Source: Candidatus Saccharimonadota bacterium (GTDB lineage Bacteria > Patescibacteriota > Saccharimonadia > Saccharimonadales > UBA4665). From it: a stretch of DNA of 32,000 nucleotides. The position numbers and the translations under genes were made by a program. The notes under the pieces were generated by a model. It did not search any database. It had not been told where the DNA came from and saw only the letters and a list, made by a program, of their open reading frames with translations. The stretch spans positions 270,001 through 302,000 of the forward strand of contig OY970350.1 of assembly GCA_963718045.1 (NCBI GenBank). The letters are read 5' to 3'. Position 1 is the stretch's first letter. Each line of letters begins with the position of its first letter. Shown in pieces: positions 1-32,000 of this stretch.

Positions 1-167
1 CAAGAGACTGATACGTTGTTTGTGTCGACACAATTTACGGTGTTGGTTGATCCTGCACCAGTGCCTGAAATGCTGCCGTTGCAGGTAACAGATGATGCGC
101 TGGCGACTCCCGACATCAGTCCTATCCCAATTATTGATGATGCCAACGTTAATAATAGTTTTCGCAT
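1..167 (-). CDS. Secreted protein, 5' part only (gene runs off the left edge of the window)
   Basis: Below the ORF-track length cut-off. The reverse strand has SD TAAGGAGGG (176-184) 8 nt before ATG at 167. The translation MRKLLLTLASSIIGIGLMSGVASA-SSVTCNGSISGTGAGSTNTVNCVDTNNVSVS is a textbook Sec signal peptide and stays open to position 1. It explains the region better than the + ORF 16..300. Confidence 0.6.
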   Translation of the reverse strand, partial: MRKLLLTLASSIIGIGLMSGVASASSVTCNGSISGTGAGSTNTVNCVDTNNVSVS

Positions 168-316
168 AGTATATTCCCTCCTTAGTAATTGTTTATCAGG
201 ATATATATACAATAAACTTGGTAAGAAAACAGTAATATATTGTACTAAAAGCTTTATGAAGAGATTTCTGCCTGGACGTCAATTATTGTCAGAACATTAA
301 CCTTTATTCTAATTGC

Positions 317-889
317 CTAAGGGGTAAACATAGAAAATAAGATAGGTGGCGAAACCAAGGGGCTGCACTTGCCCAGACTGTTTAAATAATTAGAATACAG
401 AAGCTGAACTTGAGAGTTATAGGCGGCAAAAATATTGTTAAGCTGTTCGTCGAACGCTAGATAAGGTTCACCGCTAATTTCGCTGTTATTACGAATACTG
501 TCGGCAGATTGATTGGTATTGGCTAGATCTTGAAACAAGGATTTGTTATAGGCAGCGGTCAATGCGGGGACTTTCTGACAACTGGACGTTTGGTCTGACG
601 CAGCAGATGTTTTAGGGGGACTAATTGTCGTTCTTGAAGGCTGAGATATAGCAATGTACTGGTTTTGGTTATAACTATTTAGACAATCTTTAGAACTCAA
701 AAGACAAGTATTTTTAGAAAGAGCTGAATTCCTACCAGATATCTGTTCGTTATGAGTCGTAGTAGTAGGTTCAAGATCGATAGCCGTTCCTAAAGCTGCC
801 ATTATTAAAGTAGCTGCAAGAACTATTCTGAATAATTGCGGCAAGGGCTGTAGTTTTACAAATAGTCTGGGTTCCGTTCTCTTTGGCAT
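317..889 (-). CDS. Hypothetical membrane-anchored or secreted protein, S/T/N/Q-rich
   Basis: 190-aa ORF. SD GGAGGT (899-904) lies 9 nt upstream of the ATG. Basic N-terminus followed by a hydrophobic helix (FRIVLAATLIMAALGTAI), then a polar low-complexity remainder. No family recognised. Confidence 0.5.
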   Translation of the reverse strand: MPKRTEPRLFVKLQPLPQLFRIVLAATLIMAALGTAIDLEPTTTTHNEQISGRNSALSKNTCLLSSKDCLNSYNQNQYIAISQPSRTTISPPKTSAASDQTSSCQKVPALTAAYNKSLFQDLANTNQSADSIRNNSEISGEPYLAFDEQLNNIFAAYNSQVQLLYSNYLNSLGKCSPLVSPPILFSMFTP

Positions 890-990
890 ATAGACGATAC
901 CTCCGAAAGATACATCTTAAAAGACTATGTCACAACTATGACTTAACATCAATAATATATCTTAGTAAATATAATAGTCGGCATTCTTTG

Positions 991-999
991 TGATACACT
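991..999 (+). promoter_or_regulatory. Candidate extended -10 promoter (TGaTACACT) for the metK leader
   Basis: TG-n-TACACT at 991-999 would place the transcription start about 10 nt before riboswitch helix P1. No good -35. By-eye call only. Confidence 0.3.
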
Positions 1000-1017
1000 G
1001 AACTTACTTAACAATTT

Positions 1018-1160
1018 AAATATAAAGAGTGCAGTGAGAGATCTAGCTCTGTGACCTGCCAGCAACCCGTTATGATGGGTGCTCCATCTAGTCCGCCATC
1101 GACGGAAAAGATATTTTGATATTTATCCTTTCTGAAGAGAACTGGCAGAAAGGATTTTTA
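1018..1160 (+). promoter_or_regulatory. SAM riboswitch (SAM-I clan / S-box) with terminator-antiterminator expression platform
   Basis: P1 AAAUAU 1018-1023 pairs with AUAUUU 1111-1116. Conserved AAGAG junction at 1025-1029. P2 is 1032-1034/1056-1058 plus 1037-1040/1047-1050, with a GA-rich internal loop. P3 is AGCAACCC...GGGUGCU (1061-1068/1077-1083), matching the GCAACC...GGUGC core. P2-loop CUAG (1043-1046) can pair with CUAG 1088-1091 as a pseudoknot. P4 is 1092-1095/1103-1106. An AAAGA junction precedes the 3' strand of P1. It sits directly upstream of metK. Confidence 0.8.
1125..1159 (+). terminator. Intrinsic terminator hairpin of the SAM riboswitch; it also sequesters the metK SD-like AAAGGA
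   Basis: 10-bp stem ATCCTTTCTG (1125-1134) / CAGAAAGGAT (1146-1155), 11-nt loop, T-run 1155-1159, ATG at 1163. The alternative antiterminator 1105-1113 / 1124-1132 pairs at 8 of 9 positions and uses the 3' strand of P1. Confidence 0.7.
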
Positions 1161-1162
1161 AT

Positions 1163-2131
1163 ATGAACCTAAGAACGGCTGAGTCGGTATCACCTAAACA
1201 TCCGGATAAAATATGCGACCAGATATCCGACAGTATTCTAGACGCGGCACTTAAAGTCGACCCTAGCTCTAGAGTTGCCATGGAAACAGTCGGCGGCCAT
1301 AAGCTGGTGGTGCTAATTGGCGAGGTTACATCAAAAGCCAAAATAGACTACGAAAAGATAGCCAGAAGATTTGTTGATGAGAGCTACAAGGTCATAGTTC
1401 GCATTGTTCATCAGAGCCCAGAGATTGCCAGCGGTATCGATACTGGTGGTGCTGGCGATCAAGGTATTATGGTTGGTTATGCCACAAATGAAACTGAAAA
1501 CCTCATGCCCTTAGAAGTTGATTTAAGCCGGTCGTTAAACCGTTTTATATATGATAAATTCCCTTATGACGGCAAAACTCAGATAACTACTTCTGACGGT
1601 AAAATAACGGCCATTGTTGCTAGCTTTCAGAATGCTAAAAAAGCCGAGCTTAAGGACATGATTAATGCCTGGGTTAATACCCAGCCGCATAGCTCCAAGG
1701 TTAATATATTCGCTAACCCAGCCGGAGATTGGGATATGGGTGGTTTTGATGCTGACAGCGGGTTAACCGGCCGAAAGATTGCTATAGACAGCTACGGTCC
1801 GCGTATACCTATTGGCGGCGGAGCATTCAGCGGCAAGGATGCCACTAAAGTTGATCGCTCGGCTGCCTATATGGCCCGTAAAATAGCTGTCGATTATTTA
1901 AAGAAGAATAATGCTCACGAAGTATATTGCCAGCTGGCTTATGCCATAGGCGTAATTGAGCCTGTAGAAGCAGTTGTAACTGTTGACGGTAAAGAGAGAA
2001 ATGTTAAGGGCTATGACCTTTCGCCTCACGGGATAATAAAGTTTTTGGAGCTAAATAAGCCTCAATTTGAAGTTACCGCCCAATACGGGCATTTTGGCAA
2101 CTCTTTTCTTTGGGATAGGCAGAGCTCCTAG
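1163..2131 (+). CDS. metK: S-adenosylmethionine synthetase (compact 322-aa form)
   Basis: Motifs SPKHPDKICDQISD, GAGDQG, GGGAFSGKDATKVDRSAAY and a YGHFG C-terminal block. Preceded by a SAM riboswitch. Confidence 0.9.
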   Translation: MNLRTAESVSPKHPDKICDQISDSILDAALKVDPSSRVAMETVGGHKLVVLIGEVTSKAKIDYEKIARRFVDESYKVIVRIVHQSPEIASGIDTGGAGDQGIMVGYATNETENLMPLEVDLSRSLNRFIYDKFPYDGKTQITTSDGKITAIVASFQNAKKAELKDMINAWVNTQPHSSKVNIFANPAGDWDMGGFDADSGLTGRKIAIDSYGPRIPIGGGAFSGKDATKVDRSAAYMARKIAVDYLKKNNAHEVYCQLAYAIGVIEPVEAVVTVDGKERNVKGYDLSPHGIIKFLELNKPQFEVTAQYGHFGNSFLWDRQSS

Positions 2132-2154
2132 TTACATATCTGAACAGGCTTGGC

Positions 2155-2892
2155 TCAGACGCTGACGAGCTCTTGAGCAGCACCGTAGTTACTTGTCAAG
2201 GCTACGGATAGTTTGCCTAAGTATGCGTGGTGGGGACCCGGCTGATCAATAATGCAAAGAGGGGTTTCATCTAAATTATCTAAACTGCTAGGGACAAGAA
2301 CATTACCTGAGTGGAGGGGTTCCCTTTTTTCAAGACCGAGGTCGTTTAGGCCGAGCCGAAGCCACGGGTCACGAACTGTAGTTAGTATGCGTCCTTTCAC
2401 AGTTCCATTAATATCTCTTTCCTGCTCTCTAAGGTTTTGGTTAGCAACAAACGATGCCAACGAAATCCACCCTTCCATTTGCTCCTCAACCCGAAGATGG
2501 CTTCCATATGGGGTGAGGAAGGCTAAATATTGATCTGGTGTAGTAATCGACCTGTCGGTTTCCGACATTAAGTACCGTCCGAGTGTAACCAGAAAACGAA
2601 ACTGGTCGATAAGATTTTCATGCTTAAATGGCCCCGACATGCCAGTTTTTCTGCCCGTAGCTGGAGAAGATATTTTTATTGCAGCCCCAGCCAGGCTTCT
2701 GACTTCGGAATATATACCTGAACCAATATAGTTGCTATGCTCTCTTAGAACGATTTCTGGAGCACTATTTCGGCACAGTTGGTCTGCCAACTCAATGAAT
2801 GAAGGATTTTCTTCAAGCCATGCTTCTCCCTTTTCGGAGCATACAAGAGCTCGAGCCCTAGCACTTTTTAGCTTATAAAGCTCACCTGCCAT
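2155..2892 (-). CDS. Hypothetical protein with a degenerate protein-kinase/RIO/APH-like motif series
   Basis: Gly-loop-like YIGSGIYSEV, then AAIKI (VAIK-like Lys), then LHSGNVLV (catalytic-loop Asn present, but Pro where the catalytic Asp is expected), then IIDQPG (DFG / RIO IDxxQ-like). The order and spacing fit a small kinase fold. Confidence 0.35.
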   Translation of the reverse strand: MAGELYKLKSARARALVCSEKGEAWLEENPSFIELADQLCRNSAPEIVLREHSNYIGSGIYSEVRSLAGAAIKISSPATGRKTGMSGPFKHENLIDQFRFLVTLGRYLMSETDRSITTPDQYLAFLTPYGSHLRVEEQMEGWISLASFVANQNLREQERDINGTVKGRILTTVRDPWLRLGLNDLGLEKREPLHSGNVLVPSSLDNLDETPLCIIDQPGPHHAYLGKLSVALTSNYGAAQELVSV

Positions 2893-3051
2893 AATAAAAC
2901 TGCCTGTCTTTAAGAATTATCTATCTGTGACGGCTAAACTATTACACAATATTGAAATAAAAGCAAATAACCATGCTTGCACTTTGACAGTATATTGCCT
3001 ACTATTGAGATTGCTAAAGGAGGTAAGAGCGCTACCGCTTTTAAAGTAACT

Positions 3052-4497
3052 ATGCAGTTTTTAAATGGACAACAACCCTCGTATGACCTTACCTTCAGAG
3101 ATGTTTTTATAACTCCTAATTTAAGCAATCTTGAGTCACGTTTTGATATCTCCATAAAACCAGTCGATAACCTAGGCATGACCATTCCTATAGTAGTAGC
3201 CAACATGAATGCTGTAGCCGGTAAACGGATGTCAGAAACTGTGGCACGGCGCGGCGGTCTGACTGTCTTGCCGCAGGATATGTCCCTGGATTTGGTGGCT
3301 AAGATCGTGTCCTATATTAAAGAGCGGCATCCGGTTTATGAAACTCCTGTTCTGCTTCATCCGTCAGACACCATAATGGATGCGATGAATATTATGTTTA
3401 AACGGGCCCATGGACTGGCGGTCATAGTAAATGATAAAAATGAACCAGTCGGTATATTCAGCGATGAGGACGGTGCGGGATACGATCGGTTTACAGAGCT
3501 TGCTTACGTTATGACGCAAAATCCGGTAACCGTTCCCTACGGCACGCCTCCAGCCGAGATATTTAACATTTTACATAAATCACATGTCACCATTGCCCCC
3601 GTCGTTAAGAACGGTAAGATAGCCGGCATTGTTAGCCAAAAGGGGCTGCTAAGGTCAGAAATATACGCACCTGCCTTAAATAAGAAAGGTAAACTACTAA
3701 CTGCTGTCGCAATCGGCATTAACGGTAATCCTAAAGAAAAAGCGGAACGTTTACTCAAGATGGGCGTTGACGTTCTTGTTATCGATACGGCTCATGGCTA
3801 TCAAGAAAAGACGATTAAAGCCATCAAAGCAGTTCGTTCCTTGTCATACGATGTACCCATAGTATCTGGCAATGTCGTGACTGCCGAAGCCACCCGTGAA
3901 CTTATTAAGGCCGGAGCCAATATAGTTAAGGTTGGTGTAGGCCCAGGAGCTATGTGTACCACTCGTATTATGACGGCTGTTGGACGTCCGCAGTTTAGCG
4001 CCGTGCTGGAGTGCGCCACGGCGGCTCGAGAACTTGGTGCTAACGTCTGGGCTGACGGTGGTGTTCGTTACCCCCGCGACGTGGTTCTAGCTTTGGCTGC
4101 AGGAGCAAGCAGCGTTATGGTCGGCACTATACTAGCTGCTACTTATGAGAGCGTAGGAGACACCCTGATTGATGAAGCAGGCCGCCTCTACAAAGAAAGT
4201 TTTGGTATGGCCAGCCGCCGAGCTGTTAAAGCTAGGATCAAGAATATACCGTTATTTGAACAAATGAAGAAAGAATTCTTCGAAGAAGGTATTAGTACCA
4301 GCAAATTATATATAAACGAAGAGCGGCCTGGTGCCGAAGATGTACTTGATTACATCGTAGCCGGCCTAAGGAGCGCAATTGCCTATAGCGGAGCCACTGA
4401 TCTAGACACTTTCTATGAGAAGGTGGTAGTCGGTATTCAGTCCCCGGCTGGCTTTGATGAAGGTAAACCGGTCGATAGCTCATGGGAAAGAACATGA
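3052..4497 (+). CDS. guaB1: IMP dehydrogenase-related protein, GuaB1 type (CBS-containing, probable GMP reductase)
   Basis: The N-terminus MQFLNGQQPSYDLTFRDVFITP, plus PIVVANMNAVAGKRMSETVARRGG and YKESFGMASRRAV...FEEGISTS, match my recollection of the actinobacterial GuaB1 subfamily. Cys loop GVGPGAMCTTR. CBS-pair-length insert. The start is moved from ORF-track TTG 2977 to ATG 3052. Confidence 0.8.
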   Translation: MQFLNGQQPSYDLTFRDVFITPNLSNLESRFDISIKPVDNLGMTIPIVVANMNAVAGKRMSETVARRGGLTVLPQDMSLDLVAKIVSYIKERHPVYETPVLLHPSDTIMDAMNIMFKRAHGLAVIVNDKNEPVGIFSDEDGAGYDRFTELAYVMTQNPVTVPYGTPPAEIFNILHKSHVTIAPVVKNGKIAGIVSQKGLLRSEIYAPALNKKGKLLTAVAIGINGNPKEKAERLLKMGVDVLVIDTAHGYQEKTIKAIKAVRSLSYDVPIVSGNVVTAEATRELIKAGANIVKVGVGPGAMCTTRIMTAVGRPQFSAVLECATAARELGANVWADGGVRYPRDVVLALAAGASSVMVGTILAATYESVGDTLIDEAGRLYKESFGMASRRAVKARIKNIPLFEQMKKEFFEEGISTSKLYINEERPGAEDVLDYIVAGLRSAIAYSGATDLDTFYEKVVVGIQSPAGFDEGKPVDSSWERT

Positions 4498-4502
4498 TAT
4501 TT

Positions 4503-5423
4503 CTATTGGGCTAAATTCCTATGCCTGTAGGCAATAAAACCGCCAGGTAACATTGGCAGCCAAAATGATATAAACCTATATAAAATTGTTGCTGCCACAG
4601 CATGAGTAACATTTAAACCGGAACTAGTTAGACCTAGTACTAAGGCAGCTTCAATGCCGCCTATGCCTCCCGGAGTTGGCATCATACCCCCCACTGTTGA
4701 TGCGACTATGTAAACGGCAATTGCATCCGTGAAACTAATGCCTGAACTAACCCCGAGTACTGAAACAAAGAGGGTTAAGCTAGAAAATAACGTGATTAAT
4801 AGTGAACCAATGAATAATGAAAGTATGGCGCGAACATTTCGGATACTTCTTAATGCTTTCTTCCCTTCCTGAAAAAAATCTCTGATCTTATTTCTATAGA
4901 AAATTAAGCCGAGTACGATAAGTAGAACAAGTAAAATAAAACCAACGAGGATCCATTTCTTATCAGGAGAGTTATGCATATAACTGATTATGTGTGTTAT
5001 TGCTGCCGGCGATATTACTACAAGCAATAAGCATGAAGTGATAAAACCAAATATGATTGGTAGTGTAGCGATAGTTAATGCAGTTGGTGATTTATCCCCC
5101 AGTTTCTTATAGTAAGCAGTAAGCAGACCCATACTGCCCAAATTTAAGGGAAATATCGAGTTAAGAAAATTCCCCTCCACTTCAATGGTAAATATTTTTT
5201 TAATTTTGCCGATAAAATTACCTGCCGAAAATTGGGTAAAACTAGCTGCCATAAAAACTAGTAACGTTAACACCAGGCCTAGTAAAATCCACCAATAGTC
5301 GGTGTGTTCAATAATTGCGAAAGTACCTTTTAATTGCTTAATTTGGGGAAGCAGAAAATAAAGTCCAACTAATCCGGCAACTAGAATTATAATTTGCCAA
5401 CGTTTAGCTTTTATATTCTTCAT
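4503..5423 (-). CDS. Polytopic membrane protein, LPG-synthase-TM / UPF0104 (flippase-like) family
   Basis: 306 aa with about 8 hydrophobic helices. The C-terminal MPTPGGIGGIEAAL motif is characteristic of this family. Confidence 0.6.
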   Translation of the reverse strand: MKNIKAKRWQIIILVAGLVGLYFLLPQIKQLKGTFAIIEHTDYWWILLGLVLTLLVFMAASFTQFSAGNFIGKIKKIFTIEVEGNFLNSIFPLNLGSMGLLTAYYKKLGDKSPTALTIATLPIIFGFITSCLLLVVISPAAITHIISYMHNSPDKKWILVGFILLVLLIVLGLIFYRNKIRDFFQEGKKALRSIRNVRAILSLFIGSLLITLFSSLTLFVSVLGVSSGISFTDAIAVYIVASTVGGMMPTPGGIGGIEAALVLGLTSSGLNVTHAVAATILYRFISFWLPMLPGGFIAYRHRNLAQ

Positions 5424-5546
5424 AACTAATCTGATTTTAACCCTTTAACGGTTTGTAATAAATAGGTACGGCTATTACAAATAGCAAACATATTTTAGTT
5501 TTTTCAACTGTAAGCACTACCGACACTATCGGCAAGTAGGAAAAGA

Positions 5547-5574
5547 TTAAGAGTATATAAACTTAGAGTAAAAT
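5547..5574 (+). promoter_or_regulatory. Candidate sigma70-type promoter (TTAAGA-16 nt-TAAAAT)
   Basis: -35 at 5547-5552 and -10 at 5569-5574, about 38 nt before ATG 5613, which has SD AAGGAG. Confidence 0.3.
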
Positions 5575-5612
5575 ATATGCTATTAAGTCAAGATTAATCT
5601 AAGGAGATTTAA

Positions 5613-6077
5613 ATGAAAAAACCAGCCTATGGTTATACAAAAAGCGGCCAACCTGTCCATGCAAGAACAATTGACCACCACCGAGTAGATAATAGTTATC
5701 AGAGATTTAATAAGTGGGCGGCTATCTGGGTAACTAAGAATGTCGGTACTATGACGGCTTTTTGGGTGTTCACGGTTCTAGCAATGTTTGTCGTACCTTC
5801 CTGTCTCTACGCCGCTGGCTATATTCATACCAAAATATTTATTGCCACCTTTGGGTTTAATCTTCTAGCAACCTTAATTCTATCTACCTGGTTAGAGTTA
5901 GCATTAATGCCAGCAATTATGGTCGGCCAAAATCTCCAATCAGCAGCTGCTGACGCTCGAGCCGAAAAACAGTTTGATGACACCGAAATTATTGCTGACA
6001 GGCTTAATACCAGTACAAAAGGCGGTATAACAGTTATTCTTGATAAGCTCAATGAAATGGACAAGAAACTCAAATAG
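5613..6077 (+). CDS. Small two-TM membrane protein, DUF1003-like
   Basis: Strong SD (TAAGGAG) 7 nt upstream. Two TM helices are followed by MPAIMVGQNLQSAAADARAEKQFDDTEII, which resembles the DUF1003 QNRQ...D...AE block, then a coiled C-terminus. Confidence 0.45.
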   Translation: MKKPAYGYTKSGQPVHARTIDHHRVDNSYQRFNKWAAIWVTKNVGTMTAFWVFTVLAMFVVPSCLYAAGYIHTKIFIATFGFNLLATLILSTWLELALMPAIMVGQNLQSAAADARAEKQFDDTEIIADRLNTSTKGGITVILDKLNEMDKKLK

Positions 6078-6218
6078 TTTCTCATGCTTATAAGCCGTAT
6101 CACATTCACATTCTGACTGTGAGAATAATGCCCAGGAAACAAAAAATCTAACAGTTGCTTACACTTATGCTTGTAGAAGTTGAATTATAACTACTGGCGT
6201 TACCGCTAGCGGCTGAGT

Positions 6219-6247
6219 TTGAGTTAGTAGCTAAAATATTGTATAGT
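6219..6247 (+). promoter_or_regulatory. Candidate promoter TTGAGT-17 nt-TATAGT giving a leaderless transcript
   Basis: -35 at 6219-6224 and -10 at 6242-6247. The ATG at 6254 begins 6 nt after the -10. No SD. Confidence 0.4.
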
Positions 6248-6253
6248 ATCCTT

Positions 6254-6904
6254 ATGAGTGAACCTGCAGCTAGGCCGGAAGTGTTATTCGATATTCGTAA
6301 GCGGTCGCCGAGATGGTTAGACTTCGCTACTGTCAGTAGCGTGGCTCTTGGCCTGACCGAAGCATTTGTTGGCAGGATTGGCAATAGTAATGTGTTGCTC
6401 GCCAATGCTTTTGAGACACTAGACAACACTACCTATGGTTTGGATTCTCTGGCGGCAAGGAGTGAGCAGGATAGGCGCAGGAATCATAGGTTACGAAGGT
6501 TTGCCGGCTCGATTATTTGTGCAGCTTCACTATATGTGGCGGCTAATTCTACTTATGATTTAGTGAACCATGAAACACCAGAAATAGGGTCAGAATTCGC
6601 TATCTTAACAGGAGCTGCTGTAGCACTTAATGGTTCCTATGCATTAGGTTTACGAAAATATTCACAGCGAGGAACAACACATCGAGACGCTTTCAGGCAT
6701 GCCGTAGCTGATACTGCAAGCTCAGTAATAGCTACAGGTGCAATAATCGCAAGTGCACATGGCTACCCCGGAGTAGATGCCTGGACGGGTATAGGCTTAA
6801 GCGCGTGGACAATTGCCATGACCTTTCCAACCAATAATCGTATAACCAGTGCAGACACATTATTTGTTAACGATTATTCAGCCAGCCAGAACAAAAACAC
6901 TTAA
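6254..6904 (+). CDS. Membrane protein resembling a cation-diffusion-facilitator transmembrane domain without the cytoplasmic domain
   Basis: LLANAFETLDN aligns with the CDF TM2 motif (aLlaDafHxlxD). FRHAVADTASSVIA aligns with the TM5 HxxxD motif. About 6 hydrophobic segments. The protein ends right after the TMD. The start is set to ATG 6254 rather than TTG 6239. Confidence 0.4.
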   Translation: MSEPAARPEVLFDIRKRSPRWLDFATVSSVALGLTEAFVGRIGNSNVLLANAFETLDNTTYGLDSLAARSEQDRRRNHRLRRFAGSIICAASLYVAANSTYDLVNHETPEIGSEFAILTGAAVALNGSYALGLRKYSQRGTTHRDAFRHAVADTASSVIATGAIIASAHGYPGVDAWTGIGLSAWTIAMTFPTNNRITSADTLFVNDYSASQNKNT

Positions 6905-6919
6905 GCACATAAAAAAGTG

Positions 6920-6947
6920 AGCCTTGGCTTAGCTTTCTGGTCTTGAA
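6920..6947 (+). repeat. Direct repeat copy 1 (AGCCTTGGCTTAGCTTTCTGGTCTTGAA)
   Basis: Matches 8727-8753 with one 1-nt indel and 2 mismatches. The blocks TGGCTTAG and TTCTGGTCTTGAA are identical. Confidence 0.7.
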
Positions 6948-7239
6948 CTTTCAATGAGTATATCTTCTAGAATGGCCTTCAAAATTTGATCAAAGAGTTT
7001 TTCTTGCTTAATTCCTAGATAGCGTGAACAATTACTGGGTTTAGCTTCAACTTTATACTCGCGGCTCCCATTACCGGCTCTGTTGCGGGCAAAGTATTAC
7101 CGGTATGTTGTTGAGCTATCTAGGGAAATTGGGTTGGACAAGGGTCGGAGTTAGTCTGAAATTTTGCGGGAGTTTGTATATATATAAAAAATATATTGTA
7201 GTATAATACATTCACCTAAAATAGTAATGGAGAAACAGC

Positions 7240-7797
7240 ATGCCCGAGACCTACGAACAACAGGATACAAGCCCAAGTTTCAAACGAAAGGCAACCGTAT
7301 GGATTGTCGGCATAAGTGCTGTAGTCCTTGCGGGAGTTGGTAGTAGTGCATACGCCGAGTATTCGCAATCAGCGCAATCTGCTACCTCAGTGACGGCCAC
7401 ACCATTACCCACTGAAAACTGCACTAGCCTTGGGTCGACTTCGGGAGAAACCACCCCATCAACGAGCACTACGATTACAACTGAACCGGAAGCTGCCGCC
7501 ACAGGAAGCAGTCCAGTCTCAACCACCGTGCGGATAGTTATTGAGCCTGCAATCGGTCTACAGGTAAATGCCGAAGACGTACCTAATGCCTTCATTACTA
7601 ACTTTAAAACAGCTACGACGGAAATTGGCTGCAATGACTCCTACGAGGTCTATAACAGCGACAGTACCCAGAACGGACGTCCCGCGACGATCGGGGAAGT
7701 GGATAGTTTTCTAAGCCTCATGAATGAGCAGCCAAACCAATCAGTACTTGCTGAGGGCACGACGATCGGGGAATGGCATACGATATCACTTAAATAG
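7240..7797 (+). CDS. Hypothetical membrane-anchored secreted protein with an S/T-rich linker
   Basis: SD GGAG 8 nt upstream. TATAAT at 7202-7207. N-terminal TM anchor (VWIVGISAVVLAGVG), a T/S/P-rich spacer, then a roughly 90-aa globular C-terminus. No family recognised. Confidence 0.55.
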   Translation: MPETYEQQDTSPSFKRKATVWIVGISAVVLAGVGSSAYAEYSQSAQSATSVTATPLPTENCTSLGSTSGETTPSTSTTITTEPEAAATGSSPVSTTVRIVIEPAIGLQVNAEDVPNAFITNFKTATTEIGCNDSYEVYNSDSTQNGRPATIGEVDSFLSLMNEQPNQSVLAEGTTIGEWHTISLK

Positions 7798-8059
7798 AGT
7801 GACAGCTCTCACGCTCCTGCAAAAACCAATAAAGAAATAGAAGCAATAATTGCTTTCAGGGATGACGGTGCAACACGTAACTTTGCTGACAACATAGCCA
7901 TGGCTATATTATTGATAACTAGACAGTTACATTATATAGATAACACCCAGTGGTTTGAATGTTTAACGGGTCTTCACTCAACTTTATACTGTAGTTAGTC
8001 TTGGCTCTTCGCGCCGGTCTAAAACTCATAACTTTACCGTTTTGATATATAATATTAAA

Positions 8060-8671
8060 ATGCCGAAAAACAGGGTGGTTAGGAATTTAGTTTACGCACA
8101 GCTGAGCTTTTTTATATGCCTGACTGGTACGGTTTTCATAACTAAAGCCGGCTTTGTCTATAATCACGGTCTAAGCTTTTACGGCTCTCATCTAAAGACG
8201 GTCTTACCGTTTGGTCTAGGATTTGTTTTATGTGACATTTTTCTGTTGAGAGCAGCTAGTATCATGTCTGACAGCAAGTCGATGGTTAAAAATCTTGTGC
8301 CATACTTACGCACACTAGCTATTTTATTGATGCTGATTATATTAACCCCAGACTCCTTAAACCCGCTTTTTGGTTTATTGCATACCGTTGCCAGCAGCGT
8401 GCTGTTTCTATTTGAGATTAGCTTAGCAATTTGGCTAACCTTACGCTGGCACAGCGATAAATTAACTTGGGTTCTGCTTGTTGCTCAATTCTTGGCCGGT
8501 ATTGTCGCTATGTTGTCAGAGCTTCAATTGTCTAGATACTTAAGTGAAAGTACTGTGTTCTTCCAGCTCTTCTTTGGTATGCTTCTGGTTTGGACATTTT
8601 CTAATCTAATCAAGCAAACAACCGAAGAAGATAAAGAGACGGTAAGCAAGCCTGTTATCAGCGAGCTATAG
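8060..8671 (+). CDS. Hypothetical polytopic membrane protein
   Basis: 5-6 hydrophobic helices and an acidic C-terminal tail. ATG 8060 is preferred to TTG 8042 because TATAAT (8048-8053) ends 6 nt before it. Confidence 0.5.
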   Translation: MPKNRVVRNLVYAQLSFFICLTGTVFITKAGFVYNHGLSFYGSHLKTVLPFGLGFVLCDIFLLRAASIMSDSKSMVKNLVPYLRTLAILLMLIILTPDSLNPLFGLLHTVASSVLFLFEISLAIWLTLRWHSDKLTWVLLVAQFLAGIVAMLSELQLSRYLSESTVFFQLFFGMLLVWTFSNLIKQTTEEDKETVSKPVISEL

Positions 8672-8726
8672 TACGAAGAAGCTAACACATCATAGTTATT
8701 AACCTAATCTAACTCTATTAGTAATT

Positions 8727-8753
8727 AGCCTGGCTTAGTATTCTGGTCTTGAA
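8727..8753 (+). repeat. Direct repeat copy 2 (AGCCTGGCTTAGTATTCTGGTCTTGAA)
   Basis: See copy 1. It ends 3 nt before the pcm -10 box. Confidence 0.7.
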
Positions 8754-8769
8754 TCGTATAATATATACC

Positions 8770-9339
8770 ATGACAGATCTAGATGACGCTTTTAATAAAA
8801 TAGAACGTAAGAATTTCCTCCCGAGTTACGAGGTTAGCAACGCCCACCTCGACATTCCGATACCGATCGGGTTTGGGCAGACGAATAGTCAGCCTAGTAC
8901 TGTATATATGATGCTCGAATGGCTTGAACCTGTTTCAGGAGACAAAGTACTTGATGTAGGGTCTGGCTCTGGGTGGACAACTGCGCTGCTGGCTTGTCTG
9001 GTAGGCAGTAAAGGAAGTGTGTTTGGAGTAGAACGGATTAAGGAGCTTGTAGAATTTGGTAGAGAAAACTGCAAAAGGTTAGATATTAGGAATGTAAAAT
9101 TTTATTTGGCTGGGGATGAGTTTGGCTTAAAAAAATATGCACTATATGACCGAATATTAGTCAGTGCGTCATATGACAAAATACCAAAATCACTTATATA
9201 TCAGTTAAAAATTGGCGGGAAGATGGTTATACCTGTCAATAATGACATACTTGAAATTACAAAACTTTCTGATAACAACTTAGATATAATTACCCATCCA
9301 GGATTTGCTTTTGTCCCTTTAGTTAAAGGAAAGGGCTAA
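8770..9339 (+). CDS. pcm: Protein-L-isoaspartate O-methyltransferase
   Basis: R-x-x-F-L-P, GFGQTNSQPSTV (QTxSQP), SAM-binding VLDVGSGSGWTTALLA, YDRILVSA, and FVPLV at the C-terminus. ATG 8770 is preferred to TTG 8749. Confidence 0.85.
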   Translation: MTDLDDAFNKIERKNFLPSYEVSNAHLDIPIPIGFGQTNSQPSTVYMMLEWLEPVSGDKVLDVGSGSGWTTALLACLVGSKGSVFGVERIKELVEFGRENCKRLDIRNVKFYLAGDEFGLKKYALYDRILVSASYDKIPKSLIYQLKIGGKMVIPVNNDILEITKLSDNNLDIITHPGFAFVPLVKGKG

Positions 9340-9722
9340 TTTTTATTAACTTTACTAAACTCTTTACGCAGTTCAACCTTAGCTTGTTCTAGTATGGATT
9401 TCTGCTTAGCTGGCAATTTATTGCCGGATCGGTTGATATAAAAGTTTAACATTGACATAGCTGACTTATATGAACCGCTCTTTTTACGATTACTGTTTTC
9501 AGCAGAACGCTTCAGTGATTGTGCAATTATTTTTGGGCTGGTCAATGTGAATACTCCTTTTTCAAGGTCTAAGGCGTTGCTCGTTAAGCCAACTTGTTTT
9601 GACCAGTATTGTTGTTTCACTTTCTTATAATAAGTGGAAAATATATAAAAAATCCAATAAGCTGAATGCTTACTGGATTCTTCTTCAATATTCCTGCGCC
9701 AGTAGGCTTTTGAGAGCGGCAT
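9336..9722 (-). CDS. DUF3175-family protein
   Basis: WSKQVGLTSNALDLEKGVF...IAQSLKRSAENS...KSAMSMLNFYINRSGNKL...AKVELRKEF matches the DUF3175 consensus as I recall it. The start is uncertain. ATG 9722 overlaps the upstream gene by 38 nt. GTG 9620 (TATTAT box 6 nt upstream) would give an N-terminus closer to typical family members. Confidence 0.65.
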   Translation of the reverse strand: MPLSKAYWRRNIEEESSKHSAYWIFYIFSTYYKKVKQQYWSKQVGLTSNALDLEKGVFTLTSPKIIAQSLKRSAENSNRKKSGSYKSAMSMLNFYINRSGNKLPAKQKSILEQAKVELRKEFSKVNKN

Positions 9723-11442
9723 TTACCGGCTTAACACTGATGCCGCTGCTTTTTAAATAGACCATTTGCTGTTTAAACTGAGTTGGAGTAATCGCATATG
9801 CTGATTCTTCGTCGCTTGAAGGAGTGGTCGTGATGTCGTGGTAAACCAAAACTAGCCAGTCGTGATCGGTTTTTGCTTGGGTAATCCAAGACTGTACATC
9901 AGCTAGTGTGGTGGTCGGCAGGACCAAACGAGCATGAATCTGGTCAACATTAAGATTGGCCTTGGTGTTCATTTCGCCGTCTGTCGTGCGGTCGGATTGT
10001 TCGTACTGCATGATAGTCGGAGTCTCACTGGAGACGTATGAGCCGAAAGGGCTGGCGAAATCAGTTACCGGGTACTTCGAGCCTAAAATCTGTAGCAAGG
10101 TGACGTTATTGCCGGTTAGCTCACTGATGATCGTTGGTATGTCCAGTTCCACCATGTCCGATAAGTGGTAAAGATGAGAAGCGATTTCATTGCCGTCGGC
10201 AGCGGTTTTTACTAACTGGGCATCGGTCATATAGCCCGAAGTACCCAGTGTTCCGGCGGTGACGTAAAATGTGCAGTCGAAGCCTTCTTTGCTCAAAACA
10301 CTAACGGCATTGGTGTATTGATCGGCAAAATTATCATCAAGCGTCACGCTAACCATACCGCTACTGAAGGTAGCCGGTGTTTGGTTGGCCAGAGGCGTCA
10401 GAGCGACATCGGACAACGATACCATGCCTTCGCCACTGGTAGCCAGCACAATTTGCAAAGAAGCTGTCTTGGACGGAGTGACAAAATTATCCTGGTATTC
10501 CGACCAGGTCGGTGTTATTGTCCCGAATATTCCGGCGGTTGCCGGTGCCGACATTAGTGATACTGCCTGTGTTGTTCCATTGCTTAATGTTTCAATGACG
10601 TAGGCGTAAACGTAGGTCGTGCTTTCCTGCCAAAAACTCAGCTCGTAGCGTTGACTACTGAGCGGACTGGCGACAGTGGTTGTCCAGCCGGCTTCGTCAT
10701 TGATGGAACTGGTAGTCATACTGACTGCCGCTGCTCCGTTATAGCCATTGACGCTGTAGCCGTAAACTACCGGATCAGAGCCATAAGTTTGGGTTGTCCA
10801 GCTGGCCGGAGAGTCGGGATTGTCCGCGCAGGTTTGTTCAAAATTGCCGTTAGCTAGTCCGTTAATTAGAGTCGGCGTACAGGGGATGTCTTGAACCAGG
10901 CTGGTATCATCAATGATCAGCTGGCCGTTGGCGTTAAGGACATGAAAGACGGTTACCGTGCTGACACCGGTAGGGACAATGAAAGATTCGGCTATACTCT
11001 GCCAAGACGAACTTGCCGACTGGTTGCCTAGCCACTGGTAGGTCAGGTTGCCGTCGCTGCTGGCATATTGTGCCCAGATATTGGTGGTGACGCTTGACTC
11101 GCTCCAGTCGCTGTAAGTGTAGAAGTCACCGCTAGTTACTACCACAGGCGTAAACATCCATTTTGCATCACCACTGACATAGTCGGCGACGGTTGTTTCG
11201 GCTGAATAATTGCCGCTGTGGCCGGTATTTAAATATGTAAACGTGGCGATATTTGATCCCCAGGAATTGGTTGTCCAATCGTCCGGCTGGCCGGGGGTGG
11301 CGATCGAAGTTTCAAATCCCGGATTGGCGATCAGGTTAACTGGTGTCGAATCCAGAGCCTGAGCTTGCGCCAGCGGCATGATAGCTTCCATCGCCAAGAC
11401 CAAGCCAAGCGTTATTTTAATGCCCCTTGATAATACCTTCAT
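9685..11442 (-). CDS. Secreted polysaccharide deacetylase (CE4/NodB) with two N-terminal CBM4/9-like modules
   Basis: Sec signal peptide ending AQAQA. Two roughly 150-aa repeats each open with N-x-x-F-E (NPGFETS, NGNFEQT) and end with ...IDDTSL / ...LSDVAL. The C-terminal domain has VSVTLDDNFADQY (TFDD-type) and ASHLYHLSDM (HxxxH-type). SD AAAGGAG is upstream. Confidence 0.75.
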   Translation of the reverse strand: MKVLSRGIKITLGLVLAMEAIMPLAQAQALDSTPVNLIANPGFETSIATPGQPDDWTTNSWGSNIATFTYLNTGHSGNYSAETTVADYVSGDAKWMFTPVVVTSGDFYTYSDWSESSVTTNIWAQYASSDGNLTYQWLGNQSASSSWQSIAESFIVPTGVSTVTVFHVLNANGQLIIDDTSLVQDIPCTPTLINGLANGNFEQTCADNPDSPASWTTQTYGSDPVVYGYSVNGYNGAAAVSMTTSSINDEAGWTTTVASPLSSQRYELSFWQESTTYVYAYVIETLSNGTTQAVSLMSAPATAGIFGTITPTWSEYQDNFVTPSKTASLQIVLATSGEGMVSLSDVALTPLANQTPATFSSGMVSVTLDDNFADQYTNAVSVLSKEGFDCTFYVTAGTLGTSGYMTDAQLVKTAADGNEIASHLYHLSDMVELDIPTIISELTGNNVTLLQILGSKYPVTDFASPFGSYVSSETPTIMQYEQSDRTTDGEMNTKANLNVDQIHARLVLPTTTLADVQSWITQAKTDHDWLVLVYHDITTTPSSDEESAYAITPTQFKQQMVYLKSSGISVKPVNAALKSLLAQEY

Positions 11443-11455
11443 ATAACTAACTCCT

Positions 11456-12742
11456 TTACACTTTTAAATTATTAGCAGCGCCACTGCGTTCCGGAGAAAT
11501 CCAAGTAGTTCGCTGACCGGATACGCTCCTGGCCAGGTTCGGTAGCTTAATAGCTGTCAAAATCAAGGCGGCATATTCCGCCAAAGACATCAGGTACATG
11601 ACGATATACATTGCTGGCGCAAATACTGATAGACGCAGCCGGTCTTTAATGCTCAGATGGGCACTCGACCAGACGCAAACCAGGATGTAGCTGGTAATAA
11701 CTGCCAGAGCGGCCATTAAAGTGATTGAGCTATGGTAGTAAATACTGACAAAGATAATGAAAGTTACCACAATCGGCTCCAGTACAAACAACAGTTCCAT
11801 CAGCAGCGCATAGGGTAATATTACCCAAGTTAGAGCTTTGGAGTAGCGGTTGCCGCGGGCAAAGAACAGCTGGTAGTTTTTATAAAATGTCTGCAGACGG
11901 CCATATTTCCAGCGGTAGCGCTGGGTAATCAGGGACCGCAGCGAAGGCACCGCTTCGGTATAGGTAATGCAATCGGCCGCATAAAGGATTCGGTCCTGCT
12001 TGTTGCCGCGGGCAATAATCTTCATCGTCAGATCGATATCCTCGGTCATGGTATTAGTGTCGTAATAGCCGACTTGCTCCAATTTTTGGCGCCTAAACAT
12101 GGAACCGATGCCGCCGATAATGTATTCGATACCGTATATGGTCTGGGCTTTTTTCATATGGTAAGCAATCAAGTATTCAAAGCGCTGGGCTAAACCAAGG
12201 ATTGAACCATTTTCAATAATGTTGACGTTGCTGGCTAGGGCTACTACTCGCCTGTCGCGGAAATAAGCCACTGCTTTTTTGACAGCGTCGGGGGCAATCA
12301 GCGAATCAGCGTCCAGACACATAACTAAAGTGCCGCTGGCTTTATTGCGAATGGTGTTATTGAGTACACTGGCCTTGCCGCCGTTACGTTGCCCATAGAG
12401 TACCATATTGATTTCACCTTTATGGGCCTTGATAAATTTTTGGATAATTTTTGACGTTCCGTCGGTCGAGCCGTCGTTGACTAAAATGATTTGCAGTTTG
12501 CTTTTGGGGTATTTCAGCTTTGCCAGGCATTCCAAAGTTTTTTCGATAACTGGCGCTTCGTTATGGGCCGGGACGATCAGGCTGACGCTTGGCCGATATG
12601 GTCGTTTGGCCCTACGCTTGCCTGACTTGGTACTCTTAATGCCGTAAATGTCGCTGCCCACCAGATAGATTGTCATGCGTATAATGTTGAAAATACTCAT
12701 GCCGATGATGTAGGTTATAAGAATTTTCATGAAACCGTTCAT
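11456..12742 (-). CDS. Processive family-2 glycosyltransferase (PgaC/IcaA/cellulose-chitin-synthase type polysaccharide synthase)
   Basis: N-terminal TM plus 3-4 C-terminal TMs. Motifs LIVPAHNE, LVNDGSTDGT, CLDADS, TEDIDLT and QRYRWKYG (Q-R-x-R-W). Confidence 0.8.
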   Translation of the reverse strand: MNGFMKILITYIIGMSIFNIIRMTIYLVGSDIYGIKSTKSGKRRAKRPYRPSVSLIVPAHNEAPVIEKTLECLAKLKYPKSKLQIILVNDGSTDGTSKIIQKFIKAHKGEINMVLYGQRNGGKASVLNNTIRNKASGTLVMCLDADSLIAPDAVKKAVAYFRDRRVVALASNVNIIENGSILGLAQRFEYLIAYHMKKAQTIYGIEYIIGGIGSMFRRQKLEQVGYYDTNTMTEDIDLTMKIIARGNKQDRILYAADCITYTEAVPSLRSLITQRYRWKYGRLQTFYKNYQLFFARGNRYSKALTWVILPYALLMELLFVLEPIVVTFIIFVSIYYHSSITLMAALAVITSYILVCVWSSAHLSIKDRLRLSVFAPAMYIVMYLMSLAEYAALILTAIKLPNLARSVSGQRTTWISPERSGAANNLKV

Positions 12743-13419
12743 ACGTTTGCCCCGCTGGCCAGGATCTGGTTAGTACTTATATTCGTTACGCTGATCAAAT
12801 GGAAGTACATGACGTGACGAAACTGATACCACAGACCAGTGCAGGTCATCAGTTCAACCGGGTTGCCGATGTTGGCTTGGCTCAGGATGGCACTATCGGT
12901 CGGCGGCACAATAGCTGAATCGGCGTAGTAATAGCTGAAACGGTAGCCATTGTTGGTGTTAATGGTCATCAGATCACCGTAAACCAGTTGCGAGGTCTTG
13001 ATTAAAATGCCGGGGATATCATGGCCGTAGAGAAAAGTAACTTGTTTTTGGTCGGTGGAGATAATGGGGTTGGGATTAATGTTGTTATCGGTAAAAACGT
13101 CTTCACTGTTAAGCGTCCAGGTCTGCGAAGCTGGCCGGTAAAAACCCGGCATAATCGGTAAATTAATGCTCAGACGGTTAATCGACAAGGAGATCGGCGT
13201 GCCGCTGATTAGTGGCACTGCCGCCGCTGCTGCGGCAGGGCTCTCGGGAGTGGTTTTTAAGTACTGCATCAGCTGGGTTTTAACTACATAGACAGCGTGA
13301 TCGTGATTGATAATTGGCACTACTATCAGGCTGAGTATGCCCAAGTATACCAGTACCACTAGCGTGTAAAGCCTTAGCTGTGGTTTACGAAGAAACGCCA
13401 AATGTGTGCCTGTATTCAT
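12739..13419 (-). CDS. Sortase-family transpeptidase
   Basis: N-terminal TM anchor. TFLYGHD (His), L-x-x-GD-x-x-x-I, VELMTCTG (TLxTC-type Cys), and Arg in YQFRHVMY about 9 residues after the Cys. The order and spacing are as in sortases. The stop overlaps the GT2 start (ATGA). Confidence 0.65.
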   Translation of the reverse strand: MNTGTHLAFLRKPQLRLYTLVVLVYLGILSLIVVPIINHDHAVYVVKTQLMQYLKTTPESPAAAAAAVPLISGTPISLSINRLSINLPIMPGFYRPASQTWTLNSEDVFTDNNINPNPIISTDQKQVTFLYGHDIPGILIKTSQLVYGDLMTINTNNGYRFSYYYADSAIVPPTDSAILSQANIGNPVELMTCTGLWYQFRHVMYFHLISVTNISTNQILASGANV

Positions 13420-13458
13420 GGTACCATTAAAGCCTGGCCAGGTTTAACTGCAATAAGG

Positions 13459-13650
13459 TTAGTTGCTATGATAGTGTGTAACAATATTCTTGATAACCTT
13501 GCTCAGGATGACAATCATCGCACAAACAATGGCTACAATAATTACATACGATACCAGCATGCTTCCGTGGGTGAAGGGTAATACAACTGCGCCGGTGGCT
13601 ACTGTCCCGGCACTGGCTACGTTACCACCACCTACTACAGATCCGCTCAT
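13459..13650 (-). CDS. 63-aa protein consisting essentially of an LPxTG-like sorting signal (LPFTHG + TM helix + basic tail)
   Basis: SD GAGGAG lies 6 nt upstream of the ATG, with a promoter 40-70 nt upstream. The sequence is MSGSVVGGGNVASAGTVATGAVV-LPFTHG-SMLVSYVIIVAIVCAMIVILS-KVIKNIVTHYHSN. The N-terminal 23 residues carry no charge and there is no signal peptide. Confidence 0.55.
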   Translation of the reverse strand: MSGSVVGGGNVASAGTVATGAVVLPFTHGSMLVSYVIIVAIVCAMIVILSKVIKNIVTHYHSN

Positions 13651-13690
13651 TCCTACTCCTCATCAACAGTTCTTTAGTTGAATAATATAT

Positions 13691-13719
13691 ATAGTAATGA
13701 ATAGATGCAGAACTGTCAA
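13691..13719 (-). promoter_or_regulatory. Sigma70-type promoter TTGACA-17 nt-TACTAT for the sortase/GT2 operon
   Basis: On the reverse strand, TTGACA is at 13719-13714, the spacer is 17 nt, and TACTAT is at 13696-13691. The leader to ATG 13650 is about 33 nt. Confidence 0.55.
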
Positions 13720-14005
13720 CTATATTGTAATACTGGTTATGGTAAACAATTTTTTGATATTTGTGATACTAGGTTGCGTTGTATGGTCATACTTGTTGTA
13801 CCCCTATAAATTATGTGGTAATAGAATCCAGGAGGCAACCATCCCTTCGTGGCAAGCAACATTTGATGCTTAATATTAGCTCCCCCTAGCTGACATGTTA
13901 CGAACCAAATACTATTTAAATATAACTAATATAGCTACGCAACTGACGTCTATTAAATTAGAATTAAGTAATGGATTGCGTTGGGATTAATTAAGTATCC
14001 TGGTG

Positions 14006-15010
14006 TTAGTCGTGTAACCATTCCCAATTATGCACGTTATGCTGTACCCAGCTTATACAATCTCCCTGATTTTTAAAGCTTGGTTTAGTAAAATCCTTCC
14101 ATCCATCAACCTTGCACTGGAATAATCTATAGGGAGTTTTACAATTTATATTCCATACCACTATGTATTTATTGCTCAGTAAGTTTGTAAAACTCGGTGC
14201 AGTTTTATTATGTACTCTGGTTGTTTCTGCCTGCGCTAACGTATTACCCGTAGAGTAGCCCTCCAGGGCATAAGGAGCACCGTCTAAAGTACATTTCGTG
14301 GCAACAGTCGAACCCATTACTTCATTAGTGGCGTAATTAGCACCTAGAGACATATTGCTGGTAGTCGCCATATACGAGTTAGGATTATTAAAACCAGCGG
14401 GGCCTAAGTTGTACGTACCTGAACCAGTGCTGATGTTAGTAGCGCTCCACGAAGATGCCATAGGAAATGAGATATTGTTAGCGTTAACCGTAGTTGCCTG
14501 TTCGCCATCAATGAATTTGTCGATTGTAACAGTCACAGTGTATGGAGTTGCTGTACCTGTCGGCATTGTAAAAGATTGGCAATTGTTATCTACGCTACCC
14601 GAAACCGAGCCATCAGATTCAATAGTCCCAATGCCATCTAACGTATATCCAGCATTTGAGCCTGTATATACTAATGTAAAGCTTATGCTATCGCCACTTA
14701 CATTACCTGTAATGTTCCAGGTATATGTATTATCGGCGTTATAGTAACCAGTTCCTGAAAAATTTCCTGTATTGTTTTCTGAAATTGTATTCAATGTGTG
14801 TGCATAGTCTGCGCCTCCACAACTAAATGTAATCTGGCTCGGAGCATTAATCTCCCAGTTGGGTAGTGGTAACGCGGTAGCGTTGGCAGTGCTAAAAGTA
14901 GCTAACGATAGGCCTCCGCTTCCCAATAATAGTCCGAACACTGATAATGCAATGAATACTTTCTTTCTTAGTTTCTGTATGCCTGTACGCACATTATAAT
15001 GATACCGCAT
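14006..15010 (-). CDS. Hypothetical secreted protein, Cys-containing, N/T/S/G-rich
   Basis: SD AAGGAGG lies 5 nt before ATG 15010, so the ORF-track start 15031 is rejected. Signal/anchor KLRKKVFIALSVFGLLLGSGGLSLATFSTANA. The C-terminal block is C-x11-C-KVDGWKDF...FKNQGDC. No enzymatic motif seen. Confidence 0.6.
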   Translation of the reverse strand: MRYHYNVRTGIQKLRKKVFIALSVFGLLLGSGGLSLATFSTANATALPLPNWEINAPSQITFSCGGADYAHTLNTISENNTGNFSGTGYYNADNTYTWNITGNVSGDSISFTLVYTGSNAGYTLDGIGTIESDGSVSGSVDNNCQSFTMPTGTATPYTVTVTIDKFIDGEQATTVNANNISFPMASSWSATNISTGSGTYNLGPAGFNNPNSYMATTSNMSLGANYATNEVMGSTVATKCTLDGAPYALEGYSTGNTLAQAETTRVHNKTAPSFTNLLSNKYIVVWNINCKTPYRLFQCKVDGWKDFTKPSFKNQGDCISWVQHNVHNWEWLHD

Positions 15011-15111
15011 ATAACCCTCCTTAATTATCATTTACATTGTATCACTATATTTTTGCTAAAAATACTTATGTATTAAATAGAATTTTATTAATTAACTTTT
15101 ATAATTATGTC

Positions 15112-15186
15112 TGGCTCCGGAGGCCGGATTCGAACCGGCAACCATCGCCTTAACAGGGCGTTGCTCTACCGTTGAGCTACTCCGGA
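15112..15186 (-). tRNA. tRNA-Asn: tRNA-Asn (anticodon GTT), CCA encoded
   Basis: The reverse strand reads TCCGGAG-TA-GCTC-AACGGTA-GAGC-A-ACGCC-CTGTTAA-GGCGA-TGGTT-GCCGG-TTCGAAT-CCGGC-CTCCGGA-G-CCA. This is a 75-nt cloverleaf with a 7-bp acceptor stem, a GTTCGAAT T-loop and anticodon GTT. Confidence 0.9.
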
Positions 15187-15202
15187 AGATTAGGATAGGT
15201 TG

Positions 15203-15232
15203 ATTATAGCGTAGCCTAAACCAGAGTACCAA
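15203..15232 (-). promoter_or_regulatory. Candidate promoter TTGGTA-18 nt-TATAAT for tRNA-Asn
   Basis: On the reverse strand, the -10 TATAAT is at 15208-15203 and the -35 TTGGTA at 15232-15227. The mature tRNA 5' end is 17 nt downstream of the -10. Confidence 0.35.
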
Positions 15233-15261
15233 TATTTTAGCTCTTTATATCGCTATATCGC

Positions 15262-16248
15262 TTAGCTGGCTAGGATTGTCTCAAGATCAATAGTGGCCGT
15301 ACAGATTCTGGTGTCTCCTGCTCCGTAGTAAAGTCTAATAACATCATCCTCTTCAAGGACTGCACCACAGCAAAAGATAGCTTTAGGCAAATCATTTTCC
15401 TCAGCTAGCTCATTAATATCGTTATCTGACATACTGCGAAGTGCCTGATACCCTCCCGGTATAAGATCGGCATAACCAATGGTTTCGTATTTTTCCTCTG
15501 GTTCAAGTATTGGTTTATTGCAGCGCCACAAAACTTCCATTGGGTCACTCGGACTAAGCAGTGCAGCTCCCAGCCGGTAGGTTCGCTTATCGCTAATTTC
15601 ATCAATGCCATGATAGAAAACCAGCCAGCCCTTAGCAGTACGGATTGGTGGCGGTCCCATTTCTACATAGGCCGCATCGAATAAACCGGGCCTAGCACTA
15701 ATTACTGGAATGGATATAGGATGCCATTTCATAAAGTCGTCTGACATGGCAGGCCATATATGATTATCGCCAAACAATAGGTAGTGGCGGCCATTAATTA
15801 TTTCCGGCAATATGGCCGCTGCCTTTGACCAATCGACTGGCAGGTTTTCCCTTTGGGGGTGAGCAAGTCTAGGAAATAATAGGTTGTGTTTTTGCCAGTG
15901 ATAGAGATCGGGGCTGGAAGCCATGGCTGCTCGGGCCGTTTTACCGTCGTAAGCTGTATATGTTGTGAAGTACTTGCCTTCAATGTACACCATTCTGGGG
16001 TCTTCACAGCCCTTATCTTCCCAAGGATTTTCGGGAAAGATAACTGGTTCAGGTTCGATTTTAAAGTCAACGCCATTATCGCTAGTTGCCAGTAGGATTC
16101 GGGAAATCCAATCTTCGCCAACTCCTCTAAAGAGCATGTGATATCTGCCTTCTCTTTTAACTACTGTTGGATTATAAACTTTTTTAGGGTACCACTTGCT
16201 GCTGGGATCGCCGGATATTATGGGATTATTGGCATAGCGCTTAAGCAT
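15262..16248 (-). CDS. GH130-family glycoside phosphorylase/hydrolase (beta-mannoside type)
   Basis: MLKRYANNPII...VYNPTVV...RYHMLFRGVG...CEDPRMVYIEGKYFTTYTAYDG fits the GH130 five-bladed propeller pattern. Confidence 0.75.
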   Translation of the reverse strand: MLKRYANNPIISGDPSSKWYPKKVYNPTVVKREGRYHMLFRGVGEDWISRILLATSDNGVDFKIEPEPVIFPENPWEDKGCEDPRMVYIEGKYFTTYTAYDGKTARAAMASSPDLYHWQKHNLLFPRLAHPQRENLPVDWSKAAAILPEIINGRHYLLFGDNHIWPAMSDDFMKWHPISIPVISARPGLFDAAYVEMGPPPIRTAKGWLVFYHGIDEISDKRTYRLGAALLSPSDPMEVLWRCNKPILEPEEKYETIGYADLIPGGYQALRSMSDNDINELAEENDLPKAIFCCGAVLEEDDVIRLYYGAGDTRICTATIDLETILAS

Positions 16249-16282
16249 ACATATAGTGTATACGATATAGGAATATTTAATG

Positions 16283-17245
16283 CTAGATTGTTGTTCTTAG
16301 GTCTAACATAAGCAGCGACAGCAGCAGACAAATATTCGATTCAGCGCCACTGTTATAGTGGACGCCACCTCTATCGATTCCGTCATAGCATTTTAAGGTC
16401 AAAGGATCATACATTCTTTCTTTCTTAATGTTATGGCCGTCAAACCACTCCTGCCATTTTTTTGCTTGGACGAAATACTTTTCCTGCCCGAAGCATTGGT
16501 AGGCGGCCAGCCAAGCCCAAATCATATAGGCGGCATCAATCGGCTGCTGGGAATATTCGGGAACAACCGTGGCCGACTTAGCCAGCCAGCCTTCGTTACC
16601 GATTGGTCCTAAGATGTGTCCGCCAAGTTCGCACTTGGACTCTAAAAACTGGCATACTTTCAAGCCGAATTGGCTGATTGTCTTATCACCGCTAACTAGC
16701 CCGTAGCGCAGCAGTGCGTATGGGATTATCCCATTGCCATAAGTCATAACTGGTTCAGGCCACAGCCATTTATGATCTGTGTCGGCAAAAAAAGACAGTA
16801 ATTTGTCGGCCAGTTTTTTTGACAGATCATTATCGAAGTAGACTGTTCCTAACAGGGCGTAAGCATAGCCTCGCATATGTTCAAACTTCATAATAGTTGG
16901 CCAGCAAGTTTCTATAATCTCTTTAATTTCTTTGCGGTGGAAGTCCAATGAATAAGCAAAACCCAGAGACCAAATTACCTCGCCAATGGCGTCTTCGGAA
17001 GCTGGATATTGTATTAATTTATGTTTATCTGTGGCAAAACCGTAAAAGCTTTGATTGTAACGGGATTTTTTAATGTATTTAAAGAGCACTTCGGCCTGCT
17101 TAGTTTTTTGAAGAGCTAAGCAAAGCAGCAGACCTCTGGCGGCATCGTCAAGGGCGTAACCTTCACCCTTATAGATGGTTTGCCCGTCAGTATGCTGCCA
17201 GATGCCATAATCATCTATTAAGCTGTCAAAGAACGGTGTGTTCAT
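16283..17245 (-). CDS. Hypothetical protein, possibly an (alpha/alpha)6-barrel glycan-active enzyme
   Basis: 320 aa, soluble, W/Y/A-rich helical repeats (ALDDAARGLL, YALLRYGL, AYMIWAWLAAY). The ATGA overlap with the upstream GT4 stop implies co-expression. The fold call is a guess. Confidence 0.3.
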   Translation of the reverse strand: MNTPFFDSLIDDYGIWQHTDGQTIYKGEGYALDDAARGLLLCLALQKTKQAEVLFKYIKKSRYNQSFYGFATDKHKLIQYPASEDAIGEVIWSLGFAYSLDFHRKEIKEIIETCWPTIMKFEHMRGYAYALLGTVYFDNDLSKKLADKLLSFFADTDHKWLWPEPVMTYGNGIIPYALLRYGLVSGDKTISQFGLKVCQFLESKCELGGHILGPIGNEGWLAKSATVVPEYSQQPIDAAYMIWAWLAAYQCFGQEKYFVQAKKWQEWFDGHNIKKERMYDPLTLKCYDGIDRGGVHYNSGAESNICLLLSLLMLDLRTTI

Positions 17246-18441
17246 TGGGCCTTTATAATATAATCCTCAATTATTTTTAAGTAAGCTTTGCCGACAACTG
17301 GCCAGGACATCTTCTTAACGTAAGGCAAGAGGCTTTTTCTGGTCCTTTTTTGCAAGTCAGTATCATCGATTAGGCGGTTGACGGCATAGACAATACCGTC
17401 TGGATCCTCAAAGGGTACTAAGAGGCCGCGGTTTCTAGCCAGCAGTTCCTGGGCGTATCTGTAGGGGGTGGAAATGATTAGCAAGCCTGTGCCAACAGCA
17501 TAAGCCAAGGTTCCCGAAGCTGCTTGTTCAGGGTCGCGGTGCGGCGTTAAGTAAATATCAGCTGCGGACATATACTCCATTAACTCTTCAGTTTCCAGAT
17601 ATTTATTAATAAATGTCAGATGACTTTCTACACCAAGCTCTTTAGCTAGGGCCATTAAGCTTTTACGGTAGGTTTCATCATTAGTTGCCAGAACCTGAGG
17701 ATGAGTTTGGCCAATCACAAGAAGCTGAACATTAGGGTGTTTTTGAAGTATTTTTGGCATTCCCTTAATAACAAGATCAATGCCTTTATTAGGGCTCATC
17801 AGGCCGGTAATAACGAGGTAAAAGTTATTGGCATCAAGGTTTAGATCCTTAAGTATTTGGGAGCGGCTTTTGCCAACTTTATTAGGTACGCCGTGATGAA
17901 TTACGACTATCTTGTTTTCTTCTATTTGGTAATCGGCACAAAGAATTCTTTTAGAGTCCTGACTCATGGTAACAACCATAGTGGAGTGGTTAGCAATTTT
18001 ACGGGTAACTTCCTTGCGGTCTGGATCGGGATAAGGCAGAACAGTATGCATGGTCGTTATTGTCAGTGCGTTTAGGGAATTAAGTAGAGCAAAAATATTA
18101 TCTCCGGTCGGGTCCACATGGTGAACGCCGTCATGGATAAACTTGGTCCACTTACCTCCGAACAAGCCAAACTCGTGCTGAAGTAATACCGCGTCAAGGT
18201 TCAGCTGGTTAAGTACCGTTGCAGCCTGGCGGTACGAGCTTTTCGAATTATCCTTCAGCACGGCGACAACGTTATGGCCGTAAACATATGATTCGTTAGC
18301 TTTTTCGGCGGCCACAACAACCACTTTAGTGTTTGGCAGACTGAACTTAATACCGTCAATCAGGTCACGGCTAAAAGTAGCAATCCCGCACTTCTTGGGA
18401 AGAGAGGAACAGATAAAACCTAAACGCAGATCACTACGCAT
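17242..18441 (-). CDS. Family-4 (GT-B, group 1) glycosyltransferase
   Basis: 399 aa. The C-terminal half has GIDLVIKGMPKILQKHPNVQLLVIG and the E-x7 region PEQAASGTLAYAVGTG...ISTP typical of Glycos_transf_1. Confidence 0.75.
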   Translation of the reverse strand: MRSDLRLGFICSSLPKKCGIATFSRDLIDGIKFSLPNTKVVVVAAEKANESYVYGHNVVAVLKDNSKSSYRQAATVLNQLNLDAVLLQHEFGLFGGKWTKFIHDGVHHVDPTGDNIFALLNSLNALTITTMHTVLPYPDPDRKEVTRKIANHSTMVVTMSQDSKRILCADYQIEENKIVVIHHGVPNKVGKSRSQILKDLNLDANNFYLVITGLMSPNKGIDLVIKGMPKILQKHPNVQLLVIGQTHPQVLATNDETYRKSLMALAKELGVESHLTFINKYLETEELMEYMSAADIYLTPHRDPEQAASGTLAYAVGTGLLIISTPYRYAQELLARNRGLLVPFEDPDGIVYAVNRLIDDTDLQKRTRKSLLPYVKKMSWPVVGKAYLKIIEDYIIKAQ

Positions 18442-18538
18442 TTTTAATTGATATTCTCTTTCGTGAGCGATAGTTTAAAATCCCTCTAGGGCAAGGGAAT
18501 AACAGAATAAACTACCTTAACGTGTCCTAGATGACGTA

Positions 18539-18547
18539 ATTATACCA
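18539..18547 (-). promoter_or_regulatory. Candidate extended -10 promoter (TGgTATAAT) for the GT4 operon
   Basis: The reverse strand reads TGGTATAAT at 18547-18539, about 97 nt upstream of ATG 18441. Confidence 0.35.
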
Positions 18548-18626
18548 TTAACTGAGGTTGATAAGGATAAATCTAATAATAGGCTTTGTGCCGGGCAGCT
18601 GCATTCTTAGTCTATAAACCCTACAT

Positions 18627-19088
18627 CTATCGGCGTCTGGATTCAATCACAATGCGCCTGTTGGCGTCACGTTCTTTTAATTTCTGACGTTTATCGTAAC
18701 GTTTCCTGCCCTTACCGACAGCTATTTTAAGTTTTATGTATCTTGAGCCGGTTAGTATCTCCAGCGGGACTATTGTTCTGCCCTGTTTTTTAGCTTCTAT
18801 AAGAGCATCGATTTCTTTTCTTTTAGCCAGTAGCCGGCGGGGTCTTGTTCGGTCTGATTCTTCTATCGGTATGCCGCCGCTTCCAGCTATGGTGGCATTA
18901 ATTAAAAACAGTTGGTCATCTTTAACGGTAACGTAGGCTCCTCTTAGGTGGCCGTGGCCCATTCTTAAGTTTTTTACTTCAGCTCCCGATAGTTCCAGGC
19001 CCACAGTTAAACTATCGCCTAGTTCGTAGTCGAATCTGGCGCGGCGGTTAGATATTCGCTTAGTTTGAGCTTTAGTATTTTTAGCCAT
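18627..19088 (-). CDS. smpB: SsrA-binding protein SmpB
   Basis: 153 aa. Motifs NRRARFDY, GAEVKNLR, L-x-x-A-x-I, RTRPRRLLAKRKEI, and a basic C-terminal tail. Confidence 0.9.
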   Translation of the reverse strand: MAKNTKAQTKRISNRRARFDYELGDSLTVGLELSGAEVKNLRMGHGHLRGAYVTVKDDQLFLINATIAGSGGIPIEESDRTRPRRLLAKRKEIDALIEAKKQGRTIVPLEILTGSRYIKLKIAVGKGRKRYDKRQKLKERDANRRIVIESRRR

Positions 19089-19097
19089 ACAATCATT

Positions 19098-20237
19098 TTA
19101 ACCCACTGATCCCTTAAACTCTTGTTTAGCAACATTCCAGAGTGATGGATCGTGCAGAATTTCCAGGCGGTAATACCAGTATTCTGCACCCCAGAGAAGA
19201 ACATCTCTCATGCCTGTTGCTTTTCCGTATTTAAAGCGGTTAAGAAGCCGGGTGGCATCGATTGACTTATTTTGTTCAGCTAGAGATGTTTTGGTTATTG
19301 CCTGGCCATTAGGCGGCCAGGCTTCAGCCTGCAGTTCGCCAATGATCATATTACGGTGAAAGAATATCTCCTGTACTCCGGCAATGAAGGCGTAGTACCA
19401 GGCCGGGTATGGGTATTCGAAATATCTATGGGTTACGCCGGCATCCCATACTCTTTTATATACCGAGATACTAAATTCATTCGGTGTTGGCTGGCCAACC
19501 GGAAAACCTATGGCATTATTGCTCCGGCCTAGAATTATTGGGTGGTTAGGGTCTAGTTTCTTGACCAGGTTATATTCGCTTATTAAACGGCTTCGGCTGA
19601 AATTAGTGCATTCACCAAAACCCTTCAAAAAGTATTCGTTTTCCAGCTGGTAGCTTTCCAGGCTCGGGGAGTTCTTATACCTATTTATAACAGCGGTCAT
19701 GAAGGCTTCAAGCTGGGGCTGCCAGACGCTCTGCGGTTCATTTGCTGCCCAGGTGGGCATAAAGCACTCCGGCCAGCGGGGCTGCCTTAAACCAACTACC
19801 AGAATTACTTTAGCGTGGGCCTTCTCGGCCATCTTAAACTGCCAATCAAGCGTACTGAAATCATAATGTCCTTCAGTTGGCTCGAGGTAGCTCCAGTAAC
19901 TGTCAAGTCTGAATTGTTTAACGCCAATATTAATTAGGGCCTGCATGGTTTGTTCGGGGTTAAGGCCTAAGCTCTCGGCATAATACGGGCTGAAGCTAAC
20001 ACCCATCTTAAGTGGTGTCGATGATTCGGTATAGATATACCACCTGGCAATGCCGTACATCGTGCCAAGAATTAATAAAACTACAATAACAAATATCATC
20101 TTAACCTTGTGCCATGGCCCCTTACGCCAATACTTAACGGGGTAATGGTAAATATATTTAGCCGCTCTTATTAAGCTCTTATTAAGCTTACCTGTATACA
20201 GTTTTATCTTTAGTGACATATAATTTGAGATAACCAC
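19098..20237 (-). CDS. Membrane-anchored clan GH-A (TIM-barrel) glycoside hydrolase
   Basis: WSYLEPTEGHYDF..LDW, the acid/base-type motif QLENEY, and a later GELQAEAW (candidate nucleophile Glu). One N-terminal TM. The start is uncertain. ATG 20237 abuts the divergent GT2 start, so ATG 20219 or ATG 20099 (MIFVIVVLL...) is more likely. Confidence 0.55.
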   Translation of the reverse strand: MVISNYMSLKIKLYTGKLNKSLIRAAKYIYHYPVKYWRKGPWHKVKMIFVIVVLLILGTMYGIARWYIYTESSTPLKMGVSFSPYYAESLGLNPEQTMQALINIGVKQFRLDSYWSYLEPTEGHYDFSTLDWQFKMAEKAHAKVILVVGLRQPRWPECFMPTWAANEPQSVWQPQLEAFMTAVINRYKNSPSLESYQLENEYFLKGFGECTNFSRSRLISEYNLVKKLDPNHPIILGRSNNAIGFPVGQPTPNEFSISVYKRVWDAGVTHRYFEYPYPAWYYAFIAGVQEIFFHRNMIIGELQAEAWPPNGQAITKTSLAEQNKSIDATRLLNRFKYGKATGMRDVLLWGAEYWYYRLEILHDPSLWNVAKQEFKGSVG

Positions 20238-20239
20238 CT

Positions 20240-21106
20240 ATGCGAAATTTAAAACCGAAGATATCTATAGTTATACCAGCATATAACGAAGAGAGCCATA
20301 TTGGCGCTTGTCTTGAGGCTATCTCTAAACTGGAATTAAAACCCTTTGAAGTTATTGTTGTCGATAACATGTCAACGGATAAGACGGCTGAAATAGCCAG
20401 GTCTTTTGCTTTTGCTCGAGTAATTAGAGAAACCAAGCAAGGGCTAGTTTATGCCAGGGACTGCGGCTTTAACGCGGCTAGAGGAGATATTATTGGCCGT
20501 ATAGATGGTGATACACTGCTGCCAAGTGACTGGACTTTAAAAATTGAGGAGATATTTAAAGATTATAACGTTGATGCTGTTTCTGGCGGCATTCATTTTT
20601 ACGATATCGGCCTGCCGCATATTATTGATAGCGTTGATGCCTATTGGCGGGCTTGGGCGGCTAGAAAAATGGCAGCCAGGAAACGGACATTTCTTCTTGG
20701 ATCTAATATGGCTATTAGGCGTTCCGCTTGGCTCGCTGTTAGAAACAGGGTTTGTCATAAAAAAGGCATACATGAAGATCTTGATTTGTCCTTGCACTTA
20801 TCCTGGATAGATCTAAGGGTAATCTTTGACCCTCACTTAATGGCAAATGTTTCAATCAGAAGAATTGACTGCAACTTCTTCAGTGTAGTCCACTACTGTT
20901 TTGAAAGCCCGAAAACCTACATCAAGCATAAAGCTAGGGAGCATTGGTATGCCTATCCGATTATCGCCATTGTACTAGTTGACTATGGCTTCTTATGGAT
21001 GCTCTTTAGGGCTTTTGACGAACAAACTCAAAAATTAAATTTAAAAACACTTCTAACCAGCCATAGCGCCAGCCGGGTCAACCCAGCAGATTTTATCCAG
21101 TCTTAG
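20240..21106 (+). CDS. Family-2 glycosyltransferase (small, C-terminal TM; polyprenyl-phosphate sugar transferase-like)
   Basis: ISIVIPAYNEE, VIVVDNMSTDKT and a D-G-D block (RIDGDT). 288 aa with a C-terminal hydrophobic helix. Confidence 0.75.
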   Translation: MRNLKPKISIVIPAYNEESHIGACLEAISKLELKPFEVIVVDNMSTDKTAEIARSFAFARVIRETKQGLVYARDCGFNAARGDIIGRIDGDTLLPSDWTLKIEEIFKDYNVDAVSGGIHFYDIGLPHIIDSVDAYWRAWAARKMAARKRTFLLGSNMAIRRSAWLAVRNRVCHKKGIHEDLDLSLHLSWIDLRVIFDPHLMANVSIRRIDCNFFSVVHYCFESPKTYIKHKAREHWYAYPIIAIVLVDYGFLWMLFRAFDEQTQKLNLKTLLTSHSASRVNPADFIQS

Positions 21107-22236
21107 CGGATAACTTTAGATACAGCCGGCGTAATCTTTTTATCGAAGGGACTGGGGATAATCATCTCGGCAATTGGTTTTTTAACTAGTTTGGCCAATG
21201 CTTCAGCGGCGGCAACTTTATGTTTTTCGGTTATCTTGGCGACGTTATGATCTAGTGCTCCCCGGAAAATACCAGGAAAAGCTAAGACGTTATTAATCTG
21301 GTTTGGAAAGTCGCTCCGGCCTGTGGCTACAATGGCAGCCCCTGCTTTTTTAGCGATATCGGGCATTATTTCAGGTATTGGGTTAGCCATAGCGAAGATG
21401 ATCGGATTTTTAGCCATTAATTTAATGTCGCTTGCAGTTAATAAATTAGCTTTAGACACACCAACAAATATGTCGGCATCTTTTAGAGCATCCTTTAAGC
21501 TACTTCCTTGATGCTTGATTTTATTTAGTTTAGCTAGGTACTTCTTTTCAGGAGTTAGATCTTTTCGCTTACTTGTTATTATGCCTTGGCTATCGATAGC
21601 CGTTATGTTGGCCTTTGAGTAGTCATAAATTAGTTTAGCGATAGCTGTACCGGCAGCTCCAGCGCCGGAAATTACTATCTTACAGTCTTTAAGTTTTCTG
21701 CCCGTTAGCTTCATGGAGTTAATAAGGCCAGCTAAAACAACTACAGCCGTGCCATGCTGGTCATCGTGCATGACGGGAATATCTAGAGCTTCAATAAGTC
21801 TTCTTTCAACTTCAAAGCATTCTGGAGCCTTAATGTCTTCCAGGTTAATAGCGCCAAAGCTTGGTGCTATGGCTTTGATCACTCCAACTATTTCATCAAC
21901 TGTGTGAACGTCTAAGATTATTGGTACAGCATCAATGCCGGCGAATTGTTTAAACAGCATGCACTTGCCTTCCATGACGGGCAGTGACGCTTTTGGACCA
22001 ATGTTGCCTAGCCCAAGGACAGCTGATCCGTCACTAATAACGGCTAGATTGTTATTAAGCCAAGTGTATTCTTTGGCCTTTTTAGGATGTCCGTATATAT
22101 AGCTAGATACTGCCCCGACTCCCGGAGTGTAATAGATACTCAACTGTTCCGTAGATGTTAAGTTGTCTTTAAGCGTAACCTCGAGCTTACCGTGAAGCTT
22201 TTTGTGTTGGGCTAAGGCCTTCTTTGAATAATCCAT
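21103..22236 (-). CDS. NAD(P)-dependent malic enzyme (short form)
   Basis: YYTPGVG, ISDGSAVLGLGNIG, PVMEGKCMLFK, FGAINLEDI, HDDQHGTA, and the Rossmann motif ISGAGAAG. Confidence 0.9.
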   Translation of the reverse strand: MDYSKKALAQHKKLHGKLEVTLKDNLTSTEQLSIYYTPGVGAVSSYIYGHPKKAKEYTWLNNNLAVISDGSAVLGLGNIGPKASLPVMEGKCMLFKQFAGIDAVPIILDVHTVDEIVGVIKAIAPSFGAINLEDIKAPECFEVERRLIEALDIPVMHDDQHGTAVVVLAGLINSMKLTGRKLKDCKIVISGAGAAGTAIAKLIYDYSKANITAIDSQGIITSKRKDLTPEKKYLAKLNKIKHQGSSLKDALKDADIFVGVSKANLLTASDIKLMAKNPIIFAMANPIPEIMPDIAKKAGAAIVATGRSDFPNQINNVLAFPGIFRGALDHNVAKITEKHKVAAAEALAKLVKKPIAEMIIPSPFDKKITPAVSKVIR

Positions 22237-22277
22237 AGATATGAAATTATATCATGATGGGCCGGTCTACTATTTGA

Positions 22278-23354
22278 CTAGGCGGCTTGATCGATTAATG
22301 ACGGATTAGTCGAAAAGACTCTGAATGGTTCTTGCTGGGGGCTAACATCAACCCGTATCCGAACTTCCTTACTGGGGTGGCTTGGCAGTAGGTACGGCTC
22401 GGCATCTGCCTCTATTAATAACTGTTGGCCTGGCTGAGCTAGAAGTTCGTATCTTAGTACCTCATCTCCCTCAACCTTCCGCCAATCTAGACGGCCAGCT
22501 ACATGCGAGACAAGCATTTTTCCTAAATATGCCGTACTGCCTTTCTCGATCATGGTCTCATAAAAAGCTTGCTCGGCTACACTAGCGGGAGTTTTAAGCA
22601 CGCCTAGGTAAACCTGACTACTAACTCCTATGCTACCGATACATTGCACAGTCTCTCCGTTGATAGTCATTTCTATCTGCTCACTGTGTTTAATTGCCTT
22701 CTTGACGGCAAAGCCATCAACTATATATCTGCAAGCCTTAATGTGACGAAGGCCATTCCCGCGAACATTGTTTAGGGCTTCCCCAACCTTCCCGCCAACT
22801 TGCATACTGTGACAAGAAACTGAGGTATACTCTGTAATATCCTGGTCTATGCCATCGCTTTCGGGGTGATCGCTGGATACCCTTAATGTTGCTCCGTAAG
22901 CATCAATTACTCGTCCATATTGAAAGATGTCTTGGATGCGAGGCTTCTCTCCCCTAGGGGATGGAGTGAGTTCTGAGGCTGTGTTATTTGCATTACCAAA
23001 GGGAGCAAGGACTAAAGCAGTTGAGCGTAGTCCATCATCTATAAAGGGGTCAGTTCTAAGAAAGTCTGCGACTTCAGCAACTGCTCCTTCACCGCCGCCT
23101 ATGACTACTATGGATCTGGGTACTATAAGTTTCCGACGATTCTGTTTTCGAACTTCGGGATCACTGTTCAGCCTAACGAACACAACTCGGTCGTTATACT
23201 CCTCAGTTAGCATAGATAAGAATTCTGCGCCGACGTGTTCTTCCTCTTTCTTGGTTCGGCTAGCACTAGATGTAGCAGTAGCTGTCGGATTAAAGTCTAA
23301 AACTATATTACCGTCGAATTCATCGAATCTTCGGGGTAAAGCCTCAGTTGACAT
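22278..23354 (-). CDS. Diacylglycerol/lipid kinase catalytic-domain-like protein (YegS/DagK family, divergent)
   Basis: IVVIGGGEGAVAEVADFL corresponds to the GGDGT motif with D changed to E. LAPFGNANNTASEL corresponds to P-x-G-T-x-N-D-x-A. About 90 aa of N-terminal extension. Confidence 0.45.
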   Translation of the reverse strand: MSTEALPRRFDEFDGNIVLDFNPTATATSSASRTKKEEEHVGAEFLSMLTEEYNDRVVFVRLNSDPEVRKQNRRKLIVPRSIVVIGGGEGAVAEVADFLRTDPFIDDGLRSTALVLAPFGNANNTASELTPSPRGEKPRIQDIFQYGRVIDAYGATLRVSSDHPESDGIDQDITEYTSVSCHSMQVGGKVGEALNNVRGNGLRHIKACRYIVDGFAVKKAIKHSEQIEMTINGETVQCIGSIGVSSQVYLGVLKTPASVAEQAFYETMIEKGSTAYLGKMLVSHVAGRLDWRKVEGDEVLRYELLAQPGQQLLIEADAEPYLLPSHPSKEVRIRVDVSPQQEPFRVFSTNPSLIDQAA

Positions 23355-23380
23355 ATTTGAATATTATGTACTACTTAAGC

Positions 23381-23950
23381 TCAAAAATCAATACCCTTAT
23401 TGGCTAGGTACTTATCGTCAAAGTGATGCTTGATTTTGTCCATAGAAGTGATTATATCCACTAAATCATTAAGTTTTGCCGGGAAGTTACGGCCTGTTAG
23501 GCAAAGACTGGTTTTCGGGCTTTTTGCAGTAATTAGTTTCTTTAGATCATTAGTAGTTAATAGTCCGTTGTGTACGGCATTGTTAATTTCATCGCAGATA
23601 ACCAGACCGAACTCGCCGCTTTGACTGGCTTTAAAAGCTTGGTCTAAAGTTTCCCTGGCTGCTTTTTTATGCTGGACTTCAGATATATTCTTAGCGCTTA
23701 AATCGCCGGCTTTATAGAAGCCCTTGCCGCCTTTATAAAAGTAGAGCTGATCTTTATATAGTCCCTCAATGTCGCTAATAAAGACATGTTCGCTAACTTC
23801 CCAGTGTTTAATAAACTGGATGAATGCGACCTTTTGGCGGTTACCTAAAGCACGGACCATAAGTCCTAGTGAAGCGGTAGTTTTACCCTTGCCTTCACCG
23901 GTGTAGACAATAACAACAGACTCTTTAGTCTTAAAATCCTCAAATGCCAC
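23381..23950 (-). CDS. cobA: ATP:cob(I)alamin adenosyltransferase, CobA/BtuR type
   Basis: VIVYTGEGKGKTTASLG (P-loop), VAFIQFIK, VICDEINNAV, LCLTGRN, DKIKHHFD...GIDF. Collinear with Salmonella CobA as I recall it. GTG start. Confidence 0.8.
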   Translation of the reverse strand: MAFEDFKTKESVVIVYTGEGKGKTTASLGLMVRALGNRQKVAFIQFIKHWEVSEHVFISDIEGLYKDQLYFYKGGKGFYKAGDLSAKNISEVQHKKAARETLDQAFKASQSGEFGLVICDEINNAVHNGLLTTNDLKKLITAKSPKTSLCLTGRNFPAKLNDLVDIITSMDKIKHHFDDKYLANKGIDF

Positions 23951-23969
23951 TGTCTTTTAGTTTGGCTTA

Positions 23970-24623
23970 TTAGCCGGTTTCTGGCAAGCTCGTATAGTCA
24001 ACGCCGGACTCAGCCAATACGTAGCCTGTAAATTGTCTTAGTCTAATAAAGTCTGCCTCATAAAAGTCAGTTGGATAAAAATCAGCAGCTTCACTTTCCA
24101 TTAATTCAATCTCCGTCAATGCTTGGTCTCCAAGGTATTCGACATAGCCTGGACGTGTTCTGGGATCTAAACTGTCAAATTCACGCCTAGCTGCAGCCAA
24201 AGCCTCAATAGTTCCCTGTTTTTCTCCATATGCAATTATACCCCGTCGTCCCATTAATTCAGCCAGCAGACGTTCAGGGCTGTCATCCTCTCTGGTTTGC
24301 TTCAGTAATGCCCATTCTTCATCACGTATTTGCTTTACCTTAGCTATTTCTTCCGTGATTACCAAGCCACGTCTTTCAGTGGCATTGCTGGCTTCTTTTT
24401 CAAGCCTGGCTAATTGATCCGTAAGTCTCGCAACCCTATTGCCATGTATCATTGCCTGTCCGGACTTTTTTGCCTGGTGCCGCCCCATGTCACCAGGGAA
24501 ATTGCTCCGATAATTCCACAAAGCTACTACATCACTTTCAGGCTTGGGTATGGCCGCTACAGCAGTTGCTAACCTTCTAACATCTTCGCTTAATCCTGAT
24601 TCTGCTTCCATTATTTCTAGCAT
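23970..24623 (-). CDS. Hypothetical acidic protein
   Basis: 217-aa ORF with SD AGGGGA 6 nt upstream. E/R/A-rich helical. No motif recognised. Confidence 0.45.
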   Translation of the reverse strand: MLEIMEAESGLSEDVRRLATAVAAIPKPESDVVALWNYRSNFPGDMGRHQAKKSGQAMIHGNRVARLTDQLARLEKEASNATERRGLVITEEIAKVKQIRDEEWALLKQTREDDSPERLLAELMGRRGIIAYGEKQGTIEALAAARREFDSLDPRTRPGYVEYLGDQALTEIELMESEAADFYPTDFYEADFIRLRQFTGYVLAESGVDYTSLPETG

Positions 24624-24714
24624 CGATTTCCCCTAGTAGCTATATTGAATCAGAGGTGCTGATGAAAGACAGTTAGAATTAATACAACTATTAACCTTCG
24701 CTAAAAGTGCACGT

Positions 24715-24966
24715 TTAAGCTAAAAGTTTGTGAGACTTTAAGGCTGCGTCTATTTTTGGTTTGTCAAAACCAATAATAATATCGCCGCCAATATCTATAA
24801 CCGGGATGGCTCTTTGGCCGCTTTTCGCTTCCGCTTCTTTAGCTGCTGTTGGTTCGTGATCGACATCATGATCTTCATATTTGACACCTAATTTGTCTAG
24901 GTATTCTTTGGTCGCATGACAGTAGGCACACCAGGCAGCACTATAGATTATTACTTTTGAATCCAT
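24715..24966 (-). CDS. Glutaredoxin-like / NrdH-like small redoxin
   Basis: 83 aa. VIIYSAAWCAYCHATKEYLD (CxxC after beta1), RAIPVIDIGG (cis-Pro region), and GF near the C-terminus. Confidence 0.8.
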   Translation of the reverse strand: MDSKVIIYSAAWCAYCHATKEYLDKLGVKYEDHDVDHEPTAAKEAEAKSGQRAIPVIDIGGDIIIGFDKPKIDAALKSHKLLA

Positions 24967-25026
24967 AGCTCTATTTTAACATGGTTAAGGTGTTGAACCT
25001 ATACTTTAAATAAGCAGAATTCATGA

Positions 25027-25056
25027 TTGCGTGACAGATGTCACAAATGTTATAAT
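25027..25056 (+). promoter_or_regulatory. ATP synthase operon promoter (TTGCGT-18 nt-TGtTATAAT), leaderless start
   Basis: -35 at 25027-25032 and extended -10 at 25048-25056. The ATG at 25064 begins 7 nt after the -10. The 14-bp palindrome GTGACAGATGTCAC (25031-25044) lies in the spacer. Confidence 0.5.
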
Positions 25057-25063
25057 TTAATAG

Positions 25064-25381
25064 ATGAAGCAGACGAAAGCGCCGAAGTTGACGCCCTCGC
25101 CTAGCCGTAGAGATAAATCTGGAGCGATGGCAGGTAATGTTAAAGCCTCCTCGGTGTTCGTATCGATGGCTCTTGATATGTCCTGGAGGCTGGCCGTGGT
25201 TGTTATAATTCCGATAGTAATCGGGGCTACGATTGATGATCATTATAAGGTGGGAGCACTCTATTTAATCATTGGTTTAGTTTTAGCCCTTGTCCTAGCT
25301 ATTTTAGTTGTTTACCAGAGCTACCAGGAAGCTAATAAATTAACGTCTGCCATGTTTAAGGGGAAGAAGAATGCTCGCTAG
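25064..25381 (+). CDS. Small membrane protein of the AtpZ/AtpI type (F0F1 operon-associated)
   Basis: First gene of the atp operon. Basic N-tail and two TM helices, with IGATIDDHY between them, as in the AtpZ family. Confidence 0.6.
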   Translation: MKQTKAPKLTPSPSRRDKSGAMAGNVKASSVFVSMALDMSWRLAVVVIIPIVIGATIDDHYKVGALYLIIGLVLALVLAILVVYQSYQEANKLTSAMFKGKKNAR

Positions 25382-26210
25382 GCTGCTGGCTTCAAGCGGA
25401 CCGGTAGTTCACATTGCTCCTGGCAGCGTTCTAACGATTGACGGTGTTAGTATTACCAACTCTGTTCTTTACGGCTGGATATGTGCTATTGCCATTATTA
25501 TTACTTTAGTGCTGGTTGCAAGACGGGTCAGCGTTAAGCCCAAAGGCGGTCTGATTCAATATGTTGAAGTTGCCGTTGAGTTTATCCGTAATATGGTTGA
25601 GGGTGCTTTTGAGAATAAGCGAACAGCTAAAAAATACACGCCTTACTTTGTTACCATCTTCTTCTTTATTCTGCTCAATAACTGGCTGGGTCTGCTGCCT
25701 ATTGTTGGTGAAGGTATTAAATCCAACAACTACCCTTTGTTCAGGCCTTTCACAGCTGATTTAAGCGCTACCCTAGCTATGGGTATTGTGACCATGATAT
25801 TTGTTTATGCGGCATCGATTCATGAATCTGGGGGCTTCAAAAAATATATGAAACATTTTTTTGTCGGCAGCCCTAAAAACCCGCTGTTTTTAATTATCGG
25901 CATACTTGAGATGATAACCGACTTAACCCGGGTGATTAGCCTGTCGCTTCGACTTTTCTTAAATGTAGCTATTGGTGAAATAATAATCGCTGTCTTTTCT
26001 TATTTAGGCCATGTGTTAGCGCCTATTACTGCTCTGCCCTTCTTCTTAATTGAGTTGTTTATTTGTGCCCTTCAGGCCTACATATTTACAATCCTAGCCA
26101 CTATGTACTTGGCAGTGGCTGTTAACCATTCATTAGCTCATGACAACGGCCACTTGACCAAGGAAGAAGTTCCTGAAACAATGGGCCAGTTGACAGGGGA
26201 GAACGCATGA
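25371..26210 (+). CDS. atpB: F0F1 ATP synthase subunit a
   Basis: SD AAGGGG. 5-6 TM helices. Essential-Arg motif ISLSLRLFLNVAIGE. Position in the operon. Confidence 0.9.
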   Translation: MLARLLASSGPVVHIAPGSVLTIDGVSITNSVLYGWICAIAIIITLVLVARRVSVKPKGGLIQYVEVAVEFIRNMVEGAFENKRTAKKYTPYFVTIFFFILLNNWLGLLPIVGEGIKSNNYPLFRPFTADLSATLAMGIVTMIFVYAASIHESGGFKKYMKHFFVGSPKNPLFLIIGILEMITDLTRVISLSLRLFLNVAIGEIIIAVFSYLGHVLAPITALPFFLIELFICALQAYIFTILATMYLAVAVNHSLAHDNGHLTKEEVPETMGQLTGENA

Positions 26211-26244
26211 TAAGTAAAGTTAATAAAATAAGGAGTATAAGCAA

Positions 26245-26472
26245 ATGACATTTGCAGATGCAGTCAATACTGCCATCATCGGCAAGGGGCTGATGATTGG
26301 CGGCGGGTTTATCGGGCCGGGTGTTGGTATTGGTTTAATTGGCGGTAATTACCTTCAGGCTGTTGGCAGGAACCCCGAAGCCGCTAAGTTCTTAGGCCAG
26401 GCTCTAATCTTCGTGGCTATAGTTGAGCTGTTTGGCCTTCTTGCTTTCGCTTCAATATTCATCGTTAAATAA
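26245..26472 (+). CDS. atpE: F0F1 ATP synthase subunit c
   Basis: SD AAGGAG. 75-aa hairpin, Gly-rich helix 1, loop GRNPE, and carboxylate in IVELFGLLAF. Confidence 0.9.
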   Translation: MTFADAVNTAIIGKGLMIGGGFIGPGVGIGLIGGNYLQAVGRNPEAAKFLGQALIFVAIVELFGLLAFASIFIVK

Positions 26473-26482
26473 AGGAGAACCG

Positions 26483-27025
26483 TTGATCATACCTGGACTT
26501 CAAATTATGGGGACTAGTTCGAGCGGCATAGGCGCGCTGGGCTTTAGTTTGTCCTCGTTTGTTATCCAGCTTATTACCTTTATATTAGCCTACTTAGTTC
26601 TTAGGAAGTGGGCTTTTAAACCAATCTTGAAGAGATTAAATGAGAGACGCGAGCTTATTTCTAAAGGTGTCAATTTGGGCGTGGAAATGCAGAAAGAAAA
26701 GCACACCTTAGAAGATAAGCTGGCTAAAGAAGTGGCTAAAGCAAGAGCTGAAGCCGATGATATTATCTCATCAGCTACTGAGACAGCTAAAGAGACTGTG
26801 AATAAGGCCCAGGGTGATGCAGCTACTAAGGCGGAGATAATTTTAAGCGAAGCCAGGCAGCAGACTAAACAGGAAATGGCCCGGGCTAAAAAATCGCTGG
26901 AAGGTGAAATTATTAGTCTTGTTTCTGATGCTACTGAAGTTATTGCTGGCGAGAAGATTGACGCTAAGAGAGATGCCGCGCTTGTATCTCGTGCTTTAGC
27001 GGGGGGAGCTAAAGATGAGGCCTAA
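26483..27025 (+). CDS. atpF: F0F1 ATP synthase subunit b
   Basis: SD AAAGGAG (26471-26477) lies 5 nt before the in-frame TTG 26483. This start is preferred to ATG 26423, which would overlap atpE by 50 nt. One TM, then a long charged helix. Confidence 0.8.
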   Translation: MIIPGLQIMGTSSSGIGALGFSLSSFVIQLITFILAYLVLRKWAFKPILKRLNERRELISKGVNLGVEMQKEKHTLEDKLAKEVAKARAEADDIISSATETAKETVNKAQGDAATKAEIILSEARQQTKQEMARAKKSLEGEIISLVSDATEVIAGEKIDAKRDAALVSRALAGGAKDEA

Positions 27026-27422
27026 ACGCGGTCGAATTGCCGAAGTAATTACCGAGAAGCTTGACCACGGTCAAAGCTTAAAGAGCTTATCTAGGGAAAT
27101 TGCCGCCTATTTATTAGCTGAGGGAAGATCTAAAGAGCTCAGTTTAATTATACGTGACGTTATTAGGCTAAGAGCAGAAAAAGGCTTTATTGAATCATCG
27201 GCTACTACAGCCCACGAACTCAAGCCAGAGGCAGAAAAGTCGCTCCATGACCTTATTAGGACCGTTAGGCCAAATGCCAAGAAGATCATTATTGACCATA
27301 AGATAAACCCTTATGTAATTGGCGGAGTTCGACTAGACATTATTAACCAAAGACTGGACTTATCTGTTAGGGCCAAGCTGAACAAACTTAAATACTTGAC
27401 AATTAATGGAGGAATAAAATAG
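27015..27422 (+). CDS. atpH: F0F1 ATP synthase subunit delta (OSCP), short 135-aa form
   Basis: Operon position. C-terminal [29 protein letters not shown] matches the OSCP C-terminus. Confidence 0.8.
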
Positions 27423-28983
27423 TGGCGGACGTATCTATTCGTGATTTATCCCAGGATATTAGAAAAGCTATTGAAGAGATTAAGACCAGACCAGCCATAG
27501 AGGAAGTCGGTGTCGTTGCTAGAATTGGTGACGATATCGCCTGGATTTATGGACTGTCTAAATGTGGTTACAGCGATATGATTGAAATTGAATCTGCCAG
27601 CGGCCAAAAAGTAATAGCCTTTGCTCTTAACTTAGGCGAAGATGAAATTGGGGCTGTACTTCTTGGCAGCGAGCTGGATATTAAGGCTGGCGACACTGCC
27701 CGTCTGGTTGGCAAGGTTCTTGAAGTACCAGTTGGGCCCGAGTTAATTGGCCGGGTAGTCGATCCGCTTGGTAATCCGTTGGACGGCGGTGGGCCTATTA
27801 AAGCCAAGCATTATTCCCGAGTCGAAAGACAAGCTCCGGGCGTTCTAGACCGAAGGGTTGTCCATGAGCCGATTATGACTGGTCTTGTGGCTATAGATGC
27901 TATGGTGCCAATTGGCCGGGGACAACGAGAGTTAATTATTGGCGACCGGCAAACTGGTAAAACAGCTATTGCCGTTGACACAATGGTTAACCAAGCCAGA
28001 CAGAAAACTGGAGTTATTAACATTTATGTCGCTATCGGTCAAAAACTGTCAAAGATTGCCGCTTTGCAGGAAAGATTAAGACGCGAAGGCGTTATGCAGC
28101 AGACCATAATTGTGGCCACTTCTCCGGCCGACCCAGCTGCCCTTCTATACCTGGCTCCATATGCCGGCTGTGCTATGGGTGAGTACTTCCGGGACAATAA
28201 GGGACATGCGCTTATTATTTATGACGACTTATCTAAGCATGCTGCTGCCTATAGGCAGATGTCGCTGCTTCTTAGGCGTCCGCCGGGCCGGGAAGCTTAT
28301 CCTGGTGATGTTTTCTACCTTCACTCTAGGCTGCTGGAAAGAGCGGCCAAACTTAACGATGAATTAGGCGGCGGTTCCTTAACTGCTCTTCCTATCATTG
28401 AAACTCAGGCTGGCGATATTAGCGCTTACATACCAACCAACGTTATTTCTATTACCGATGGCCAGATATTTCTCGAAAACAGTCTTTTCTACCAGGGTAT
28501 TAGGCCGGCAATTTCAGTTGGCCTGTCTGTTTCCCGGGTCGGCGGTAAAGCTCAGACTAAAGCCATTAAAGATGCCGGCGGCGGTCTAAAACTAGCCCTG
28601 GCTCAGTTTAGAGAGTTAGCTGCTTTCTCCCAGTTCTCAACCGATCTTGATGCCGAAACTAGGCACATCATTGAGCATGGCCAAAGATTAACCGAGCTAC
28701 TTAAGCAGCCGCAGTACAGCCCGTATTCTGTTTGGCAGATGTACGCCCTGCTTTATGCTGCTAACGAGGGAGCTTTTGATAAAGTGCCTATAAATAAGAT
28801 TGCCCACGCCTGCGAAAACCTGCTTGACGAACTTATTCAAAAGCATGTAAAGGTCACCGAGAGAGTAAATAGCGGTGACAAAGTTAGCGACAGCGATAAC
28901 GAGGTAATCCATAAAATGGCTAAGATGATTGCCGATAGCTATAGCGAGAAGGCCGAACCTGAAAACGGGAGTAAGAAAAATTA

Positions 28984-28984
<1 letters not shown>
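27422..28984 (+). CDS. atpA: F0F1 ATP synthase subunit alpha
   Basis: The GTG start overlaps the atpH stop. P-loop [38 protein letters not shown]. Confidence 0.95.
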
Positions 28985-31249
<2,265 letters not shown>

Positions 31250-31250
<1 letters not shown>

Positions 31251-31684
31251 TGATTCGTTTTCAGCTTATATCAATTACCGGAAAAAAGTTTGATAGCGAC
31301 GTCTATGAAGTTGTCCTGCCTACTGCCGACGGCCAGATAGGCGTGCTGCCAAAGCATATGCCCCTATTTAGTGTCGTTACTAATGGGGTAATCATGGTTA
31401 GGCTAAATAGAACCGACCCAGACTATGCCCGTGAGTTCTTTGCCACCAATGGCGGCGTTATAGACGTTAACGGCAATGTCCTGCGCGTTTTAGTTGATGA
31501 AGCGGATAAAGCCGAGGATATTAACTTAGCTGAGGCTCAGGCGGCTTTAGAGCGGGCTAAAACAATGAAAGCTGAAGCCAAGGATCAAATTAGTCTGGCT
31601 CATGCCCAAAGCCTAATTGACCGCCATGAAGTCAGGCTTCATGTAGCCAGCCTAAAGCACCACCACCAAAGACCATCTAGCTAG
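31250..31684 (+). CDS. atpC: F0F1 ATP synthase subunit epsilon
   Basis: TAATG overlap with atpD. GQIGVLPKHMPL motif and a C-terminal helical hairpin. Confidence 0.85.
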
Positions 31685-32000
31685 CAGTAGGCTTAAGTTT
31701 AACCGTACAAAAAGCACATCGGGTTGCTTTAACTGGAATACTACTTAAACATTCCGGGCACTGCTTTTCTGTGGGTTCAATTGGTTTATTTCTTTTTGAG
31801 AATGCTACCAGCGAGTTAACAGGTTTTACTATCAGGAAGAAGACAATTAAGGCAATTAAAATAAATGAGACGGCGGCGTTAACCACTTCACCGTAAGAGA
31901 AAGTTGAGCCGTGGACTTTAAAGTAGTAAGTTGCGAAATTGGCCTTACCGCCGGTAATTAAAGTTATGAGCGGGGTGATCATATCTTTTGTGAGCGACTG
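31677..32000 (-). CDS. mscL: Large-conductance mechanosensitive channel MscL with a C-terminal CxxC...CxxC tail (N-terminus outside the window)
   Basis: The reverse strand is open to the window edge (...QSLTKDMITPLITLITGG..., compare the MscL loop D-I-I-M-P-x-x-G). TM2 is VSFILIALIVFFLIVKPVN. The tail is CPECLSSIPVKATRCAFC. Confidence 0.75.
   Translation of the reverse strand, partial: QSLTKDMITPLITLITGGKANFATYYFKVHGSTFSYGEVVNAAVSFILIALIVFFLIVKPVNSLVAFSKRNKPIEPTEKQCPECLSSIPVKATRCAFCTVKLKPTAS

Follow-up and report, generated by a model that had tools for sequence, protein, structure and literature searches.

A probable dedicated sortase and mini-substrate encoded with a poly-GlcNAc-type synthase in a Saccharibacterial gene cassette

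Saccharibacteria are tiny, mostly uncultured bacteria. We analysed a 32-kb stretch of DNA from a member of this group (hereafter the window), in which reading of the open reading frames revealed four closely spaced genes on the minus strand (13650..9685), encoding in order a mini-protein, a sortase, a GT2 and a CE4 protein. The reading frames and motifs listed in an earlier note on this DNA were all confirmed by direct reading, and its family assignments for the sortase, the GT2, the CE4 and the DUF3175 proteins obtained profile support (Table 1). The gap between the mini-ORF and the sortase gene is 39 nt, the sortase stop and the GT2 start overlap in an ATGA (12742..12739), and the GT2 and CE4 genes are separated by 13 nt, with an AAAGGAG that spans the TAA stop codon of the GT2 gene. 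The promoter-like sequence proposed in the earlier note is present upstream of the mini-ORF; however, the region contained 16 promoter-like sites against 14.6 ± 3.4 in shuffled sequence, so the lack of excess leaves this promoter plausible by position only.

The unit closes with a strong predicted intrinsic terminator right behind the CE4 stop, the hairpin of which lies at 9683..9647 (-19.9 kcal/mol, z -6.3; 0 of 200 shuffles equally stable). It falls within the annotated 5' end of the DUF3175 gene, the true start of which is probably the GTG at 9620. The earlier note had counted this gene as the fifth of the operon, but because the terminator intervenes and DUF3175 was not found downstream of the cassette in any related locus, we regard it as a neighbour and not a cassette member. 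No further sorting-signal protein was encoded within the window.

Table 1. Features of the cassette and its surroundings in the window.
Feature	Position	Strand	Basis or remark
Sigma-70-like promoter, TTGACA-17-TACTAT	13691..13719	-	Direct reading; 10/12 consensus positions
Shine-Dalgarno GAGGAG	13656..13661	-	5 nt upstream of mini-ORF ATG
63-aa mini-protein, proposed dedicated sortase substrate	13459..13650	-	ORF; homologues in all related loci
Mini-protein LPFTHG motif	13581..13564	-	ORF translation
Mini-protein single membrane helix	about 13560..13504	-	Hydrophobicity
226-aa sortase, N-terminal membrane anchor	12739..13419	-	PF04203, fold, catalytic columns
Sortase His133	13023..13021	-	Catalytic residue
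Sortase Cys193	12843..12841	-	Catalytic residue
Sortase Arg201	12819..12817	-	Catalytic residue
428-aa polytopic GT2 processive synthase, PgaC/IcaA-like	11456..12742	-	PF00535, PF13641, PF13632
585-aa secreted CBM-like/CE4 protein with signal peptide	9685..11442	-	PF01522
CE4 protein, two CBM-like β-sandwich modules	about 11346..10879 and 10872..10405	-	Internal repeat, homologues
CE4/NodB deacetylase domain	about 10365..9814	-	PF01522
Intrinsic terminator, 16-bp stem, 5-nt loop, U-run	9637..9683	-	Directly after CE4 stop
DUF3175 gene, annotated	9336..9722	-	PF11373, residues 39-124

Profile match, modelled fold and catalytic columns all place the 226-aa protein among the sortases, as the earlier note had supposed, and it is a predicted transpeptidase. 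The PF04203 match was a marginal pass (28.0 bits, cut-off 26.6). The window protein contains the motifs FLYGH, LMTCTG and YQFRH, and His133 (YGH), Cys193 (MTCTG) and Arg201 did not vary among 14 sequences, the most divergent of which had 26% identity. Additionally, the family profile aligned the Cys with the TLxTC Cys of solved sortases, with 4d70 matched at 8e-6. The AF2 model had a pLDDT of 74 (83-93 in the core blocks), and in agreement with the eight-stranded β-barrel of the family, the best 50 PDB matches in Foldseek were without exception sortases (classes A, C, D and E; probability 1.00 in every case). Among the NCBIfam models, no curated class (A-F) could be assigned: TIGR01076 gave 16 bits (cut-off 39), the class C model gave 12.6 (cut-off 160), and no other sortase class model matched at E ≤ 0.1. 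The clade of this sortase consisted of Saccharimonadales sequences only and was sharply bounded, with E-values up to 1.5e-25 followed by a jump to 4e-6. The closest non-member was a Chloroflexota sortase; it had no called mini-ORF and no adjacent GT2, and its locus ended about 0.5 kb downstream. In one related locus (L004), a second, longer sortase is encoded 4 kb away, so the cassette sortase is probably specialised.

The earlier note had described the 63-aa ORF as a sorting-signal-only protein. Sequence comparison supported it as a genuine gene, subject to purifying selection (pN/pS 0.22-0.46) and with the layout of a sorting signal, which is shared by homologues of 56-70 aa; a GGAG-type Shine-Dalgarno sequence was found upstream in nearly all of the related loci listed, with none evident in L019. 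In particular, the N-terminal 23 residues are uncharged and rich in Gly, Ala, Val, Thr and Ser, and they are followed by LPFTHG, one membrane helix and a basic tail. The best 19-residue Kyte-Doolittle window (mean 3.1) starts 4 residues past the six-residue motif, and the tail, SKVIKNIVTHYHSN, has a charge of +2 and no acidic residue. The hydrophobic segment and positive tail of an LPXTG signal were present in the same layout in 40/40 homologues, all of which had a membrane helix before a tail with a charge of +2 to +4 and no acidic residue. In the motif of these 40 distinct sequences, L and P were invariant, the third position was variable and T was found in 39; position 5 was G in 21, S in 11, H in 6, Q in 1 and A in 1, followed by G (36/40) and N (31/40). 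The motif was the canonical LPXTG in 21 mini-proteins, and that of the window is LPFTH-G, with His at position 5. The N-terminal peptide was also conserved, including Val-Val before LP, and the membrane helix and tail were about as conserved as the N-terminus. Many mini-proteins of one branch (the 'MY' branch) carried Lys within the first 4-10 residues together with oligo-Gly stretches; no Lys preceded the motif in the window's branch and several others.

The LPXTG-anchor profile check named in the earlier note gave a divided result: the window mini-protein had no match in the TIGR01167 and PF00746 scans, whereas one homologue (P0045) passed TIGR01167 LPXTG_anchor (16.5, cut-off 15.9), and the other canonical-LPXTG homologues scanned gave sub-threshold LPXTG-anchor matches starting at the motif. 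Using heuristic calculations and no trained predictor, we detected no Sec signal peptide in the mini-protein, as its 23 pre-motif residues are without charge and of low hydrophobicity (best 15-residue Kyte-Doolittle mean 1.14). Membrane insertion was predicted for the C-terminal segment and not for the N-terminal segment, with family medians of the Hessa insertion energy of -1.4 and about +4.8, respectively. We know of no sortase substrate without a signal peptide.

The GT2 is polytopic and contains the motifs PAHNE, NDGSTD, DAD, TED and QRYRW, which include the GT2 catalytic set (D, DxD, (T)ED, QxxRW). Its residues 4-419 aligned to positions 1-406 of 407 of TIGR03937 (PgaC_IcaA, poly-β-1,6-GlcNAc synthase) with 184 bits, well below the equivalog cut-off of 422, so the polymer is only putatively of the GlcNAc type. 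It may be chitin-like, given the GH18 gene that lies beside the cassette in L021. The PDB matches of the GT2 include BcsA.

The CE4 protein matched PF01522 with 43.9 bits (cut-off 23.1), contains TLDDNF (Asp-Asp motif 1) and gave an HfsH-like match of 57 bits. Its motif 2, which supplies the metal-binding histidines, is SHLYH in the window, L001 and L002 and SHQYH in L004 (H-x-x-H); compared with the reference H(S/T)xxH, the second His is one position off in the window's branch. The corresponding sequences are HLYQH and HLYEH in L006 and L008 and HTxxH in the other branch. The two N-terminal modules genuinely repeat one another (internal repeat, E 3e-11). They had been called CBM4/9-like in the earlier note; the window's own modules had no Pfam match, and the label derives from homologous modules in related loci, which matched PF02018 in 5 of 17 cases, and from a match of the module profile to the CBM70 structure 4d0q (E 3.7e-4).

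The adjacency of mini-protein, sortase and GT2, on whose conservation the earlier note had staked its reading, was found in every related locus examined (L001-L021 and a JGI locus). Apart from the window, the trio was present in 13 distinct contexts, in which the sortases ranged from 66% to 26% identity, and the junction of sortase and GT2 was mostly a 4-nt overlap. The flanking contexts differed among these loci. In L013/L021, the trio is followed by a paralogous one, in which a small membrane ORF that lacks LPXTG is joined by a sortase-like protein and a second GT2; the sortase-like protein kept the Cys, but its His is replaced by Arg and its Arg by Asn, and it resembled sortases with weak statistical support (Pfam E of 0.037 and a probability of 4% in hhalign). 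The CE4 gene, which the earlier note had included in the unit, proved to be a frequent partner, adjacent in most but not all contexts, and it was not found within 6-7 kb in L013/L014, L020, L021 and the JGI locus. Where present, the two-module CE4 protein adjoined the cassette in two arrangements that differ in domain order and orientation, which favours a functional link over inherited synteny.

The earlier note knew of no described system with this architecture, and we likewise found no sortase, mini-substrate and GT2 arrangement described in curated models or the searched literature. Its statement that exosortases are tied to EPS loci in Gram-negative bacteria was incomplete, as Firmicutes have an exosortase G cassette comprising a Firmicu-CTERM protein, XrtG and two XrtG-associated GT2s (PMC12854382). 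This cassette is the closest known analogue. Both contain a C-terminal sorting-signal protein, then a dedicated sorting transpeptidase and then PgaC-like GT2 proteins, and the window GT2 reached 116 bits against TIGR03111, the model of the XrtG-associated GT, and 53 bits against its XrtP-associated counterpart. In contrast, the sorting enzymes are unrelated, as a single-anchor sortase β-barrel takes the place of the polytopic exosortase; the signal is of the LPXTG type and not PEP-CTERM/Firmicu-CTERM, the short substrate has no signal peptide, and a CE4-CBM partner is common in the Saccharibacterial cassette. No exosortase or CTERM model matched any cassette protein in the profile scan. Membership in the exosortase/PEP-CTERM system was rejected, since only the GT2 resembles the XrtG/XrtP-associated enzymes; the cassette would work in a similar way without belonging to that system.

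Similarities to icaADBC and pgaABCD were also evident, namely the polytopic GT2 aligned to PgaC_IcaA over its full length, a secreted CE4 partner like IcaB/PgaB and an operon that also encodes a small membrane protein, like IcaD/PgaD. The differences are the GT2 score below the PgaC_IcaA cut-off, the presence of a sortase, the sorting motif in the small protein and the two CBM-like modules of the window deacetylase; homologues of IcaD, PgaD, IcaC and PgaA were not found. Dedicated sortase-substrate operons (SrtB-IsdC, class D/E sortases and a marine sortase with a single target) likewise place a specialised, membrane-anchored enzyme with a His/Cys/Arg triad next to one substrate, with a motif that is non-canonical at position 5. 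To our knowledge, however, the substrates of such sortases are folded and bear signal peptides, none being a 25-residue tail without a domain, and none occurs with a processive polysaccharide synthase. Our literature search revealed no dedicated sortase operon with a polysaccharide synthase, and the curated sortase class models do not fit the window enzyme. Sortase substrates and surface glycans reportedly act together in Actinomyces oris, where a glycosylated LPXTG protein is anchored by sortase (GspA/LCP/SrtA), and in Streptomyces, where a sortase-anchored amyloid is said to be held by a GT2-made glycan (chaplin/SrtE and CslA-GlxA), although these genes do not form one cassette, have no translationally coupled synthase and encode full-size substrates. 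A class C sortase-assembled pilus, which calls for a pilin with Ig-like domains and a Lys-containing pilin motif, was considered and rejected, as the mini-protein has no domain and the window's branch has no Lys before the motif.

Our best reading, which we consider reasonably probable, is that the locus encodes a dedicated sortase and substrate pair acting with a poly-GlcNAc-type synthase, in a conserved envelope-building cassette limited to Saccharibacteria (Saccharimonadales). The 63-aa protein would enter the membrane in the manner of the Pf3 coat protein, through a single helix with its short uncharged N-terminus outside and its basic tail inside, a topology that would place LPFTHG at the outer face without a signal peptide. 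The membrane-anchored sortase would then cleave after Thr27, holding residues 1-27 as a thioester, and transfer this Gly/Ala/Val/Thr/Ser-rich peptide of about 27 residues to an envelope component that offers a primary amine. The transfer would take place beside the PgaC/IcaA-like synthase, whose gene is translationally coupled to that of the sortase, and probably within a shared complex, as the synthase extrudes a GlcNAc-type polymer, which the secreted CBM-CE4 protein would bind and partly deacetylate. Several observations count against this reading: the window motif has His at position 5 and was missed by the LPXTG-anchor models, sortase substrates without a signal peptide are not known, the sortase passed its Pfam cut-off by a narrow margin and fell into no curated class, the GT2 scored below the PgaC/IcaA cut-off, and CE4 is missing from some loci.

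PgaC/IcaA-type synthases require a small membrane partner, and the mini-protein might instead be such a subunit (compare IcaD/IcaA and PgaD/PgaC), with the sortase-fold protein in a structural or regulatory role and any cleavage as a synthase switch and not a means of attaching a peptide. The cassette encodes no other candidate for the small partner, the mini-protein is about as conserved in its helix and tail as in its N-terminus, and the paralogous trio of L013/L021, with neither LPXTG nor an intact triad, suggests that the three proteins can cooperate without catalysis. We nevertheless consider this explanation unlikely: within the main clade, both the L-P-x-T-x-G motif and the catalytic triad show little or no variation, which would be difficult to account for if the enzyme did not act on this motif, the conservation extends to the N-terminal peptide, and the similarity of the paralogue to sortases is statistically weak.

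Class C sortases polymerise pilins, and the enzyme could hydrolyse the thioester to free the 27-residue peptide, or join copies of it, head to tail or via a lysine, into a fibre or miniature pilus, leaving the polysaccharide as a separate matrix component. This would agree with the Lys and oligo-Gly of the 'MY' branch and with a peptide composition that may resemble β-sheet-forming sequences, yet it appears very unlikely, since Lys is absent ahead of the motif in several branches, that of the window included, neither a pilin domain nor a pilin motif nor an E-box is present, and the translational coupling to the GT2 would go unexplained. It is scarcely credible that the sortase is a general housekeeping enzyme whose position beside a polysaccharide operon is meaningless, with the mini-ORF encoding an unrelated membrane protein. 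The coupled linkage was kept across the whole range of sortase identity in different flanking contexts, all 40 mini-protein variants retained the recognition motif, L004 has its second sortase, and the clade is sharply bounded; on the other side, sortases are common in Patescibacteria (PMC6744442), and those of the host genome are countable only within the window.

For a dedicated sortase and substrate pair working with the synthase, the tight gene set suggests that a short peptide becomes a covalent part of the sugar coat or the wall. The acceptor may be a peptidoglycan precursor, as in canonical sortase chemistry, an assignment that we put a little short of even; the peptide would then be bound to the wall, where it would retain or organise the polymer. 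We think it rather doubtful that the acceptor is the glucosamine amines exposed by CE4 on the nascent GlcNAc polymer, and this version is weakened by the loci in which CE4 is missing. If true, it would yield a peptide-decorated polysaccharide through a natural sortase-catalysed ligation of peptide to sugar, with the 27-residue peptide as a β-sheet-forming or cross-linking graft, and the enzyme would be the first sortase with an acceptor other than a peptide amine, and the mini-protein the first sortase substrate to be exported without a signal peptide.

Direct reading of the sequence revealed that the four cassette genes, which encode the mini-protein, the sortase, the GT2 and the CE4 protein, are closely packed on one strand. 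GAGGAG stands 5 nt upstream of the mini-protein ATG, 39 nt separate the mini-protein gene from the sortase gene, the sortase stop and the GT2 start share an ATGA overlap, and the GT2 stop is overlain by AAAGGAG, with the CE4 gene beginning 13 nt further on. The sortase/synthase cassette described in the earlier note was confirmed, subject to corrections concerning DUF3175, the promoter, the CBM label and how general CE4 is: ORFs and signals by direct reading, families by profile, and the trio of mini-protein, sortase and GT2 genes in related loci.

Features of the cassette and its flanks in window coordinates
Feature	Position	Strand	Source
Mini-protein ORF, 63 aa	13650..13459	minus	ORF listing
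Sortase ORF, 226 aa	13419..12739	minus	ORF listing
GT2 ORF, 428 aa	12742..11456	minus	ORF listing
CE4 protein ORF, 585 aa	11442..9685	minus	ORF listing
DUF3175 ORF, 128 aa as called	9722..9336	minus	ORF listing
Promoter-like TTGACA-17-TACTAT	13719..13691	minus	direct sequence reading

The sigma70-like promoter that had been proposed does exist as a sequence, but such sites are not enriched (16 against 14.6 +/- 3.4 in shuffled sequence), so it is only plausible; the call remains weak because a strict -35/-10 pattern gave no conserved match 5' of the mini-ORF in related loci. An Rfam scan of 9000-15400 for riboswitches and leaders returned nothing but tRNA-Asn. Folding placed a terminator at 9683..9647, a 16-bp hairpin with a U-run (-19.9 kcal/mol, z -6.3), within the 5' part of DUF3175 as annotated (9637-9722), and the cassette unit ends at the CE4 stop. 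DUF3175, previously taken as the final gene of the operon, is ruled out as a member by this intervening terminator and by its absence downstream of the cassette in all related loci. Its Pfam match begins at residue 39, and the gene probably starts at an in-frame GTG (9620) just past the terminator, giving 94 aa in keeping with the Pfam domain span; the recorded 128-aa call looks over-extended.

The window otherwise has ordinary chromosomal content (metK, IMP dehydrogenase, smpB, ATP synthase and tRNA-Asn). Its GC content is 44% overall, compared with 48% in the cassette (9685-13650) and about 50% across 10-12 kb, and the higher value could stem from Gly/Ala-rich coding sequence or from a different history. 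A carbohydrate gene run at 15262-21106, upstream of the cassette and separated from it by the tRNA-Asn (15112-15186), contains genes for a GH130 mannoside phosphorylase-like protein, a 320-aa unknown, a GT4, smpB, a GH42-like protein and a soluble-type GT2.

The window sortase matched PF04203 with 28.0 bits (cut-off 26.6), and none of the curated NCBIfam sortase class models fitted it. A single-sequence PDB search gave nothing useful and a family profile was needed; the profile of ten homologues matched solved sortase structures (4d70, 8e-6) and aligned the family Cys to their TLxTC motif. His133, Cys193 and Arg201 were invariant across 14 sequences with identity down to 26%. The AF2 model had a pLDDT of 74, and all of the 50 PDB matches listed in a structure search were sortases. 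Only ten close homologues were found by word-indexed search, and a broader profile yielded 42 clusters at E up to 1.5e-25, followed by a gap to 4e-6; the named matches among them were all Saccharimonadales or Saccharibacteria. An exhaustive HMMER search returned 32 representatives at E <= 1e-30, 582 at 1e-10 and 1124 at 1e-3, and the one named member sampled was Candidatus Saccharimonas. Given 582 representatives at E <= 1e-10 against 10-43 word-indexed clusters, the clade probably extends far beyond the loci examined. In the closest sortase that does not belong to it (L022 6001-6615, from a Chloroflexota MAG with 69% GC), the catalytic Cys is replaced by Ser (TLQTSTG), and the trio was not seen in the short L022 sequence available. 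Neither the mini-protein nor this sortase clade has a model of its own in Pfam or NCBIfam.

Related loci were compared to define the trio. Twelve of them (L001-L012) came from the contigs of the ten close sortase homologues and from genome and metagenome scans; in all twelve, tblastn and ORF scanning placed a mini-ORF directly 5' of the sortase gene and a GT2 gene directly 3', including one mini-ORF overlooked by the gene caller (L001). A mini-protein profile retrieved 36 clusters of 56-70 aa. In L013-L018, the mini-protein gene is directly followed by the sortase gene and then by GT2 wherever the contig continues, while the L019 sequence stops inside the gene following the mini-protein. The three most distant clade members examined retained the trio. 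This 100% linkage describes a small sample of the clade. The 4-nt overlap of sortase stop and GT2 start recurred in 10 of 14 distinct loci with both ends visible; the other junctions have gaps of 1-2 nt (L015, L017, L020) or about 20-30 nt (L006, L008). One locus labelled Candidatus Dormiibacterota (L006, DASRLG010000046.1) carries the full cassette with 59-76% identity (CE4 protein 53%) and a GC content of 52.7%, Saccharibacteria loci ranging from 41 to 53%; two metagenome loci (L010, L011) are near-identical. The L006 contig was probably mis-binned; transfer to another phylum is the less likely account.

The mini-protein gene is real. Its pN/pS was 0.22-0.46 with near-saturated synonymous change, and a GGAG-type ribosome-binding site lies 5' of it in nearly all loci. 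A common layout was found in 40 distinct mini-proteins: the N-terminal 17-31 residues are 84% Gly/Val/Ala/Thr/Ser and nearly uncharged, and after Val-Val comes the motif L (40), P (40), any residue, T (39), a position with G (21), S (11), H (6), Q or A, then G (36) and N (31). The following membrane segment is predicted to insert (median -1.4 kcal/mol), and the tails hold two to four Lys/Arg and zero acidic residues. Insertion was not predicted for the N-terminal segment (+2.8 to +8.3), which makes a second span, forming a hairpin with LPXTG in its outer turn, unlikely. By analogy with the Pf3 coat protein, which is N-out and C-in, the same topology is likely for the mini-protein, in which case the motif would face outward even though the protein lacks a signal peptide. 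The window LPFTHG failed the LPXTG-anchor models. TIGR01167 was passed by one homologue (P0045); the remaining canonical LPXTG homologues that were scanned gave sub-threshold anchor matches starting exactly at the motif. No other sorting-signal C-termini were found among the window ORFs.

The GT2 carries every processive-synthase motif, and its alignment to PgaC_IcaA spans the full length, scoring 184 bits where the cut-off is 422. In NCBIfam, TIGR03111, the XrtG-associated GT, came second (116 bits), and the PDB matches of the GT2 include BcsA.

The 585-aa CE4 protein combines a Sec signal with two modules of ~155 aa that are homologous to each other (E 3e-11) and with a CE4 domain that matched PF01522 and is HfsH-like. 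Single-sequence PDB searches with the CBM-like half and the CE4 half gave nothing useful, and a module family profile was needed; built from 17 such modules of related loci, it matched the CBM70 structure 4d0q (E 3.7e-4). The modules had been called CBM4/9-like, and the two repeats stand, with CBM_4_9 matches in 5 of the 17 related modules, but the window's own two modules have no Pfam match. In the window's branch, a CBM-CBM-CE4 protein follows GT2, and the 'MY...KRAYKA' branch has its CE4-CBM-CBM protein upstream, usually divergent (L009, L012, L015, L017, L019); the L019 protein is CE4-CBM-dockerin. Two CE4/CBM architectures beside the same trio favour function over inherited synteny. The deacetylase claimed as partner is frequent at related loci but not universal: no CE4 gene was found within 6-7 kb in L013/L014, L020, L021 and the JGI locus (JGI 3300050046), nor downstream of GT2 in two window-branch loci, L003 and L007. 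In its place, unrelated genes and a large serine recombinase occupy L007 2270-6860, which may reflect rearrangement, and L003 encodes a protein of 593 aa whose sole match, to a GH20b domain, is weak (9445-11223).

In CE4 motif 2 (window about 10110-10140), the second metal-binding His is shifted by one residue in the window's branch, giving H-x-x-H as SHLYH (SHQYH in L004) versus HLYQH, HLYEH or HTxxH. Four orthologues show this displaced His (loci compared: L001, L002, L004, L006, L008), which means either an altered metal site or a local alignment slip. A GH18 chitinase-family gene adjoins the double cassette in two loci, and LytR-CpsA-Psr genes lie 4-6 kb away in three (positions for the two kinds together: L021 12431-12603, JGI locus 11247-12383, L004 1-1032 and L021 403-1719); these neighbours are hints about the polymer, perhaps chitin-like, and its wall attachment.

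Taking all the evidence together, the simplest interpretation, and a plausible one, is a dedicated sortase/substrate pair at a PgaC-like synthase. The sortase would cleave after Thr27 and keep the 27-residue peptide (26 residues without the initiator Met) as a thioester, which an envelope amine would resolve. A peptidoglycan precursor is the acceptor we judge slightly short of an even chance, because this is canonical sortase chemistry; a deacetylated polymer is rather unlikely, kept in play by the frequent CE4 partner and the tight synthase coupling. Among rival readings, the sortase might be an incidental housekeeping enzyme. It might also serve peptide release or polymerisation, and pilus-like polymerisation via Lys was rejected as a general mechanism since many mini-proteins have no Lys.

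Some support exists for a further rival reading, the mini-protein as an IcaD/PgaD-like synthase subunit. A second, paralogous trio directly follows the cassette in L013 (9083-12491), L021 (7871-11240), L014 and the JGI locus. Its first gene is an uncalled ~50-aa membrane ORF that lacks LPXTG and has a conserved 'SSPFL[IV]LWY...', followed by an anchored protein of 209-220 aa (L013 9372..10034) that aligned along the whole sortase, with Arg for the catalytic His, Asn for Arg and the Cys kept. Its gene overlaps a second PgaC-like GT2 gene, after which comes a 390-aa protein without Pfam match. Judged from sequence, this may be a 'pseudo-sortase' module. In L013 and L021, the sorting motif was lost together with the sortase His/Arg while the Cys and the GT2 coupling were kept, which gives a subunit role some support; the same co-loss also fits the enzyme-substrate relationship of the dedicated pair.

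The cassette combines known parts in a way that is real, conserved and, it appears, not previously described, and the mechanism that we infer for it is plausible. In its gene logic, the nearest known system is the Firmicutes XrtG cassette, in which XrtG is accompanied by a CTERM protein and two GTs (PMC12854382). XrtG and its signal are unrelated to the sortase and LPXTG-type signal here. The ica and pga systems share a synthase, a deacetylase and a small membrane protein with the cassette but have no sortase, and dedicated sortase operons likewise pair an enzyme with its substrate but are not known to include a synthase or a substrate as small as the mini-protein. Searches of a paper library revealed no prior description of the mini-protein/sortase/GT2 arrangement.

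Sortases anchor folded surface proteins, and ica and pga are synthase-dependent polysaccharide systems that act as biofilm machines; we know of no earlier case of the two as one unit. In the cassette, the sorted 'protein' is little beyond a sorting signal and a 25-residue tail, which points to a new sortase use, with a short peptide built into the wall or glycan coat. To our knowledge, sorting enzymes were previously linked to exopolysaccharides only through exosortases, and the cassette points to a second, independent invention of this link. Should the acceptor be a sugar, peptide-glycan ligation would be a practical use of the sortase. For Saccharibacteria, which live on the surface of host bacteria and whose own surface chemistry has hardly been described, the cassette provides a compact, testable four-gene handle on that chemistry.

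Follow-up and report, generated by a model that had tools for sequence, protein, structure and literature searches.

Small predicted sortase substrates without signal peptide or passenger domain are linked to a polysaccharide synthase in Saccharimonadia

Background

Sortase substrates are by definition secreted proteins, which combine a signal peptide and a folded passenger with a C-terminal sorting signal. To our knowledge no sortase substrate without a signal peptide is known, and our search of the literature found none. Pf3 coat-type N-out single-span proteins, on the other hand, are inserted into the membrane without a signal peptide by the YidC pathway. In the LPXTG/sortase systems (models TIGR01167 and PF00746 for the substrates, classes A-F for the enzymes) the sorting signal consists of the motif, about 21 hydrophobic residues and a K/R tail, and it is served by a Cys transpeptidase with a His/Cys/Arg triad and the sortase fold. 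C-terminal sorting linked to exopolysaccharide (EPS) is known from the PEP-CTERM/EpsH system (Haft et al. 2006, PMC1569441), the proteins of which usually combine a signal peptide with passengers of various kinds (PMC1569441). GspA of Actinomyces oris has been described as a sortase substrate that bears a glycan and brings it to the wall (PMC6381275). Finally, in the PNAG/PIA systems (IcaADBC, PgaABCD) a PgaC/IcaA-like processive family-2 glycosyltransferase (GT2) is encoded together with a small membrane partner (IcaD or PgaD) and a secreted CE4 de-N-acetylase.

Here we analyse a 32-kb stretch of DNA from a Candidatus Saccharimonadota bacterium (32,000 nucleotides, hereafter the window), in which a first-pass annotation had pointed out a 63-aa ORF with an LPxTG-like sorting signal. 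Three alternatives had been offered for its product without a preference, namely a minimal sortase substrate, a peptide whose Gly-rich N-terminus acts as nucleophile, and an IcaD/PgaD-like partner of the synthase with a fortuitous LPFT match. We compare this locus with its homologues and with the systems mentioned above. The family and its gene module suggest that a short peptide may be attached to the cell envelope or its sugar coat by a route not studied so far.

Results and Discussion

The small gene

The gene of the small protein (mini-LPXTG protein) occupies 13459..13650 (-) and encodes 63 aa plus a stop codon (translation MSGSVVGGGNVASAGTVATGAVVLPFTHGSMLVSYVIIVAIVCAMIVILSKVIKNIVTHYHSN*); translating 13459-13650 on this strand confirmed the ORF with the sequence and layout given in the first-pass annotation. 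The good Shine-Dalgarno sequence and the promoter of its own that had been claimed are likewise present as consensus matches. The former, GAGGAG at 13656..13661 (-), lies 5 nt from the ATG, and an AGGAG or GGAG box stands at equal distance from the start in 10/10 homologous loci inspected. The latter, a sigma-70-like TTGACA-17 nt-TACTAT upstream of the gene (13691..13719 (-), 10/12 consensus positions), is the top match of a 4.9-kb scan and, as an agreement with the consensus only, a functionally putative promoter. An in-frame stop lies 3 codons upstream of the start, so that the whole stop-to-stop frame comprises 66 codons (13459..13659) and leaves no possibility for a signal peptide. The frames of four relatives (L010, L021, L020 and L008) are equally short with 61-68 codons; the missing signal peptide, which had been noted at first pass, is therefore no artefact of start codon choice.

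The small gene is predicted in six independent assemblies, and in one locus (L002) it is still found with the operon although the upstream context is altered. Its pairwise dN/dS values are mostly 0.05-0.35 with dS near saturation, and pN/pS amounts to 0.54 in the head codons and to 0.10 in the motif codons (pN 0.078, pS 0.81), the latter arguing that selection acts at the peptide level rather than on the DNA. On this codon-level evidence the small ORF is a translated gene under purifying selection. That it is untranslated, with an element in RNA or DNA ahead of the sortase gene as the source of its conservation, would fit the lack of a match to any curated protein family and the antisense frame that one gene caller chose in L007. 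We nevertheless give this explanation next to no credit, as amino acids are kept at near-saturated synonymous sites, a Shine-Dalgarno box is present in every inspected locus, and 125 protein clusters have a common length and register. Moreover, Rfam searches of positions 13400-14100 and of the 355-nt upstream region detected no element and no riboswitch (e.g. no c-di-GMP element), and no conserved RNA structure was found between small gene and sortase in the LPFTHG clade. Terminator-like hairpins 3' of the small gene occur only in three distant loci (L019, L021 and L022), where they hint, in terms of stoichiometry, at an abundantly made substrate followed by its enzymes.

Layout of the small protein

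The head (residues 1-23, MSGSVVGGGNVASAGTVATGAVV; 13582..13650 (-)) is rich in G/A/V/S/T, contains no D/E/K/R and is predicted to be extracytoplasmic. It is followed by the motif LPFTHG (residues 24-29; 13564..13581 (-)), i.e. L24-P25-F26-T27 with His28 in place of the canonical Gly and then Gly29, the scissile bond of which is predicted, by canonical sortase chemistry, between Thr27 and His28. A transmembrane (TM) segment of 21 hydrophobic residues (residues 30-50, SMLVSYVIIVAIVCAMIVILS; 13501..13563 (-)) and a basic, presumably cytoplasmic tail with K51 and K54 (residues 51-63, KVIKNIVTHYHSN; 13459..13500 (-) including the stop codon) complete the protein. The hydrophobic stretch and the positively charged tail follow the motif as in a sorting signal; a Sec signal peptide and a passenger domain are absent, as only 23 residues precede the motif.

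On the Hessa scale, crudely summed, MLVSYVIIVAIVCAMIVIL reaches -4.2 kcal/mol and every 15-21-residue window of the head lies between +4 and +6.5, so that there is a single TM helix, placed after the motif. AlphaFold2 likewise models a helix at 31-62 (pLDDT 74-86) and leaves the head unmodelled (pLDDT <50), so the topology prediction suggested at first pass yields one TM helix by both approaches. The head windows are neither TM- nor h-region-like, and for their positive sums we reject a hairpin topology with the head as first TM helix.

Apart from LPFTHG, the window contains no credible C-terminal sorting signal: the one other match to the pattern is a 52-codon frame that overlaps genes on the opposite strand, and no other real gene product of the window, deacetylase included, has a sorting signal. 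With the amino-acid frequencies of the window, LPxT is expected by chance 0.015 times in 60 sites, so that the earlier estimate of a few percent was about right, and 0.0015 times within the 6 sites before the TM helix. Searches of Pfam and NCBIfam gave no meaningful match, the LPXTG-anchor models TIGR01167 and PF00746 being unmatched even at E<=10. The motif-spanning peptide GAVVLPFTHGSM is a candidate sortase substrate.

The mini-LPXTG family

A word-index search with the single small protein returned the query itself only, and a scan of a genome collection only the locus already known. Relatives were gathered from the neighbourhoods of sortase homologues, searched as an alignment and then used in an exhaustive profile search (E<=1e-3), which recovered 125 cluster representatives, almost all of 55-67 aa; a metagenome scan with the sortase alignment contributed two further close loci and one distant one. 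All 125 representatives have <=139 aa and 111/125 have <=72 aa. That the small protein is a fragment of a larger LPXTG protein is ruled out, as no long protein with the same C-terminus is among them. The three records with a name all derive from Saccharimonadia or Saccharimonadales, and our literature searches on Saccharibacteria/Patescibacteria sortases, LPXTG, signal-less LPXTG proteins and sortase plus PNAG operons found no description of the family or the module. By these comparisons, the small protein belongs to a previously undescribed family of Saccharimonadia (TM7) proteins of ~60 residues.

The motif was examined in 131 family sequences, of which 124 bear it, and head and tail statistics refer to 111 sequences. 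The family consensus reads M[S/Y]G..G.VLGASTTAAGxAV-LPNTGGN-TM-K/R tail. LPx[T/A/S] recurs in 124/131 sequences without a shift in register relative to the TM helix (most commonly as LPNTGG), and by this conservation the LPFT match of the window protein is not fortuitous. Among the 124, L and P are invariant (124/124), as the selection pattern requires, and T is present in 118; position 5 is occupied by G (69), S (30), A (12) or H (9), and position 6 by G in 96/124. The nearest relatives have Ser (P0015, L013 and L014) or Gly (P0016, next to sortase P0006) instead of His, with LPFTSG, LPFTGG and LPNTGG as the resulting motifs. His at position 5 is, judged by this distribution, a clade quirk and no family-defining feature.

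The heads have a median length of 22 residues (range 17-33) and consist mainly of G (22%), A (16%), V (14%), T (12.5%) and S (12%). Conserved in register are G at -4 (88/111), G at -11 and V at -13, and T or S is favoured at -9, -8 and -7, which makes the head centre Ser/Thr-rich. The N-termini include MSG (35), MYG (21) and MTG (8), so that Gly3 is found in at least 64/111 sequences. Only 42/111 heads lack D/E/K/R, although 94/111 carry no charge in the 14 residues that precede the motif; a wholly uncharged head is thus not a family trait. In sum, the homologue collection proposed in the first-pass annotation retained LPxT but neither the His nor the fully uncharged head as general features. 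The TM helix is conserved in register too (A+16, I+17, G+20, which is C43 in the window clade, and S+26), and 110/111 tails contain >=2 K/R with a median D+E count of 0, K51 and K54 being invariant in the close clade.

Some relatives come closer to the known models than the window protein does. P0148, for which NCBI gives the name 'LPXTG cell wall anchor domain-containing protein', exceeds the cutoff of TIGR01167 (16.9 vs 15.9); P0030, P0052 and P0148 score 14.6-15.8 against PF00746, below the cutoff of 20, and other relatives align sub-threshold to the starts of the anchor models (TIGR01167 positions 1-2, PF00746 positions 4-8). The family has the tripartite signal of LPXTG/sortase systems in common, with LPNTGG members that reach or approach the model cutoffs. 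It differs in that signal peptide and passenger are missing, nothing but a conserved head (17-33 residues) preceding the sorting signal, in that His/Ser/Ala are tolerated at P1' while the next Gly is better conserved, and in the register-conserved TM helix.

The neighbouring sortase

The start of a membrane-anchored sortase of 226 aa (12739..13419 (-); Pfam Sortase 2.1e-6, PF04203 score 28.0 vs cutoff 26.6) lies 39 nt past the stop of the small gene, and the N-termini of homologues align at this start. The triad H133, C193 (in TC[TS]G, MTCTG in the window) and R201 is invariant across 9 homologues. The AlphaFold2 model (pLDDT 75.8) consists of a TM helix (13-56) followed by a beta-barrel, for which Foldseek returned the class A SrtA of S. 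pyogenes and S. agalactiae as best matches (E 7e-9, probability 1.0); the best PDB match by sequence is C. perfringens SrtD (4d70, 1.5e-5). None of the NCBIfam class models fits (TIGR01076: E 0.008, 16 vs 39 bits; class C: E 0.084, 12.6 vs 160). The triad and the fold are those of the LPXTG/sortase systems, while the enzyme stands outside their class models.

Among the 12 distinct loci inspected the small gene lies ~40-80 nt upstream of a sortase gene in 11/12, and sortases as low as 26-35% identical to the window enzyme are still directly downstream of it. The genome therefore contains a cognate sortase, and the relatives neither lose the motif (124/131) nor lack the link to sortases (11/12), either of which would have spoken against a sortase substrate. 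From sequence and gene order, the neighbouring enzyme is a divergent sortase with an intact His/Cys/Arg triad, presumably dedicated to the small protein.

Such an enzyme could in principle use the N-terminal alpha-amine of a second copy as nucleophile, each transfer giving back a membrane-anchored LPXTG end as when pili are assembled. G/A/V/S/T-rich units of 27 residues would thereby be joined head to tail into a polymer or, by intramolecular attack, closed to a cyclic 27-mer, and would form a hydrophobic silk- or chaplin-like layer in the polysaccharide. The polymerisation of pilins is a known activity of sortases, as is the cyclisation in vitro of LPXTG peptides that begin with Gly, and in Streptomyces the chaplin fibres require a GT2 that resembles cellulose synthase. 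The conserved N-terminus with Gly3 and the beta-sheet- or silk-like composition of the head agree with such a product, and the hairpins past the small gene in three loci would suit a stoichiometric structural subunit. We consider it very unlikely, as no positive evidence points to it and no member has an N-terminal Gly without extra processing (removal of Met leaves Ser/Thr, and MYG keeps Met). In addition, a pilin-type Lys is missing (Lys is absent from the window head and occurs in only 24/111 heads), and the top structural matches are housekeeping class A enzymes and not lidded class C polymerases. Compared with sortase-assembled pilins, the small protein is devoid of a pilin-motif Lys, of an Ig-like (CnaB/CnaA) body and of any domain. 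In its earlier form, with the Gly-rich head as nucleophile, the proposal fails: the GGG run of the window protein is internal and incapable of attack, and it is not conserved (SPVTQ stands there in L010 and TPVTH in L017). Only the form with the N-terminal alpha-amine survives.

The polysaccharide module

The sortase gene is followed, with a 4-nt overlap at its stop, by a PgaC/IcaA-like processive GT2 of 428 aa (11456..12742 (-); PF00535 2e-29). It matches TIGR03937 PgaC_IcaA at 4e-54 with 184 bits, under the equivalog cutoff of 422 bits, and the XrtG-associated glycosyltransferase model TIGR03111 at 1.5e-33, below cutoff; the translation contains QRYRW, is multi-TM and aligns to BcsA over residues 44-357. 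Next comes a secreted polysaccharide deacetylase (CE4) of 585 aa (9685..11442 (-); PF01522 2.8e-11 at residues 360-469, HfsH-like 2e-15), which has a Sec-type signal (MKVLSRGIKITLGLVLAMEAIMPLAQAQA), an N-terminal carbohydrate-binding-like region with repeats and no sorting signal; a PDB sequence search with it returned nothing. Two nearby genes, for a 341-aa secreted protein (14006..15031) and for a DUF3175 protein (9336..9722), occur in the window species only.

A GT2 adjoins the small gene in 12/12 loci, which ties the small protein to the synthase, and a deacetylase homologue accompanies the module in 9-10/12 loci in variable position and orientation (the gene past the GT2 in L009 has no Pfam match and is not a CE4 deacetylase). 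In L021 the GT2 directly follows the small gene, with neither sortase nor deacetylase within 8.5 kb, so that the tightest partnership may be that with the synthase. The unannotated neighbours in L019-L022 have no family in common.

The locus holds the same kind of set as the PNAG/PIA systems, with a sortase added to the operon and a GT2 that reaches 184 against 422 bits for the PgaC equivalog. With PEP-CTERM/exosortase (EpsH) and the Gram-positive XrtG/PEF-CTERM system it shares the concept of a C-terminal motif, TM helix and basic tail, and of a genetic tie between the enzyme that processes this signal and the production of exopolysaccharide, but the enzyme is a sortase and not an exosortase and the motif LPxT and not PEP/PEF; this is an analogy and no membership.

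The constancy of the synthase raises the question whether the membrane helix, and not the head, is the functional part. The small protein would then be an obligatory subunit or activator of the PgaC-like synthase in the manner of IcaD/PgaD, the motif would be regulatory, with the sortase clipping a roleless head as an on/off switch or turnover mark. The adjacent GT2 in 12/12 loci, and straight after the small gene in the sortase-free L021, accords with this, and the module offers no second small membrane protein for the IcaD/PgaD role. A+16, I+17, G+20 and S+26 form a small-xxx-small packing pattern, and a sorting-signal remnant of S. gordonii has a function, being sensed by a histidine kinase (cited in PMC11326707). 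However, the window protein and nine relatives show no similarity to the IcaD/PgaD models (TIGR03932 / TIGR03940) at E<=10, and the protein has one TM helix, not two, and a conserved sortase motif. The head itself is conserved in register (G-4 in 88/111, G-11, V-13) and under purifying selection, which is hard to square with a discarded head. We regard this explanation as unlikely; it is compatible with sortase cleavage and overlaps the substrate reading rather than replacing it. Of the third alternative offered at first pass, the tie to the synthase holds, while the fortuitous motif and homology to IcaD/PgaD do not.

A glycosyltransferase next to a short Ser/Thr-rich peptide also recalls ribosomally made peptide products (RiPPs), and glycocin glycosyltransferases are GT2-family enzymes. 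The acyl-enzyme would in this case be hydrolysed and the 27-residue peptide, glycosylated by the GT2, would diffuse as a signal or antimicrobial. A small gene followed by a leaky terminator and enzyme genes resembles the operon of a precursor peptide, and the head centre (-9, -8, -7) would offer the residues. This is very improbable to us, because the GT2, which has several TM segments, carries QRYRW and aligns with PgaC/BcsA, is a processive synthase and no soluble SunS-type peptide glycosyltransferase, the secreted CE4 with carbohydrate-binding-like repeats implies a polymer, and no transporter, immunity or regulator genes were found at the inspected loci.

A probable passenger-less sortase substrate

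The explanation that we favour, with a probability of about 0.7, is that the small ORF encodes a dedicated sortase substrate without passenger and signal peptide, the predicted 27-residue peptide of which is ligated to an amine of the envelope. This corresponds to the first alternative of the earlier annotation, the minimal sortase substrate, towards which the comparative data point (motif, register, TM helix and tail in 125 clusters, and a triad sortase in 11/12 loci).

The helix 30-50 would insert with the Lys-rich tail inside, and the weakly polar N-tail of 29 residues would be flipped out in the style of the Pf3 coat protein without a signal peptide. We infer this signal-less insertion by analogy with YidC-type substrates; Pf3 coat is likewise small, with a short, weakly charged N-tail, one TM helix and a basic C-terminus, but shows no homology. 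LPFTHG would thereby reach the outer face of the membrane, where the presumably co-transcribed sortase (12739..13419) would cut after Thr27 and form a thioester with Cys193, as motif, catalytic triad and gene linkage suggest. The 27-residue peptide SGSVVGGGNVASAGTVATGAVVLPFT (or the form with Met1 retained) would then be passed to a primary amine of the envelope. This acceptor may be the peptidoglycan, in which case the peptide would dock or anchor the polysaccharide, or directly the glucosamine amines made by the deacetylase. Since a PgaC-like synthase accompanies the small gene throughout, and a CE4 enzyme usually does, the peptide is expected to work with the polymer of that synthase. The remaining 36-residue membrane remnant, with its register-conserved small residues, may also pack against synthase or sortase. 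What the data show directly is the gene, its family, the conserved motif, purifying selection, the triad and fold of the sortase and the recurrent module; how the protein lies in the membrane, its cleavage, its acceptor and its role in the cell are predictions.

Some observations do not sit easily with the substrate reading: in L021 no sortase lies beside the small gene, the TM helix is more position-specific than a generic sorting-signal helix requires, and the window protein fails all LPXTG-anchor models and has His for the canonical Gly. As to the acceptor, a more specific version, which we consider unlikely, has the CE4-made glucosamine amines on the polymer of the synthase, and not the peptidoglycan, as natural acceptor; the four genes would then make an exopolysaccharide decorated with a ribosomal peptide, a composite put together outside the cell. 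Alternatively, the peptide would be a sortable handle for the covalent attachment of the polysaccharide to the wall. Our literature searches on sortases with glucosamine or aminoglycoside nucleophiles found nothing describing such a module. The nearest functional parallel, GspA of A. oris, is likewise a sortase substrate with a function bound to a glycopolymer (PMC6381275), but it is secreted and glycosylated by an LCP phosphotransferase, while the present proteins have ~60 aa, the module contains no LCP gene and glycosylation is purely hypothetical here.

Conclusions

At least 125 sequence clusters consist of a sorting signal and a head of ~20 residues only, together with a divergent sortase of their own in a polysaccharide synthase operon. 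Variants with His/Ser/Ala at position 5 escape the LPXTG models and are labelled 'hypothetical', and the gene prediction of one assembly chose the wrong strand, which is of consequence for annotation. Should cleavage be confirmed, sortases would handle signal-less YidC-type substrates, and their cargo could be a short ribosomal peptide instead of a protein.

The envelope chemistry of Saccharimonadia is almost unknown, and their lifestyle depends on surface contact. Because a PgaC-like synthase and a de-N-acetylase are so constantly linked to the small gene, the question how exopolysaccharide is retained on the surface of these bacteria becomes directly testable. If either form of the peptide-polysaccharide version were true, a sortase would for the first time be seen to conjugate a polysaccharide in nature, and to act on a substrate that is exported with no signal peptide, in the very surface layer that epibiotic Saccharimonadia show to their hosts.

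The small gene and its product

Translation of the small gene (window 13459..13650, minus strand) gives MSGSVVGGGNVASAGTVATGAVVLPFTHGSMLVSYVIIVAIVCAMIVILSKVIKNIVTHYHSN, in exact agreement with the 63-residue protein of the first-pass annotation. An in-frame stop lies three codons before the ATG (stop-to-stop frame 13459..13659, 66 codons), and therefore no signal peptide is concealed by a wrong start codon. Sequences matching the good Shine-Dalgarno sequence and the separate promoter claimed for this ORF were both located: GAGGAG stands 5 nt 5' of the ATG, and TTGACA-17-TACTAT at 13719-13691 is the top sigma-70-like match within the 4.9-kb region scanned (promoter and terminator calls in this work are consensus matches). 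No Rfam element, riboswitches included, was found 5' of the gene. Topology prediction, which had been proposed as a check, is consistent between two approaches. Crude, position-independent sums on the Hessa scale give residues 31-49 a value of -4.2 kcal/mol and all head windows values of +4 to +6.5, while AlphaFold2 places a helix at residues 31-62 and models the head with pLDDT below 50; both predict a single transmembrane (TM) helix, located after the LPFTHG motif (residues 24-29). This ORF is the sole credible C-terminal sorting signal in the 32-kb window. The chance expectation of LPxT in a protein of this size is 0.015 occurrences, so that the window sequence taken singly is weak evidence.

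In pairwise comparisons of eight close homologues most dN/dS values fall between 0.05 and 0.35, and dS approaches or exceeds saturation; pN/pS, computed region by region, is 0.54 in the head, 0.10 in the motif (pS 0.81) and 0.43 in the TM helix and tail. In each of the 10 loci inspected, AGGAG or GGAG is present ahead of the ATG. To judge from these comparisons, the small ORF is a protein-coding gene under selection.

A family of mini-LPXTG proteins

As sole query in a word-index search, the small protein returned only itself, in six assemblies of up to 832 kb, and relatives were therefore sought via the adjacent sortase. Every contig inspected carries an ORF of 60-67 codons just 5' of the sortase and a GT2 glycosyltransferase; five such ORFs, when aligned, share invariant LPFTHG, Y35, V36, A40, C43, S50, K51 and K54. 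A profile search added members with LPFTSG (P0015), LPFTGG (P0016, adjoining sortase P0006) and LPNTGG (P0018), and an exhaustive HMM search of 1.84 billion representatives (E<=1e-3) yielded 125 proteins, of 55-67 aa in all but a few; no long protein with a mini-LPXTG C-terminus was among them. LPx[T/A/S] stands at the same place in 124 of the 131 sequences examined, with N (69), F (21) or Y (8) at position 3, T (118) at position 4, G (69), S (30), A (12) or H (9) at position 5, G (96) at position 6 and N (77) or S (27) at position 7. The motif-anchored alignment is gap-free over the whole unit, conserved positions being G-4, G-11, V-13, A+16, I+17, G+20 and S+26. Heads are 17-33 residues long (median 22; G 22%, A 16%, V 14%, T 12.5%, S 12%) and begin in most cases with MSG, MYG or MTG; 110 of 111 tails hold at least two K/R.

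The first-pass annotation had stressed 'H-G rather than G' and an uncharged head, and had proposed conservation of both in homologues as a check. Both describe the window protein correctly and the LPx[T/A/S] core is general; the motif counts make His at position 5 a clade-specific P1' variant of canonical LPXTG, and heads free of D/E/K/R are found in only 42 of 111 sequences. In 94 of these 111, no charge occurs within the 14 positions preceding the motif.

The canonical member P0148 passes TIGR01167 and is named by NCBI an LPXTG cell wall anchor domain-containing protein of Candidatus Saccharimonadia (the family taxonomy is based on three named records). Other members align to the starts of the anchor models (TIGR01167 positions 1-2, PF00746 positions 4-8), slightly under threshold; LPFTHG proteins, that of the window included, match none of the LPXTG anchor models and are annotated as hypothetical. 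At locus L007 an antisense 95-aa ORF (2981-3268, minus strand) is annotated instead of the mini-LPXTG gene (3099-3287, plus strand). Antisense miscalls of this kind, together with His or Ser at position 5, hide the family from annotation, and a full-text literature search found no description of it or of the module.

The module in the window

Four closely packed genes follow the small gene on the same strand. The sortase (12739..13419, minus strand; Pfam Sortase, 2e-6) starts 39 nt past its stop; the spacer contains a perfect palindrome, CCTGGCCAGG (13424-13433), which is not kept in the other loci checked. The GT2 gene (11456..12742, minus strand; PF00535, 2e-29) overlaps the sortase stop; its product matches TIGR03937 (PgaC_IcaA) at 4e-54, well under the equivalog cutoff, and TIGR03111, a model of XrtG-associated glycosyltransferases, at 1.5e-33, and contains QRYRW, a signature of processive synthases. 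The secreted CE4 polysaccharide deacetylase (9685..11442, minus strand; 585 aa) carries a normal Sec signal and lacks a sorting signal. A DUF3175 gene (9336..9722, minus strand; Pfam 6e-37), sharing 38 nt with the 3' end of the deacetylase gene, adjoins the module only in the version of the locus found in the window species. In assemblies from sample ERZ25039544 two pieces of 191 and 344 aa stand in place of an intact deacetylase (L003:8209-9965), and on a second contig (L006:1755-4708) the sortase (158 aa), GT2 (352), deacetylase (347) and DUF3175 protein (69) are all truncated; the cause could be indels introduced in assembly, or else the decay of a second copy.

Homologues of the sortase show 41-66% identity, one being named Candidatus Saccharimonadales. 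The alignment of their N-termini agrees with the 226-aa start, and this part of the protein forms a membrane anchor; there is no variation at H133, C193 (in MTC[TS]G) or R201. On this alignment, the dedicated sortase is judged catalytically intact. It fits none of the NCBIfam class models and is remote in sequence from all solved sortases (best E-value 1.5e-5). In Foldseek the AlphaFold2 model (pLDDT 75.8; TM helix, then beta-barrel) groups at E 7e-9 with S. pyogenes and S. agalactiae SrtA, which are class A enzymes. Some of the matched structures were solved with an LPATS or LPATA peptide, and the enzymes concerned tolerate Ser/Ala at P1'.

Upstream of the module lies a gene (14006-15031, minus strand) whose 341-aa product begins with a signal or anchor sequence and matches nothing in Pfam or NCBIfam; the gene is not kept beside the module in other species. 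A tRNA gene (15115-15186, minus strand) separates it from a second sugar-related cluster (15262-18441, minus strand), composed of a GH130 mannoside-phosphorylase-like gene, an unannotated 320-aa gene and a GT4 gene; no linkage of this cluster to the module was found in other species. Elsewhere in the window a SAM riboswitch (1017-1117, plus strand; 50.3 bits) precedes a metK-like gene (1163-2131).

Linkage across loci

Linkage was assessed by tblastn and called genes in 12 distinct loci with enough flank. Association of homologues with sortases, another check named at the outset, is borne out: a sortase lies directly downstream, 37-77 nt from the small gene, in 11 of them, including the distant LPNTGG loci L019, L020 and L022, where it has only 26-35% identity to the window enzyme. 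A PgaC-like GT2 gene is adjacent in all 12 (35-83% identity) and a CE4 deacetylase gene in 9-10, downstream, upstream or divergent (none was seen in L009 and L021; L017 is too short to judge). The association of the small gene with a processive synthase is thus fixed, and a de-N-acetylase is usually part of it. In L002, a strain of the window species, a restriction-modification system (helicase and methylase; 1037-5488) is inserted directly upstream of the small gene, replacing the 341-aa protein and GH130/GT4 genes; the rearrangement boundary is the promoter region of the small gene, which remains with its operon.

The exception is L021 (5001-6535): GT2 comes immediately after the small gene (LPITGG, acidic-basic tail ...DLLEKKRGN), and within 8.5 kb no sortase or deacetylase was seen. 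Either the sortase is encoded elsewhere in the genome, or the small protein works with the synthase alone in that branch. A strong hairpin with a T-run separates the two genes (L021:5190-5269); similar GC-rich hairpins (-22 to -32 kcal/mol) with T-runs directly follow the small gene at L019:5187-5252 and L022:5181-5263, and none was found there in the LPFTHG clade. Possibly these hairpins act as leaky terminators and set a high substrate-to-enzyme ratio, which would fit a substrate that outnumbers its enzymes.

The Saccharimonadales MAG DATKHC01 encodes a second, longer sortase (306 aa) at a distance of 4 kb from the module (L010:9883-10651, minus strand), which makes the module sortase of that genome an extra, dedicated enzyme. 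The gene preceding a distant CPR sortase (28% identity; L015:3001-4387) encodes an ordinary protein of 285 aa, which has a signal peptide and ends in LAATGE; the mini-substrate is therefore specific to the window sortase lineage. The C-terminus of the 285-aa protein reads GQVLGLAATGEEK-TM-basic tail, and its pre-motif GQVLG... stretch is similar to the consensus GQVLGAST... found in heads of the mini-proteins.

Proposed mechanism

The small gene encodes a conserved, selected mini-protein, equipped with a ribosome binding site and laid out as a sorting signal; the feature is real and non-random. It resembles LPXTG/sortase pairs in its predicted working, but lacks the signal peptide and passenger of textbook substrates and, in the window, fails the curated anchor models. 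With Ica/Pga operons the module shares synthase, deacetylase and a small membrane protein; the latter, however, is not an IcaD/PgaD homologue, and those systems have no sortase. Conceptual parallels are PEP-CTERM/exosortase, in which C-terminal sorting is linked to exopolysaccharide loci (PMC1569441), and GspA of A. oris, a glycan-bearing sortase substrate (PMC6381275).

We propose that the single-span protein, with its short, weakly charged N-tail, would insert N-out/C-in without a signal peptide. The positive-inside rule and YidC-type insertion, as of Pf3 coat, are an established basis for such a step. The sortase would then cleave after Thr27, forming a thioester on Cys193, and the 27-residue peptide would be transferred to a primary amine. 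Candidate acceptors are the peptidoglycan cross-bridge (the canonical one), glucosamine amines of the deacetylated polymer, the N-terminus of another copy, or water. The glucosamine option would fit the linkage of the deacetylase gene, and Sortase A accepts amino sugars in vitro. Both the register-conserved small TM residues and the gene order at L021 point to an additional contact between membrane remnant and synthase; a functional remnant of a cleaved sorting signal in S. gordonii, as cited in PMC11326707, provides a precedent.

The sortase-substrate mechanism as set out here is well supported by the comparative evidence (probability about 0.7), and sortase processing of the small protein, taken by itself, deserves greater confidence. 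Rather speculatively, the module might even represent a natural sortase-to-polysaccharide ligation, or a peptide handle anchoring exopolysaccharide, though we regard this as unlikely.
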